Assembly (NCBI GenBank): GCA_963803975.1
Contig: CAWDOY010000045.1
Coordinates: forward strand, 50,684-114,683
Reading direction: 5' to 3'
From: an uncultured delta proteobacterium
GTDB taxonomy: Bacteria; Desulfobacterota; WTBG01; CAIYCZ01
DNA: 64,000 nt
Both the position numbers and the translations under genes were made by a program. This document shows, piece by piece, positions 1 through 64,000 of this stretch. Every line of letters starts with the position of its first letter. Position 1 is the stretch's first letter. The notes beneath the pieces are model-generated. The model ran no database searches. It saw only the letters and a list, made by a program, of their open reading frames with translations, and was not told the origin of the DNA.

Positions 1-430
1 AAATCAAAAATTATAATTCTTCTCACTGACGGGAGAAACAATACCGGCTCTATTGCCCCGGCAACCGCAGCAGACATCGCTAAAACCTGCGGCTATCAAG
101 GTGTACACCATAGGGGTTGGCACTGAAGGAGAAGCACCCTTTCTGGTCGACAGCCTTTTTGGCAAACGGTATGTTTATCAGCGGGTGGACCTTGATGAGG
201 AAACCTTGCAGGAGATTGCGCAAAAAACCGGCGGCACCTACTTCAGGGCAACCAATACCGAAGCACTGAAAGCTATATATCAGCAGATAGACAAGATGGA
301 AAAGAGCGAGGCCAAGGTAAAGGAGTATATGGAGTATGAAGAGCTGTTTGCCTGGTTCCTTATTCCGGGGCTGTGCCTGGTGTTGGTTGAAATACTCCTG
401 GCAAATACCCGGCTGCGAAAAATACCATGA
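1..430 (+). CDS. batA: BatA-like vWA domain membrane protein, 3' part (truncated by the window; frameshift near 92)
   Basis: Frame from base 1 reads KSKIIILLTDGRNNTG, then shifts into KVYTIGVG...DEETLQEIAQKTGGTYFRA and a C-terminal TM helix; lies upstream of a batB-like gene. Confidence 0.8.
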
Positions 431-502
431 ACCGGAGCATACCAGCCCGCAGCTTTCCGCTGAGATATACCATGCTGAAAGCTGCCCGCTGAAAGCGCAA
501 AC

Positions 503-1510
503 ATGAAATTCGCCCATCCCTCATATCTGTTTCTGTTCTGGCTGGTGCCAGCGCTCATAGTCTTTTACCTCTATGCCTTCAGGAAAAAGGATAAGCTCAT
601 AAAGGCATTCTGCGGAGAAACCCTGTATGCCGAGCTCGTGCCCTCAGTCTCTCCGGGAAGGCAGAAGCTGAAAGCAGCGCTGTTACTGGGTTCTTTGAGC
701 TTTCTGGTCGTTTCCCTGCTGCAGCCGCGGTGGGGTTTTCAGTGGGAGGATATCAAGAGGCAGGGGATTGATATCATGGTGGCAATCGATGTATCCCAGA
801 GCATGCTGGCGGAAGATATAAAACCAAGCCGCCTGGAGCGGGCCAAGCGCAAAGTTTATGATTTGTGCCGGATGCTTGAAGGAGACCGGATCGGCCTCAT
901 TGCTTTTGCCGGTACCAGCTTTGTCCAGTGCCCGCTCACGCTTGATTATGGGGCGTTCAAGATATTCCTTGATTACCTTGAGCCGGACTTGATACCGGTC
1001 CCCGGGACCGCCATCGGCCAGGCAATCAGAGCAGCCATTAATTCATTTAGCCGCCGCGAGCGAACTTCCAAGGCGCTCATTATTATTACTGATGGCGAGG
1101 ATCATGAGGAAAGTCCCCTGAAGGCAGCGCAGGAGGCAAAAAAAGAAGGCATCAGAATTTTTACCATCGGCGTCGGGCAGGACGGCGGGGCGCCCATCCC
1201 GATGAAAGACGGCTCAGGCGGATTTAAAAAAGACGGGGGGGGCGAGATGGTGCTGAGCAGGCTTGACGAGGCAGCCCTGCAGAAAATAGCTCTTGAGACC
1301 GGCGGGAGCTATGTGCGCTCGGTAACCGGGGACCTGGATCTGAATAAAATCTACCAGGAGGATATCAGGGGCAAAATAGAAAAAAAAGAACTGCTCTCAA
1401 CGCGCAAAAAACGCTGGGAGGAGCGGTTCCAGTGGTTTCTGTTTGCAGCGATACTGCTTCTGGGAATAGAATTTTTTATGCGCGAGACAAAAGCCGTGCG
1501 CAAAAGATAA
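503..1510 (+). CDS. batB: BatB-like vWA domain membrane protein
   Basis: N-terminal TM, MIDAS DVSQSM, ITDGEDHE, C-terminal TM. Confidence 0.85.
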   Translation: MKFAHPSYLFLFWLVPALIVFYLYAFRKKDKLIKAFCGETLYAELVPSVSPGRQKLKAALLLGSLSFLVVSLLQPRWGFQWEDIKRQGIDIMVAIDVSQSMLAEDIKPSRLERAKRKVYDLCRMLEGDRIGLIAFAGTSFVQCPLTLDYGAFKIFLDYLEPDLIPVPGTAIGQAIRAAINSFSRRERTSKALIIITDGEDHEESPLKAAQEAKKEGIRIFTIGVGQDGGAPIPMKDGSGGFKKDGGGEMVLSRLDEAALQKIALETGGSYVRSVTGDLDLNKIYQEDIRGKIEKKELLSTRKKRWEERFQWFLFAAILLLGIEFFMRETKAVRKR

Positions 1511-1891
1511 TCAGCTGTGGCGGCACTGCCTGCCGGACATGTGAAGCGCTGCGCCCATCTTGACTGAGCGGAAGGGGGAAAGAACCGGGCAGCAAATAGT
1601 GATTGACTAATGCTGCATAATATAATAGTTTTATTTTTAACTATTTAATCACCTAAATAAATTGAGCGCTGCAAGCGCACGTTTTTTCTCTCTGATTTTC
1701 TGACCGTTTTAACTTGTAACAGGGTACAATTCATTCCATACTCATATATAAGCGCACCATTGCAGCCGGTGGCAGGTTAAAACCATATAGAGCCGTGTAG
1801 GCCGGCATAGCTTGTTTTTGCTTGCTATTCCAGCTTTCAATTAAACAGAGGCCCTTTATTCTTAACACAGCAACACAGAGGAGGTACGGCC

Positions 1892-3292
1892 ATGAGCAAG
1901 AAGTTAATTCATTATCGGTATGTTAGTATGGTGCCTTCCGGCATACGCATCTGCAACCATTGCAGAAGGGTGGGTGCGCCATGACATCGGGCCGCAGACC
2001 AGCCCGATTTACCTGGACGTTGCAGACATTGATGGAGATGGCGCTCTTGATGTCGCTGCCACGGCTGACGTGCATCCAGGGGGATCAAACTCTGAAGTAG
2101 CGTGGTATCGCAATAATCTGAAACAGGGGTTGCCCTGGGAGAAGATCGTCATCAGCTCTGATAAGCCGGAAACCAATCCTATTGTTGGCGCAGGCGGGAT
2201 TGTCATCGCTGATATTGACGGGGACGGCCGTAAAGATGCTGTGGTTGTTACGGGAAACGTGATCAACCCTAAGGGAGATGTCTACTGGTTTAAGGCGCCT
2301 GCAGATCCTGCCACGAGCCCATGGCAGCGGTTTGATATTGAGACCGGGGTAGCTGACTCCTACTTTAAAGTCTATACCATGGATGCTGATGCAGACGGAA
2401 CGCAGGACATGGTTATCGGCGGGAACAAGGGTGCTGTTCTGTTTCTTAACCCCGGGAACCCTGATCAGCCGGGAGCTGCGTGGACAAAGGTGCCGATTGC
2501 CCGAGGGAACGGGAAGCACTGTTTGCATGGATGATATGAATAATGATGGGAGAATAGATATCATTAATACCCACACCGGATTCAAACCTGATTATGCAGG
2601 AAATGTCTCATGGCTTGATGTGAACAATGAATGGCCAGGTTTCGTTCGACAGGACGATGATAGACCCTGCTCTGGTCAAGGCTTTTGACGCTAACACCAT
2701 GGATGTGAACGGGGACGGTAAAAAAGATGTGGTCGTTTCCACTTTTCAGCTTCCTGACATATACTGGTATGAACAGCCTGCAGCCAGTACAGCGCCCTGG
2801 ATACAGCACCTCATAACGAATACCTATGAGGGTACAGACCTTTATACGGGTGACATTGATGGAGATAAAAAGACGGATTTAATAATATCCGGTCTATTCA
2901 CAAAAAAGATTTACTGGTTCAGCTATCAGTTGGAAAATGGCGCGGCTGTCTGGACAGACCATCTTCTTGATGATGACATTATAAATCCGGGGGACATCTC
3001 CCTCAATGACATGGATGGAGACGGGGACCTGGATGTGGTGCTTGCCGGCATGGGTGAAAACCAGATCATCTGGTATGAAAACCAGCTGCCCCGCGCAAAT
3101 CCCTGCGCCGTGACGTTTGTGCTGGGAGAAAAATCATCCGCCCTGCCGGCGCTCAGAAGTTTCCGAGACAGCTATCTGAAATCAATGCCCGGCGGCGAAT
3201 CAATTATTAAATCCTATTATTCTGCTTCGCCCGGGATTATTCAGTTCCTGCAGAGTATTAAAGGTGTGACAACGAAGCTTCTCCCGTGGTAA
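1892..3292 (+). CDS. Secreted FG-GAP/VCBS-repeat beta-propeller protein with CFI-box-CTERM-like tail (about 3 frameshifts)
   Basis: RBS GAGGAGG then ATG 1892; repeated DIDGDGxxD motifs across ORFs 1920-2534, 2383-2688 and 2627-3292; C-terminus CAVTFVLG...LRSFRDSYL...YYSASP. Confidence 0.75.
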
Positions 3293-3326
3293 TATAAGAG
3301 AAGATGTTCCAGTAGCACAGTTTTTC

Positions 3327-3362
3327 AAAAGGGTAACATCATGGCGGTGTTACCCTTTTTTA
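3327..3362 (+). terminator. Intrinsic terminator
   Basis: aaaagggtaaca-loop-tgttacccttttt after the stop at 3292. Confidence 0.75.
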
Positions 3363-3400
3363 TAACGCAGCATCACGAGGATATGGAACCAGATCATTGA

Positions 3401-3482
3401 GAGTTGGCGGGTTGTGGAGTTAAGGAGTTTCGGAGTTCTATAATTAAAAACTCCACACGCGCAACTCTTAAACTCTTTCACT
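3401..3482. repeat. Palindromic short tandem (about 8-mer) repeat
   Basis: gagtt-type units on the left arm mirrored by aactc-type units on the right arm. Confidence 0.55.
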
Positions 3483-3578
3483 ATATTGTAGTCTGTGTTC
3501 CCGATATCCCGAAGGCTTTCGGGAATCGGGACTGTGGTTAATTTTTAACAGAACAGAACCTTATTACCGGGAGAACGT

Positions 3579-3932
3579 ATGCCCCATATTGTTTTAGACG
3601 GTACCGTCGATGGTGAGCGCTTTTTTGAGTCTTTTCAGCCAACCCAGGAGCGCTCTGAAGGAGAAATTTTAAAAACCCAGGACATCTATATCAGCCAGGA
3701 CAGGAAGATGCTCCTTATTGAGGCCATAGCTATCGAAGACGGGCCGCCGCAGCGGTTTTTCATTCAGGCCTCTCTAAAAGATAACAGGACAACGGTGAGA
3801 ATCTATCCGGGAACAGACCCGGTGAAGACCGCGGGCGTGAAAAAATTGCTGGCTATCGTGGCAAAACTGATGCGGGACCAGCACCCGGATATTGACTATG
3901 GCGCTACCAACCTGAAGGAATTCCTGCGCTGA
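3579..3932 (+). CDS. Hypothetical protein
   Basis: 117-aa ORF with GGGAG RBS. Confidence 0.7.
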   Translation: MPHIVLDGTVDGERFFESFQPTQERSEGEILKTQDIYISQDRKMLLIEAIAIEDGPPQRFFIQASLKDNRTTVRIYPGTDPVKTAGVKKLLAIVAKLMRDQHPDIDYGATNLKEFLR

Positions 3933-4021
3933 AGCGATAATTGACATTGATACGAGTGGACAGGATGTGCCCGGGTTCCGGCCTGCAATTCGGCAAATAC
4001 AGGTCCGCCCGGCATAGGGGT

Positions 4022-5032
4022 TCAGGTTATTGCACTATTACATAACCTGAAAAAAGCATTTTTTATGTGAACTAATTGCCGGCCCAGAAAGCAATACATC
4101 CCCTTTTTCCCGGCCGTATCTCCAGCCCCCGCAGTAAATTCCTCAAAAAACAGTCTCTGCTCTGCAGTCAGGGAATTCAATGCCACTGCTTTTCCGGCAT
4201 ATTGAGCAGCTTTTGCCCGCTTATTCAGGTCATCATAACATTTAACCAGTTGAAAATAACAATCGCCGGGCATTATGCGGGTTGGGGTTTTGCGTGATGC
4301 AACGTTCTTTACAGCAGCAAGAGCTGCTGTAAATTCTTCAATGGCGTCGTCAAACTGGCGCAGTTGTTTAAGGGCAATCCCCACAGTATAATGAAAAGCA
4401 GGGCTGTCTTTATCCTTGCAGTTTTCCGTGTTGAGTTTAATCTCTCTAAAAATTGCCGCATGGGTTTTTTGGGGCGCATTCACCTGCTGAGTCAAAAATG
4501 GCGATCCTGAATCAACACTGATAGGGGAGAAAGCAGAAGAATTATTTTCAGTAAGCGCGCTTTCCAGGTCAAAAAATTCAGCATCCTGGGCAGCCTTGAA
4601 AGTATTAATCGTATCAAGTTTTACCGCGACACCGTTATCAGAGGGATTGTCGCTATGCTGCTTTGACCGTTGTTTCCCTTTCGGCGGTTCAGTTGTATCT
4701 GAGAGAAACTCCTGCAGGTGATCAATTTTCTTTCCTGAGACAATCTGTGCCGCAAGCTGCATGGCTTTTTTCGCCTCAGTATCATAGCCGATAGCGGCAT
4801 AGTATTGCGCGAGGTCTTCCAGGGTTGAACGTGCTTCTTTTTGATACCCATTTTGTACGTAGAAGTCCACCAGTGTTGTGTATGTGTTTATTTTCGCATT
4901 ATCCGGTTTCTTTTTACCGGCCGGCTTAAAAAATTTTAACATATGTGTAAACATACATTTTAAAAGGATTCGGGTTGTGATTTTGAATGCGTGTGAAGAT
5001 ATGACCGCAAAAAACATACCATAAGCAGCCAC
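4022..5032 (-). CDS. TPR-containing protein (start uncertain, possibly about 4957)
   Basis: TPR-like segments HYTVGIALKQLRQFDDAIEEF and YFQLVKCY...AAQYAGKA. Confidence 0.6.
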   Translation of the reverse strand: MAAYGMFFAVISSHAFKITTRILLKCMFTHMLKFFKPAGKKKPDNAKINTYTTLVDFYVQNGYQKEARSTLEDLAQYYAAIGYDTEAKKAMQLAAQIVSGKKIDHLQEFLSDTTEPPKGKQRSKQHSDNPSDNGVAVKLDTINTFKAAQDAEFFDLESALTENNSSAFSPISVDSGSPFLTQQVNAPQKTHAAIFREIKLNTENCKDKDSPAFHYTVGIALKQLRQFDDAIEEFTAALAAVKNVASRKTPTRIMPGDCYFQLVKCYDDLNKRAKAAQYAGKAVALNSLTAEQRLFFEEFTAGAGDTAGKKGMYCFLGRQLVHIKNAFFRLCNSAIT

Positions 5033-5446
5033 GCACCAGCGGCTTATAAACTGAACTTTTAATAATGATGGTTTTGCGCGGCCAAGGGGCTGTTTGGCGA
5101 ACGGTTCTATCGGCAGGTCTTTTCCAAGAAGCTAAAATAAATCATAAAACGTGTACAATTTTGATTGCTGTTAATGGGAGCTTGCTTTGCGATGAGGCAA
5201 CTGAAGGCAGGAGCCATTGAGTGTCAATAAAAAAATCTGCGGCAGGTTACGGGGGCAGGCTTTACATACTTGGGCGATGCCAGTCGAGCCGTCTGAATGT
5301 GGCGGGCCTTTTAGCCGGCGGTTTGCTCTTTACCGCCCACATCCCGGCATGCGGCAATACCTGCATGATTACCTCGGGCTGGTCTGTAAAAAATGCTTCA
5401 AGGGAATAAACAGGGGTGCCCACGTCCTCCTGCTCTGTATTCGTTA

Positions 5447-6442
5447 TCAATCCTCCCTTGAGTTGCCAACCGGCACGTGCAGGGTGCCTGTAAGAAATTG
5501 ATACAGGATCTGCGCAACATCGTCCGGCTTTTCCTCCTGAGGCACATGGCCGCACTGCGGAATGACAACCAGCGTTGATCTTTTTATATCGTGATTAAAC
5601 CGGCATCCATCTTTCAGGGGAATCCAGTTGTCATTTCTTCCCCATATAATTAGGGTTTCCTGTTTAATGTCATGGATACGTCCTGCATACGTCAGTGCCA
5701 ATTCCGGATCAATAGATGTTGCCGCTGCCACCTGAGAATCAATGCCGCCTCTGGTTCGCAGCCGGTCGAAATATGCGTCAATCCTGGTGTCGGTTATTTT
5801 CTCTGCATCGTAGAAAGCTTTATGCAGGCCCCATTTTACCATCCAGCGGTTAAAACAAAGGTTTACCCAGAAATCCGGAAAGGGAACCCATGTAGATGCT
5901 GCAAAAGTGTTTTTGTCCGGCAGATAGCCGCCCGCGTCAATCAGCACCAGCCGCCCGACTTTTTCAGGATGATCAAGCGCCAGGATCCAGGCAATTGCCC
6001 CGCCCAGTGAATTGCCTACCACCGTAGCGTTATCAATCCCGATTTTATCCATCCAGGCATACACGTCTTCCGTTAAGGTAAAAGGGTCGTACTTTGCATT
6101 AAACGGCTTGTCGGACCAGCCAAACCCTTTCATGTCAACAGCCCACACATGGGGAGCAGGACTACGGCGGTCTCTAAATATTTTCTGAAGTTTTGGAACC
6201 ATATCTTCCCAGGTGAAAGTGGATGATCCAAATCCGTGGATCAGAACAACATCCCCGCCCTCCCCGGGATACTCGAGGTAATGGATATCTACATCCCGCA
6301 CATCAGTAGCAATTTTTACAAATTTATCATGCGCAGCGGGATGCATGATAACTCTGGTGTCCAGGCGTTTTACGCAGGCACTGAGAGACACTATGGTACA
6401 AACACACATAATTAGTTGCAGCACCCTCAGCATTCTGCGCAT
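5447..6442 (-). CDS. Alpha/beta hydrolase, probable lipoprotein
   Basis: HGFG oxyanion motif, GNSLGG nucleophile elbow, GHVPQEE catalytic His; LSAC lipobox. Confidence 0.9.
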   Translation of the reverse strand: MRRMLRVLQLIMCVCTIVSLSACVKRLDTRVIMHPAAHDKFVKIATDVRDVDIHYLEYPGEGGDVVLIHGFGSSTFTWEDMVPKLQKIFRDRRSPAPHVWAVDMKGFGWSDKPFNAKYDPFTLTEDVYAWMDKIGIDNATVVGNSLGGAIAWILALDHPEKVGRLVLIDAGGYLPDKNTFAASTWVPFPDFWVNLCFNRWMVKWGLHKAFYDAEKITDTRIDAYFDRLRTRGGIDSQVAAATSIDPELALTYAGRIHDIKQETLIIWGRNDNWIPLKDGCRFNHDIKRSTLVVIPQCGHVPQEEKPDDVAQILYQFLTGTLHVPVGNSRED

Positions 6443-6783
6443 AGTGTTCTCCCGTTGTTTTCTATGTACATGATAACGCTGCCTTGCTGATAACCGTATC
6501 TCATTCTTGTGGCTTTAATTTTATCTCACTATCCCGGGCAGCATGTTCTATTGACAGGAACTCGCTGTGGGATGAAACAAATATAGGCAAGGGGTAATTG
6601 TGTGTCAATAAAAATCCGTCGCAAGACACGGGAATGTGTTTTGGGATCAGAATGAGGCGGGCTGTTAGCCGGCGGCATGAAATGCCGCAAGGGCTGCGTG
6701 AGGAGGCTATGCTAACCCACTTAACAATGATGCAAATCGCTGCAACTGCTCTCCCGGTCCTATCCAAACGGGCGGCCTGAGGA

Positions 6784-7560
6784 TTATTTATCGAAGCTAT
6801 AAATCCTTTCCCCCTTCTGCAGCTGCTCCATCTCCTTCCACGACTTATCTGAATATTTTGTGTGCTCAGGAGATTTGAGCGAGAGCTGGTAGAGGAAGAG
6901 AGCCTTTTCCCGGTACTCCTGCGCCTTCTGCGGGTTTCTCACCTCAGCCGCAGGAGAAAAGGAATAGATCTCATAGAGAGTGTGACAGCGGTGCGCCATC
7001 TGGTAGAGGATCATGGGCCGGAACGAGGTTGTCGGATACTTCTCGAAAATCTCCTGCAGCTGCTTCAGCTCCCGGAGAACCCCTTCAGGCCTGCCGTGGT
7101 ATTTCGGCTCCCATGTGATCATGCGGTAGGCAGCCTCATCGGCAATGGGGCTGTCAGGATACTTTTCAAGCAGCATCTTGTACTGGCTGCGGTTATAGGT
7201 AATACCGGAAGACGTAGTTTCCCAGCAGTTATAGCTCCCATATTTTTCCAGAAACTGCTTTCTAACCAGCGGCTCGGGTTCACTGTTCTTGATGCGGCGC
7301 TGGTATTCCATCTCCAGCAGCCCCTCAAAAGACTCACCCAGGCGCTGCAGCACTATTGAAGATTCCTGTGACTCAGGATATTTGTCCAGATACCCCTGAA
7401 ACAGTTTTATGGCCTCAGGGTAGGCCTTGTCGTCAAAAGCCTTTTGCCCCTCGATGAGATAGCGCTGCTCCTCTCCGGGCTTGCGCTGCGGCATTTCCGG
7501 GAGAAAGATACAGCCGTTAAGCAGTATGGTCAGTAAGCATAGCAGTAAACTCTTTTTCAT
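6784..7560 (-). CDS. BamD/YfiO-like TPR lipoprotein
   Basis: MKKSLLL...LNGC lipobox; repeated KYP-S/T motifs typical of BamD-like TPRs. Confidence 0.65.
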   Translation of the reverse strand: MKKSLLLCLLTILLNGCIFLPEMPQRKPGEEQRYLIEGQKAFDDKAYPEAIKLFQGYLDKYPESQESSIVLQRLGESFEGLLEMEYQRRIKNSEPEPLVRKQFLEKYGSYNCWETTSSGITYNRSQYKMLLEKYPDSPIADEAAYRMITWEPKYHGRPEGVLRELKQLQEIFEKYPTTSFRPMILYQMAHRCHTLYEIYSFSPAAEVRNPQKAQEYREKALFLYQLSLKSPEHTKYSDKSWKEMEQLQKGERIYSFDK

Positions 7561-7567
7561 AGCATCT

Positions 7568-8572
7568 CTATCGTGCCAGGGAAGAAAGAAATTTAATGGA
7601 GCGCATGAGCTCTTCGAACTGCTCCGGGTAGAGTGACTGGGGACCGTCAGAAAGCGCGTGTTTCGGGTCGTGATGGACTTCCACAATCAGCCCGTGCGCG
7701 CCGACCGCAGCTGCCCCGCGGGACAGAGGGATAACCTGATCCCGCTTGCCGGCGGCATGACTGGGGTCAACGATGATAGGCAGGTGGCTCAGTATTTTTA
7801 CTGCAGGGATCGCGCTCAAGTCCAGGGTGTTGCGCGAATGATCGGCAAAGGTTCTTACCCCGCGCTCGCACAGGATGATCTGGTGGTTTCCCTCTGCCAT
7901 GATGTATTCCGCTGCCATGAGCAGCTCTTCGATGGTGGCAGACATGCCGCGCTTGAGCAGTATCGGCTTTGAGCTTTTGCCGGCGCGCTTCAGCAGGGAA
8001 AAATTCTGCATGTTGCGGGCGCCGATTTGGATGACATCTGCCACCTTTTCAACAACGGCAAGCACATCATGGTCAATGGCTTCGGTGACAATCAGGAGAC
8101 CGGTCTCTTTACGAACCTGATCCAGAATAGCGAGCCCTTTATCTTCCAGCCCCTGAAAACTGTAGGGAGATGTTCGGGGTTTAAAGGCGCCGCCGCGAAA
8201 GAGCCGGGCCCCGGCCTTTTTTACCGCGCGGGCAATGGTCAGGCACTGCTCAAGGCTTTCCACTGCACAGGGGCCGGCAATAACGGTAAAATCGCTGCCG
8301 CCGATTGTTACATCACCTATCTGAATGACCGTATTCTCGGGCTTTACCTCACGGCTCACCAGCTTATAGGGCTTGGAAACCGGTATGGCGTCCTTAACCC
8401 CGTCCAGGCCGAAAAAAAGCTCAGGGTCGAGCGGGCCGTCATTACCGATGATGCCGATTGCTATGCGCTCGCTCCCGGGTATTGCCACCGGTGTTAAACC
8501 GAGTTTTTTAATTTCTTCATTGATCCGGTCTATCTGTTCCGGGGTGGCATCCTTTTGCATTACAATGAGCAC
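7568..8572 (-). CDS. aroF: DAHP synthase (class I-beta, N-terminal regulatory domain)
   Basis: IAGPCAVES, GGAFKPRTSPYSFQG, QIGARNMQN, DPSHAAG. Confidence 0.95.
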   Translation of the reverse strand: MLIVMQKDATPEQIDRINEEIKKLGLTPVAIPGSERIAIGIIGNDGPLDPELFFGLDGVKDAIPVSKPYKLVSREVKPENTVIQIGDVTIGGSDFTVIAGPCAVESLEQCLTIARAVKKAGARLFRGGAFKPRTSPYSFQGLEDKGLAILDQVRKETGLLIVTEAIDHDVLAVVEKVADVIQIGARNMQNFSLLKRAGKSSKPILLKRGMSATIEELLMAAEYIMAEGNHQIILCERGVRTFADHSRNTLDLSAIPAVKILSHLPIIVDPSHAAGKRDQVIPLSRGAAAVGAHGLIVEVHHDPKHALSDGPQSLYPEQFEELMRSIKFLSSLAR

Positions 8573-8794
8573 GACGTATCTCCTTGCACTGGATATGATT
8601 ACAAAGGTAGCACTTGAACTTTAACATGTTTCTTTAAAAAATAAAATTTTAATTAGAGCGGGCCAGGGTAATTAAACAAGCGGAACAGATACGCTCTGCG
8701 AGAGAGTTCTTGACACCCCGGGAATCTACGCTATAGTACCCTATTTATTAATAATTCCTTTAAATTTCAATATATTATTTGACATTTTGCATTT

Positions 8795-9847
8795 ATGCAG
8801 TTAAAAGATTTTGATTATTCTTTGCCCCGTGAACTGATTGCCCAGGAGCCCTTGAAGGAGCGTGACAGCTCCCGGCTGATGGTGCTTGATCGCCGCACGC
8901 AAACAATAGCACATGCACATTTTTACGAGCTTCCCCGGTACCTGCAGCCGGGTGACCTGCTGGTGGCTAATGACACGCGGGTAATACCGGCGCGGCTGTA
9001 CGGAAAAAAGGAAACCGGCGGCAGCGTGGAACTGCTGCTGCTGCGCTTTGTGGAGCACGGAGCCGGGGGAACGCAAGTATGGGAATGTCTTCTCAAGAGC
9101 CGGAGAAAGCCGCCGGTTCATGCAAAGCTCTTTTTTTCTTCTCATTTCCAGGGAGAAGTTTTAGCCCGAACTGAAAACGGCACATGGCTGATACGGTTGA
9201 AGCATCAGGGAAGCTTTGAAAACGCTCTTAGCGCCGCGGGGAGCACCCCGCTGCCACCCTACATCAGCAGAAGCGAACCTTTAGAGACAGAGGCATTTGA
9301 CCGGGAGCGCTATCAAACGGTGTATGCCAGCCGCAGCGGGGCTGTTGCCGCACCTACTGCCGGACTCCATTTTACGGAAAAGGTTTTAGCAGAAATCAGG
9401 CAGGCCGGGGCAGAGGTCGTATTTATAACACTCCACGTAAGCCTGGGCACATTTCAGCCGATCCGGGAAGAACGCATCGAAGACCACCGGATGCATGAGG
9501 AATTCTACCAGCTGCCGCGCGCCGCTGCAGACCGGATAAATCAGGCAAGAAGTGAGGGGCGCAGAGTCATATGCGTAGGTACCACCGCGACCCGCACTCT
9601 TGAAACGACTGCTGCACCTGACGGGACCATGCGGGAGAGAGAGGGTTTAACTGATCTGTATATCTATCCCGGGTATACATTTAAAGCAGTGGACGGGCTC
9701 ATAACAAATTTTCATCTCCCCAAATCAAGCCTTCTGCTCTTGGTGAGTGCCCTGGCAGGAGCTGCTTTTATACGCAGGGCTTATGAAGCGGCGATCAGGG
9801 AGCGCTATCGTTTTTACAGTTACGGCGATGCAATGCTGATTATTTAA
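8795..9847 (+). CDS. queA: SAM:tRNA ribosyltransferase-isomerase
   Basis: DFDYSLPRELIAQ, AAPTAGLHF, NFHLPKS, FYSYGDAM. Confidence 0.97.
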   Translation: MQLKDFDYSLPRELIAQEPLKERDSSRLMVLDRRTQTIAHAHFYELPRYLQPGDLLVANDTRVIPARLYGKKETGGSVELLLLRFVEHGAGGTQVWECLLKSRRKPPVHAKLFFSSHFQGEVLARTENGTWLIRLKHQGSFENALSAAGSTPLPPYISRSEPLETEAFDRERYQTVYASRSGAVAAPTAGLHFTEKVLAEIRQAGAEVVFITLHVSLGTFQPIREERIEDHRMHEEFYQLPRAAADRINQARSEGRRVICVGTTATRTLETTAAPDGTMREREGLTDLYIYPGYTFKAVDGLITNFHLPKSSLLLLVSALAGAAFIRRAYEAAIRERYRFYSYGDAMLII

Positions 9848-9864
9848 AAGTGCTAAAGTCCTGA

Positions 9865-11070
<1,206 letters not shown>

Positions 11071-11132
11071 ACCCGGTTACCTTTTGTATTAAATAATAAT
11101 AACTTCAAAATTATCTTATCTGGAGGTGAAAC

Positions 11133-11471
11133 GTGATACTGGTATCAGTAGCATATGCAATGGCTCCTACGGGCGGCGACGGGGTGGCTGGCGGTTTTTC
11201 GACCTTTATACCGCTTATCCTGATGCTTGCCATATTCTATTTTATCCTGCTCAGGCCCCAGCAGCAACGGGCCAAAAAGGTCAAGGAGATGTTAACCAAC
11301 CTCAAAAAAGATGACATGGTAGTGACGACCGGCGGCATTCACGGAAAAATAACCGGGCTGACCGACACGATTGTGACCCTGGAAATTTCCCAGAATCCAT
11401 CGGTGAAGATTAAGCTTTCCCGGAGCCAGATTGCCGGCATGAGTGATATGTATAAAAAAGGAGAGGAATAG
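11133..11471 (+). CDS. yajC: Preprotein translocase subunit YajC
   Basis: FYFILLRPQQ, VVTTGGIHG; synteny tgt-yajC-secD. Confidence 0.95.
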   Translation: MILVSVAYAMAPTGGDGVAGGFSTFIPLILMLAIFYFILLRPQQQRAKKVKEMLTNLKKDDMVVTTGGIHGKITGLTDTIVTLEISQNPSVKIKLSRSQIAGMSDMYKKGEE

Positions 11472-11537
11472 CCTCAGGCGAACGCAGGGCTTTTTGGCTG
11501 ACCAGCCCCGGCGCAATTAATTTTATAAGGAGCGAAT

Positions 11538-13136
11538 ATGCTGAAGAACATGAAATGGAGGGCAATCCTCTATGCCGTAATTAATCTGGTGGCGTTGGTG
11601 TATCTTCTGCCCACGTTTGTTAAAATGCCCACCTGGTGGGAAGATTACCTGCCCTCGGAAAAAATATCTCTCGGCCTTGACCTGCAGGGCGGCATGCACC
11701 TGATCCTCGGGGTTGAGACTGAAAAGGCGGTGGAGAATACGGTTGAGCGCTACGGCACGGACCTTGAAGAGATGTTTTTCAATGAGCGCATCCCGTTTGA
11801 CCATGTGAAAAAAATCGCCAAAGACCGTATTGAGGTGCAGATCGTTGATCCTGCTGCCCGTGATAAAGCGGGTAAGCTTCTGGAAGATAAATTTTCCGTC
11901 ATGAAAAAGGTGAAGGTGGAAGAGACCAAAGACGGCATTATCTATATACTGGAGCTCGACAAGCGGGAAGCAGAGCAGATAAAGAAATCAGCCACCGAGC
12001 AGGCGCTGGAAACGATCAGAAACCGGATTGACCAGTTCGGCGTTGCCGAGCCGACCATACAGCAGCAGGGAGATGACCGCATTCTCATCCAGCTCCCCGG
12101 TATAAAAGATCCCAAGCGGGCACTTGATCTCATTGGCAAAACAGCGCTCCTGGAATTTAAAATCCTCGACGAAGAGGGCAACCTTGACGACGCCCTTAAA
12201 GGCAATGTTCCGCTGGACGATCAAGTCCTCTACCAGCGGGAAGTAAACCGCGAAACCGGCGAAGTGAAAAAAGTGCCGTTCCTGCTGAAAAAGAAGACGC
12301 TGCTCACCGGAGACCGCCTGGTAAATGCACAGGTGCGCATTGAGAGCCAGTTCAACGAGCCGTATGTGTCCCTGGAGTTCGATGCCCGGGGGGCGGCCAT
12401 GTTTGAAAAGATTACTGAGAAATATGTTAACAAGCGGCTTGCCATTGTTCTTGACAACAATGTCTATTCTGCGCCGGTCATTAAGGAAAAAATATCAGGC
12501 GGCAATGCCCAGATATCAGGCCGCTTTACCCCGGAGGAGGCCCGGGATCTGGCCATAGTGCTGCGCGCGGGATCATTGCCGGCCCCGGTTACCATTCTGG
12601 AGAAAAGGACGGTGGGGCCTTCCCTCGGTCAGGATTCAATTGACAAGGGACTGCTCGCAATGATTATCGGCAGCATTGCCACGTTTCTGTTTATGCTTGT
12701 CTACTACCGGTTATCCGGACTGGTTGCAAATTTTGCCCTGGTGCTGAACATTCTCCTGCTCCTTGCGGTACTGGCGGGATTCCGCGGCACGCTGACGTTG
12801 CCCGGCCTTGCCGGTATTGTGCTTACCATCGGCATGGCGGTCGATGCCAACGTGCTCATCAACGAGAGAATAAAAGAAGAGATGCGTTCCGGCAAGACCC
12901 TGAAGGCCTCGATAGACGCTGGGTACACGCGGGCCTTTCTTACCATCATGGACTCCAATCTCACCACCATTATTGCTGCAATTTTTCTCTTTCAGTTCGG
13001 CACCGGTCCGGTTAAGGGGTTTGCTCTGACCCTGACGATCGGCCTTCTGGCAAATATTTTTACCGCGGTCGCAATAACGCGGCTGATTTTTGATTACTTT
13101 GTTATTGAGCGGCGTATTAAAACTTTAAGTATATAG
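11538..13136 (+). CDS. secD: Protein translocase subunit SecD
   Basis: LGLDLQGG, RIDQFGVAEP, VGPSLG, GMAVDAN. Confidence 0.97.
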   Translation: MLKNMKWRAILYAVINLVALVYLLPTFVKMPTWWEDYLPSEKISLGLDLQGGMHLILGVETEKAVENTVERYGTDLEEMFFNERIPFDHVKKIAKDRIEVQIVDPAARDKAGKLLEDKFSVMKKVKVEETKDGIIYILELDKREAEQIKKSATEQALETIRNRIDQFGVAEPTIQQQGDDRILIQLPGIKDPKRALDLIGKTALLEFKILDEEGNLDDALKGNVPLDDQVLYQREVNRETGEVKKVPFLLKKKTLLTGDRLVNAQVRIESQFNEPYVSLEFDARGAAMFEKITEKYVNKRLAIVLDNNVYSAPVIKEKISGGNAQISGRFTPEEARDLAIVLRAGSLPAPVTILEKRTVGPSLGQDSIDKGLLAMIIGSIATFLFMLVYYRLSGLVANFALVLNILLLLAVLAGFRGTLTLPGLAGIVLTIGMAVDANVLINERIKEEMRSGKTLKASIDAGYTRAFLTIMDSNLTTIIAAIFLFQFGTGPVKGFALTLTIGLLANIFTAVAITRLIFDYFVIERRIKTLSI

Positions 13137-13150
13137 AAAGGAACGGTCCT

Positions 13151-14071
13151 GTGGAGCTGATCAAGCCAAATACCAAATTCGATTTTATCGGGAAAATACG
13201 CTATGCGCTCATTCTCTCCTGGGTGCTCATTATCGTCGGCGTCATTTCCATGATAGCAAAGGGCGGCCCGCGATACGGCATAGACTTCAAGGGCGGCACC
13301 CTGCTGCAGATTAAGTTTGCCAAACAGGTCACCGCGGGCGATCTCAGGAGCGCGCTCAAGGAGATGGGCGTGGAAAATGGGTCGGTGCAGGGAGTCGGTG
13401 CTGAATCCGACCATGAGTTCATGGTCAATTTTGAAACCGAGCAGGCGGACCTGGAGGAGTTTTCGCAGAAGGTGAGCGAGAATTTTGTTAAAAAATTCGG
13501 CAAGGACAGCTTTGAAATCAGGCGCGCGGAAATTGTGGGGCCCAAGGTCGGTAAAGATCTGCGGGAAAAGGCGCTCCTGGCAGTGGGCCTTTCCTGTCTT
13601 GGCATGCTCATCTATATATGGTTCCGGTTTGAGTTGCGGTTCGGTTTGGGGGCAATCGTTGCCCTGATCCATGACGTGCTCATCACCATGGGGATACTTT
13701 CTCTTACTGACACCCCGATTGATCTGCCGGTGGTGGCGGCACTTCTGACCATTGTCGGCTTTTCAGTCAACGATACTATCGTGGTCTGCGACCGCATCCG
13801 GGAAAATATGCCGAAGATGACCAAGCAGAAACTCACCGACATAATAAACATAAGCGTCAACCAGACCCTGAGCAGGACCATCCTTACCGGCGGCTGCGCT
13901 ATTATGGCACTCATCGCCTTGTATGTTTTTGGCGGGGTTGTTATCCATGACTTTGCCTTTACCATGCTCATAGGAATATTAATAGGCACCTATTCATCTG
14001 TTTATGTTGCCTGCCCGGTGGTCATTTTCTGGGAAAAGCTGTTTGCGCCAAGGGAACAGCGTCGGCGATGA
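13151..14071 (+). CDS. secF: Protein translocase subunit SecF
   Basis: GIDFKGG, VGPKVG, GFSVNDTIVVCDRIRE. Confidence 0.97.
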   Translation: MELIKPNTKFDFIGKIRYALILSWVLIIVGVISMIAKGGPRYGIDFKGGTLLQIKFAKQVTAGDLRSALKEMGVENGSVQGVGAESDHEFMVNFETEQADLEEFSQKVSENFVKKFGKDSFEIRRAEIVGPKVGKDLREKALLAVGLSCLGMLIYIWFRFELRFGLGAIVALIHDVLITMGILSLTDTPIDLPVVAALLTIVGFSVNDTIVVCDRIRENMPKMTKQKLTDIINISVNQTLSRTILTGGCAIMALIALYVFGGVVIHDFAFTMLIGILIGTYSSVYVACPVVIFWEKLFAPREQRRR

Positions 14072-14087
14072 GGGAGAGCGGTATAGC

Positions 14088-15312
14088 GTGATTTCAGTCA
14101 CTGAAGCGGTCACAACGATTTTAAAAGAAATAGCGGTGCTGGGCACTGAGCGGGTTGCCATCACCGGCGCACTTGGCCGCGTGCTTGCTGAAGATATCAG
14201 CGCCCCATTCAATATCCCGCCGCTTGACAACTCAGCAATGGACGGCTATGCGGTGCGCTTCTCTGACATCCGGGGCGCATCAGCACAACACCCGGCGCAG
14301 CTGAAGATTCTGGGGGATATACCCGCAGGCTACAGCGCATCGACGCCCATTAGCGCCGGAGAGACCTACCGGATCATGACCGGCGCCCCTGTTCCGGAAG
14401 GGCGCTGACACGGTGGTGATGCAGGAGGACACTCGGGCCCATGACCAGACCGTGGAAATCCTCAATGAGTGCTCCTGCGGCTCCCACATCAGGCGGGCGG
14501 GCGAGGATATTAAATCCGGCGACAGCGTTGTAACCAGCGGCACCGTATTGCGGCCGGCGCATATCGGCGTTCTGGCCTCCATTAAAAAATCACTGGTGAC
14601 GGTCTATCAGCGGCCGCGGGTTGCCATTATTTCCACCGGCGATGAGCTGGTTGATGTTGATGAAGAGCTCACTGCGGGAAAGATTGTGAGCAGCAACAGC
14701 TATTCTTTATATGCGCTGGTGCTTGATAGCGGAGCCATTCCCGTAAGTTTGGGAATTGCCCGGGATACCAGGGAAGCGCTCAGGGAAAAATTTCTGGCAG
14801 CGCTCCATGCAGACATGATTATTTCCTCCGGCGGCGTGTCAGTGGGCGACTATGATTTTGTAAAAGATGTCATGCAGGATCTCGGCGTTGAAATGAAGTT
14901 CTGGAAGGTTGCCATGCGACCCGGGAATCCCCTGGCCTTCGGTGTTATCAGCGGGAAGCCGGCCTTTGGCTTGCCGGGAAACCCGGTCTCGGTGATGGTT
15001 TCGTTTGAGCAGTTTGTCCGGCCCTCCATTCGCAGGATGGGCGGCCACCAGAAACTGTTCAGGCCGGTGATAGAGGCAACAGCCCTGGAAAAAGTGGACA
15101 CGCGGCAGGGAAGACACTATTTTATAAGATGCATGGTACGCAAAACAGACGCCGGCTATGTTGCTACCACGACCGGAGAGCAGGGCTCTGGCATGCTCAT
15201 GTCCATGGCAAAGGCCACCGGGCTGATGATGGTCCCGGCAGACCGTGAAGGGGTAAAGGCGGGAGAAAAAGTAACGGTGCAGATTCTGGACCAGGATTTT
15301 GGCATACTCTGA
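14088..15312 (+). CDS. moeA: Molybdopterin molybdenumtransferase (frameshift near 14400)
   Basis: SAMDGYA and RIMTGAPVP, then a shift into VMQED, STGDEL, SGGVSVGD, LPGNPVS. Confidence 0.92.
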
Positions 15313-15344
15313 AACACTTTATTACTTGAGCCTGAAGGAGCATA

Positions 15345-18109
<2,765 letters not shown>

Positions 18110-18141
18110 TGCGCAGGGCGGTAAACGTTCGGGAGGCTGTT

Positions 18142-20825
18142 TCAGGGTATTGGCAGGTAGATATCAAAGGTTGCTCCGATACGCCTCGCCCTTCCGCAGA
18201 GTAATATGACCGCCGTGGAAGGCAACAATCTGATTGCTCATCGCGAGGCCCAGGCCTGATCCCTGTGACTTGCGGGTAAAAAACGGGTGAAAAATTTTTT
18301 CCGCATCGCTCTCAGAGATGCCCACACCCGTATCGGCAAAGGTAATCTTTACCCAGTGATCCTCCACCAGCGTGCCGACGGTCAGGGTGCCCCCGTCTGG
18401 CATGGCATCAATTGCATTCCGCAGCATATTGAGAAAAGCTTCTTTGAACTGATCACTGTCCACGGTGACCGGGGGAATATCCTGCGCATACTGTTTTATT
18501 ACCGTGATCGCGCGGGAGGTGAACTCTTCAGCGAGCATTTCAAGAGTATTCTCCAGCAGCTCATTGATACCCACCGGCCGGAGACTGGGCTCACGGGGAC
18601 GCACAAAGTCAAGGATCTCGTTCAGGAGCACTTCCAGCCGGTCAATCTCTTCAATAATTATCTTCAGATACTTGTTTATTGCGCTGTTGCCGGATTCCTT
18701 TTTAAACAGCCGCCGGGCAAAACCGCCGATAGCAGTGAGCGGGTTTCTGATGGCATGCGCAACCATGGCAGACATTTCCCCCACCGCCGCGAGCTTTTCA
18801 GTCCGGACGAGACGGTCTTTATTTTCCTGAAGCTCCTGGTAGGCACGGTTCAGCTCAACTACTTTCTCCTGAATATTCTGGTACAGGTTGGAATTTTCTA
18901 TGGCCAGGCTGGCATTGTTGGAAAAGATGCGAAGCCGCTCTACGTCACGGTCCTCAATGGGCTTCTGGGTGATAGTGTTATCAGCCCAAAGGACCCCCAG
19001 CACCTTTTCCCGGGAGACCAGGGGAACCACAGCAAAGGCATTGCAGTGCAGCGTTTCTATCAGTTCCCGCGGCACTAATGGATGTGCTGCAGCATCTACG
19101 ATGTTGAACGGCTTGCAGGCAGTCACTACGTTGGTGAGGATATTCTCGCTGCCCTGAAGCGGGATTCTAATCTGCCGCACGAGTTCATTGACATAGGAGT
19201 CGACGTTTTCCTGCTGCCGGGTATAGGAGTAGAGCATCTCTTTTAAGGTCATCTGTCTGCCCAGGATTTCACTCCACACCCGGTGTGCTTCTTCAGCATG
19301 TGCCGGGCCGACGGCAACTTTACCTTCAAGGTACGAGCCAGCATCATTGATCAGGAATAAAAATGCCCGGTTAAACCCCAGTCCGTGATGTGACGTTGCT
19401 CCCACCAGAATGATGTCCAGCACCAGTTCCAGCTCCATGGTGCTGGCCAGTGCTTCTCCGATTTCGTTTAAGATGGAGAGCTCGGCAACCTTTTCATTGA
19501 GCCGCTGCTGGGATTGGGTGAGCTCAAAGGTTCTTTCTTTTACCTTTTCCTCCAGGGTGGCGGTATATTCCTGGAGCTTTTGTTCCAGCTTTTTTCTTTT
19601 AGAGATATCCCGGATAATGGAAGTAAAATATGTTTCGATATCCCGCTCAAACACTGAAATGCTGAATTCAATGGGAAAGGTTGTCCGGTCTTTTTTAATG
19701 CCCCAGGATTCCAGTGTCTTGCCAATAGGGTTGGAGATGTGCCCGTCGCGAATATGGACGCTGGTCTGCGCAACCTGCCAGATTTCCCGGGGCGTGAGCA
19801 ACGCTATATTTTTTCCTACAATTTCTTCCCGCTTATAATCGAAAACTTCCTCGGCGGTTTTATTAACATAAATTATAGTGCCGTCCCGGTCCGTTGAAAT
19901 TATGGCATCACTTGCTGTTTCTAAAAAAAGATGCAGCCGTTCCTGTGAGTAATTAAGATCGCGGGTCCGGTTCGTAACCTCCTGCTCCAGTTGCTGTGCA
20001 TACTTCTGCAGCTGCTCTGCAGCTGCTTTTCTCTCAGAAACATCCCGGATAATTGCCATAATGATGCTGCCGGCTCCGGTCTTCTGGACAGAATAGGTTA
20101 TTTCTGAAGGAAACGTTGTGCCGTCGCTTTTCAAGCAGCGGCCCTCAATCATTGTTTTATGTAATGCTGAAGCATGCTCTCCCGAGAGGAGCTGCTGAAA
20201 ACGCTGCAGCTGCCCGGGCAGCGTTTCAGGCGGTGTTAACACATGGAATTTTTTATCCCGGATATCCTCTTCCGTGTAGCCGAAGAGTTCCTGGGCTTTT
20301 TTATTGAAGAGCAGTATATTGCCGTCGCTGCTGCATGAGATAATGGCATCATTGGCATTGTCTATGAACTGATAATACTGCTGCTGGAGATCTTTTAATT
20401 TGTTTTCAGTGCCGGCTTTTTCCGAGACCGGTTCAGCAAGCTCCATAATCCCCTGTATGTTCCCCTGGCGGTCAATGACCGGCGTGCAGGTTATGTTATA
20501 AAAATGCGGGTTCTGTGAGACCAGCGCCTCTTTCAATTATTGCCGAATGGATCTTCCCGTCCTGCAGGCAGAGCGCGGCCGGGCATTCGGGGCAGGGTGC
20601 TGCGCCGGCAGGCGCATAAAAAAAGGTGTAGCAGAGCGCACCGTCTTCTGCCCTGGCCTCGGGGAACCATTCCAGAAATTTTTTATTTACCTCGAGCACG
20701 GTAAAATCAGGGGTAATGAGGGCGAACCCGTACTGCGCCGTGTTTATAAGGGAGCCGAGGAAGGAATCCTTTATTTTTGCAAATTCCTTTTTGAGGTAAT
20801 GGTGAGGGTCTTTTGCTGACATCAT
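18142..20825 (-). CDS. PAS-PAS-PAS-GAF sensor histidine kinase (frameshifts near 20535 and 18180)
   Basis: PAS motifs, GAF domain, H-box AHAIRNPL, N/G boxes NAIDA, DTGVG, GSGLGL; C-terminus GATFDIYLP in the shifted frame. Confidence 0.9.
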
Positions 20826-20960
20826 AAGATCTTATGCTATCGATGGTTGCGTGCGTCGCTGTCCCTTTTTATAATTTAATTATAGCTGAAAACAAGGGAG
20901 GCGAAAACAGAAAAGATGACCGCGGCATGAAAGAGTGGCGGGGTATACGGGGGATAGTGT

Positions 20961-21004
20961 AAAAAAAATGGAGAGGCGTGCGGTGCACGCCTCTCCATTT
21001 TTTT
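20961..21004. terminator. Bidirectional intrinsic terminator
   Basis: aaaaaaaatggagaggcgtg-cggtg-cacgcctctccattttttt, a long perfect stem. Confidence 0.85.
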
Positions 21005-21022
21005 AAAAATACTGCTCAGGTG

Positions 21023-21103
21023 TTACTTTTTTCCCTTTTTGGCTGCTGGTTTCTTCTTCGCGGCCGCTTTCTTGGGTGCTGCTTTTTTCTTGGCTGTTGC
21101 CAT
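21023..21103 (-). CDS. 26-aa Lys/Ala-rich basic peptide (histone H1-tail-like)
   Basis: Minus strand reads MATAKKKAAPKKAAAKKKPAAKKGKK*, with a GGGGGG RBS 7 nt upstream and a terminator just downstream; too short for the ORF track. Confidence 0.75.
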   Translation of the reverse strand: MATAKKKAAPKKAAAKKKPAAKKGKK

Positions 21104-21175
21104 GGTGTTACCCCCCTAAGAGTTTGGTGGTTAGTGGGTACCTTCGCTACTTGCGGAAATGAAATTTTCTTTAAG

Positions 21176-21227
21176 TAGCCTATCTAGTGTTGAAAATATA
21201 CTTATACTCCAACATATAGTATGTCAA
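21176..21227 (-). promoter_or_regulatory. Putative sigma70 -35 (TTGACA) adjoining tandem NrdR-box-like motifs
   Basis: tgtcaa at 21222-21227; motifs cctatctagtgt and caacatatagtat with TAGT cores 32 bp apart. Confidence 0.45.
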
Positions 21228-21269
21228 GTTTTTTTTTCAATAAAATGAAAAAAAATAAAAATAATTTTT

Positions 21270-22587
21270 TCAGATCATTTTTTCTTGAGAGAGTATAAGC
21301 CGTAACTCGGTACCGGGGTGTAACACCGTGCCTTTCAATTTGTTCCAGCGTTTAATCTGTTCCGGCTTGATATGATGGGTTCGGGCGATGCTCCAGAGCG
21401 TGTCGCCAGGCTTCACGAGATACACAGTGTCGTGCTGATCCGTTTCTTCCTGGGTGTACGCAACTTCCTGAAGGCGAGGACTGCGAGCTGCTTCTCCGTC
21501 AATAACAGCAGCAGTCTGCGGTGCAGCAGACAATCCGGCAGATGCAGTAAAAAAGCGCTCCCGTGTACCCTGCGGAATATGCAGCGCGAAATCAGGGTAA
21601 TTGGGCGGCGTTGTGTTTTTTCTGATAGCAGGGTTGAGCTGTTTCATGTCGCTCACGGAGCATCCGCTAAACTGTGCAGCGCGTTTCAGATCGGTTGCCT
21701 GGTCAATGGTAACCGTATCGTAGCGGACGGGCCGCTGATAGTGAAGATCAGTGAAGCCATAAGCAGCAGGATTTTTGGCAATGGTCACTATGGCAATCAG
21801 CTGCGGTACAAAGTTAATCGTTTCGCACTTGAGATTTGAGCGCTTTGGTAATGTCCCAGAACTCGGTACTGTTGTTTTTGCAAATAGCCTTTCTAATGGG
21901 CAGCTCTCCGGCATTATATGCGGCAACTGCCAGATGCCATGAACCAAACGCTGCATAGAGCTGTTTTAAATAACATGCTGCTGCCCGGGTTGATTTTTCA
22001 AAATCCAACCGCTCATCCACCCACCGGTCAATGCGCAGCCCGCAGTGCTGAGCTGTGCCGCGCACAAATTGCCACATGCCAGCTGCATGATTTTTCGAAT
22101 AGGCCTTTACATTGAAATTGCTCTCCAGCAGCGCCAGATACGCAAGCTCCGCTGGGATGTGCTCCCGCTCAAACACCGCGGTTATATACGGCAGATACGC
22201 AGCCGATTTTTCCAGTGATGCCTTGAAATGCTCCCGTGCTTTCCCCTGATACAGGGCAAGATAATGATCTACCTGCCGGTTGCGCACGAGTACCAACGAA
22301 TGCGGTGCCCGGTCCTCCTGCTCTTTGTTGAGCTGCACCAGCATTTCGGGAATCAGGTCTTCGGGCGGAATACGGCAGAGCCCCCGCTCCGGCAGATAAT
22401 CCGCAGCTAAAAAGAAATCATCAGTAAACGAAAATGCTGCGGGATCCAGCACTTCTTCGTCCTGATAATGGCCTGACATAAAGGGAGCGGTCAGAATTGT
22501 GGGGAAATTCTGGGTGATAGTCTGACAACCATATAGAACAAAGAACATGGTTAACAGGAATAGCCAGAGGCGAGATTTTGTCTCCAT
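21270..22587 (-). CDS. mltD: MltD-like lytic murein transglycosylase with LysM, lipoprotein (frameshift near 21830)
   Basis: LES catalytic motif, AAGMWQF, AAYNAGE, ETINFVPQLIA, LysM VKPGDTLWSIAR. Confidence 0.88.
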
Positions 22588-22884
22588 GGGCTATCCTCCT
22601 TTGCTGACAAAATTAATAATGGCGTTTGTGCTGCACAATACAGAGCAGGTGCTTGCGCTGCTGGCAAAACAGAATTATATTTTCAGGATGAGGCTTGTTA
22701 AAACAAGCAGCTCACCTGCAGCGTCATGCCGGAACAAGGTTTCACCGTTAGGTACAGCTTTTCCCTTCCCGTGTGTGCAGCGATTTGAGCAGTGCCTGAT
22801 ACTTAAGGCAGCGTAATTGTAATATTGGGGCAAAAAGGAGAGAGGTAAACGTGGTATTATTATGTAGAGGTGTTTCTCCCTAAT

Positions 22885-23005
22885 TGCCTCCAAGAGCCTA
22901 CGAGGTTAGCTGACGGGCTCGGGCTTGGAGGTGCCCTGCCTTCTGTTTGAAGGCTTCGCCCCGATTATTGGATTCCCCGCATCCGCGCGTGCAGATTTCG
23001 GCTGA
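22885..23005 (-). ncRNA. Cyclic di-AMP riboswitch (ydaO/yuaA class)
   Basis: Minus strand: gccgaa...gcggggaatcc...ggggcgaa...cccgagcccgtcagctaacctcgtaggc, the hallmark ydaO motifs; upstream of a cell-wall hydrolase. Confidence 0.85.
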
Positions 23006-23167
23006 CAATTAATTGAGTATAGTAATTACATTATTTAGCACAAAGATGTCAAGTCTTATTTTAAAGAGTACGCTTACGCACGCAGCTGCGCGCTTTCAGC
23101 TAAAAAAATATATTTATTTGAGAGCGGGGATTTTACGTCGTTGGTATACTCACCCTGCCCACGGTAG

Positions 23168-24349
23168 CTATGTGAAATACTTGTCTGCCAGCTTCTTAAA
23201 TCCCGGCAGCGCACCCTCAATGACCCAGTCTTCGACACAGTAGGCAATTCTGAAAAACCCCGGGCTGCCGAAGCCGTTGCCGGGTACGGTGAGAATTCGT
23301 TCCTGCTGCAGCTCCCGGACAAACTCGATATCATTAATGGGCGTCCGGGGGAACAGGTAGAACGCTCCTTCAGGTTTAATGAGCCGGTACCCCATTTTCT
23401 GCAGCGCAGTGCACAGCAGGTCCCGCTTGCGCTGATATATAGTTATATCTACTGCCATGCCCTGCAGCTGCTGCACAACCCGCTGGGCAAATGCCGGGGC
23501 ATTGACAAACCCGAGCGTTCTGTTGCAGAAAATCATGCCGTTTAGGAGCTGCTCCAGAGGCGTTGCGTCAGGGTTCACGGCAATAAATCCCAGACGCTCA
23601 CCGGGAATGGACAGGTCCTTGGAGTAGGAAGTTATCAGGATGCTGTTGCGATAGGCAGCAAGGATGCTGGGAACAGTTACCCCGTCATAGACTATTTTAT
23701 TATAGGGCTCATCTGAGATGAGATAGATCTCTTTGCCGAATTCCCGCGATTTATTTTCCAGGAGCCGGGCCAGCCCGGTTATGGATTCTTTATTATAGAC
23801 CCTGCCGGTGGGATTGTTGGGAGAGTTAATGAGCACTGCCCTGGTTTTCGGGGAGAGGGCGGCCTCTATTTCATAAAGATCCAGGGAAAAGTCTTCCTTT
23901 GTTTTTACCAGCCGGGATACACCCTGATAGTTATCTATATAGAAATTATATTCAACAAAATACGGCCGGGAGATAACCACTTCATCACCCGGGTCGAGCA
24001 GGGTTTTCAGAACCACATTCAGGGCCCCGCCAGCGCCGCAGGTCATGATGATATGCTTGCCGAATATTTCCTTCCCGTGCTCTTCTGAAAGATATTCCGC
24101 AACCGCGTCACGGGTTTCAGGATACCCGGCATTTGACATATAGCCATGCCTGCCGGGCATTCTCTGGGCGGCAAGGGCCGCAAAGACTTCAAAAAATTTC
24201 TCCGGCGGCTCGAGGTTGGGATTGCCGAGACTCAAATCAAATACATTTTTTTCGCCGAACTCTTTTCTGAGAGCTGCTCCCTCCTCAAACATTTTACGTA
24301 TCCAGGATGCATTTTCCATGAACTGTTGAATTTTTTGTGATATTGCCAT
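23168..24349 (-). CDS. PLP-dependent class I (aspartate-type) aminotransferase
   Basis: NSPNNPTG, SDEPY, SYSKDLSIPGERLG. Confidence 0.93.
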   Translation of the reverse strand: MAISQKIQQFMENASWIRKMFEEGAALRKEFGEKNVFDLSLGNPNLEPPEKFFEVFAALAAQRMPGRHGYMSNAGYPETRDAVAEYLSEEHGKEIFGKHIIMTCGAGGALNVVLKTLLDPGDEVVISRPYFVEYNFYIDNYQGVSRLVKTKEDFSLDLYEIEAALSPKTRAVLINSPNNPTGRVYNKESITGLARLLENKSREFGKEIYLISDEPYNKIVYDGVTVPSILAAYRNSILITSYSKDLSIPGERLGFIAVNPDATPLEQLLNGMIFCNRTLGFVNAPAFAQRVVQQLQGMAVDITIYQRKRDLLCTALQKMGYRLIKPEGAFYLFPRTPINDIEFVRELQQERILTVPGNGFGSPGFFRIAYCVEDWVIEGALPGFKKLADKYFT

Positions 24350-24478
24350 ATGCTTCTCCTTGCGTAGTATATATCCGTTAAGAACCAGAAAGTTTTTACC
24401 TAAAAAACAGTATTTGTAAAGTAAAATATATATATCTTACTCATGCACCAGAGCGCTGAGTAAGTGAGGAGCCAGCAC

Positions 24479-25549
24479 ATGGAAAAGCCGCGCATCCTGT
24501 TTATGGGTACGCCCCGGTTTGCTCTGCCTTCCCTGCAGGTAGTAATTGAGCGCGCAGAAACCGTTATCGGCGTGGTAACCCAGCCGGACCGCCCATCCGG
24601 GAGAGGCCAGCAGGTGGTAATGCCTCCGGTCAAGGAACTGGCAATGCGCCATAACCTGCCTGTTTATCAGCCGTTAAAAGTTCGGGAGCAGCACTTTATA
24701 CAGCAGGTGCAGGCACTTTCTCCTGATCTTATCGTGGTGGTAGCATTCGGACAGATTCTTCCCCGTGCGCTTCTTGACATCCCGCCTCGCGGCTGCATCA
24801 ATGTCCATGCATCGCTTCTACCTGCGTACCGGGGCGCAGCCCCTATTAACTGGGCACTTATCAATGGTGAAACAGTAACAGGGGTGACCATCATGCTCCT
24901 TGATGAAGGAATGGACACCGGGGATATTCTTCTCCAGAAGGCAGTTTCAATACTTCCAGATGATACTGCTGCCACGACCCATGACCGTCTTGCCGAAAGC
25001 GGAGCCGTTCTTTTAGGAGAAGCTCTTGACGAGCTTAGAAGCAATGGGTGGAAGAGAATTCCGCAGGACCATACGCAGGCAACCTATGCACCGCTCATGA
25101 AAAAAGAGGACGGGTGCATTGCATGGAGCAAAAGCGCCCGCGAGATTCACAATCAGGTCCGCGGCATGAATCCCTGGCCCGGTTGCTTCACCTTTTTCCG
25201 GGGTAAGCAGTTAAAGATTTATCACACTGAAGTTTTGGCGGACAAAACCGGCGATGTGCCGGGGAAAATAACCGCCGTCGGAGACAGGGGGGTTGAAGTT
25301 GCAACCGGCAGCGGCACACTGCTGATACAGGAGCTGCAGATTGAAGGGAAAAAAAAGATGCCTGCAGGGGAGTTTATTAAAGGACAGGAAATCAAGGCGG
25401 GAGAAGAATTTACGACGCAGCGTGAAGGAAAAGGGTCCACCCAATGCGCCAGATGCGTTAGCACGTGCGAGAGGATGCGGAATCTAAGGCTCCGAGTTTT
25501 ATCAATACCACTTGAACCCTTGAATCCTGGGCCCTTGAACCCTCTATAG
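24479..25549 (+). CDS. fmt: Methionyl-tRNA formyltransferase (C-terminus probably over-extended through a repeat)
   Basis: FMGTPRFA, VVTQPDRP, NVHASLLPAYRGAAPI. Confidence 0.95.
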   Translation: MEKPRILFMGTPRFALPSLQVVIERAETVIGVVTQPDRPSGRGQQVVMPPVKELAMRHNLPVYQPLKVREQHFIQQVQALSPDLIVVVAFGQILPRALLDIPPRGCINVHASLLPAYRGAAPINWALINGETVTGVTIMLLDEGMDTGDILLQKAVSILPDDTAATTHDRLAESGAVLLGEALDELRSNGWKRIPQDHTQATYAPLMKKEDGCIAWSKSAREIHNQVRGMNPWPGCFTFFRGKQLKIYHTEVLADKTGDVPGKITAVGDRGVEVATGSGTLLIQELQIEGKKKMPAGEFIKGQEIKAGEEFTTQREGKGSTQCARCVSTCERMRNLRLRVLSIPLEPLNPGPLNPL

Positions 25550-26862
25550 CAGCTTTTTCACCGTCTCCATTGCCGAAACAATCGAGTCCTCCATGCTGAT
25601 ATAATCCCAGAGCCCGTAGCGGCCTATGGGATAGATATCAAAACTCTGCAGCCGCTTAAAGATTTGTTCAATCACCCGCTCGCGCTCGAAGGTATGGTGC
25701 ACATAGGCGCAACGGATGACATGCACGACGCTGCAGGTAATTGTTTCCGGCTGCACCCAGCCGAGGCGCGCCAGAGCTTTGATAACCCCGGGCTGAATAG
25801 TATTTATACTATTGACCCGGTCAATCTCCGCGCCGGGCACCCCCACCTCAACATACAGAGAAGAGCATCCCGGCGGGCACATGCCCCTGTTTATATTTGA
25901 ATAAAAGCCAACCCGGTAGAAGGGAACTGAAGGGTCAGGCACATATACCCAGTGAACGTCTGCAAGCTCTTCGGGCAGGGGCGCGCGCACTCCAAGGTTA
26001 AATACAATAGTTGAGCTGTGGCTCAGGGAATCGGCAAGCGCTGACGAGCTCCCGGTCCCCGGTTTTTCTGCACAGATCAGGAAGCGGAATGCTTGATAGC
26101 AGCACATCCCAGTCCAAGCTGCGGCCTGAGGTTGTTTGCAGCTTTTTATTCACAACATCAATTGCCGCCACTTCTTCAAGAAGGTGTAGCTCCGGTAAAC
26201 TGTTTTTCAGCCCTTCGGCGAGCTTTTCAATGCCGCCCCTGCGCGGATACCAGAAAGTTGCATTATAGCCTTCTGCTCTGCAGGGTGCTGCTTCAATGCC
26301 TGCGCGGATCAGCTGCTCATCAGGCGGGGGGAAGAACCGCTGCACCGCGTTAGCGGAGATGTGATCAAGCGAAGCAGCCAGAGTCTTCTCATTCTGCGGA
26401 ATCAGGAAAATATCCGCAAGCTTTTTGCCGAACCCCGCCAGCAGATAGTCCTTAAACGTTATCCCCCCGCTGGCCGGAAGCAGCGGGCGGGCCCTGTATG
26501 ACTCACTGCATGCCGAGCGCAGTCGCGGCGGGAGCTGGCCGATGTGGTACTGGACCGGGGCGGTAATAAGGTGCCCGGCAACGTAGCAGCATGATTTTCG
26601 CTCAAGGAGTTCCCAGTCAGCATTGCTCAGATCCGCATAGGGGATATCAGCCGGCGAATCATAGCGGGCAAGGTGCAGAAAATGGCCGGTGTAGTCAAAA
26701 CAGAATTCGTTGACTTTGATGGTGCGGGTGAGCCCGCCGGCAGCAGGACACGCCTCAAGAATTGTGCCGGTCTGCCCTGCTTCCTTGAGGGCGCGCGCCA
26801 GCGGTAAGCCCGGAGATGCCGGCACCGAGGACGACAAATTTATTCTTCAGAGATGTTTGCAT
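25544..26862 (-). CDS. FAD-dependent oxidoreductase (protoporphyrinogen oxidase/UDP-galactopyranose mutase-like; 2 or more frameshifts)
   Basis: ATG 26862 gives VVLGAGISGL; FDYTGHFLH; FWYPRRGG; GRYGLWDYISMED. Confidence 0.75.
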
Positions 26863-27035
26863 TTTTAGCGTAGGCGGTGTAAAATTTCCGCCATTATACC
26901 TGCCCTTTCATATTGAGGCAATGGGAATACAACTAGGGGTACAGGGTCAGGGTCGAGGGCGAGTGAAAATTCTTATAAATTTATTCGACTTAACCGCTTA
27001 GCACCCCATTGAATCCTTGACCTTTCACTGTTTTA

Positions 27036-27505
27036 ATGAATAAAAAAGACGATGTCAGGGATTCAACCATGCTGGCGGCGTTTTCACGCAGCTGGACAGC
27101 CCCCCGCAGCGCGAGCAGTTTCGCGTCTGGGATATATGGGAAGAGGTAGTGGGCCCCCAGATTGCAGGCAAGACCCGGCCTGAAGCACTGAGAAACGGTG
27201 TTCTGGTGGTGAGCGTGACAAGTTCTGTGTGGATGCAGGAACTGAGCTTTATGAAACAGAAGATCCTTGACCGGATCAACCAAACGCTTGCTCCCGGGAC
27301 GATCAGAGAAATCCGTTTCAAGCTGGGGGACATTCAGCAGGCCGGAGCAGGTTGCTATGAAGAGCCATTGCCGCAGCTTACCGAAGAAGAGCAGGAAATA
27401 ATTGCGCAGCACACGGCCTCTATTGAAGACCAGGGGCTGCGGGAGTCGCTGCAAAAACTCTTTACTGCCAGCAGGAGACGGAAAAAGAAGGGGGAGGGAT
27501 TTTAG
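27036..27505 (+). CDS. DUF721/DciA family protein (frameshift in the 5' part)
   Basis: WEEVVGPQIA...LVVSVTSSVWMQELSFMKQKIL...IREIRF. Confidence 0.8.
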
Positions 27506-27724
27506 CCTGTAACAATTGCTTGACTCCAATGGTTTATTTGGTGCAGTATTGTCCTAACATGTTAAGGAAGCATACCTTTTCAATCAGTTTCATGAAAAGG
27601 AAAAGGGGTGAAATGACCAGAACTCAGTGAAAAACTCTGTGATCCAAAGAGAACGCTGTTAACCTTGCAGTGCTGCAGAGGACGGGCGCTATTTAAGCAA
27701 ATTGAATTCCGGGGGTATTGAGCG

Positions 27725-28558
27725 ATGAAAGACATACAGGTATTAATTGTTGATGATGACCAGGAAGTAATGTCAATGCTCGCCGATATCGTGAGGGAGC
27801 TCGACCTGACACCGGTCACGGCTTCTCATGGCCGGGAAGCAATGGAAAAGCTTAAGGCCCAGAAGGTTGATCTGATTATTACCGACCTGGCAATGCCCAA
27901 AATGGGCGGGCTGGAGTTAATTAAGGAAAGCAGGCTGCTCAATCCCAAAATACCGATTGCCGTTATTTCCGGCCACGGCGAAGCCAAAAACGTCATTGAA
28001 GCACTCAACCGGGGAGCTTATAATTTTGTCAGCAAGCCCTTCACCATAAAAGAGATAGAGGCAATTATAAAAAAAGGGCTCCGGCTGCGGGAGTTTTCCC
28101 TGGGCACGTGCAAAATTTTAGAGGGGATCAGAAACTACACTGAAATTAACATCCCGAACAACCCGCATTATTTTCCGCCGGCCACGCTGTATATTGTGCG
28201 GGAATGCCAGTGGCGGGGAATTGAGGATGAAGATCAGTTGAGCAATATCTCGGTATGTGCTGATGAACTGCTCAACAATGCCCTCATCCACGGCAATGAT
28301 CTGGATGAGGACAAAAAGATCTCCATTCAGCTCATTTTTGACCCGGAAAAATTTACCATGAGTTTTGAGGATGAAGGCACGGGCTTTGACCATCACAAGA
28401 TAGTGACGGCTCTCTCTGCCGGGCATTCCGCACCGCCCACCAAGCGCGGGCTGTTTATTGTACAATCTCTTATGGATGAGTTCTCGTTCAATGAATCCGG
28501 CAATAAAGTCACGGCAGTTAAATATATTAATGAAGAGGGCCGGAGAATTCTGCATTAA
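27725..28558 (+). CDS. Response regulator receiver fused to an RsbW-like HATPase_c domain
   Basis: IVDDD, TDLAMP, KPF receiver motifs; ELLNNALIHGN, DEGTGF, KRGL. Confidence 0.88.
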   Translation: MKDIQVLIVDDDQEVMSMLADIVRELDLTPVTASHGREAMEKLKAQKVDLIITDLAMPKMGGLELIKESRLLNPKIPIAVISGHGEAKNVIEALNRGAYNFVSKPFTIKEIEAIIKKGLRLREFSLGTCKILEGIRNYTEINIPNNPHYFPPATLYIVRECQWRGIEDEDQLSNISVCADELLNNALIHGNDLDEDKKISIQLIFDPEKFTMSFEDEGTGFDHHKIVTALSAGHSAPPTKRGLFIVQSLMDEFSFNESGNKVTAVKYINEEGRRILH

Positions 28559-28609
28559 TCCTTCCAGAGTCCTGGTAAAAATTGAGCGCTTCTGTCTGCA
28601 TAGAGGAGA

Positions 28610-29402
28610 GTGGGGATGGTAACAGTCGGCATCATAGGCGGTACCGGTTTTGACAGTCCTGATATTCTGAAAAATATAACCAGAAAAAAAGTTCATACAC
28701 CCTTTGGCGCACCATCAGACCTGGTAACGCTCGGCACCTGCGGCAATGTTCAGGTGGCGATTATTCCGCGGCACGGCGCAGCACACAGCATCTATCCCAC
28801 GCTGGTCAATTTCCGGGCGAATATCTGGGCACTGAAGGAGCTCGGGGTTACCCATATTCTTGCCATCACTGCCGTAGGATCGCTCCGGGAAGAGATTGCC
28901 CCGGGAGACCTGGTGTTTCCCGATCAGTTTATTGACCGCACTACCCGGAGAAAATCGACCTTCTATGAAGGGCAGCAGGTGTGCCACATTCCCATGGCAG
29001 ATCCGTTCTGTGAAAAGCTGCGCTCGCTCCTGGGGAAACTTGCTGAAACAGCTTTCCCTGAAACATCACCAGCAGGGAACCATCATTACCATCGAAGGTC
29101 CGCGCTTTTCCACCAGGGCTGAAAGCAGGATGTTCCGGCTGTGGGGGGCTGATATTATCAACATGAGCACGGTGCCTGAAGTGGTGCTGGCGCGGGAAGC
29201 GGGAATCTGCTATGCCACGATTGCCATGAGCACCGATTATGACTGCTGGCACGAAAGCGAAGCGCCGGTTACCTGGGAAATGATTGAGCGGACCATGAAG
29301 CAGAATGCGGAACATGTCAAGAAGCTGCTGTTTGCCGCACTGCCTGAAATTACTTATGACAGCTGCCCCTGCAGGGAGGCGGTGAAGAGTTCAGTGCTGT
29401 AG
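28610..29402 (+). CDS. mtnP: S-methyl-5'-thioadenosine phosphorylase (frameshift near 29050)
   Basis: [35 protein letters not shown]. Confidence 0.92.
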
Positions 29403-29449
29403 AGCGTGCCGGGGATAGAGAACTTGCGTTACACGGTAAGGAGTCACCC

Positions 29450-29965
29450 ATGGATTTAAAACAGAAGATTAGGAGTATTCCGGATTTCCCCAAAGCAGGC
29501 ATTCTGTTTCGCGATATCACCACCCTGCTGAGCGATGCTGCAGGGTTTGCCTATGTGGTAGAGCAGCTTGCCCGGCGCTACCAGGACCGGGCCGTGGATG
29601 TGGTTGCCGGAATCGAGTCACGAGGATTTATTATTGGCGGCGCCATCGCCCACCAGCTGAAGAAAGGCTTTGTGCCCATCCGCAAGCCGGGGAAACTGCC
29701 GGCAGAGAAGCTCTCTGTTTCCTATTCCCTGGAATACGGGACCGACCGTGTCGAGATGCACACGGACGCAATTGCACGGGGGGCGCGGGTGCTGCTGGTA
29801 GATGATCTGCTGGCAACCGGCGGCACCATGAAGGCAGCCTGCGAACTGGTGGAGAAGGCAGGCGGAGAAGTGGTGGAATGCGCTTTTATCATTCTTCTTG
29901 CCGATTTGCCGGGAGAACAGCTTCTTAAAAAATACAGCGTCTTTTCTCTCATAGCTTACGATTGA
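29450..29965 (+). CDS. apt: Adenine phosphoribosyltransferase
   Basis: PDFPKAGILFRD, VDDLLATGGT. Confidence 0.97.
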   Translation: MDLKQKIRSIPDFPKAGILFRDITTLLSDAAGFAYVVEQLARRYQDRAVDVVAGIESRGFIIGGAIAHQLKKGFVPIRKPGKLPAEKLSVSYSLEYGTDRVEMHTDAIARGARVLLVDDLLATGGTMKAACELVEKAGGEVVECAFIILLADLPGEQLLKKYSVFSLIAYD

Positions 29966-30042
29966 CCGGCGGCCCGCCGGAGGTATGGCGCGGAGCGAAA
30001 GGGACAGCGCAGAGAATACGTACTGGTGAGAGCAGAATCAGC

Positions 30043-31047
30043 ATGAATAAAAACAGGGCTCTTTCTATCCTCAAGAAATTTCCCGAGGTGAGCATTCTCG
30101 TCATCGGCGATATCATGCTTGATGAATATATTGAAGGTTCCATCGAGCGCATATCCCCGGAGGCACCCATTCCGGTAGTAAGTATTTTCAACCGCAAAGC
30201 TGACCGGCGGCTGGGGGGGGCGGCAAATGTGTTTAATAACCTGAGCTCGCTGGGCGGTAAAAATATTTTTATGTGCGGTATTGTCGGCGATGATGAACCG
30301 GGAGACACTATTAAGAAACAGCTGCATGCGTGTGGTGCCGAGATAGAGGGCATGGTGGTTGAGCCCGGCAGGCCGACAACCGTCAAGACGCGCATTATTG
30401 CCCATAACCAGCAGGTGGTCCGTCTTGACCGGGAGGACCGGACGCCGATCTCACGGCAGAGCCGGCAGAAGATCATAGACTATATAAAAGACAAGCTCGC
30501 CTCGGTGCACGCACTGGTTATTTCTGATTATGAAAAGGGGCTTATCACCGAGCCGCTGCTGCGCGAGATCATAGCCTGCGCCGTGCGCGCGGGGATTGTG
30601 GTGGCTGTTGACCCCAAGTTCAGCAACTTTAAGCATTTTAAAAAAGTGACCATTGTTGTGCCCAACATCAAAGAGGCCCGGGCATTTGCCCGGCATGAGA
30701 TAGAAAGCCCCGAAGATGTGCTGGCAGCGGCCCGGTACATATTAAAGGCCCTTGCGTGCGAGTATGTGCTGATCAAGAAGGGGGAACAGGGCATGACCCT
30801 GGTGGACCGGGAAGGCCATGCGGTCTCCATCCCCACCGCAGCTCTTGAGGTCTATGATGTTACCGGGGCCGGAGATACCGTGATAAGCTCTCTCGTCCTC
30901 GCGCAGAGCGCCGGCGCTTCCTGGGAGGAAGCTGCCCGGATAGCAAATGTTGCGGCAGGCATTGCGGTCAGCCACCTGGGTACCACAACGGTGGCACTCA
31001 GTGAGCTGCAAACCCGGATTCAGAACAGCAGGCTGTCCCGTCTGTGA
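30043..31047 (+). CDS. rfaE1: D-glycero-beta-D-manno-heptose-7-phosphate kinase (HldE kinase domain)
   Basis: RISPEAPIPV, GGAANV, SDYEKG, DVTGAGDT. Confidence 0.93.
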   Translation: MNKNRALSILKKFPEVSILVIGDIMLDEYIEGSIERISPEAPIPVVSIFNRKADRRLGGAANVFNNLSSLGGKNIFMCGIVGDDEPGDTIKKQLHACGAEIEGMVVEPGRPTTVKTRIIAHNQQVVRLDREDRTPISRQSRQKIIDYIKDKLASVHALVISDYEKGLITEPLLREIIACAVRAGIVVAVDPKFSNFKHFKKVTIVVPNIKEARAFARHEIESPEDVLAAARYILKALACEYVLIKKGEQGMTLVDREGHAVSIPTAALEVYDVTGAGDTVISSLVLAQSAGASWEEAARIANVAAGIAVSHLGTTTVALSELQTRIQNSRLSRL

Positions 31048-31598
31048 GCATACCCCAACCGCCACAACCGGTAAAGCTCATCGTGAGCCTTTTATCTGCT
31101 CATACCCGGCTCATTGACGAGGTCTGTACAGACCTCAGCAGCAGGTTTGGCCCGCTTGATTTTATGAGCGAGCTCCTGCCGTTTCGCTATACCCGGTACT
31201 ACGAATCCGAGATGGGAGCTGATCTCAGGCGCCGCCTGGTCAGTTTTCAAAAGCTGATAGCGCCGGATACACTGCCGGAGATAAAGCTTGCAACCAATGC
31301 CCTGGAGAATGCCTGTGCCGATGCGCAGGAGAAGCGCAGGATCAATATCGACCCCGGATACATTGCCCTGTCACACGTAATTCTTGCAACCTGCAAAGGG
31401 TTTAGCCACCGGCCGTATCTGCGTGACGGCGTGTATGCTGACCTCACCCTTATATTCCGGGCGCAGTCATTTCAGGCCCTTGAGTGGACGTTTCCTGATT
31501 ACGGGTCAGCGGAGATGATAGAGCTTCTCAACACCATACGCAGTAATTATCTCGCTCAATGGCGGGCAGTGAAAAGCGAAGACGTGCCGAAGCCATAG
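31044..31598 (+). CDS. DUF4416 family protein
   Basis: YYESEMG, RRINIDPGY, HRPYL, WTFPDY. Confidence 0.85.
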   Translation: MSIPQPPQPVKLIVSLLSAHTRLIDEVCTDLSSRFGPLDFMSELLPFRYTRYYESEMGADLRRRLVSFQKLIAPDTLPEIKLATNALENACADAQEKRRINIDPGYIALSHVILATCKGFSHRPYLRDGVYADLTLIFRAQSFQALEWTFPDYGSAEMIELLNTIRSNYLAQWRAVKSEDVPKP

Positions 31599-31647
31599 AA
31601 ATAAAAATGCATGCAGCCCGGGCTGCAGTGATAAGAAAGAGGACCCC

Positions 31648-32526
31648 ATGATAAAAAGCATGACCGGCTATGGCCGGGGAGAGACCCTGCTTGACGGCAG
31701 AAAAGTTATAATCGAAATCCGCTCCACCAATCACCGTTTCTGCGATATTTCCCTCAAGCTGCCCCGGCGCTTTTCCCCGCTGGAAGCTGAAGTGAAAAAA
31801 TACGTAAGTTCCCGCGCAGCGCGGGGGAAAATAGATGTTACCGTACAGTTTGACAGTAACGGTGAGGATACCTGCAATTTCACCATCAACCTTCCTCTGG
31901 CCAGAACAGTCCATACCATGCTTGAGTCCTTAAAGCAGGAGTTCGGGCTGACAGAGGAGATAAGCCTGGCAACTATTCTGTCCTTTAAAGACATTATCGC
32001 GCCGGAAAAAGAGACCCCGGAAACCCAGCAAGACTGGGGCACGCTGCGGAAAGCTTTTGAGCAGGCTCTGGACGGCCTGCAGCAGATGCAGGAAGCGGAG
32101 GGCGTAGAAATAACAAACGATATGCGTGCCCGGCTTGACACCATTCGCCAGGGGATTTGCGACATTGAGACCCTGTTCCCCCGGACCCTGGCAGCACGGC
32201 AGCAGGCCCTGCGGGAGCGCATCAGCAAATGGTGCGAGGGAGTTGAGCTGGACGAGGCGCGCATGGCCCAGGAAATAGCCTATATTGCTGATAAGAGCGA
32301 TATTACTGAAGAGCTGATCAGGGCCCAGAGCCATCTGAAACAGTTTGAGCAATGGCTTGAATCGTCTGAGCCGGGGGGAAGGAAGCTTGACTTCCTGATT
32401 CAGGAGCTTAACCGGGAGGTAAATACCATCGGCTCCAAGGCAAGCGACTCGCAGATTTCACATATTGTGGTGCTCATGAAGAATGAGCTGGAGAAAATCA
32501 GGGAGCAGGTGCAGAATATACTGTAA
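31648..32526 (+). CDS. yicC: YicC/YloC family endoribonuclease
   Basis: MIKSMTGYG, GRKLDFLIQELNREVNTIGSK, REQVQNI. Confidence 0.95.
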   Translation: MIKSMTGYGRGETLLDGRKVIIEIRSTNHRFCDISLKLPRRFSPLEAEVKKYVSSRAARGKIDVTVQFDSNGEDTCNFTINLPLARTVHTMLESLKQEFGLTEEISLATILSFKDIIAPEKETPETQQDWGTLRKAFEQALDGLQQMQEAEGVEITNDMRARLDTIRQGICDIETLFPRTLAARQQALRERISKWCEGVELDEARMAQEIAYIADKSDITEELIRAQSHLKQFEQWLESSEPGGRKLDFLIQELNREVNTIGSKASDSQISHIVVLMKNELEKIREQVQNIL

Positions 32527-32605
32527 TGAACAGCAAACAGGTGATTCTCGCCGGCGTGCCGGCTAAAGACCATGGCCCGGTGTTTTTCGAGCGAAGGCAT
32601 ACACG

Positions 32606-33250
32606 ATGAGTAGCAGAGCCGTTCATACCAGTCAGCAAGATTCCCTTCTTTTTATTGTATCCGCGCCATCCGGCACCGGAAAGACCTCCCTGTGCAATGA
32701 GGTACTCCGCAGGGTGCCGCGCCTCAGCTTTTCCATCTCCCACACCACCCGCGCTGCCCGGCCCGGAGAAACACAGGGCATTGACTACTATTTTATTTCC
32801 CAGGATGAATTCCAGCAAAATATCGCGCAGCAGAAGATGGCTGAGTGGACCGAGATTTACGGGAACTGTTATGGCACGGCGGTCGACACGATCCAGCGGC
32901 TTTTTGCCGGCGGCGCTGATATTCTCTTTGATATAGATGAGCGGGGCGCGCGGCAGCTTACTGAAAAGTACCCGGACGCCGTCACCATTCTGATCCTTCC
33001 CCCGACGCTCGATGAACTGAAGAAGAGGCTCATGGAGCGGGGCACTGAGGACACGGAAAGTTTAAGCAGGAGGCTTAAGCGGGCCCAGAACGAAATCCAG
33101 ACCATGGCCTGGTACCGGTATGTGGTGATCAATGACCGGTTTGAGGATGCAGTAACGGCACTCACGTCCATAATTATTGCCGAGCGGTGCAAGAAAACGC
33201 ACGCAATTATTGACACTATTTTAAACAATGGCAGGCAGCGTGAAAAATAA
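32606..33250 (+). CDS. gmk: Guanylate kinase
   Basis: SAPSGTGKT, SHTTRAARPGE, YGT. Confidence 0.95.
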   Translation: MSSRAVHTSQQDSLLFIVSAPSGTGKTSLCNEVLRRVPRLSFSISHTTRAARPGETQGIDYYFISQDEFQQNIAQQKMAEWTEIYGNCYGTAVDTIQRLFAGGADILFDIDERGARQLTEKYPDAVTILILPPTLDELKKRLMERGTEDTESLSRRLKRAQNEIQTMAWYRYVVINDRFEDAVTALTSIIIAERCKKTHAIIDTILNNGRQREK

Positions 33251-33965
33251 ACTTATCATCGCTCTTGATGTTGACGCGCTGGAACGGGCCCGGGAACTGG
33301 TCGGGCTGCTTAAAAGTGATGTGGGTATGTTTAAAATCGGCAAGCAGCTCTTCACCCGCTACGGCCCGCAGGCGATTGACATGGTTCATACCCTGGGCGG
33401 TGAGGTATTCCTTGACCTGAAATTCCACGACATCCCCAATACCGTGGCCAAAGCAGCAGAAGCGGCGATGATGCACGGAGTGTTCATGTTCAATATCCAC
33501 GCTTCAGGCGGCTTTGAGATGATGAAACAGGCAGCGGCAGCAGTTCAGGCGAAAGCAGAGGCGCTTAATCAGCGCAGGCCGCTGGTACTTGCCGTCACGG
33601 TGCTGACATCGTTACATGCAGCAGACCTCTCAGCACTGGGGATTAACGCTGCTGTTCCTGAGCAGGTGGTACGGCTGGCCGGTCTTGCTAAAACCGCGGG
33701 GGTGGATGGCGTGGTAGCCTCGCCCCAGGAGATAGAGATGATTAAAAAAGAATGCGGCCATGATTTTCTGGTGGTAACTCCCGGTGTCAGGCCCCGCACC
33801 TCAAAGGCAGACGATCAAAAAAGAGTTCTCACTCCCGGCGAAGCTATCCGGAAGGGAGCAGACTACCTTGTGGTTGGAAGGCCGGTTACTGAGGCACCCG
33901 ACCCGCTGAAAGCGGTGCAGGATATTATTAAAGAAATTGAAGAACAGGCAACAGACAGAAGATGA
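33228..33965 (+). CDS. pyrF: Orotidine 5'-phosphate decarboxylase
   Basis: IIALD, FLDLKFHDIPNT, VTPGVR, VVGRP. Confidence 0.97.
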   Translation: MAGSVKNKLIIALDVDALERARELVGLLKSDVGMFKIGKQLFTRYGPQAIDMVHTLGGEVFLDLKFHDIPNTVAKAAEAAMMHGVFMFNIHASGGFEMMKQAAAAVQAKAEALNQRRPLVLAVTVLTSLHAADLSALGINAAVPEQVVRLAGLAKTAGVDGVVASPQEIEMIKKECGHDFLVVTPGVRPRTSKADDQKRVLTPGEAIRKGADYLVVGRPVTEAPDPLKAVQDIIKEIEEQATDRR

Positions 33966-34047
33966 CAGACAACAGATGACAGACTAAGAAACTGAACAGA
34001 CTAAAAATATCTGTCTTCTGTCTTCTGTTCTCTGTATTCTGTCCTCT
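33951..34047. repeat. Palindromic heptamer tandem repeat
   Basis: acagaNN units followed by mirrored tctgtNN units. Confidence 0.7.
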
Positions 34048-34056
34048 CTATTTCAT

Positions 34057-34805
34057 ATGCTTACCCTTTACGGCATCCATCCAGTACTTGAGGCGTTAAA
34101 GAAACGCCCGCGCGCGTTTCATCGCCTGTTTCTCTCCCGAGAAAGCGGAAGAGAAGACTTCACGCAGATTGTCTCGCTGGCCAGAGCAGCAAAAATCAAC
34201 ACCGCCCTTGTTACCATTAAAGAATTAGCCCAGATGTGCCGCTCAGAGCAGCATCAGGGCGTGGTGGCAGAAGTGGAACCGCTGCCTCTTCTTGACCATA
34301 GAGGATGTGATCTCTCTCTGGAAAGACAGCGGCGGCAAGGCGCTGTTTCTCATCCTTGACTCCATCCAGGACCCCCAGAACTTCGGCTCGCTCGTCCGCA
34401 GCGCCTACTGCTGCGGGGCAACGGCGGTCATATTCCCCAAAGACCGCTCAGCCGCAATTACCGGCACCGTGGCAAAAGCCTCGTCAGGCGCAGTCGAGCA
34501 CCTGCCGCTGTGCCAGGTGGTAAATATTGCCGCGACGGTTGAGATATTAAAAAAAGAAGGTGTGTGGATAGTAGGAACCACACCACGGGCAGAAAAGAGT
34601 CTCTATGAATTTGATTTCAATCTTGATATGGCGCTTGTGATCGGCAGCGAGGGAAAGGGCATGCGGCAGCTGATCTCAAAAAAATGCGACTTTCTCCATC
34701 TCCATTCCCATGAAGGGCGGGCTTGATTCCCTCAATGCTTCTGTGGCGGGGGCAGTGGTACTCTTTGAAATTATGCGGCAGCGGTCATACAGCCGGCAAC
34801 ATTAA
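34057..34805 (+). CDS. rlmB: 23S rRNA Gm2251 methyltransferase (2 frameshifts)
   Basis: YGIHPVLEAL, HQGV, DPQNFGS, GSEGKG, SLNASVA. Confidence 0.9.
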
Positions 34806-34850
34806 GATATATTTATGGGAGTTGGAAAAGAAGGGTAAATTATATTTATA

Positions 34851-35538
34851 TCAGAATTGAATTTCTCGGGCTGCCTTCACAAAGGCTCCCACTTTGGCGA
34901 GGTCTTTTTTGCCGCGGCAGACATCAGTGCCGGTGCAGGAGTCAACACCCCAGGGCTGCACCGCTTTAATTGCTGCGGCAACATTGTCCGGGTTGAGCCC
35001 GCCGGCAAGGATGACCGGCCGTTTGCTCTGCTCAACAATTTTTCTGCTCACGGTCCAGTCATGGACTTTTCCGGTGATGCCGATCATGCCGGGCACTTCA
35101 GTGCTTCCTTCAGAATAATCACCGGCATAGGTATCAAGAATAAAGAGGTCGGCAACCTCCTGGTACTCGCGGGCAATTGAAAGTGAATCAGTTTTATCCG
35201 AGCGGCCGGGAAGCCCCACCGGGAATTGCCTGGAGCATCTTTATATCTCCCAGGTCTTTGCGGATTGCGCGGGCCTCAGATAAGGGCAGCATGTCGGTGG
35301 AGCAGAAGTGCATCACATCAGGCTTTATTTCCTTTACTATGCGAAGCCCGGTCTCAAGGTCGCAGAAAACCGGCAGCAGCACGGTGGTCATCCGGCCGCG
35401 CACCAGATCCACGATCTGCTTCATCAGTGCCCGGTCATCCGGGTCATCCGCCACATCAAGGCCGATATAATCAACACCCAGTTCAACTAATGCCTTTGCA
35501 TCCTCTATAGTCTTGGTGCCGTAGATCTGAACAATCAT
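34851..35538 (-). CDS. TrpF-like (phosphoribosylanthranilate isomerase fold) protein (frameshift near 35210)
   Basis: MIVQIYG...LGVDYIG; ILDT...GITGKVHDW; ILAGGLNPDNV; WGVDS. Confidence 0.8.
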
Positions 35539-35591
35539 TTCCTTTTTTCCTCTGCGTTCTTTGCGGTGGCTCAGCGCATTTGGCACGAGCT

Positions 35592-36711
35592 TTATGCCGG
35601 CGGTTTCTTTTCCAGCACTTCGTAGATAAAGCCGTTGTTTGCAACTTCTGGCGTCAGCAGATAATCGATCCCCAGCTGCTCGTAGCAGTCCATGACCTCT
35701 TTTTCCTTGTGCTTGTCGCACAGGGTCACAATACCGGGGCCGGCAGATGATATGAACATCGCGGCCGGAGAATGCTTCTGCATTTTGTCCCGCAGCTTCC
35801 AGAACAACTCTTTTATACCGGGGAACATGTTCTCAAAGAGCTGCATGAAGGGATCATAGGAGAACGCTTTATAGATGCCGCTTCCGACCCGCCCGATGTC
35901 GCCATCTTTAATGGCAGTCTCTACTTCCTGAAAAACTTCCTTGTGAAACTTATCCATCTCCGGCAGCTTGTCCAGGATGTCCTGGAAGATGCCGCCCGCT
36001 TCCCGGGCCATGGCGCCCTTGGCATCAGGCTTTTCATAATCAGGGACACCGATCACATAGCCAAGCCCCTCGGGGATTGCCATGCGGTATTTGAGCTGGC
36101 TTTTGTCCACCAGTATTATCCCGCCCACCAGACCCATCCAGGATGTGCCGCCGGTACACTGAACGGTAATGAGATTATCATGGTCGCCGTCAATCTCTTC
36201 CCCGTAATTCTGCGCTAAAAACCTGGGCAGCTTGTCGTTCTGAATGGGGTCGCCCAGCAGCTTATTAATTGAGAGGGCCGTGGCCGTGAAAAGCGCGGCA
36301 GATGAGCCTGAGCCAACGTGCCGGTAGGGGAAATCATTGTTTGCCTCAACCAGAAAACCGCCCTGATAATTGACCTGCTTGCGTGTTATCTCTGCTGCGT
36401 GCCGGACAATGCTTGACCTGCGTGAGCTCTCAGTGACATGCAGCGTATCGTATAACGACACATCAGCGTGGGTGCGCAGGTTGACGCCGAAGGATACTTC
36501 ACCATAATTGAACTCTCCGGTCTTTTCCTGCTCCACCAGGCCCTTGATATTTTTAAAGAGAGCAAAGAGCCGCCCCGGAACCGTGGTCCGCACCCGCTTA
36601 TAGTGCAAGGTTTATCTTGTCGCTGAAACCGTCTGCCAGGGGATATACAAGGTTTCCTATCTTTACCTTTTTAAAATTCCACTGCTCAAGTATTTCATCA
36701 TGTTCGTCCAT
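35592..36711 (-). CDS. GHMP-kinase superfamily protein, beta-RFAP synthase (MptG)-like (frameshift near 36608)
   Basis: RBS GGAGG then ATG 36711; TVPGRL, PYRHVGSGSS, SSAGPG, C-terminal ANNG. Confidence 0.7.
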
Positions 36712-36793
36712 TAAAAAACCTCCGGTTTTTAGCTGTCAGCCAGTTCAGCAAACAAATAAAAAGTTGCTGAACGCTGATAGCTGATAGCTTATT

Positions 36794-37810
36794 CTATTTT
36801 ATTCCTACCACCAGCGGAGACGTAGCCGGGATGTCGATGGTCGCAACGTTTTTAAAGCCTGCACCCTTGAGCCATGAGGTGTACTGAGAGATGGTAAAGG
36901 TGTTGCCCTCGGTGGTGTGGATGAGCATGTTCACGCCGAACACCAGCGTGAAAAAGTCTTTTTCACGGTTCTCGTCAGGGCAGAGCTCACATATCACAAG
37001 CCTGCCGCCCGGCTTCAATGCCGTATGTATTTTAGCGATAATATTTTTACTCTTGCGCTCGCCTTCACCGTGGCACACATAGCTGAGTGTTGCCATATCG
37101 TATTCATTTTCTCCGAGTGCGTCTTCTTCAACATTGGCAGGAATGAAGGTGAACTGCTGCGCGACTCCCATCTGTTCAGCATGGCGCCTGGTCTGCTCAA
37201 GCACTTTGGCGTCATCCACGCCGCAGATGGTGCAGGTTGGGTCAGCCTGGGCAAGCGCTATGCCCCAGGCACCGGACCCGGTACCCACGTCCATGATCTT
37301 CAATCCCTTCAACTCTTCTCCCATGCCGAGTGCTTTTGCCCCTCCAGCTGCAACGAGATGGGTGGTTCTGAACAGAAGCGGCACCAGCTCTTTATAATAA
37401 TTAAAGCCGTCTTCCTGCTCGGTGCCTGAAGGAAGCGAGGGTTTCCCCGTTTTTAAAACTTCCGTGAGCTTGAACCAGGGGTCCCAGGAAAGGTCAACGT
37501 GCTTCACGTACTCCCCGTAATACATCTTCTTGCCTTTTACCAGAAAGAACCGGGACATGGGCGTGAGCTCGTATGCGCCTTCTTTTTTTTGCAGATACCC
37601 CATGGCGCACAGGGTATCGAGCACCATTTCAAGCCCCCGCAGGTTGGTGGCGGTGACCTGTGAAAGCTTTTCTGCGGTCTTGTTGCCCTGGGAGATATGG
37701 GTGAACAGCTCAAGATCTACCGCGGTGCTCAGGACACGGGTGCGGCAGAAGGCAAAGGTATCAAGAACAATCTGTTCCGGGCTTAGTTCATGACGGTGTT
37801 TCTTTTCCAT
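36794..37810 (-). CDS. Class I SAM-dependent methyltransferase with N-terminal dimerisation domain
   Basis: TAVDLELF, DVGTGSG, LKPGGRL. Confidence 0.9.
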   Translation of the reverse strand: MEKKHRHELSPEQIVLDTFAFCRTRVLSTAVDLELFTHISQGNKTAEKLSQVTATNLRGLEMVLDTLCAMGYLQKKEGAYELTPMSRFFLVKGKKMYYGEYVKHVDLSWDPWFKLTEVLKTGKPSLPSGTEQEDGFNYYKELVPLLFRTTHLVAAGGAKALGMGEELKGLKIMDVGTGSGAWGIALAQADPTCTICGVDDAKVLEQTRRHAEQMGVAQQFTFIPANVEEDALGENEYDMATLSYVCHGEGERKSKNIIAKIHTALKPGGRLVICELCPDENREKDFFTLVFGVNMLIHTTEGNTFTISQYTSWLKGAGFKNVATIDIPATSPLVVGIK

Positions 37811-37944
37811 GCGGGTTATTCTCCCTATTAATTAATATATATATAAACAAGCATTTCAGTCTTCCAAGGGAAATTATTTTTACAGTTAAATGCTTAAAAA
37901 GTCAAAACAATTATACTCCCGCAGCGTGATGAAGGCTGCGGGGC

Positions 37945-38712
37945 TCAGACCTTTCTGAATATTTCCCGCGCCTGCCGGCTGTAACTTCCTTCAGCGTCAA
38001 AGAGTGCCAGCGGGGGCAGTACCCGCGCCTCCTTGCCTCCCCCCTTAATCCCTTCAACCATTACCAGGTTTGCCGGCTCTTCTATGTTCGGGTGTATGAA
38101 GCGGAGCGTCTTCGGCTCCAGCTTTGCGGTGCGCATCTCTTCTATCAGGTCACCTATCCGGGAACAGGGATAAATGGTCAAAAACGCGCCGCTGCGCTTC
38201 AAGAGATAGGCCGCGATGCTTATAAAATCAGCAAGGGTTCCGTGCAGCTCATGGCGTGAAACCGCTTTCCCGCTGTCCTCATTAAGCAACCCGGATTTTA
38301 TTGGATAGAAGGGCGGATTGCTGATGACCGCATCAAAGCTCACGGCAGGAAATTGTTTTTTTAATCTCCCGTATATCTGCGCGGATAATGGTTACCCGGT
38401 CCCCGCATTCATTATAAGAGATATTTTTCTGCGCCAGCGCTGCCAGGTCCTCCTGCACCTCTATGCCCACTATTTCCCTGACCGCTGCAATTCTGGAGAG
38501 CAGCACCGCCAGGATGCCGCTGCCGGTGCCAAGATCAATAACCCGGCCTGCGGCCCGCTCCCGGCAAAATCGCCCAGCAGGATGGATTCCCGGATAAAAT
38601 CGCCCAGCAGTATGGAATCAACGGAAAACCGGTAGCCCTGCCGCTTCTGAAACAGCTTGAGCCGGCCGTCAAAAAGCTCGCACAGCTCATCTTCTGGTGG
38701 AGACGCTGTCAT
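37945..38712 (-). CDS. tRNA1(Val) A37 N6-methyltransferase (TrmN6/YfiC-like; frameshifts)
   Basis: GYRFSVDSILL, DLGTGSG in the shifted frame, SNPPF, SRHE. Confidence 0.8.
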
Positions 38713-38801
38713 GTGTTCTTATCCTTCAATCCTGAACTCATGAAATCAGGAATTTTTGTTTTTTTGAGTTCCTCAAGTTCCAGATTATTATGCGTGGCCA
38801 G

Positions 38802-41384
38802 CTACCGCCTGTTTTTCTTATCATGATAATCCTGCACCGTCCTTCTCCATGTGCCGAGAAAATCATCCAGCCCTCCTTCCGGGGCAATGGGCGGCAGAAT
38901 GGTGACGGTTATTTTCGTGCGGTGCAGCCCGGGATTTTTTCGCGAAAGAAGGGCCTGGGTTCCCTCTATGCAGACCGGCAGCAGCGCTGCGCCGGAACTC
39001 TGCGCAGCATAGCCGATGCCCTTTTTCGGCTGCGCCACCGCTCCGTCAACCGAGCGCATGCCTTCAGGGAAAACGCACATTATGCCCCCGGCTTTCAGTA
39101 TCTGATACGAGTACTGCAAAGATCTGATGGCGGTGTCGTGGGTGCCGGTCAGTATAATCCTGCCTATCTTCTGCGCCAGGGAGAACGGCAGCCTGCCGAA
39201 CATCTGCACCAGCGAGACGAAAAAACAGCGGTTAAGAATGCTGAACGGGAGCAGCGCGTAGATCACTATGCCGTCGATATATGAATTATGGTTGGGCGCG
39301 ATAATAAACGGGGGTTTGGCGTTCCGGAGAAGTTCGGCGCCCTCCAGCCGCGCCCTGAAAAAAAGCTTGAGCAGGGTTTTGCAGACCATGTAAAAACAGA
39401 ACCGGGCAGCTGTTGCAGCCGCATTGCTCCCGCTTGCCACGTGCCGGTCAAGGGGAATGTCCGGCGCGCCGGTCACCAGTTCCGCGACCATTGCGCTTTC
39501 CGGCTCAGCCTCAAAAGAAGCAGTATCCGGAATGAGCGCGCGCATATCCCGCAGGGTGAAGATATTTCCCGCCTGTTCTTCAGCTATTTTTATCCCGTAG
39601 CGCTCCTCGACGGCAAAGAAGAACTCCAGTTTTGCCAGCGAGTCAAGGCCGAGGTCTGTTTCCAGGTTGCCGGCAAGCGAAGGAAATTTATTAAGCTTCA
39701 GCGTCTGCTGCACAAATACCAGAAACGGGTCCTGGTTTTCCGGCGCAGGTTCTACTTGTTCTGCAGCAGCGCCTGAGACTTTTTCTTTTACCAGCTCGGC
39801 AACCCGGTAGCGCTTGATTTTCCCCAGCGAGGTCTTGGGAAGCTCCTCGTCCACCAGCTCAATCCGCGTCACCCGCTGATATGACGGGAGCGTATGGGCT
39901 ATGGTTTCGATCTCGTATTTTATATCCTGGTAGATGGAAGCGGATTTTTCTCGCACGAAATAGTCTTTATTGGGGTATATGACCACGGTGAGAAACTCCC
40001 TGCCGCCTTCACTCAGCAGGGTTATGCACAGCTCTTTTATTCTCTCCGACTGGCGGTAGAGCTTTTCCAGCTCCTCGGGATAGATGTTTTTACCGCTGGA
40101 GAGCACCAGCACCTCTTTTTTCCGGCCGGTGATAAACAGGTGCCCCCGCTCATCCAGATAGCCAAGGTCCCCGGAATGAAACCAGCCGTCAATAACCACT
40201 TCAGCGGTAAGGTCCTGGCGCTGGCAATAGCCCATCATGACGTTCGGGCCCCTGATGCATATCTCGCCCTGGTCCAGATGGGAATCCGCCTTTTCAATCT
40301 TCAGCTCTACGCCAAGAGCTGCCCTGCCCACCGAGCCCGGGACCTGCTCGGAGAGCGTGTTCATGGCGGCAATCGGCGATGTTTCAGTGAGGCCGTAGGC
40401 CTCGATTATTTTGAAGCCCAGAGCCCGCAGCTTTTTATGAACATCCACATCGAGCCGGGCGCCGCCGCTCGCAAAAAACCTGAACCCTTTGAAATTGCGG
40501 TGAATGGTGCTGAATAACCGTTTCCCCGGATTTATCCCCAGGGGCTGCAGGACATCAGAGATTTTCAGCAGGCCGTAAAAAAGAGCCTGTTTGATCTTCG
40601 GCTGCGCTGCCGCGGTCTGAAAGATGCGGTCGCAGAGAAGCTCCAGCACCCGGGGGATGGCAACAAAGGCGGTCGCCCCATGATTTTTAACTGCTGCGAA
40701 AATATCCTCACCTTTCAATGAGCGCGGATAGATGATGGCCGCCCCGAAGTACAGGGGCGCAAGCACCGTGCAGGTAAACGGGTACACATGGTGCAGCGGA
40801 AGCATGGCCAGCACCCGGTCGCGGCCGGTGATAAGGCCGTTCATGGACGCAAGCATCGCAAGGTTCGAGAGGAAGTTTTCCTCGCTGAGCATGACGCCCT
40901 TGGGGTCGCTCGTAGTTCCCGAGGTAAAGATAATTGACATGGGCTGGCCCGGGGCAAGCGGGATGATTTCCGGCTCCCCTTCGGCCGGTGCCGGCGTGAG
41001 GTCTTCGAGAAGAATTTTCGGGACATCGCTTCCAAACATGTTTGAAAACGCGCGGCCGCACAGGATCAGGGCCGGCTTGGTGAAGCGCTCAATATTTTTA
41101 AATTCATCCTCAGTAAACCGGCTGTCGCCGTGGGCCACGGTCAGGCCGCACAAATGCGCGGCAAGATAGGCTGCCGGCCATGCGGGTGAATTCTCGCCGA
41201 CCAGTATCGCACGGCTTCCCGGAGCAATGCTAAAGGAGCGGATGGCGGCGGCACAGGAGAAGATCAGCCCTCTGAATTGAGAACAGGTCAGCGTCTTTTC
41301 TTCGCTGCTCTCAAAATAGAAGAAAGCGGTGTCATTTCCCCGGTCCCGAACAGTCTGCAGAATATGTTTTATTAAAACGGTCAT
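38802..41384 (-). CDS. Fused long-chain acyl-CoA/ACP synthetase - ACP - PlsC acyltransferase (Aas-like)
   Basis: FTSGTTSDPKG, YGLTET, GDLG; LGLDSL phosphopantetheine site; NHNSYID and FPEGMRS. Confidence 0.9.
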   Translation of the reverse strand: MTVLIKHILQTVRDRGNDTAFFYFESSEEKTLTCSQFRGLIFSCAAAIRSFSIAPGSRAILVGENSPAWPAAYLAAHLCGLTVAHGDSRFTEDEFKNIERFTKPALILCGRAFSNMFGSDVPKILLEDLTPAPAEGEPEIIPLAPGQPMSIIFTSGTTSDPKGVMLSEENFLSNLAMLASMNGLITGRDRVLAMLPLHHVYPFTCTVLAPLYFGAAIIYPRSLKGEDIFAAVKNHGATAFVAIPRVLELLCDRIFQTAAAQPKIKQALFYGLLKISDVLQPLGINPGKRLFSTIHRNFKGFRFFASGGARLDVDVHKKLRALGFKIIEAYGLTETSPIAAMNTLSEQVPGSVGRAALGVELKIEKADSHLDQGEICIRGPNVMMGYCQRQDLTAEVVIDGWFHSGDLGYLDERGHLFITGRKKEVLVLSSGKNIYPEELEKLYRQSERIKELCITLLSEGGREFLTVVIYPNKDYFVREKSASIYQDIKYEIETIAHTLPSYQRVTRIELVDEELPKTSLGKIKRYRVAELVKEKVSGAAAEQVEPAPENQDPFLVFVQQTLKLNKFPSLAGNLETDLGLDSLAKLEFFFAVEERYGIKIAEEQAGNIFTLRDMRALIPDTASFEAEPESAMVAELVTGAPDIPLDRHVASGSNAAATAARFCFYMVCKTLLKLFFRARLEGAELLRNAKPPFIIAPNHNSYIDGIVIYALLPFSILNRCFFVSLVQMFGRLPFSLAQKIGRIILTGTHDTAIRSLQYSYQILKAGGIMCVFPEGMRSVDGAVAQPKKGIGYAAQSSGAALLPVCIEGTQALLSRKNPGLHRTKITVTILPPIAPEGGLDDFLGTWRRTVQDYHDKKNRR

Positions 41385-41505
41385 TTATAGAACAATCCAT
41401 TTCATATTTTTACGGGTGATGCTACAATAAAATAGAACGATATTCTTACCCGGAAGGCTGAGATTATAATAATTATTAGCAGGGAGCACCCTTAATGTAA
41501 AGCAA

Positions 41506-41994
41506 ATGGAGGTAAAGGCTATGAAAACTATTTTCTGCGCAACCATAACCGTTCTGTTTTTACTGTTTCTGGGCAGCACTATTCCCGGACCGGCAATGCG
41601 TGCTTTTGCTTTGGAAGGGTCGTCGATGAACAGTGATAAGCCGAAACAGTCAGCGAAAGAATTAAAAGATGATATGCCATCCGAGGCGTTAAGCGATGAC
41701 GACGCAAAAAATCCCTGCCCGCCGTCCTATATAAAGCTGGTGAGCCCCCGGGCAGCAGCAGTCGGGGCCACTGTTTCTTTGCAGGGCTGGCGGTTCGGCA
41801 AAGACGCGGGCCAGGTTGTTTTCTCCAACGGTGTCCCTGCAAAAATCATTTCCTGGCGCTATCAGAACATTGATGTGGAAGTGCCGGACGGTGCCGTTTC
41901 AGGTAATATCGCGGTAATCAGCGCGTGCGGCAGCGAGAACAAAAAGGGAGCCGGCAGCTGGTTTAATGTGATGGACAAGGCAAAGGGACAGTAA
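41506..41994 (+). CDS. Secreted IPT/TIG-domain protein
   Basis: Signal peptide; VSPRAAAVGATVSLQGWRFG...SW...VPDGAVSG. Confidence 0.75.
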   Translation: MEVKAMKTIFCATITVLFLLFLGSTIPGPAMRAFALEGSSMNSDKPKQSAKELKDDMPSEALSDDDAKNPCPPSYIKLVSPRAAAVGATVSLQGWRFGKDAGQVVFSNGVPAKIISWRYQNIDVEVPDGAVSGNIAVISACGSENKKGAGSWFNVMDKAKGQ

Positions 41995-42123
41995 AAACCT
42001 GACCGGCCAGCTTGTGTATGAAAAAGGGGTCTTCTCCAAAGTGAGTGGATGCAAAGAACCCCTGTGTCGCTTGAGATGTGCGCTTAGCTTAATATACTGT
42101 CCCTGCTTGATGAGGAGAAGACC

Positions 42124-44040
42124 CTGAAAAAAATCATCCTCGGCACTGCCGGCCACATTGACCACGGCAAAACCACGCTCATGAAAGCCCTGACCGGCGT
42201 TGACCTGGACCGGCTCAAGGAGGAAAAGGAGCGCGGCATTACCATTGAGCTGGGTTTTACCTCCCTCACCCTTCCCGGCGGGCAGCGGATCGGCATCATT
42301 GACGTCCCCGGCCATGAAAAGTTTATCAAGAACATGGTGGCCGGCGTTGGCGGCATAGACGTGGTAGTGCTGGTGATAGCTGCTGATGAAGGGGTGATGC
42401 CGCAGACCCGCGAGCACCTTGATATCTGCAGGCTCCTTGCTATCAAGCGGGGCCTCATTGCCCTCACCAAAACTGACCTGGTGGATGAAGAATGGCTGGC
42501 TCTGGTTCAAGAAGACGTGCGGCAGTTTGTGCAGGGCACCTTTCTTGAACAGGAGCCCATCATCGCCCTCTCCGCTGCAACCGGCAAGGGAATTCCGGAA
42601 CTGCTGTCTGCTCTTGATGCCATTGTTGCTGATATTAAAGAGCGGCCTTCAACAGGCACATTGAGGCTGCCCATTGACCGGGTGTTTACCATGAAGGGCT
42701 TCGGCACCGTGGTTACCGGAACCCTCATGGCAGGATCGGTTTCACTGGGCGACGAGGTGGAGATTCTTCCCGCCGGGGTCAGGGCAAAAGTGCGGGGCAT
42801 ACAGGTCCACAATGAAAGCGTTGAGTCAGTCGGAGCCGGAGTGAGAACTGCCATCAACCTGCAGGGAACGGAAAAATCACAGATTGAACGGGGAGAAGTG
42901 CTGACTGCTCCCGGCACCGCGGTTCCCACAAGACGGGTTGATGCCTGGATAGACTATCTGGCCGCAGCACCCAGACCATTGAAGCACAGAACCAGAATAC
43001 GCTTCCACTCAGGCACCGCAGAAGTTATGGGGGAAGTGCGGGTGCTCGGCGCTGATGAGCTTCTGCCCGGGCAGTCAGGGTTCATTCAGCTGCTGCTGGA
43101 ACAGCCGGTGGTGCTGTTCCCCCGCGACCGCTACGTGCTCAGGAGCTATTCACCGGTGGACACCATCGGCGGCGGAGAGATTCTCGATAACCTTCCGCCC
43201 CGGCATAAAAGAACAGACGAAACAGTTGCTGAGCGCCTGAAAATTATACAACAGGGAAACCCGGGGAAAGCTTTGGCCGTGTTCTGTAAAGAGGCGGGGC
43301 TCAAAGGGCTGACGGCTGCGCAGATACAGGCGCGGCTGGGGCTTGACACTGCCCGGCAGCAGGCCCTGGTTGAGAAGCTGCTTGCAGCGGGACAGCTCGC
43401 AGTGTTCAGCAGAGAGCCGCTTCTGGTTGCCGACCCGCAGGCAATCCGCGAGCTTGAGCAGCTGGTGCAGCAGGAGCTTAAAGACTTTCACGCTAAAAAC
43501 CCGCTCAAGGTGGGGATGCTCAGGGAAGAGCTCAGGGCGCGTCTTCCCTATGCTACCAGTGAAAAACTGTTTTTCCCGGTCATAGAAAAGCTTGTCGAAA
43601 AAAATAAAGTCGGCTCTTCCAAAGAATATCTTTTCCTGGCCGGCCGCAGCCCGGTGCTGCAGGATGCGCAGAAGGACCTGCAAAAGAAAATTTTAGATGC
43701 CTGTCAGAAGGGTGCGCTCACGCCGCCTACGGTGAAAGAGCTTGCGGAGAAGCTCAACGTGGTGGAGAAGGTTCTGTTGAGCCTGCTTGAAATCGCGGTG
43801 CGGGAGGGCCTGCTGGTAAAGGTGAGTGAAGAGCTCTATGTTGCTTCCCCCGCTGTCAATAAGCTCACCAATGATGTTATTTCCTATCTTGAAAAGAATG
43901 GAGAGATCACCACGCAGGGGTTCAAGGAGCTGACCGGACTGTCGCGCAAATTCATGATCCCGCTGTTTGAGTATCTGGATAAGGCAAAGGTTACGGTGCG
44001 GATAGGGGATAAGAGGGTGCTGAGGAAAGGAAAACAGTAA
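42124..44040 (+). CDS. selB: Selenocysteine-specific elongation factor (probable CTG start)
   Basis: [31 protein letters not shown]-terminal winged helix [13 protein letters not shown]. Confidence 0.95.
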
Positions 44041-44136
44041 AATTTCAAATGTCAAAATCCAAAGGACAAATATTTTTAAATTGGATTTTCAGATTTTATC
44101 ATTCATTTGGCATTTGAGCTTTGACCTTTGGACTTA
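44041..44136. repeat. Palindromic heptamer tandem repeat between convergent genes
   Basis: caaa-type units mirrored by tttg-type units. Confidence 0.65.
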
Positions 44137-44168
44137 GAGAGCAGTTCTTTTTTAATGGTTAGTTAGCG

Positions 44169-45096
44169 TTATTCCTGCCGCAGTATCTTCCTTGCCTTCC
44201 GTATGTCTTTTTCTATCTGCGCGGCAAGGGTTTTTGCATCGCGGAATTTTTTCTCGCCCCGCAGCCGTTCAATAAACTGCAGCGATATCTTTTTGCCGTA
44301 GAGGTTTCTGTTAAAATCAAAGAGATGGGCCTCGATGGTCTTCTCGTTTGCCCCAAAGGTCGGGCAGGTGCCGATATTCACCACACCGTCACAGCTGCCG
44401 TAAGGAGTTTCAGCGCGTATCGCGTAGATGCCATTTGCCGGGATCAGGTCTTTGTCGGGCGCGAGGTTGGCGGTAGCAAAGCCGATGCCGCGCTGCAGGC
44501 CCCTCACCACGGTGCCGGGAAGCGTGTACGGCCTGCCCAGCAGCCTGCTCGCCTCATACACATCCCCCTCCCTGATAAAATTTCTGATAATGGTGCTGCG
44601 CACGTGTATATTATCAATCCGTATATCGCTCATTACCCATACCGTAAATCCCAGCTCTTTTCCCAGCTTCTTCAGCAGCCTGACCGAGCCCTCGCGGTTT
44701 TTGCCGAAGGAATAGTCATGCCCCACGAGTATCTCCCGGGGATGAAAGCGCTCATACAGGATCGTCCGTATAAATTCCTCAGAGGTGAGGGCGGCGAATT
44801 TTTTAGTGAACTTTTCCCGCACCAGCAAATCAATGCCGCTGCGCTTTTTTAAGAGCGCGGCCTTTTCCGCGAAGGTGGTAATAATCGGGGGTGATTTGTG
44901 CGGCGCAAGGACTGCAATCGGGTGAGGTTCAAAGGTGTAGACGATAGCTTGGCCGCCGATTACTTTGGCCCGCTGCACGGCGCTCTTGATTATCATCTGA
45001 TGGCCAATATGCAGCCCGTCAAAATTTCCGATGGTGACCACCGGATTTTTCAGCGCAATATCTTTTAAGCTTGTGACTGCCTTTGATGAGCTGCAT
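44169..45096 (-). CDS. ribF: Bifunctional riboflavin kinase/FAD synthetase (start uncertain)
   Basis: IGNFDGLHIGH, GHDYSFG, GFATAN, IEAHLFDF, LRGEKKF. Confidence 0.93.
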
Positions 45097-45189
45097 AGCG
45101 ATATATTCACCGCGGACGCGAGAAGCTTTTGCCTCGAGCCCTTGACCCCTTGAACCCTCATCAACTAATCTATGGCCCTGACCCTGCCC

Positions 45190-45600
45190 TTATATCAACA
45201 CCATCTTTGCTTTTGCCTCGGCCACCACGGTGCCGTCTTCCCGGCAGGCGGAAGCTTTTACATAGACGATCTTTTTCTTTACGCTTTCCAGTTCCGCTGT
45301 CAGATGGAGCGGCTCAAGCACGCGGGCCGGACTTTTAAACCGGGTGTGGAGCTCGCCGGTAACCACATGATAGCCGCTTTTTTGCGCAGCCTTGGCCATT
45401 ACTTCATCAAGCAGCGTGGCGATGATGCCGCCATGCACCACGCCCTGCCAGCCCTGGTACTTTTCCGGCGGCACATAGGTCGCTGTTACTTTTTTGCCGC
45501 CGTCAAGGGTTTGGAACTGCAGCTTCATTCCCTCGGCATTGTCCATCCCGCAGACAAAACAGCCATGATTATCTTCAAGCATTTCTAACGGCATATACAA
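45190..45600 (-). CDS. PaaI-family thioesterase
   Basis: CFVCG, HGGIIATLLDE. Confidence 0.9.
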   Translation of the reverse strand: MYMPLEMLEDNHGCFVCGMDNAEGMKLQFQTLDGGKKVTATYVPPEKYQGWQGVVHGGIIATLLDEVMAKAAQKSGYHVVTGELHTRFKSPARVLEPLHLTAELESVKKKIVYVKASACREDGTVVAEAKAKMVLI

Positions 45601-45668
45601 ACGGCCCTTTCCCGGAAAACGTTTGCTGTCAGGACTGATCTAACATGTTGCTGGGAAAAATTTCCCCC

Positions 45669-45794
45669 CAGGCTGGTCAAAAATACCCTGATGCAAGGCG
45701 CGCGAAATCAAGAGGAATGAGTCGTACTGTAACAGTACGTCGCAATGACGAAGGATGAGCGCAACGCAGCAGACGGGTGTTTTTCAACAGCCTG
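45669..45794. mobile_element. MITE-like element (126 bp)
   Basis: Terminal inverted repeats caggctggtcaaaaa / tttttcaacagcctg; internal palindrome cgtactgtaacagtacg; no ORF. Confidence 0.65.
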
Positions 45795-45803
45795 CTAAAG
45801 CCC

Positions 45804-45831
45804 TTGACAAAATAGGATTATCAATATAAAT
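45804..45831 (+). promoter_or_regulatory. Probable sigma70 promoter of tRNA-Leu
   Basis: TTGACA followed at about 16-17 bp by a TATAAAT-like -10. Confidence 0.55.
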
Positions 45832-45969
45832 TAAAAAATCTTATATCGCAACAACTTTGCTCCCCCGGCGTCGGCACATTACAGCGCATTACGGGAGGCT
45901 GCATAAAATCCCCGCTCCTGGCGGGAGGGGATTAAGGGGAGGGGGAAAGAAGGCATATTAAATAATAGT

Positions 45970-46056
45970 GCCGAAGTGGTGGAATTGGCAGACACGCTAG
46001 GTTCAGGGTCTAGTGGGGGTTCCCCCGTGGGAGTTCGAGTCTCCCCTTCGGCACCA
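45970..46056 (+). tRNA. tRNA-Leu (anticodon CAG)
   Basis: Acceptor stem gccgaag/cttcggc, anticodon loop ttcaggg, long variable arm, gttcgagt T-loop, encoded CCA. Confidence 0.97.
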
Positions 46057-46061
46057 TGCAA

Positions 46062-46134
46062 AATCAAGAGGTTACGTCATTTGGCGTAAGCGCTTTTTTG
46101 TTTCATAAGAGTTTTGGTCAACGGTTTGGTCAAC
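46062..46134. promoter_or_regulatory. att-junction-like signature: IHF consensus plus direct repeats
   Basis: AATCAAgaggTTA matches WATCAANNNNTTR; tttggtcaac at 46113 and 46125. Confidence 0.55.
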
Positions 46135-46160
46135 ACTTGCAGGGAAGGTCTATTCGCATA

Positions 46161-46283
46161 GATATATTGTGATGCACGATTTGCGGATCAAGTATTCAAT
46201 GAATAACGCCTAAATAACTTCTATCGCTGTTGATACATAAGCTGCACTTTTTTCTGAGAATTTCCTGCCACAACATATAGTAT
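46161..46283 (+). repeat. Island intergenic element copy A
   Basis: Core acttctatcgctgttgatacataagctgcactttttt...ccacaacat. Confidence 0.9.
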
Positions 46284-46307
46284 AAATGGGAAACGGGATA
46301 TTTAATT

Positions 46308-49300
46308 TTATTTTTTAGGCAGGGCTGCTTTTAGTTGTGTACCTTCTTTAGGTGCTGATTTAATCAAAAATTCTCCCCCCATAGACTCAACACGCTCTCT
46401 CATTCCTTGTATACCAATCTTAAGTTTGCCCTTCCTCTTTGAAACTTTGTCAACATCAAATCCAACACCATCATCAGTTATGTCGAGATGCACCTTGTTT
46501 TTATCTGCATAAAGGCTCACTGACACTTTTTGTGCTTTAGCATGCTTAGTGATATTGGTTAATGCTTCCTGTATTACTCGGTATATGACAATTGCCGTAT
46601 CCTCTGGTATTTTCTTTTTAGCCAAATCATTTCTGAAGGTTATTTTTAATGTTGAATGCTTTTTGATAATTATCAAAAAAATCTGTCAGGGCCGCTGTCA
46701 GACCCACAATTTCTAAATTCGGGGGCCGTAAGTCTACCGCTAATCTTCTCAAATCCTCCACAGCTTTTCGTAACGCAGCCTGAGCTTGTTCAAGTGCTTT
46801 AAAAGTAGCTTGCTTGTTGTTTTCTTTACATTCTTCCTTGGCAATGCTTATTTGGGAAGCAACCGAGATAGCCATAGAGCCAAGTTCATCATGCAGTGTT
46901 GTTGAGATATTCTTCCGTTCTTCCTCCCTGGCTGACAACAGCATACCGGCAAATTTCTTGAGATATTCCTGTGAAATCTGTAATTTCTCATTGGCCTTTC
47001 TCAGTTCAGCGGTACGCTGCTTTACCTTCTTTTCTAATTCATCATGAGCCTTTTGTAATTCTTGCTCCATTCGCTTAAGCTCGGTAATATCTATCCCGAC
47101 TCCTGCAAGGTATGACTGCCCTTCAATAGCCATTCTTCTGCCAGTAAAAAAATAAGGACTTACCTTGCCATGTCTGCCCAATAACTTCGCCTCAACTTCA
47201 GCTTGGCCATTAGTAAAGACATCCTTCATTTTGCTTGCAATCAGGGCTCTGTCATCCTTATGGATCAGTGGAAAGGTTATTGATGTATTGCAATTCTTTG
47301 GCTGCGTACCCCGTAACGGCTTCTAAATTTTTATTCCAACGAATAAAGTGTCCCTGTTCATCTAAGAGGTAGAAAACTCCCGGTAAGCTGTTTATTACCG
47401 TATCACTGAAATACTTCTCCTGTTGGAGCGCCTTCTCTGTCTGTTTGCGTTCAGTAATATCACGTACAATTCCGCTAAAGAATATCTGTCCTTATCTTCC
47501 AGTAAGAGGTGGAAGTTTCAGAGAGAAATTCAGTGCCGTCTTTTCTGACAGCTAATCCTTCCACAGTTTTTCCAATATAGGATGAGTGACCGGTCTTTGA
47601 TAAAATCGTGCTCTGTTTTTCCTGTCATATAAGGCGTTGCATCCTTCCGGCCTTAAAAGCTCTATAGATTTCCCCACTATCTCTTTTGCTGTATATCCGT
47701 AAATCTTTTCAGCGGCTTTGTTCCAATAAAGAATTTTACCACTGCTGTCTGTAGTGATAATTGCATCAGTGAAGATTCTGCAATTGTTCTGAAACGCTCT
47801 TCTCTTTCCCGCAAGGCTTCTTCATGTTGCTTTCGTTCGGTGATGTCCCTTATAGTTGCGACACCACCCACTCTGTTTCCATCTCTATCCTGCAACATGG
47901 TTATATTTAACTCTATAGGGCACAAACTCCCATCTTTTCTCAACCAGTTCGCTTCAAAGCTTTTTATAACTCCTTTTTCCCGTAAGCGGTTATTATCTTG
48001 GACCCTATCTGGGCGTGCTTCTCATCGTTCGGAAACAGTTCTGATGTGTGTTTCCCTATGAGCTCCTCTTGGTTAAAGCCTAACATCTTTTCTACTGCCT
48101 TGTTTACACTTATTACATATCCCTTTTCATCGCTGACCATCATCACATCGGGGGTGGTATTATAAATATTTTCTAAGAAATCTTTGGTGTTAATAAGCTC
48201 TTTCTCTGCCCGCTTTCGCTCGGTGATATCCTCATAAATCACAACGATTTCGCCCGATGGCAACTTATAGGCGTAATTCTCTCTCCACCCCGATATCCTC
48301 TTATCTTGATAAAATGCAACAGGATAATCTTCAGGTTTTCCGGTTTTCCATACACGCCGCAATACCTCCAGCAGGCCAAACTCTTTGACACCAGGGAAAG
48401 CTTCGGTAAGGAATTTACCTATAAGCGCCTCCTTTTTGAGCTGTTCGATATTTTCTGCGGCACGATTAAATTCTTTAATAATAAAATCCCTGCCATCGTC
48501 AATCGCTTCATAGATGACTAAAGCATTCTTGCTATTATTAAACAGTTCCCTATACCTTGATTCGCTATTTTCTAAGGCTTCCTCAGCCTGTTTGCGCTCG
48601 GTGATGTCACGCATGATAAAACTGAAACAATACTGGCCCTGTACTTTCCAGCCAGAAAACGTTATTTCAACAGGAAATTCACTGCCATCTTTCCTGAGAG
48701 CGATGGTTTCAAGTGGTTTTTTATTATTCGATAACATGCCTGTTTTAAAAAACTTCTGCCACTGCTTTCTGGTCTTGATCCCGTAAACGCTCTGGTAGTA
48801 ACATTGTATACGATTTCCCTACTATCCCCTTTTCTTCATAGCCAAACATTTCCACAGCTGCTTTATTCCAAAAGATAATAGTGCCGTTCTGGTCTGATAT
48901 AAGAATTGCATCAGGAGACGATTCAGCAACTGCCCTGAACCGTTCTTCGCTTTCCTGCAGTGCCTCCTCGTGCTGCTTGCGCTCGGTGATGTCACGTCCG
49001 ATGCAATACCACAGCCCCTTCTCTGGCAACGGGGCAGCCGTCCATTGGACGATTCGTATTGAACCGTCTTTATGAATATAACGATTTTCAAAATCAACAG
49101 TCAGCATGCCTGATACAAGCCGTGCTACTTCATCATCATTTTTTTGATGGTCTTCGGGATGGATAAAATCAAGAAATGGCCTTGAAAGGAGGTGTTCTCT
49201 CGGGTAGCCAAGTGTTCTTTCCCACGCAGGGTTTACATATTTAAAATAGCCATCTGTTGCTGCAATACAGATGAGGTCCTGAGACATGTTGAGGATCCTC

Positions 49301-49785
49301 TCATATTCTTTTTCTATCCGCTTCTGCTCGCTGATGTCACGCAGAGAGCCGCCAAAATAATACTTATCCTTTATTTTCCAGTTTGACACGGTGAATTCAG
49401 CAGGAAATTTAGTGCCATCTTTTCTTTTCGCTACACTTTCTTTTGGCTTTTTACCAAATAATGAAAATCCTCTTTCCAGAACATGCTCTTTCCCTTCATT
49501 ATATTCCCCCATGGCCTCGTCCGAAATCAACATCGTGATTGGATTACCCAGTACTTCTTCTTTTTCATACCCGAAGATTTCTGTTGCTGTTTTATTCCAG
49601 AAAATAATGTTTCCATCCTGGTCTGAAATTATAACTGCATCCAGCGATGTTTCAGAAACTGCACGGAGATGTTCTTCTGCTTCTTTTGAATTAGCTAATG
49701 ATGTTTCTAATTCGATATTCCGCTGACGCAGTTCCCTCAATTCATCTAAAAGCTGGGTGTTGGTTTTATGTGCGTCCTGCTGCAT
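46308..49785 (-). CDS. Multi-PAS (about 7) HisKA_3/NarX-type histidine kinase, split by several frameshifts
   Basis: Successive PAS/PAC segments ending DITERK; H-box LHDELG; QEALTNITKH, DDGVGF, GIQGMRER. Confidence 0.85.
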
Positions 49786-49929
49786 ATTTAAAATCTCCTG
49801 AAATAAAGGGGGGATTATTAGAGAGGGATAGCCATTAGTTGCTAGAATTATTATATACTCTGGGGAGAAAAAATAAACGTTTTATTAATTGTCTATTGCT
49901 GATAGGGAGAAATAAAGGCAGTTACAAAC

Positions 49930-50037
49930 GATGCTTTGCAAAAGAAGTGTTCAATGAATTTAGGTTGCTACACTTCTATCGCTGTTGATACATAAGCTGC
50001 ACTTTTTTCTGAGCATTTCCTGCCACAACATCTTGTG
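49930..50037 (+). repeat. Island intergenic element copy B
   Basis: 59/60 identity with copy A over 49972-50031. Confidence 0.9.
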
Positions 50038-50248
50038 TTCAATAGTCAACATCCTTGTTTCTCAAAATATACCCCACCAGTTCTTTATGTATGTAAAAAT
50101 TAGATGCTATATTTATAAAAGTAACTATTTATATGTGAATTAATATTATAGAAATAAATTATAATTTTCTTGACACGATATATAGAAAGAAGTAAATGGC
50201 GATTAGATGCTAAATAACGCATCACACAATTTTATAATGTAGTTACAC

Positions 50249-50363
50249 GAGGCAACGGCGATGGGTGCCGGGGTGATACTCATCAAAAGTTTTGTTGCCG
50301 ATTACTGTAACAAGAGTAACCGTCATCAGGAGAAGACTATGCCTGAGACGGTTTTTGTTTTTT
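50249..50363 (+). ncRNA. Riboswitch-like leader (candidate Na+/DUF1646 class) plus intrinsic terminator upstream of aqpZ
   Basis: Nested hairpin ggcaac/gttgcc and gatgggtg/tactcatc with a ccggggtga loop, then terminator aaccgtc...gacggtttttgtttttt; TATAAT at 50233-50238. Confidence 0.55.
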
Positions 50364-50455
50364 ATAACACTCTGACACAGCAACAGAAAATAAATTCCTT
50401 ACTAAATAAATTTCAGGCGTATCAACAATAACAAAACAACATAGTAGGGGTTGAG

Positions 50456-51145
50456 ATGAAAACGTATGGAGCAGAGTTCTTTGGAACTTTTTGGCTGGTG
50501 TTGGGCGGCTGTGGCAGTGCGCTGCTGGCCGCAGCATTCCCCAATGTAGGCATTGGCCTGCTGGGCGTATCTCTTGCCTTTGGTTTGACCGTTCTAACCA
50601 TGGCCTTTGCAATTGGGCATATCTCTGGCTGCCACCTTAATCCGGCAGTATCCGTCGGACTTTGGGCGGGTGGTCGCTTCCCTGCAGGCAAACTGGTGCC
50701 ATACATTGTAGCGCAGGTCCTTGGTGCGATAGCAGCCGGCGGCGTTCTGTACATTATTGCCAGTGGCAAAGCCGGCTTTGATGTAACCGCTGGTTTTGCC
50801 TCTAACGGCTATGGTGACCATTCACCCGGCGGTTACTCATTACTTGCGGCACTGGTCAGTGAAGTTGTCATGACGATGATGTTCTTGATCGTCATTCTGG
50901 GAGCAACTGACAAGCGGGCGCCGCAAGGCTTTGCGCCGATTGCTATTGGTCTGTGCCTTACCCTGATTCACTTGATCAGCATTCCCGTAACCAATACGTC
51001 TGTTAACCCTGCGCGGAGCACCGGCGTTGCGCTATATGTTGGAGGTTGGGCGGTTGCGCAACTGTGGCTGTTCTGGATTGCGCCGATTATTGGGGCGTTA
51101 CTGGGTGCAGTCGTTTATCGCTTCATCGGCACCAGCGACAACTAA
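50456..51145 (+). CDS. aqpZ: Aquaporin Z
   Basis: [28 protein letters not shown]. Confidence 0.97.
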
Positions 51146-51235
51146 TCAAGTTTGTTCAATGACGAGGTACTTTTGCGTTATAGTAATAAAAAACTAAAGT
51201 ATCCATTAACCAGTTAAACAGCAGGAGAAAATCCC

Positions 51236-51922
51236 ATGAGAAAAGAAATTTATAAGAACATAGTTATGTTAGCTGCAGTAACCAGCATGCTGTTAATTGC
51301 AGCTTCCGCAACCGCTGAACTTGAGCAGGCAACCATAATCTCAGGCCTTAAAGAGGCACTTTCCTTAAGCACCGAAAAGGCAATTGCCCTTGTGGGGAAA
51401 ACAGACGGATATTTTGGTAATCAAGCAATTAAGATTCTTATGCCGGAAAAGATGCGTATGATAACGGATGCTTTGGGTAAAATGGGGATGCAAAAACAGG
51501 TCGATGAATTTATTCTCAGCATGAACAGGGCAGCGGAAAAAGCGGCGCCGAAAGCAGCATCTATATTTGGCGATGCAATAAAAAACATGAACCTGGAGGA
51601 TGCCCAGAAGATTCTTAATGGTGGTGATACTGCGGCAACAGATTATTTTAAACTAAAAACCTCAAATAGTATCTATACTGAATTTAAGCCTATTATCGCA
51701 GCAACCATGGGAGAGGCGGGCACTACCCGTCTTTTTGAAAATATTATGAGCAAGGCCAAGACCCTGCCTTTGATGAGCGGGATAAAGTTTGACCTTGACG
51801 ATTATGTTACCAAGAAATCAACTGATGGTCTTTTTATGATGCTGGGGCAGCAGGAAAAAATGATTAGAATAAATCCCGGAGCACGGTCAACAGATCTTTT
51901 AAAGAAAGTTTTTGGTAAATAA
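51236..51922 (+). CDS. DUF4197 family secreted protein
   Basis: GLKEAL, SMNRAAEKA, ATDYF, DGLF...EKMIRINP. Confidence 0.88.
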   Translation: MRKEIYKNIVMLAAVTSMLLIAASATAELEQATIISGLKEALSLSTEKAIALVGKTDGYFGNQAIKILMPEKMRMITDALGKMGMQKQVDEFILSMNRAAEKAAPKAASIFGDAIKNMNLEDAQKILNGGDTAATDYFKLKTSNSIYTEFKPIIAATMGEAGTTRLFENIMSKAKTLPLMSGIKFDLDDYVTKKSTDGLFMMLGQQEKMIRINPGARSTDLLKKVFGK

Positions 51923-52004
51923 ACAGTGAAACAGAAGCCGGGGAACCGCATTTAAATGGTTTCCCAAAAAAACAAACCATTCACAAAGCAAAAAGGAGGT
52001 TTTT

Positions 52005-52407
52005 ATGAATAGGAAAATTTTAGCAGTACTGATTGGGGTGATGGTGGTTTTCACGTTCACTGCACTGTGTGTTGCCGAAGAAAAAGAGAATCAGCAAGCG
52101 GAGAAAATATCAAAAGCCCAGGAAGGTCTTAAGACCCTGGGGTATTACAAGGGTGAAGTGACCGGTAAAATGGACAAGGATACCCGGGATGCCGTCAAGG
52201 AGTTCCAGAAAAAAGAAGAAAACATGAAAATGCCGGCCGGCATGCTGACTGACAAAACCTGTAGTGCCATTGATGAGAAAGCAGAAAAAAAAGATGAAGA
52301 AGGATGAAGACAAGGGAAAGAACCCGATGGATAAGATGGAGGAAGGAAAAGGGAAAGTGCAGGAAGGAATGGACAAGATGAAGGGCGCGACTGACGTGGT
52401 GAAATAA
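52005..52407 (+). CDS. Secreted peptidoglycan-binding (PG_binding_1) protein (frameshift near 52300)
   Basis: QEGLKTLGYY...G.MDKDTRDAVKEFQK. Confidence 0.7.
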
Positions 52408-52467
52408 GGGAAAACGTATACCATATTGAGAGGGTAACATTAAAAGCTGAATCAGAGGAGGCGTATC

Positions 52468-53151
52468 ATGAAACATGTTTTAGTGGTGCTGCTTATCGCG
52501 GCTCTTATCCTGCCCGGTTGTGCAACCATAAAGGAGAATCCTAAGACCGCAATCGGCGCCGGGGTGGGTGCGGTGGTCGGCGCAGGGGTCGGCGCCGCAG
52601 TTGGCGGGGGCAAAGGCGCCGCGATTGGTGCAGTAGTCGGCGGTCTTGCCGGCGGCCTCATCGGGCATTACATGGACAAACAGAAGCGCGAATTTGATCA
52701 GCTGCTGGCAGAGTCACAGGCACGGGAGCAGGCAGCAATAATGCAGGGGGTGCAGAAGGAACAGAATGCCATTATCCTCACCTTCAAATCAGACGTGATG
52801 TTTGACACCAACTCATCCGTCATAAAATCTGCGGCTTACGCTTCAGGGGAAATTGATCGTGTGGCGCAAATTCTGAATAGATACCCTGACACCACCATAA
52901 AGGTGGTAGGGTATACCGACAGCACCGGATCGGAATCCTATAATCAACAGCTATCAGAGCAGCGGGCCAATTCAGTAAAGAACGCCCTGGTTGTTAAAAA
53001 CGTACAAACTGCCCGTATCTCTGCTCTTGGCATGGGAGAGTCTAATCCGATTGCAGACAACACAACCGAAGGCGGACGCCAGCTTAACCGTCGCGTTGCC
53101 ATAATCATTGAGCCCACACCACAAGCGGGCCAGGCGCAGCCGCAGGGTTAA
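52468..53151 (+). CDS. OmpA-family lipoprotein with glycine zipper
   Basis: LPGC lipobox, GAGVGAVVGAG zipper, GYTDSTG...LSEQRA...LNRRV. Confidence 0.93.
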   Translation: MKHVLVVLLIAALILPGCATIKENPKTAIGAGVGAVVGAGVGAAVGGGKGAAIGAVVGGLAGGLIGHYMDKQKREFDQLLAESQAREQAAIMQGVQKEQNAIILTFKSDVMFDTNSSVIKSAAYASGEIDRVAQILNRYPDTTIKVVGYTDSTGSESYNQQLSEQRANSVKNALVVKNVQTARISALGMGESNPIADNTTEGGRQLNRRVAIIIEPTPQAGQAQPQG

Positions 53152-53186
53152 CAGCAGGCAGTGTAAAACAGGTGCTACTATTTATG

Positions 53187-53217
53187 AAGGCAGAGCATTC
53201 ACTGCTCTGCCTTTTTT
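53187..53217 (+). terminator. Intrinsic terminator
   Basis: aaggcagagca-ttcac-tgctctgcctttttt. Confidence 0.8.
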
Positions 53218-53223
53218 CCATAT

Positions 53224-53386
53224 CAATATGTTGTGATTATGCATTGTGAATCTAAACTTGTATTTTTTAAACTGTACAGATGCTTTGTAAAAGAAGTGTG
53301 CAATAGATTTAAGCTGCTAAACTTCTATTGCTGTTGATACATAAGCTTCACTTTTTATCGGGTAATGCCCACCACAAGATGTAGAT
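53224..53386 (+). repeat. Island intergenic element copy C
   Basis: gatgctttgtaaaagaagtg...gctgttgatacataagcttcacttttt...accacaagatgtag. Confidence 0.88.
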
Positions 53387-53430
53387 TTTTGTCTCAATAA
53401 TCCTGTACATATTTTGCGGCGTATTTTTTA

Positions 53431-53459
53431 TTGACACACAATAAATAGCGGCCTATACT
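53431..53459 (+). promoter_or_regulatory. Sigma70 promoter upstream of the lipocalin gene
   Basis: TTGACA-17 bp-TATACT. Confidence 0.65.
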
Positions 53460-53814
53460 TTTTTCATACGAAAGCAAGTTTCTCAATGATCCTGCATGTC
53501 TTATAAAAATGGGGGGTAAGTCAACGCTTATTCAAGGCATAGAAATCATCAGAGAAGACTATCTTTTGCATTAACGGAAATTCCTTGATAGAAAATTGAT
53601 ACCTCATTTTATATTTTACAAAGCAAAATCGAAAACATGACCCCAATACTTTTTGCTTTTTAAAAATACTCTATTTCTTCTGGCACAATACTATTTTCAC
53701 TTCATTGCATAATTCAAGTTAAACACTTTTCTACGAGTAATTCACACAGGGTAGTTAGCTCAAAAAGCAAATTTTTTACCAATAGCAAAACCTTTAAAAT
53801 AAGGAGGAAGCTAT

Positions 53815-54854
53815 ATGCATACAATTTTGAAATTTCGAAAGCATCGAAAGACATTGATTTGCATTTTTATTTCAGTGCTTTTTATTATCGGCTGCCCCCA
53901 GTTGTTGCCACCGGAGACAGTGGAGTATGTGGATCTCTGAGCGTTACACCGGATTATGGTACGAGATTGCCCGTTACGACACTCCTAACGATGAAGATTT
54001 GGTAGCAGTTACTGCTGAATATACGCTTAATGAGGATGGAACATTAAGTATATTAAATAGAGGTTTGGTTGGTAACTTGGACGGTCCCTGCACTTCGACA
54101 GAAGGAGTTGCCCGCGTGGTTGACCCTGAAACCAATGCGAAACTCAAAGTCAAAATGACACGTCCCAACATGCCATATAAAAATTTTGAGTACTGGATCA
54201 TCGATCTCGGCGAATACTATTCATATTCAGTTGTGTCCAACTCTAATAAGAGCTCATTGTATATCCTCAGCCGGACACCGACCATAGAAGAATCAACCTA
54301 CCAGGACTTGATTGATAGTCTCACAACGAGAGGGTTTGATCCGGAAAGAATTGTACCAACACTTCAAAACAGTAAAATGCCACCACCGGAGACAGTGGAT
54401 TCTGTGGATCTAACGCGCTACGCTGGATTATGGTACGAGATTGCCCGTTACGACACTCCTTTTGATGAAGATGCGGTCGCGGTTACCGCTGAATACACGC
54501 TCAATGATGATGGCACGGTGAGGGTTGTCAATAAGGGCTTGGTTGGAGGCTTAGACTGGCACCCCCACCTCGATAGAAGGAGTTGCCCGGGTAGTTGACC
54601 CTGCAACCAACTCAAAACTTTCAGTCACATTCGACCGACCCGACATTGCAGGAGTCGAATTTGATTACTGGATTATTGAACTAGATGAAGACTACCAATA
54701 TGCGGTAGTAACCAATGAAACAAGGTTTGTACTCTACATTTTAAGCAGAACCCCTGCTCTGGAAGATTCTGTCTATGAAGATATTCTCTATCGGATAGTG
54801 AAGAAAGGTTTTGACGCAGATAGGGTTGAGCTTACTCCTCAGCCAGAAAAGTAA
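53815..54854 (+). CDS. Tandem double lipocalin (Blc-like) lipoprotein (frameshifts near 53935 and 54560)
   Basis: RBS AAGGAGG; IIGC lipobox; two copies of RYxGLWYEIAR...YWII...ILSRTP. Confidence 0.85.
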
Positions 54855-55056
54855 ACTATTATCGCCTAAAGGCGGTAGCTTGTGGGCCAAGGGTTTGAGG
54901 ATTCTAGGGGTCAAGTGAAGCCATGGTCATTCCGTTTGTTTACCTTTGGACCCTTGCGGCGCAAAAACAGCCGTTTGGTTGACATAATAACACTTACAAG
55001 CAAAAGAGCAGGGTCATTAAGTTGGCTCTGCTCTTTTTGTCTATAAAATGGTTGTC

Positions 55057-55194
55057 GATATATTGTGACGACGAATGTTTTTGCTATTGCCTGCCATGAC
55101 ACATTGCAAATGAAATCATCAATGAATTTAAGCTGCGAAACTTCTATCGGTGCTGATATACAAAGTCTGCAGTGAGTTACCTTGAATAACTGCC
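55057..55194 (+). repeat. Island intergenic element copy D (diverged right half)
   Basis: tcatcaatgaatttaagctgcgaaacttctatcggtgctgata. Confidence 0.75.
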
Positions 55195-55337
55195 CCCTCT
55201 CCTTTAAAACGCTAAACAGATGAAAAGCAAGCAGCCTTGCAAAAAATGCCAAAGCTTTATTGATGACAGAGAGACATTTTAAGTATAATAAAATCAGTTT
55301 AAAGGACTAACGTAAATTATATAAAGGAGAATATACG

Positions 55338-55860
55338 ATGAAAAAATTTCTATTATTAATACTTGTTGTTGCTTTTTTTGGCAGTGGGTGTGAAACCATG
55401 AAGGAGAATAAAAGGTCACTGGCAGACTCACAGGCACGGGAGCAGTCAGCAATTATGCAGGGGGTGCAGCGAGAAAAGGACACCCTTATTCTGACTTTTA
55501 AAACGGATGTGCTGTTTGACAAGAACTCATCCGCCATAAAACCGAATGCATATGGTTCAGGGGAAATTGACCGCGTGGCGCAAATTCTCAATAGATACCC
55601 TGACACCACCATAAAGGTAGTGGCGTTATACAGACAGCACCGAGGCACATAATCAGCAGTTATCAGAGCTGCGGGCAAATGCGGTAAAAAACGCCCTGGT
55701 GGGTAAAAACGTAATTGCTTCCCGGATAACGGCGATAGGTACGGGAAAGTCTAATCCGAAAGCCGATAACAGTACGCCAGAGGGGCGTCAGTTGAACCGT
55801 CGCGTTGCAATTATAATTGAGCCTACACAGCAGGCGGGCCAGCCGCAACCACAGAATTAA
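55338..55860 (+). CDS. OmpA-family lipoprotein paralog lacking the glycine zipper (frameshifted, possibly a pseudogene)
   Basis: LADSQAREQSAIMQGVQ and SGEIDRVAQILNRYPDTTIKVV are near-identical to 52468-53151; LNRRVAIIIEP in the shifted frame. Confidence 0.8.
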
Positions 55861-55901
55861 TCAAAGGCGGGGCATTAACAGCTCTGCTTTTTTGCATATC
55901 A

Positions 55902-56020
55902 AAACTGTATCGTGTAATTGCTTGCAGGTTAAAGTCACAATTGGTTAACTTGAAGGACTACTCGCACATCTGACACGTAATGTGGAATTTAAAGAAAAAA
56001 GACCCAACCACTATATTTAG
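55902..56020 (+). repeat. Island intergenic element copy G (degenerate)
   Basis: tgacacgtaa to ccactatatttag spacing (27 nt) equals tgatacataa to ccacaagatgtag in copy C. Confidence 0.5.
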
Positions 56021-56075
56021 CGGTTAGGCCCTGCTAACTTCAAAAGGACTTATGCCTCAGCCCTACTAAAACTCT

Positions 56076-56564
56076 TTACTGTTTTTTCTTTCGCCTTGAA
56101 ACAGTCCGCCCTTTTTTCTCCTGCTGGACCTGTTCGAGTACCTCTCTCCTTTTCATGCCCTTTAAATCAGAAAGAGCTTTACGGATACCAGGTTTCCGTA
56201 GCTGCAGGCGACCGGGTTTGTTTTCCCATATGGAGACAATGTTATCGCAGACGCCGAGAAGTTTTGCCAACCGGGACTGAGAAATACCAAGACGGCCCCG
56301 GAGACTGCGGACCTGCCTGCCTGTAATGCTAAAACCATCCTCTTTCAGTTTGGTGGCATTATCATGAACCGGTCCATGGATTTTGCCCTGCAGCACAGCG
56401 AGTCTTTTGTTTTCTTTTTCAAGTGCGGCGATTCGCCGTTTGTGCTCATAGACGAGCTTTTTGAGAGCAGCGTTTGAAACTTTGAGAGGGGTGATGGTCA
56501 AATTGATTTCCCTGCGGGCCAGTCGCTTGATTTCATCCTTCAGTACATTGGCAATGTTGGGCAT
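56076..56564 (-). CDS. Coiled-coil plus XRE-type HTH DNA-binding protein
   Basis: MPNIANVLKDEIKRLARRE; VRSLRGRLGISQSRLAKLLGV...WE; minus-strand TTGACA-17-TATATT promoter at 56611-56639. Confidence 0.85.
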   Translation of the reverse strand: MPNIANVLKDEIKRLARREINLTITPLKVSNAALKKLVYEHKRRIAALEKENKRLAVLQGKIHGPVHDNATKLKEDGFSITGRQVRSLRGRLGISQSRLAKLLGVCDNIVSIWENKPGRLQLRKPGIRKALSDLKGMKRREVLEQVQQEKKGRTVSRRKKKQ

Positions 56565-56809
56565 GATTGTCTCCTTTATTACTGATAAAAACTCGCCTTT
56601 GGATGGGCATAATATAAAATAGGGGTGATTGTGTGTCAATAAAAAGTTCGGTGCATCGCATGTTTTGGTGCGACGGTTTTGAGGCGTAGTAAAAGAATGC
56701 TTGAATAATATTTCTGTTTCAGTCTACTATTAGTGACGCAGATTATTCTCATAGCGACAGCTGGTTAAAGGTATAAACTATAAAATATATTCGGGAAGAA
56801 GGTTGCTAT

Positions 56810-56989
56810 ATGAAAAAAAGGTTTTCCCTTTGTATGCTAATTGGTTTTTTTACTGTAGCAACCTTTTTTTACAGTGGATTCCTTATTGACGTACAATCGC
56901 TCCAGGCCTCTATACTTCCTTCATCCGAAAGCGAGTTCTTATCAATTTATTATTCAGCACTTAAAAATCCAATGGAGAAAGGAGGATAG
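56810..56989 (+). CDS. 59-aa signal-peptide-like ORF, possible gene remnant
   Basis: MKKRFSLCMLIGFFTVATFF...; preceded by GAAGG. Confidence 0.4.
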   Translation: MKKRFSLCMLIGFFTVATFFYSGFLIDVQSLQASILPSSESEFLSIYYSALKNPMEKGG

Positions 56990-57041
56990 TTTAAAGGAAT
57001 ATTGATAAAAAATATAAACCTATAGAAGAACGAGGGTCGAC

Positions 57042-57722
57042 ATGAAAAAAGTGGTAGTACTTTTTCTGGCAATTCTAATGGTTTCTTTACTGGCGAGCAG
57101 TGCCTTCTCTGGTGACGTTTCAATCACCGTCATAAAAAAAGGTGCCAAACCCAGCGGGTGCTTGTTAAAACAGCCGGCAATTAACATTTTTCCAAAAACC
57201 AGTGTTTCACCGAGCCAGACTTATTCCACGGTTTATATCTGTTCAGAAGCCAGCTGTGGCGACATCGAAGCTGAATTTGGTGGAGTATTGCATGATTCAT
57301 ATCTGGGTTGTGACAATAATTTGTCCTATGATAATGTCTCGCCCAATTCCTATTCCTTCTACGCCCAAAGCACAAATTGCAACACCAACTGGGAATATGA
57401 ATTACTTGTAGAGGAAGGGTATGATTATATTATCTGGCTTTGTCCTCCGGAAGGAGTCGTCTGTTGCAATCAGGGGTGTGCCGAAGATGGGAGTTTCAAT
57501 TGCGATGCGTGCAGTGGCGGATGTTATGCCGCCTATGTAACCAAAGATAGAACGGTGCTGGCCAATCTACGCCAATTCCGCAACTATATGGCTAAAAATA
57601 TTATTGGCCAAAAAGTTGTCACGGAGTATTACAAATTATCGCCAACGGCAATCAAGGTGGCCAAGAAATTTCCCTTCATAAAGGAGATGTCAAAAAAATT
57701 CCTTGGAGAAATTGCAAAATAA
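57042..57722 (+). CDS. Secreted Cys-rich protein with CFI-box-CTERM-like tail
   Basis: Signal peptide; GGCYAAYV...LRQFRNYM...GQKVVTEYYKLSP. Confidence 0.8.
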   Translation: MKKVVVLFLAILMVSLLASSAFSGDVSITVIKKGAKPSGCLLKQPAINIFPKTSVSPSQTYSTVYICSEASCGDIEAEFGGVLHDSYLGCDNNLSYDNVSPNSYSFYAQSTNCNTNWEYELLVEEGYDYIIWLCPPEGVVCCNQGCAEDGSFNCDACSGGCYAAYVTKDRTVLANLRQFRNYMAKNIIGQKVVTEYYKLSPTAIKVAKKFPFIKEMSKKFLGEIAK

Positions 57723-57734
57723 TATTTGGCAGCA

Positions 57735-57929
57735 ATGTTTTTTATGTGTCAGCTGGCAGGGTTCAGTAAGGTTGAAACAGATGCCTTAACCAGAAAGATA
57801 TTTAACTGTTATAAGTCTGCATTAAAAGTTGCAGCACGAACTGGTGCTAAATCCATAAAGATAAAAACAGGCAAATAGTTTTGTCCATGCGGCAGCGGGT
57901 TAAAATATAAGCGTTGCTGTGGGAAGAAT
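57735..57929 (+). pseudogene. Remnant with a SEC-C zinc-binding motif
   Basis: KTGK*FCPCGSGLKYKRCCGK, with an in-frame TAG at 57876. Confidence 0.6.
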
Positions 57930-57965
57930 ATTTACCTCAGACAGTGCAACAAATTTGCTATTGAC

Positions 57966-58066
57966 TTCGTAATGAAATGTAGAATTGTTTAAGCAGTGAG
58001 AATTGTTGCGCTCATAAACAGTAAGCATGAATTTTTACCATTAAGATGACACCACCACATATAGAT
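57966..58066 (+). repeat. Island intergenic element copy F (degenerate)
   Basis: tttaagc...gct...taagc.t.a.ttttta...caccac.a.at.tagat is collinear with copy C. Confidence 0.6.
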
Positions 58067-58068
58067 GC

Positions 58069-58102
58069 AAAAAGGCGGAGCCATTGTTAACTCCGCCCTT
58101 TT
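58069..58102. terminator. Bidirectional intrinsic terminator
   Basis: aaaaggcggag...ctccgccctttt. Confidence 0.7.
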
Positions 58103-58129
58103 GAGTATATTTAAAAACACAAATTTAAC

Positions 58130-61100
58130 TTAACACTGATTTTCACACTGTGGTTGATTGCATCCTCCGCAGCCTGGATCTTGGTCACACACATCTCCAA
58201 TTCCGTTATGGTTTGAATCAAGTTGCTGCGAATTACAGTTGGTCAGGCAATTGTCACACACATCCCCCTTACCATCATTATCGGTATCTCTCTGGTCTTT
58301 AATACACAGACCATTAGAAGAACACCCGTTTGCACAATCTGCATCACTGGTACAGTTTATACCAGGCTTATCTGAAGTTGAGGAGCAGGTGCCGAGGTTT
58401 GGGCCGTTGGGTTTATTGGGGCAGTTATCTTCCGTATCACGAGTGCCATCGTCATCCATGTCAGAATCGCATCCCGAACTGATAAAAGTGGCTGTCATTA
58501 AGTTTGACATTCCAGTATCTGTATTATTAATAAACACTATCCTTTTTCCATCTGCACTTATTTTAGGGTAGGAATTGAAATCATTTCCTGAATTTGTAAT
58601 CTGAATTATGCCAGATCCTTCCGAATATAGAAAAACCTCTTCGTTTCTATTTGGGTTTGATCCGACTAAATCAGCACTGGAAGTAAATACTATTTTGTCC
58701 CCATTTGCACTTATGGAAGGGACATCATTAAGCACAACTCCCGAATTTGTAATCTGTGTTATACCCACTCCTGCTGTAAAAAGGAATATTTCATCATTTG
58801 ATATAAATGCTATTTTCCTCCCATCTGCACTTATTACAGGGTCATGACTAGAAGCCGTAGAATTTGTAATCTGTGTTATCCCTACTCCTTCTGTAAAAAG
58901 GAATATTTCACAACTTTCATCTGGATTTAAGCCCACTAAATCAGCACATGAGGTAAATGCTATTTTCCCTCCATCTGAATTCACAGAAGGCTGAAAACTT
59001 GAAGCCATAGAATTTGTAATCTGTGTTATCCCTACTCCTTCCAGATACATAAAAATCTCTTCACTACCATCAGAATTTGTTCCTGCTAAATCGCCGTATG
59101 ATTTAAAAACAGTTTTACTCCCATCGGCATTTATTGAAATGTCATCAAACCATGTATTTTCTAGATAATTTGTAATCTGGATAATACCTGTTTCATCAGA
59201 ATATAAAAAGAGTTCTTGATTTCCATCCGGATTTGAGCCCACTAAATCAGCACTGGAAGTAAATGCTATTTTATTACCATCTCCACTTATAGAAGAGAGG
59301 ATATAATTATTTGAATTTGCAATAAGGTTTATTCCAAGCATTTCTGAGTACAGCAACAAATCTGTGCCTGATACAAAAGCTATTTTGCTTCCATTGACAC
59401 TTATCGATGGTGCATCAAGATATCCATCATAAATACTTGTAATAGGGGTTATCAATACATTGGCGTTTTTAACATTTTGCAAGAAAGATTTAGTAGTTGA
59501 TTTCCCTTCACTGCAAGTAATCTCGACTCGTATTTTAATATATATATCGCTAGTAACACACGGAGCAGTCCATACAGGATTTTGTTTGTTGGGTTCATCA
59601 AAACTTCCTGCATCAGCAGACCAAACATAAGTAATATTGTGACTAAAACAATCATATACCTCTATGTTACATTGAACTGTTTGTCCCTTTGCAGCAGGGT
59701 TTGGAGTACCTGAGGGGCCAGATATAATTACTAGTTCAGACAATTCATCTGCCCCAATATCATACCCATTAAATAATGGCCGCGTATCCCCATCAAAATC
59801 ATCTAATGGAGCATCCAGATTTGTTCCAGTATCAATACATGGTGAATTTGGGCTAAGATGATAGTTGCCTGCGATAGGATTAACAAACATAGGGTCTGCA
59901 GATATATTGCCTTCTCCTTCCCATCCATTCATCACACAACTATAAGTTACTTGAGTTCTTTCACCATTGATTTCCTCTGGCAAATTATTCCATAGAATAC
60001 TATTTTTGATAATTGGCATTACTTCATCGTTAAACTCTCCAATATATATGCCATAACCGGCACCCGGCCCCTCTGTTTTATTATCTGCTATTGTGCTGCT
60101 TATTATTTTAGCATTGTACCCACAACGTATTCCAGACACACCGGAACCACCATTAATTTTATTATTAATAATGAATGAGTTTGTAACTGTTAAGGAAGAA
60201 GAGTAAACACCTCCACCATCTGCCCCTTCCCCTGGCCCAGCCGAATTATTAGATATTATGCATCTCTTAATGGTCGGATTAGATCCAGAGTCAGAATAGA
60301 TTCCCCCACCATTAAATGCTGCACTATTCTGAGTTATTACACAGTTCGCTATTGTAGGAGAAGAAGAAACTGCAATAGATTCCCCCCCCGTAGCTAGAAC
60401 TATTACCTTTTATTATACAGTTAGTAATTAAAGCATTACGACAATCAGCAATACGCATTCCCCCTCCAGCATCATATTGTTCATTCCAATGATAACCTCC
60501 TGTTATAATGCAGTTCGATATTTTAAAATTACCATGCATTTCACCGCTGCTAACATGAACTGCTCTTTCACCCGATCCATTTATTATGAACCCATCAACC
60601 ATATTAACAGTTGCATATAGAGTTCCAATAATTGTAGTCTTATAATCATCCGGAACTTCTATGCCATAGTTACTAAACGCCCATCTTTCCCATTTTGTAT
60701 TATAGCCACCTTTTAATAACAAGCCTTCAGGTAATTGAACACCATAATAGGATCCCATACTCACAAGTAATGTTGCATCATTAGCCCACCCAAATTGATT
60801 CACTGCGTGCTGGATACTCTGCCATGGATTAAGTTTACTCCCATCACCAGTTTCATCATTCCCTGAAAATTGACTTACATAATAAATATCTCCACTCACA
60901 TTAATCTGCACTGAAGCATTTATTGAAAGCCCTTCAGTACAGCTGACCGTAACATTAATAGTATAATTACCATTTTCCTCAGGAGCTATCCAAACAGGGT
61001 TCTTTTCAGTAGTATCATCAAAGCTTCCACCATTTGCAGACCATAAATAATTTAACTTATGTCCGAATAAATCAACCGCATTAAGCGTTAATTGAATTTC

Positions 61101-63527
61101 CTCAGTTGGCTTGACACTCTCAGGTGTAGAGGATGGCCCTGAAGTAATTATTATCCTGTCTTCATTAGGATATACAGTTATGCATTCACAATTACTCCAA
61201 TCTGTTTCGCCGCCATCTCCAAAGTTACTACTAGGATAAACTGCTTTAAGGCGATAACAGTGCGTACCATATTCTTTATTATAATAATTGACATAGGTAT
61301 CAGTCCCATAATAAACAATTGAAGGATTACTAAAAGAGACATCAGTATCTTCTTCAAGCACATAAGCTGATGCCCATTCTAACCCAATCCAACTTACCTC
61401 ATAATTACCAGTTATATTGAAAACCCCAAGTTTATTGAGATGTGGGGCAGTATATGTTTTAAAATTTACAGTAAAAGCATATGGGTTGTGATAACACTCA
61501 TCATTAGAGGTGTCCCGTAATCTTATTAGATAAGTTCCTGGGTCTGCAGTGCCATTAAAAATATCCCCCGTATAATTATTTCCAAAACCGAAAAATTCTC
61601 CCGAACCATTCTGATACTCTATGTAGGATGAATTAACCACGCCTGAATTTTCAATATGTGCTCGCATCAATCCTTTTTGGGGAATATTAATACTATACCA
61701 GTCTATGTCACTCGTGGTACCTACTTTATTGCACGGATAAAGGGTTGCCATTATCGATGAATTTAAAGAAATCACGGCTGCTGTTTCTTCGGTATCATTG
61801 TTTTCGTATGCATCCTGATTATTAACTACATATACTTGAATAGGTATATTTATATATTGGGTTCCATAAAAAATTCTTACATTCCCATAATGATATTGCC
61901 CAGCTATAAGACCATTGGTTCTTATACCCATACTTAGGGCACCATAATGTCGAGGTAGCAGAGAACCGCTACTGTTTTCTGCAAATTCTATCCATGAGGA
62001 ACCCTGGGTTATTGTTGCAGACCAATTAAGACTTACTGGGCTGTTATTGTACAATTCAACATCCTCAACTCTCCAGGCATTCTGATAAAGGTTACCAAAA
62101 TTAAGTTCTTGAGGAGCAATACTTAAATCGTAAAGTATGCAGTTTAAATCATTGAAACAATCAAGATCATTACAATCTATCAATCCGTCTCTATCGTTAT
62201 CTATTCCATCAGAACAGTTCTCTGGTAATATACAAGAAGCATCATTGTAACAATCAGGATCATTACAATCTGCTAATTGATCTCCATCATTATCTATGCC
62301 ATCAGTACAATTCTCAATACTCGGAGTTACCGTTATTGTTAGGGAATGCTCATCTGTTTCGGGTTCACGCGCTGTATTTAAAGCATTTGATGCTTCATAG
62401 TGATATTGATAATTTCCTGGCTGTAAAGTGACAGAAACAAAATAAACTTTACCGTCTGCATAGTTATTATCATTTGATACAGCTTCATCCATAGTGAAAG
62501 TTCCACCTGGATTAAGCACCAATCGTATGTAACTCGGAGGTTTTTGTGTGGTATCAGTATAATTGATATAAAAGTTCACGCTTTGTTGATTTATCGAGAT
62601 CTGCGACGAAGACAGTTGAGGGGAATGAGTAGTGTTCCAGAATAATTTATAAAGCCCCGCTGTATATTGATATGCCAAAGGCATTAATTTATTAGCCATT
62701 AAGGATAGTTCTTCATTATTTAATGGAACATCTACTGTTGGCCATCCATCAAACCAAGTTGCCTCTGCATTTATAGTATTGCCTTCAACATCTGAATATA
62801 AGTTAGAACCACTTGGACTTGGGAAATATTGTGTTCGCTGGGCTAAATTATAAAATAAATTTTCTATGTTATTAAAAAACACAGGTTCTCCATTAGCCGA
62901 AAATAAAGAATAGTTTGAATTAATATAATCCTCGTAAGGATCACCGCCTGGATGAGGAAGCAAATGAACATGGGCTGGTACACTCATATCCTGTAAAAGA
63001 TGGGCTATTCTTCCCAAATAATAATAAGCCTTCCCTTTATCTACTGATAATCCATTTAGACCGAGATAATAAGGCAGTACGAATTGATTCCAATAATACA
63101 ATGCATCATGCAATGCTGAAGGGTATGGCTCACCAAGGAGTGGGTCAAAACCAGATGAAAGCAAATCAGGGTTATCACAATCCCAGAAATGACTGTAAAA
63201 TATTGTTAAGCCACCCTCATCCCAAACATGTCTATCAGCTATTGGATCATATTCATCTTCTTCACGTTCGCCTTCATATATATCATCACCAGTTGTAGAT
63301 TTTATAAAATAGTCTGTATTATCTGGTTCTATATGAAGATAATTGTTGATCTCGTGAGTACCAGGACCAGGCCAAAGAAGATGCGCCATAAGTCCTATGT
63401 GTGCGTGAGCATCTCCACCATACGCAGATGCTTTGTCAACACATAATGAAAAAGGATTAATAAAAAATATTAATAAAAAAACTGAAAATATTAATAAAGC
63501 CTTTATTTGAATTTTTCTTTCTCTCAT
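58130..63527 (-). CDS. Giant (~1800 aa) secreted modular protein: Zn-dependent phospholipase C/P1 nuclease-like domain, Cys/Asp Ca-binding repeats, Ig/FN3/PKD-like domains, beta-helix, TolB-like propeller, TSP3-like tail (one frameshift near 60368)
   Basis: [28 protein letters not shown]; two ENCxDGIDND repeats; GGGIY beta-helix repeats; SPCIDTG; ISADGxKIAF repeats; DNCPNKPN. The two ORFs join by a 1-base shift. Confidence 0.8.
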
Positions 63528-63554
63528 TGTCAAAATCCTTTGTTTAATATTTGC

Positions 63555-63668
63555 AAACACAAAAAACCGCCAACAGGTATTGACCAACCTGAAGGCGGTT
63601 ATATATTCTTGTTAACCCTTAACACCTGAAATCACTATCCCCCTCCCCGGAAATAGTTTATGTGCTAA
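63555..63668 (-). promoter_or_regulatory. Leader hairpin plus intrinsic terminator (attenuator/riboswitch-like) upstream of the giant gene
   Basis: Minus strand: ttagcac..actattt-ccggggaggg-ggatagt..gtgttaa, then taacaaga, then aaccgccttcagg...cctgttggcggtttttt. Confidence 0.55.
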
Positions 63669-63824
63669 TGCTCTAAGTTTCTTAATTATTGATTTGTACC
63701 AGCATTATATCCAATCAGATATGAAACACAAGCATTATTACAGGCGAGAATTTTAAGCATTTCTAACTATTTTAAACAATTTATCATTTGAGCGGTTTAA
63801 AAGTGGGCAGATGAAGGGATAAAA

Positions 63825-63932
63825 ATCAATATCTTGTGGTGGGCATTTACAGTTGAAAAGTGAAGCTTATGTATCAACAGCGCGAGTAATTTAGCAGCTC
63901 AAATTCATTGATGACTTTATTTGGAAAGCATT
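63825..63932 (-). repeat. Island intergenic element copy E (inverted)
   Basis: Reverse complement: aatgctttccaaataaagtcatcaatgaatttgagctgctaaattactcgcgctgttgatacataagcttcacttttc...atgcccaccacaagatattga. Confidence 0.88.
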
Positions 63933-64000
63933 AGTGGTAGTTCAAAAAAATCATAGCAATCTGCATGAATATTGTAACCTTAAGCCACCAAAATATATTG

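Follow-up and report, generated by a model that had tools for sequence, protein, structure and literature searches.

Introduction

Mobile insertion cassettes (MICs), derived from IS231 in Bacillus and from TnXax1 in Xanthomonas, carry passenger genes between inverted ends, duplicate their target, tend to cluster and have no transposase of their own (PMC4337579, available part of the article), and the element described here resembles them in each of these respects. It departs from MICs, as that part of the article presents them, in having ~170-bp ends that contain a dyad, and target duplications of 7 bp, where MICs have 5 bp or 10-12 bp (PMC4337579). Moreover, fused inner half-ends build polar multi-module arrays here, and a parent element was not found in the loci scanned.

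Class 1 integrons in Tn402-like transposons and MITE-flanked integrons likewise combine a transposable frame with a polar array of exchangeable modules (general knowledge and the available part of PMC9771954). However, the present arrays have no attC boxes, consensus hairpin or linked intI, their modules come with promoters and terminators of their own, frequently holding several genes, and there are dozens of loci per genome. Lambda-type attP, attL and attR sites share with our element a dyad at the centre, spaced by 8 bp, along with long symmetric arms, an IHF-like box and halves that recombine into four classes; in contrast, here the spacer is inconstant, there is no integrase, the chromosome holds many sites and the frame has transposon ends. 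In pdif modules, repeated sites also bound modules and the recombinase acts in trans (available part of PMC9771954 and general knowledge), whereas here the arms of the host dif are unmatched and the sites are direct and ~190 bp long. Finally, the PeSL cassettes of T4-type phages, as covered in the available part of PMC2839356, show ~100-bp intergenic repeats with promoter and terminator, ORF shuffling and spread crossovers. Our element differs in being chromosomal, in its transposon ends and duplications, and in a conserved core that is neither promoter nor stem-loop.

We estimate a probability of roughly 55% that these are non-autonomous, MIC-like cargo transposons in which a trans-acting enzyme additionally swaps modules at an internal site. 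The transposon part of this reading is well supported; the internal recombination site is something we only infer. More tentative, at somewhat under even odds, is the wider proposal of a two-tier platform, in which transposable frames would seed dozens of landing sites and a site within each long inverted end would load, excise and reorder self-expressing modules in any frame via a recombinase in trans, with neither attC nor dif nor an integrase linked to it.

Organisation of the window

The window, i.e., the whole stretch of 64,000 nucleotides that was analysed, contains two opposed arrays in a tRNA-Leu island, with the following features.

45970..46056, plus strand: tRNA-Leu(CAG), which anchors the forward array
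46113..46149, plus strand: tRNA-flank segment with two direct 10-mers and, after them, a dyad-like motif (6-bp spacer)
46168..46283, plus strand: copy 1 (profile match), dyad region, heptamer at 46231 and A arm
46308..49785, minus strand: cargo, PAS histidine kinase split over several ORFs
49927..50039, plus strand: copy 2 (profile match), dyad region, heptamer at 49986 and A arm
50456..53151, plus strand: cargo, aquaporin, DUF4197, PG-binding protein and OmpA
53217..53388, plus strand: copy 3 (profile match), weak B arm, dyad, heptamer at 53335 and A arm
53389..53490, plus strand: shared sigma70-type promoter module as read from sequence, -35 at 53431, 17-bp spacer, -10 at 53454
53927..54856, plus strand: cargo, tandem lipocalin, frameshifted
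55086..55173, plus strand: copy 4 (profile match), dyad region, variant heptamer and truncated A arm
55338..55860, plus strand: cargo, second OmpA, broken
55922..56021, plus strand: copy 5, diverged, with a variant (A2) arm (Mid model, 10.9 bits)
56076..56639, minus strand: cargo, HTH protein, which adjoins the element in three further loci too
57042..57722, plus strand: CFI-box-CTERM secreted protein
57963..58071, minus strand: copy 6, right-end half with B arm, M2 segment and dyad (33.5 bits), closing the reverse array
58130..63587, minus strand: cargo, giant secreted protein in two ORFs, the C-terminal one bearing PD40 and TSP3 repeats
63822..64000, minus strand: copy 7, a complete joint of B arm, standard left segment, dyad, heptamer and A arm

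The B arm of copy 7 extends up to base 64000, which is the end of contig C45, and therefore this assembly holds no sequence beyond it. Both arrays are without C or D ends (the outer parts described below), as are many others.

All seven intergenic copies reported by the sequence-only reading are real, and the gene modules it named between them were confirmed in identity. Copies 1-4 and 7 are strong profile matches (88-149 bits, against none in the reversed genome). Copy 5 had been called degenerate and is indeed a diverged copy, with an arm type also present in order-level relatives. Copy 6, given the same label, is instead a minus-strand right-end (B) arm co-oriented with copy 7, and on contig C40 its outer flank adjoins a left (C) end, with the switch at the dyad. 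The supposed unit of 100-110 bp proved too short, the repeat being ~190 bp with two inverted arms. As previously stated, the first 46 kb holds no copy; no part exceeded 9.4 bits there. The tRNA-flank segment has four related flanks that part ways within a few bases past the dyad-like motif, and ~2 kb of the aquaporin-OmpA cargo recurs on contig C48 at 90%, where no element part was mapped.

Architecture and distribution of the element

Parts of the repeat occur at 39 loci on 28 of the 57 contigs of the host genome (G000). Larger elements contain the repeat as their internal joint and run from a left end through cargo and any number of joint-cargo units to a right end. Each end consists of an outer part (C or D), then the dyad, then an inner arm (A or B) directed into the cargo, while joints are built as B-dyad-A, with strict co-orientation. 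On the outside the ends form homologous, long imperfect inverted repeats starting 5'-TGTAA; C and D ends align with common termini, and the outer part is ~70 bp long with two ~18-bp repeats 33 bp apart. The A and B arms are also homologous (10/55 above 5 bits vs 0/275 shuffled). Neighbouring joints were co-oriented in 51/51 cases (14/14 and 37/37) and, inward from a B arm, the next arm was a facing A in 51 of the 56 cases that had a neighbour. Conservation within joints is position-specific. A heptamer occurs in 180/193 copies, the metagenome loci having been chosen by a pattern that includes it, and was rejected as an invariant crossover, as relatives carry variants of it and the apparent half-sites are diverged arms.

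The restriction to the island suggested earlier does not hold, since copies are found genome-wide and only 9/43 lie within 12 kb of a tRNA gene. Scatter of this kind had been named as evidence against a gene-capture system; however, the copies are clustered (23/43 vs 3.8 expected), with a spacing of 0.5-3.8 kb, and sit in low-GC DNA, mostly with elements directly behind host genes. The family is present across the bacterial order, whereas the exact end pattern, searched in 401 genomes of the phylum, returned G000 plus one weak match. Plasmids and phages gave no match to the element; among viral contigs three scans were empty and two gave coding-sequence coincidences only. This defines an order-wide family of mobile elements, invisible to homology with transposases, that accounts for synteny breaks and for much accessory-gene turnover in these genomes, including many secreted and surface proteins.

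Proposed exchange of modules at the dyad

The dyad CTT-N8-AAG is present in every end and joint, and unrelated flank classes switch at it; on sequence evidence there is a core dyad with a 6-8 bp spacer where flanks exchange. The spacer is 8 bp in 116/144 copies and variable in sequence. Flank classes combine across the dyad as standard-A (112), C-A (19), M2-D (13) and M2-A (6); most joints are not simple products of a right end and a left end, because their left segment is not M2 (112 vs 6). In three alignments the change from one left class to a non-homologous one falls at the dyad, a duplicated 1.09-kb cassette begins there, and junctions to unrelated DNA often stop at the dyad or slightly left of it. 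The earlier proposal that copies bound exchangeable modules is upheld, with 26 pairs sharing the left flank only, 13 the right only and 3 both. Flanks are re-paired between the G000 and G001 assemblies and inside G000, a given site holds different cargo in different strains, and orthologous flanks usually have different cargo.

The earlier reading had missed that strain breakpoints have no fixed place. They spread across the repeat, covering -128 to +43 and -20 to +83 in shared-flank pairs when counted from the heptamer, with 0/13 shared-right pairs reaching the dyad at -41, and therefore homologous recombination contributes. Together with linkage that drops off within 10-20 bp throughout the repeat, and with recombinase searches that found none, this spread speaks for an alternative that we consider less likely: simple mobile insertion cassettes acted on by the homologous recombination of the host, in which joints would have come, once or a few times, from microhomology deletion between tandem ends, RecA exchange between the ~190-bp copies would do all later shuffling and the dyad would be only a binding site for the transposase or a host factor. 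The PeSL cassettes, as far as the available part of PMC2839356 describes them, offer a precedent for shuffling without a known recombinase. However, dyad switches between non-homologous classes leave just ~8-14 bp of homology, the junctions to unrelated DNA at or slightly left of the dyad are frequent, and conversion alone fails to explain the position-specific conservation of joints.

Under the preferred reading of MIC-like transposons with an internal exchange site, a DDE transposase acting in trans would seed the elements, and a trans-acting site-specific recombinase, probably of the tyrosine type, would exchange strands at the dyad. Modules of the form A-cargo-B would exit as circles sealed by a B-dyad-A joint and could re-enter at any dyad, giving polar arrays and rearranging the chromosome between them, with RecA-type exchange among similar copies adding scattered crossovers and mosaicism. 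No excised circle or empty C-dyad-D element was seen in the loci scanned, in three contig-only runs or in a raw-read run (3 reads). A joint from 46149 to 49985 that omits the PAS module is weakly indicated by a single contig, the short side of which spans 23 letters. Should the dyad prove to be a genuine site of recombination, integron-like arrays would have a further origin in addition to attC and pdif, and sediment bacteria would own integron-like gene shuffling through enzyme-less elements with swappable accessory genes. A recombinase with relaxed spacer specificity and a 7-bp-duplicating transposase would then remain to be found, both made searchable by the end model.

Outer ends and target duplications

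Direct repeats of 7 bp flank 4/4 facing end pairs less than 3 kb apart, the only four pairs testable: three are exact (contigs C25 and C50 of G000, and G006) and one matches at 6/7 (locus L044 of G001). An exact match would arise by chance at ~0.001, given the observed base bias, and a pair 22 kb apart matched at 2/7 only. The duplicated 7-mers vary from site to site and have a symmetric nnTnAnn bias in common, with T at position 3 in 24 and A at position 5 in 23 of 30 flanks, and in 18 and 19, respectively, of 25 flanks at order-level loci. At one site, contig C26 of G003 has the two flanking genes adjacent, i.e., empty; a second query for a joined empty site gave none. Passenger genes lie between the ends, and cargo scans found no cognate transposase inside. 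These transposon-type outer ends, with 7-bp duplications around arrays, had been missed by the earlier reading.

A single tyrosine recombinase performing all steps, with the outer 7-bp repeats as overlap regions of an integrative element and no DDE step, appears very improbable. Seven bp is a usual overlap length, repeats with a dyad-like motif flank two tRNA genes, and the searched loci held no matching DDE transposase, all of which would suit such an enzyme. However, the 7-mers differ among sites, are exact or near-exact at each and carry the nnTnAnn bias, and the TGT termini, with their spaced internal repeats, look like the ends of DDE elements. SE (strand-biased circularizing) elements, characterised in the available part of PMC10782965 by four core genes, leave a donor-derived 6-bp footprint instead; they were rejected as a match, given the exact 7-bp duplications here and the four core genes not being met in cargo scans.

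Many copies have shared promoter and terminator modules beside them, and 9/18 matches to the promoter motif in G000 come after a copy. An NrdR-like box is found in 34/55 A arms by a pattern which, like that for IHF, we take to be the consensus. The box also precedes smc-, parA-, mraZ- and topoisomerase-like genes. None of the seven boxes checked outside the element had a recognisable nrd gene next to it. Such features, and comparison loci that are mostly short metagenome contigs, would fit a reading without mobile ends, in which the copies are PeSL-like regulatory promoter-terminator cassettes, sites of a host regulon or products of chimeric assembly at repeats, but this is the least probable alternative and is already largely refuted by the duplications, to which the empty site, the sharp termini, downstream genes facing either direction and the re-pairing between and inside assemblies can be added.

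Known site classes and enzyme searches

That the copies match no attC, dif or CRISPR was borne out, and they match no Rfam family either. The attC R boxes were present on 0/110 copy strands, the best match to the arms of the host Xer/dif site was 12-15/22 vs 11-16 when shuffled, the tRNA was the only Rfam match, and the copy spacing lacks the regular short intervals of CRISPR. A candidate host dif lies on contig C3, with counterparts in G001 and G003. A lambda-type fixed crossover with constant overlap was rejected, as the spacer varies and breakpoints are spread. Bottom-strand hairpins gave mean DNA folding z of -0.9 and -1.0 (5 and 4 of 25 below -2), and no covarying consensus RNA structure was found on the plus strand.

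Of the integron-like platform proposed earlier, the polar arrays of exchangeable modules stand, but no linked integron integrase was found near copies in G000 or the scanned loci. Neither was a linked transposase or recombinase for the element; G000 has only XerC, XerD and a fragment. PF00239, PF07508 and PF04986 gave zero matches in G000 and G001, and IS91, resolvases and large serine recombinases, absent from both, were rejected as the enzyme source. No autonomous element with the same ends was found among scanned loci, in assemblies that are incomplete. Transposases met in the cargo scans were IS21, IS256, ISAs1, ISAzo13 and IS110, one occurrence each; among the transposases met, own ends were inspected only for the IS21 and the G002 rve element. 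The IS21, IS481, Tn7 and Tn552 group has TGT ends. No matching ends were found for the IS21 of contig C15, the terminal rve gene of C3, the G002 rve element or IS4/5-type loci. The rve loci of five genomes and the rve_3 loci of the order are without these ends, as found alongside a PF09299 search that had no positive control. The ISPepr1 subgroup of the IS4 family makes 7-8 bp duplications but has YT-AA-YTT ends, according to the available part of PMC2266710, in place of the TGTAA termini here. The DUF1670 pair that opens the cargo of the C35 array was also rejected: it occurs in 1/5 close genomes, its other loci are without ends, and Atlas gave DUF1670 alone. Element ends were sought next to 91 transposase or integrase loci, with none found save two B-like arms on C42. 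Y1 transposases, with 8 matches in G000, were rejected, only one being close to element parts; this is a broken copy on C42, surrounded by the two B-like arms.

Distribution of the repeat

The repeat elements are real; they are well supported, with a probability of roughly 0.85, as part of a new family of non-autonomous transposons that carry cargo, extend across the order and make 7-bp duplications. The window (C45:50684-114683, its end being the contig end) comes from a genome of 4.25 Mb in 57 contigs that is 98% complete (G000). A profile built from five window copies and then run on the whole genome matched the repeat all through it, with 0 matches in the reversed genome. The sequence-only reading had described seven copies of an element of ~100-110 bp; the unit measures ~190 bp, copies 1-4 and 7 were recovered strongly (88-149 bits), copy 5 has diverged and copy 6 proved to be a right-end arm on the minus strand. 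Its statement that the 46 kb of core genes lack copies held, as no element part scored above 9.4 bits there, and the Rfam search of the window returned the tRNA as its sole match. For 20 plus-strand copies RNAalifold predicted 8 pairs, none of them covarying.

GC content in the window falls from ~0.52 before the tRNA to 0.35-0.44 after it. The repeat is not island-specific as had been supposed: element parts occur at 39 loci on 28 G000 contigs, and a tRNA lies within 12 kb of 9 of the 43 anchored G000 copies (≥30 bits). The DNA around these 43 copies is AT-richer (0.46 vs. 0.50), and the copies cluster: a neighbour lies no more than 5 kb from 23 of them, where 3.8 would be expected and 2000 draws reached 14 at most. 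Adjacent copies less than 6 kb apart were always co-oriented (14/14 in G000, 37/37 at other loci).

G001, of the same genus, holds at least 20 copies, and scanning metagenomes yielded 97 stretches; 93 metagenome loci, G000 and 12 G001 loci together supplied 193 anchored copies. Three metagenome contig runs examined carry the labels sediment, freshwater and unspecified metagenome. An outer-end model, built from sequence only, gave matches in 22 of the 42 class genomes (E ≤0.05), and the 12 with a best E <1e-4 all fall within the order's 21 genomes. In a phylum sample of 151 genomes, with only 30 candidates scored in each, 5 matched; two of these lie outside the order and gave a single weak match each.

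Two other features of G000 were seen. A second, unrelated dispersed repeat of ~160 bp (window 45639-45798) has many dozens of copies, reaches very high depth in the three metagenome contig runs and is MITE- or REPIN-like; the genome has 8 Y1 transposase matches. Contig C40 carries a large inverted duplication (3552-8273 and 57669-62391), which may reflect mixed strains or faulty assembly.

Architecture of the elements

A full joint, i.e., the internal repeat between cargo modules, consists of an inverted B arm, a left segment, the dyad, 38 bp, the heptamer TGATACA and an A arm. The arms point into the cargo according to arm-neighbour counts: of 108 B arms, 51 had a facing A as the next arm inward, 5 had another B and 52 had none; of 202 A arms, 50 had a facing B, 36 a same-strand A, 8 other parts and 108 none. 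The two arms are homologous, the A model scoring above 5 bits on 10/55 reversed B arms vs. 0/275 shuffles. AAG is absent from 22 of 166 copies, and 116 of the 144 copies bearing it have the dyad [C/A]TT-N8-AAG, with a variable spacer. Array starts carry an extra conserved segment, C, and array ends another, D; the two can be aligned as a single inverted repeat whose termini are of TGTAA type and which contains two internal repeats. Typical G000 arrays lie on C35 (C-A, joints, B), C26 and C25; many arrays, including both in the window, miss one or both outer ends.

Inner boxes of the arms matched an NrdR-like pattern in 34/55 A arms and 13/55 B arms, and an IHF consensus in 18/55; we take these matches as leads only. 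In G000 the NrdR-like box also lies upstream of genes whose translations, on reading, resemble smc, mraZ, parA and topoisomerase VI B (C3:224508, C47:211245, C47:146020, C25:63345), which suggests a candidate host cell-cycle regulator site. A conserved promoter module with consensus -35 and -10, a 17-bp spacer and a flanking inverted repeat has 18 motif matches in G000, half of them directly after an A arm.

Promoter modules in the window
6549-6614, minus strand, promoter module
53389-53490, promoter module
56580-56645, minus strand, promoter module
56880-56950, promoter module

Evidence for transposition

Where C and D ends face each other at less than 3 kb, 7-bp direct repeats flank them. 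The duplication is exact on C25 and C50 of G000 and around a 1896-bp single-gene element in G006, a genome of another family, and 6/7 at one G001 locus (L044); a C/D pair 22 kb apart matched at 2/7. An exact match is expected by chance at ~0.001 from observed column frequencies, and 8 of 351 unrelated pairs reached 6/7. At the C25 site, the relative G003 has both flanking genes adjacent, their stop codons 17 bp apart, and G001 keeps both flanks around different cargo. The outer 7-mers, a set that leaves out 23 uncalled or partial end matches, have T at position 3 in 24/30 flanks and A at position 5 in 23/30, and order-level loci agree (18/25 and 19/25). Taken together, symmetric target bias and site-specific duplications point towards a DDE transposase as the putative mover.

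Exchange of modules

That transposon modules are exchanged at the repeated joints is supported by flank sharing among all pairs of 179 copies (left-only 26, right-only 13, both 3; pairs not independent) and by G000/G001 synteny breaks within the repeat at several loci. Strain breakpoints had been expected to fall within the element; the estimates span -128 to +43 relative to the heptamer (shared-left) and -20 to +83 (shared-right). Linkage decays within 10-20 bp and is lowest across the heptamer, on few site pairs. Such spread and rapid decay are expected from homologous exchange and conversion, and because of them a single fixed crossover is disfavoured.

Despite the spread breakpoints, the dyad behaves as a switch point. 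Class models trained on the same copies that they classify paired left and right sides as standard-A (112), C-A (19), M2-D (13) and M2-A (6), the rest being unclassified (M2 is the left segment of right ends), and the left segment in most joints is unlike that of right ends. Copy 6 and a C40 copy share their right flank from the dyad on, with a B end vs. a C end to the left; copies on C26 and at G001 locus L039 switch likewise between standard and M2 segments. A cassette duplicated on C35 and C3 (1090 bp, 94.6%) begins at the dyad, and four tRNA-flank sequences diverge right after a dyad-like motif. Left truncation affects 29/121 AAG-intact copies, all at -64 to -45, the AAG selection admitting no breaks further right. 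Exchange is probably, at about even odds, in part site-specific recombination at the dyad, where a putative site-specific recombinase would act. Beside copy 6 a fragment of a decayed gene (window 57718-57990) contains a SEC-C-like motif and is 88% identical to C40:50854-51126.

Comparison with known systems

Integron-like gene shuffling, as first proposed, stands in so far as arrays are polar and flanks re-paired. Integrons and pdif arrays (PMC9771954) resemble the elements in polarity and exchange; the elements were filed as neither because attC, intI and dif tests failed, in line with the early remark that the copies resemble neither attC nor dif. Strand-biased circularizing (SE) elements have other genes and another footprint (PMC10782965), and phage promoter/stem-loop cassettes (PeSLs) show comparable shuffling with spread crossovers (PMC2839356). 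Mobile insertion cassettes work alike, sharing 4 of 5 tested features, with the parent element missing here (PMC4337579). ISPepr1 duplications of 7-8 bp (PMC2266710, Table 1) fit in range, while its terminal sequences differ from those of our ends. In the literature covered, which included few subscription papers, we found no account of this element or of cargo transposons whose arrays join at an internal site; lists of element ends in ISfinder or supplements could bear on whether it is new.

Cargo and enzyme search

Neighbouring ORFs were scanned in sets of 143, 132, 144, 79, 38 and 48, the last four being subsets of 158, 116, 49 and 71 ORFs with some additions. Leaving aside recombinases that were included as controls in the set of 144, core genes lie outside the elements and varied, often secreted, cargo inside, including CFI-box-CTERM, TSP3, fn3, Lcl and LRR proteins; transposases occur singly. 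No cognate transposase or recombinase was found in the genomes and loci searched. The recombinase postulated outside the window did not emerge either near elements: among 91 transposase/integrase loci, arms above 11 bits accompanied only a broken Y1 locus on C42. PF00239 and PF07508 had 0 matches in 5 genomes and PF04986 had 0 in G000 and G001. The site-specific recombinases of G000 are XerC, XerD and one fragment next to tRNA-Pro, and G001 has two further integrases with element parts absent nearby. The repeat did not match the candidate host dif; this candidate (G000 C3:246089-246116, minus strand) lies ~7 kb from xerD and is matched in G001 and G003.

Some cargo modules recur elsewhere. The first cargo of the longest array (L024, G000 C35:52920-54354) is a tandem DUF1670 pair that may itself be a mobile unit, and two unrelated genomes of the phylum have pairs resembling it. 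Paralogues of genes in the aquaporin-DUF4197-PG-binding-OmpA module (window 50456-53151) lie on C48, C53, C36 and C42. Locus L307 (contig C594 of genome G002) looks like a complete insertion sequence of the rve type; it has TGACA ends, and its repeated 20-bp motifs resemble the inner box of the arms.
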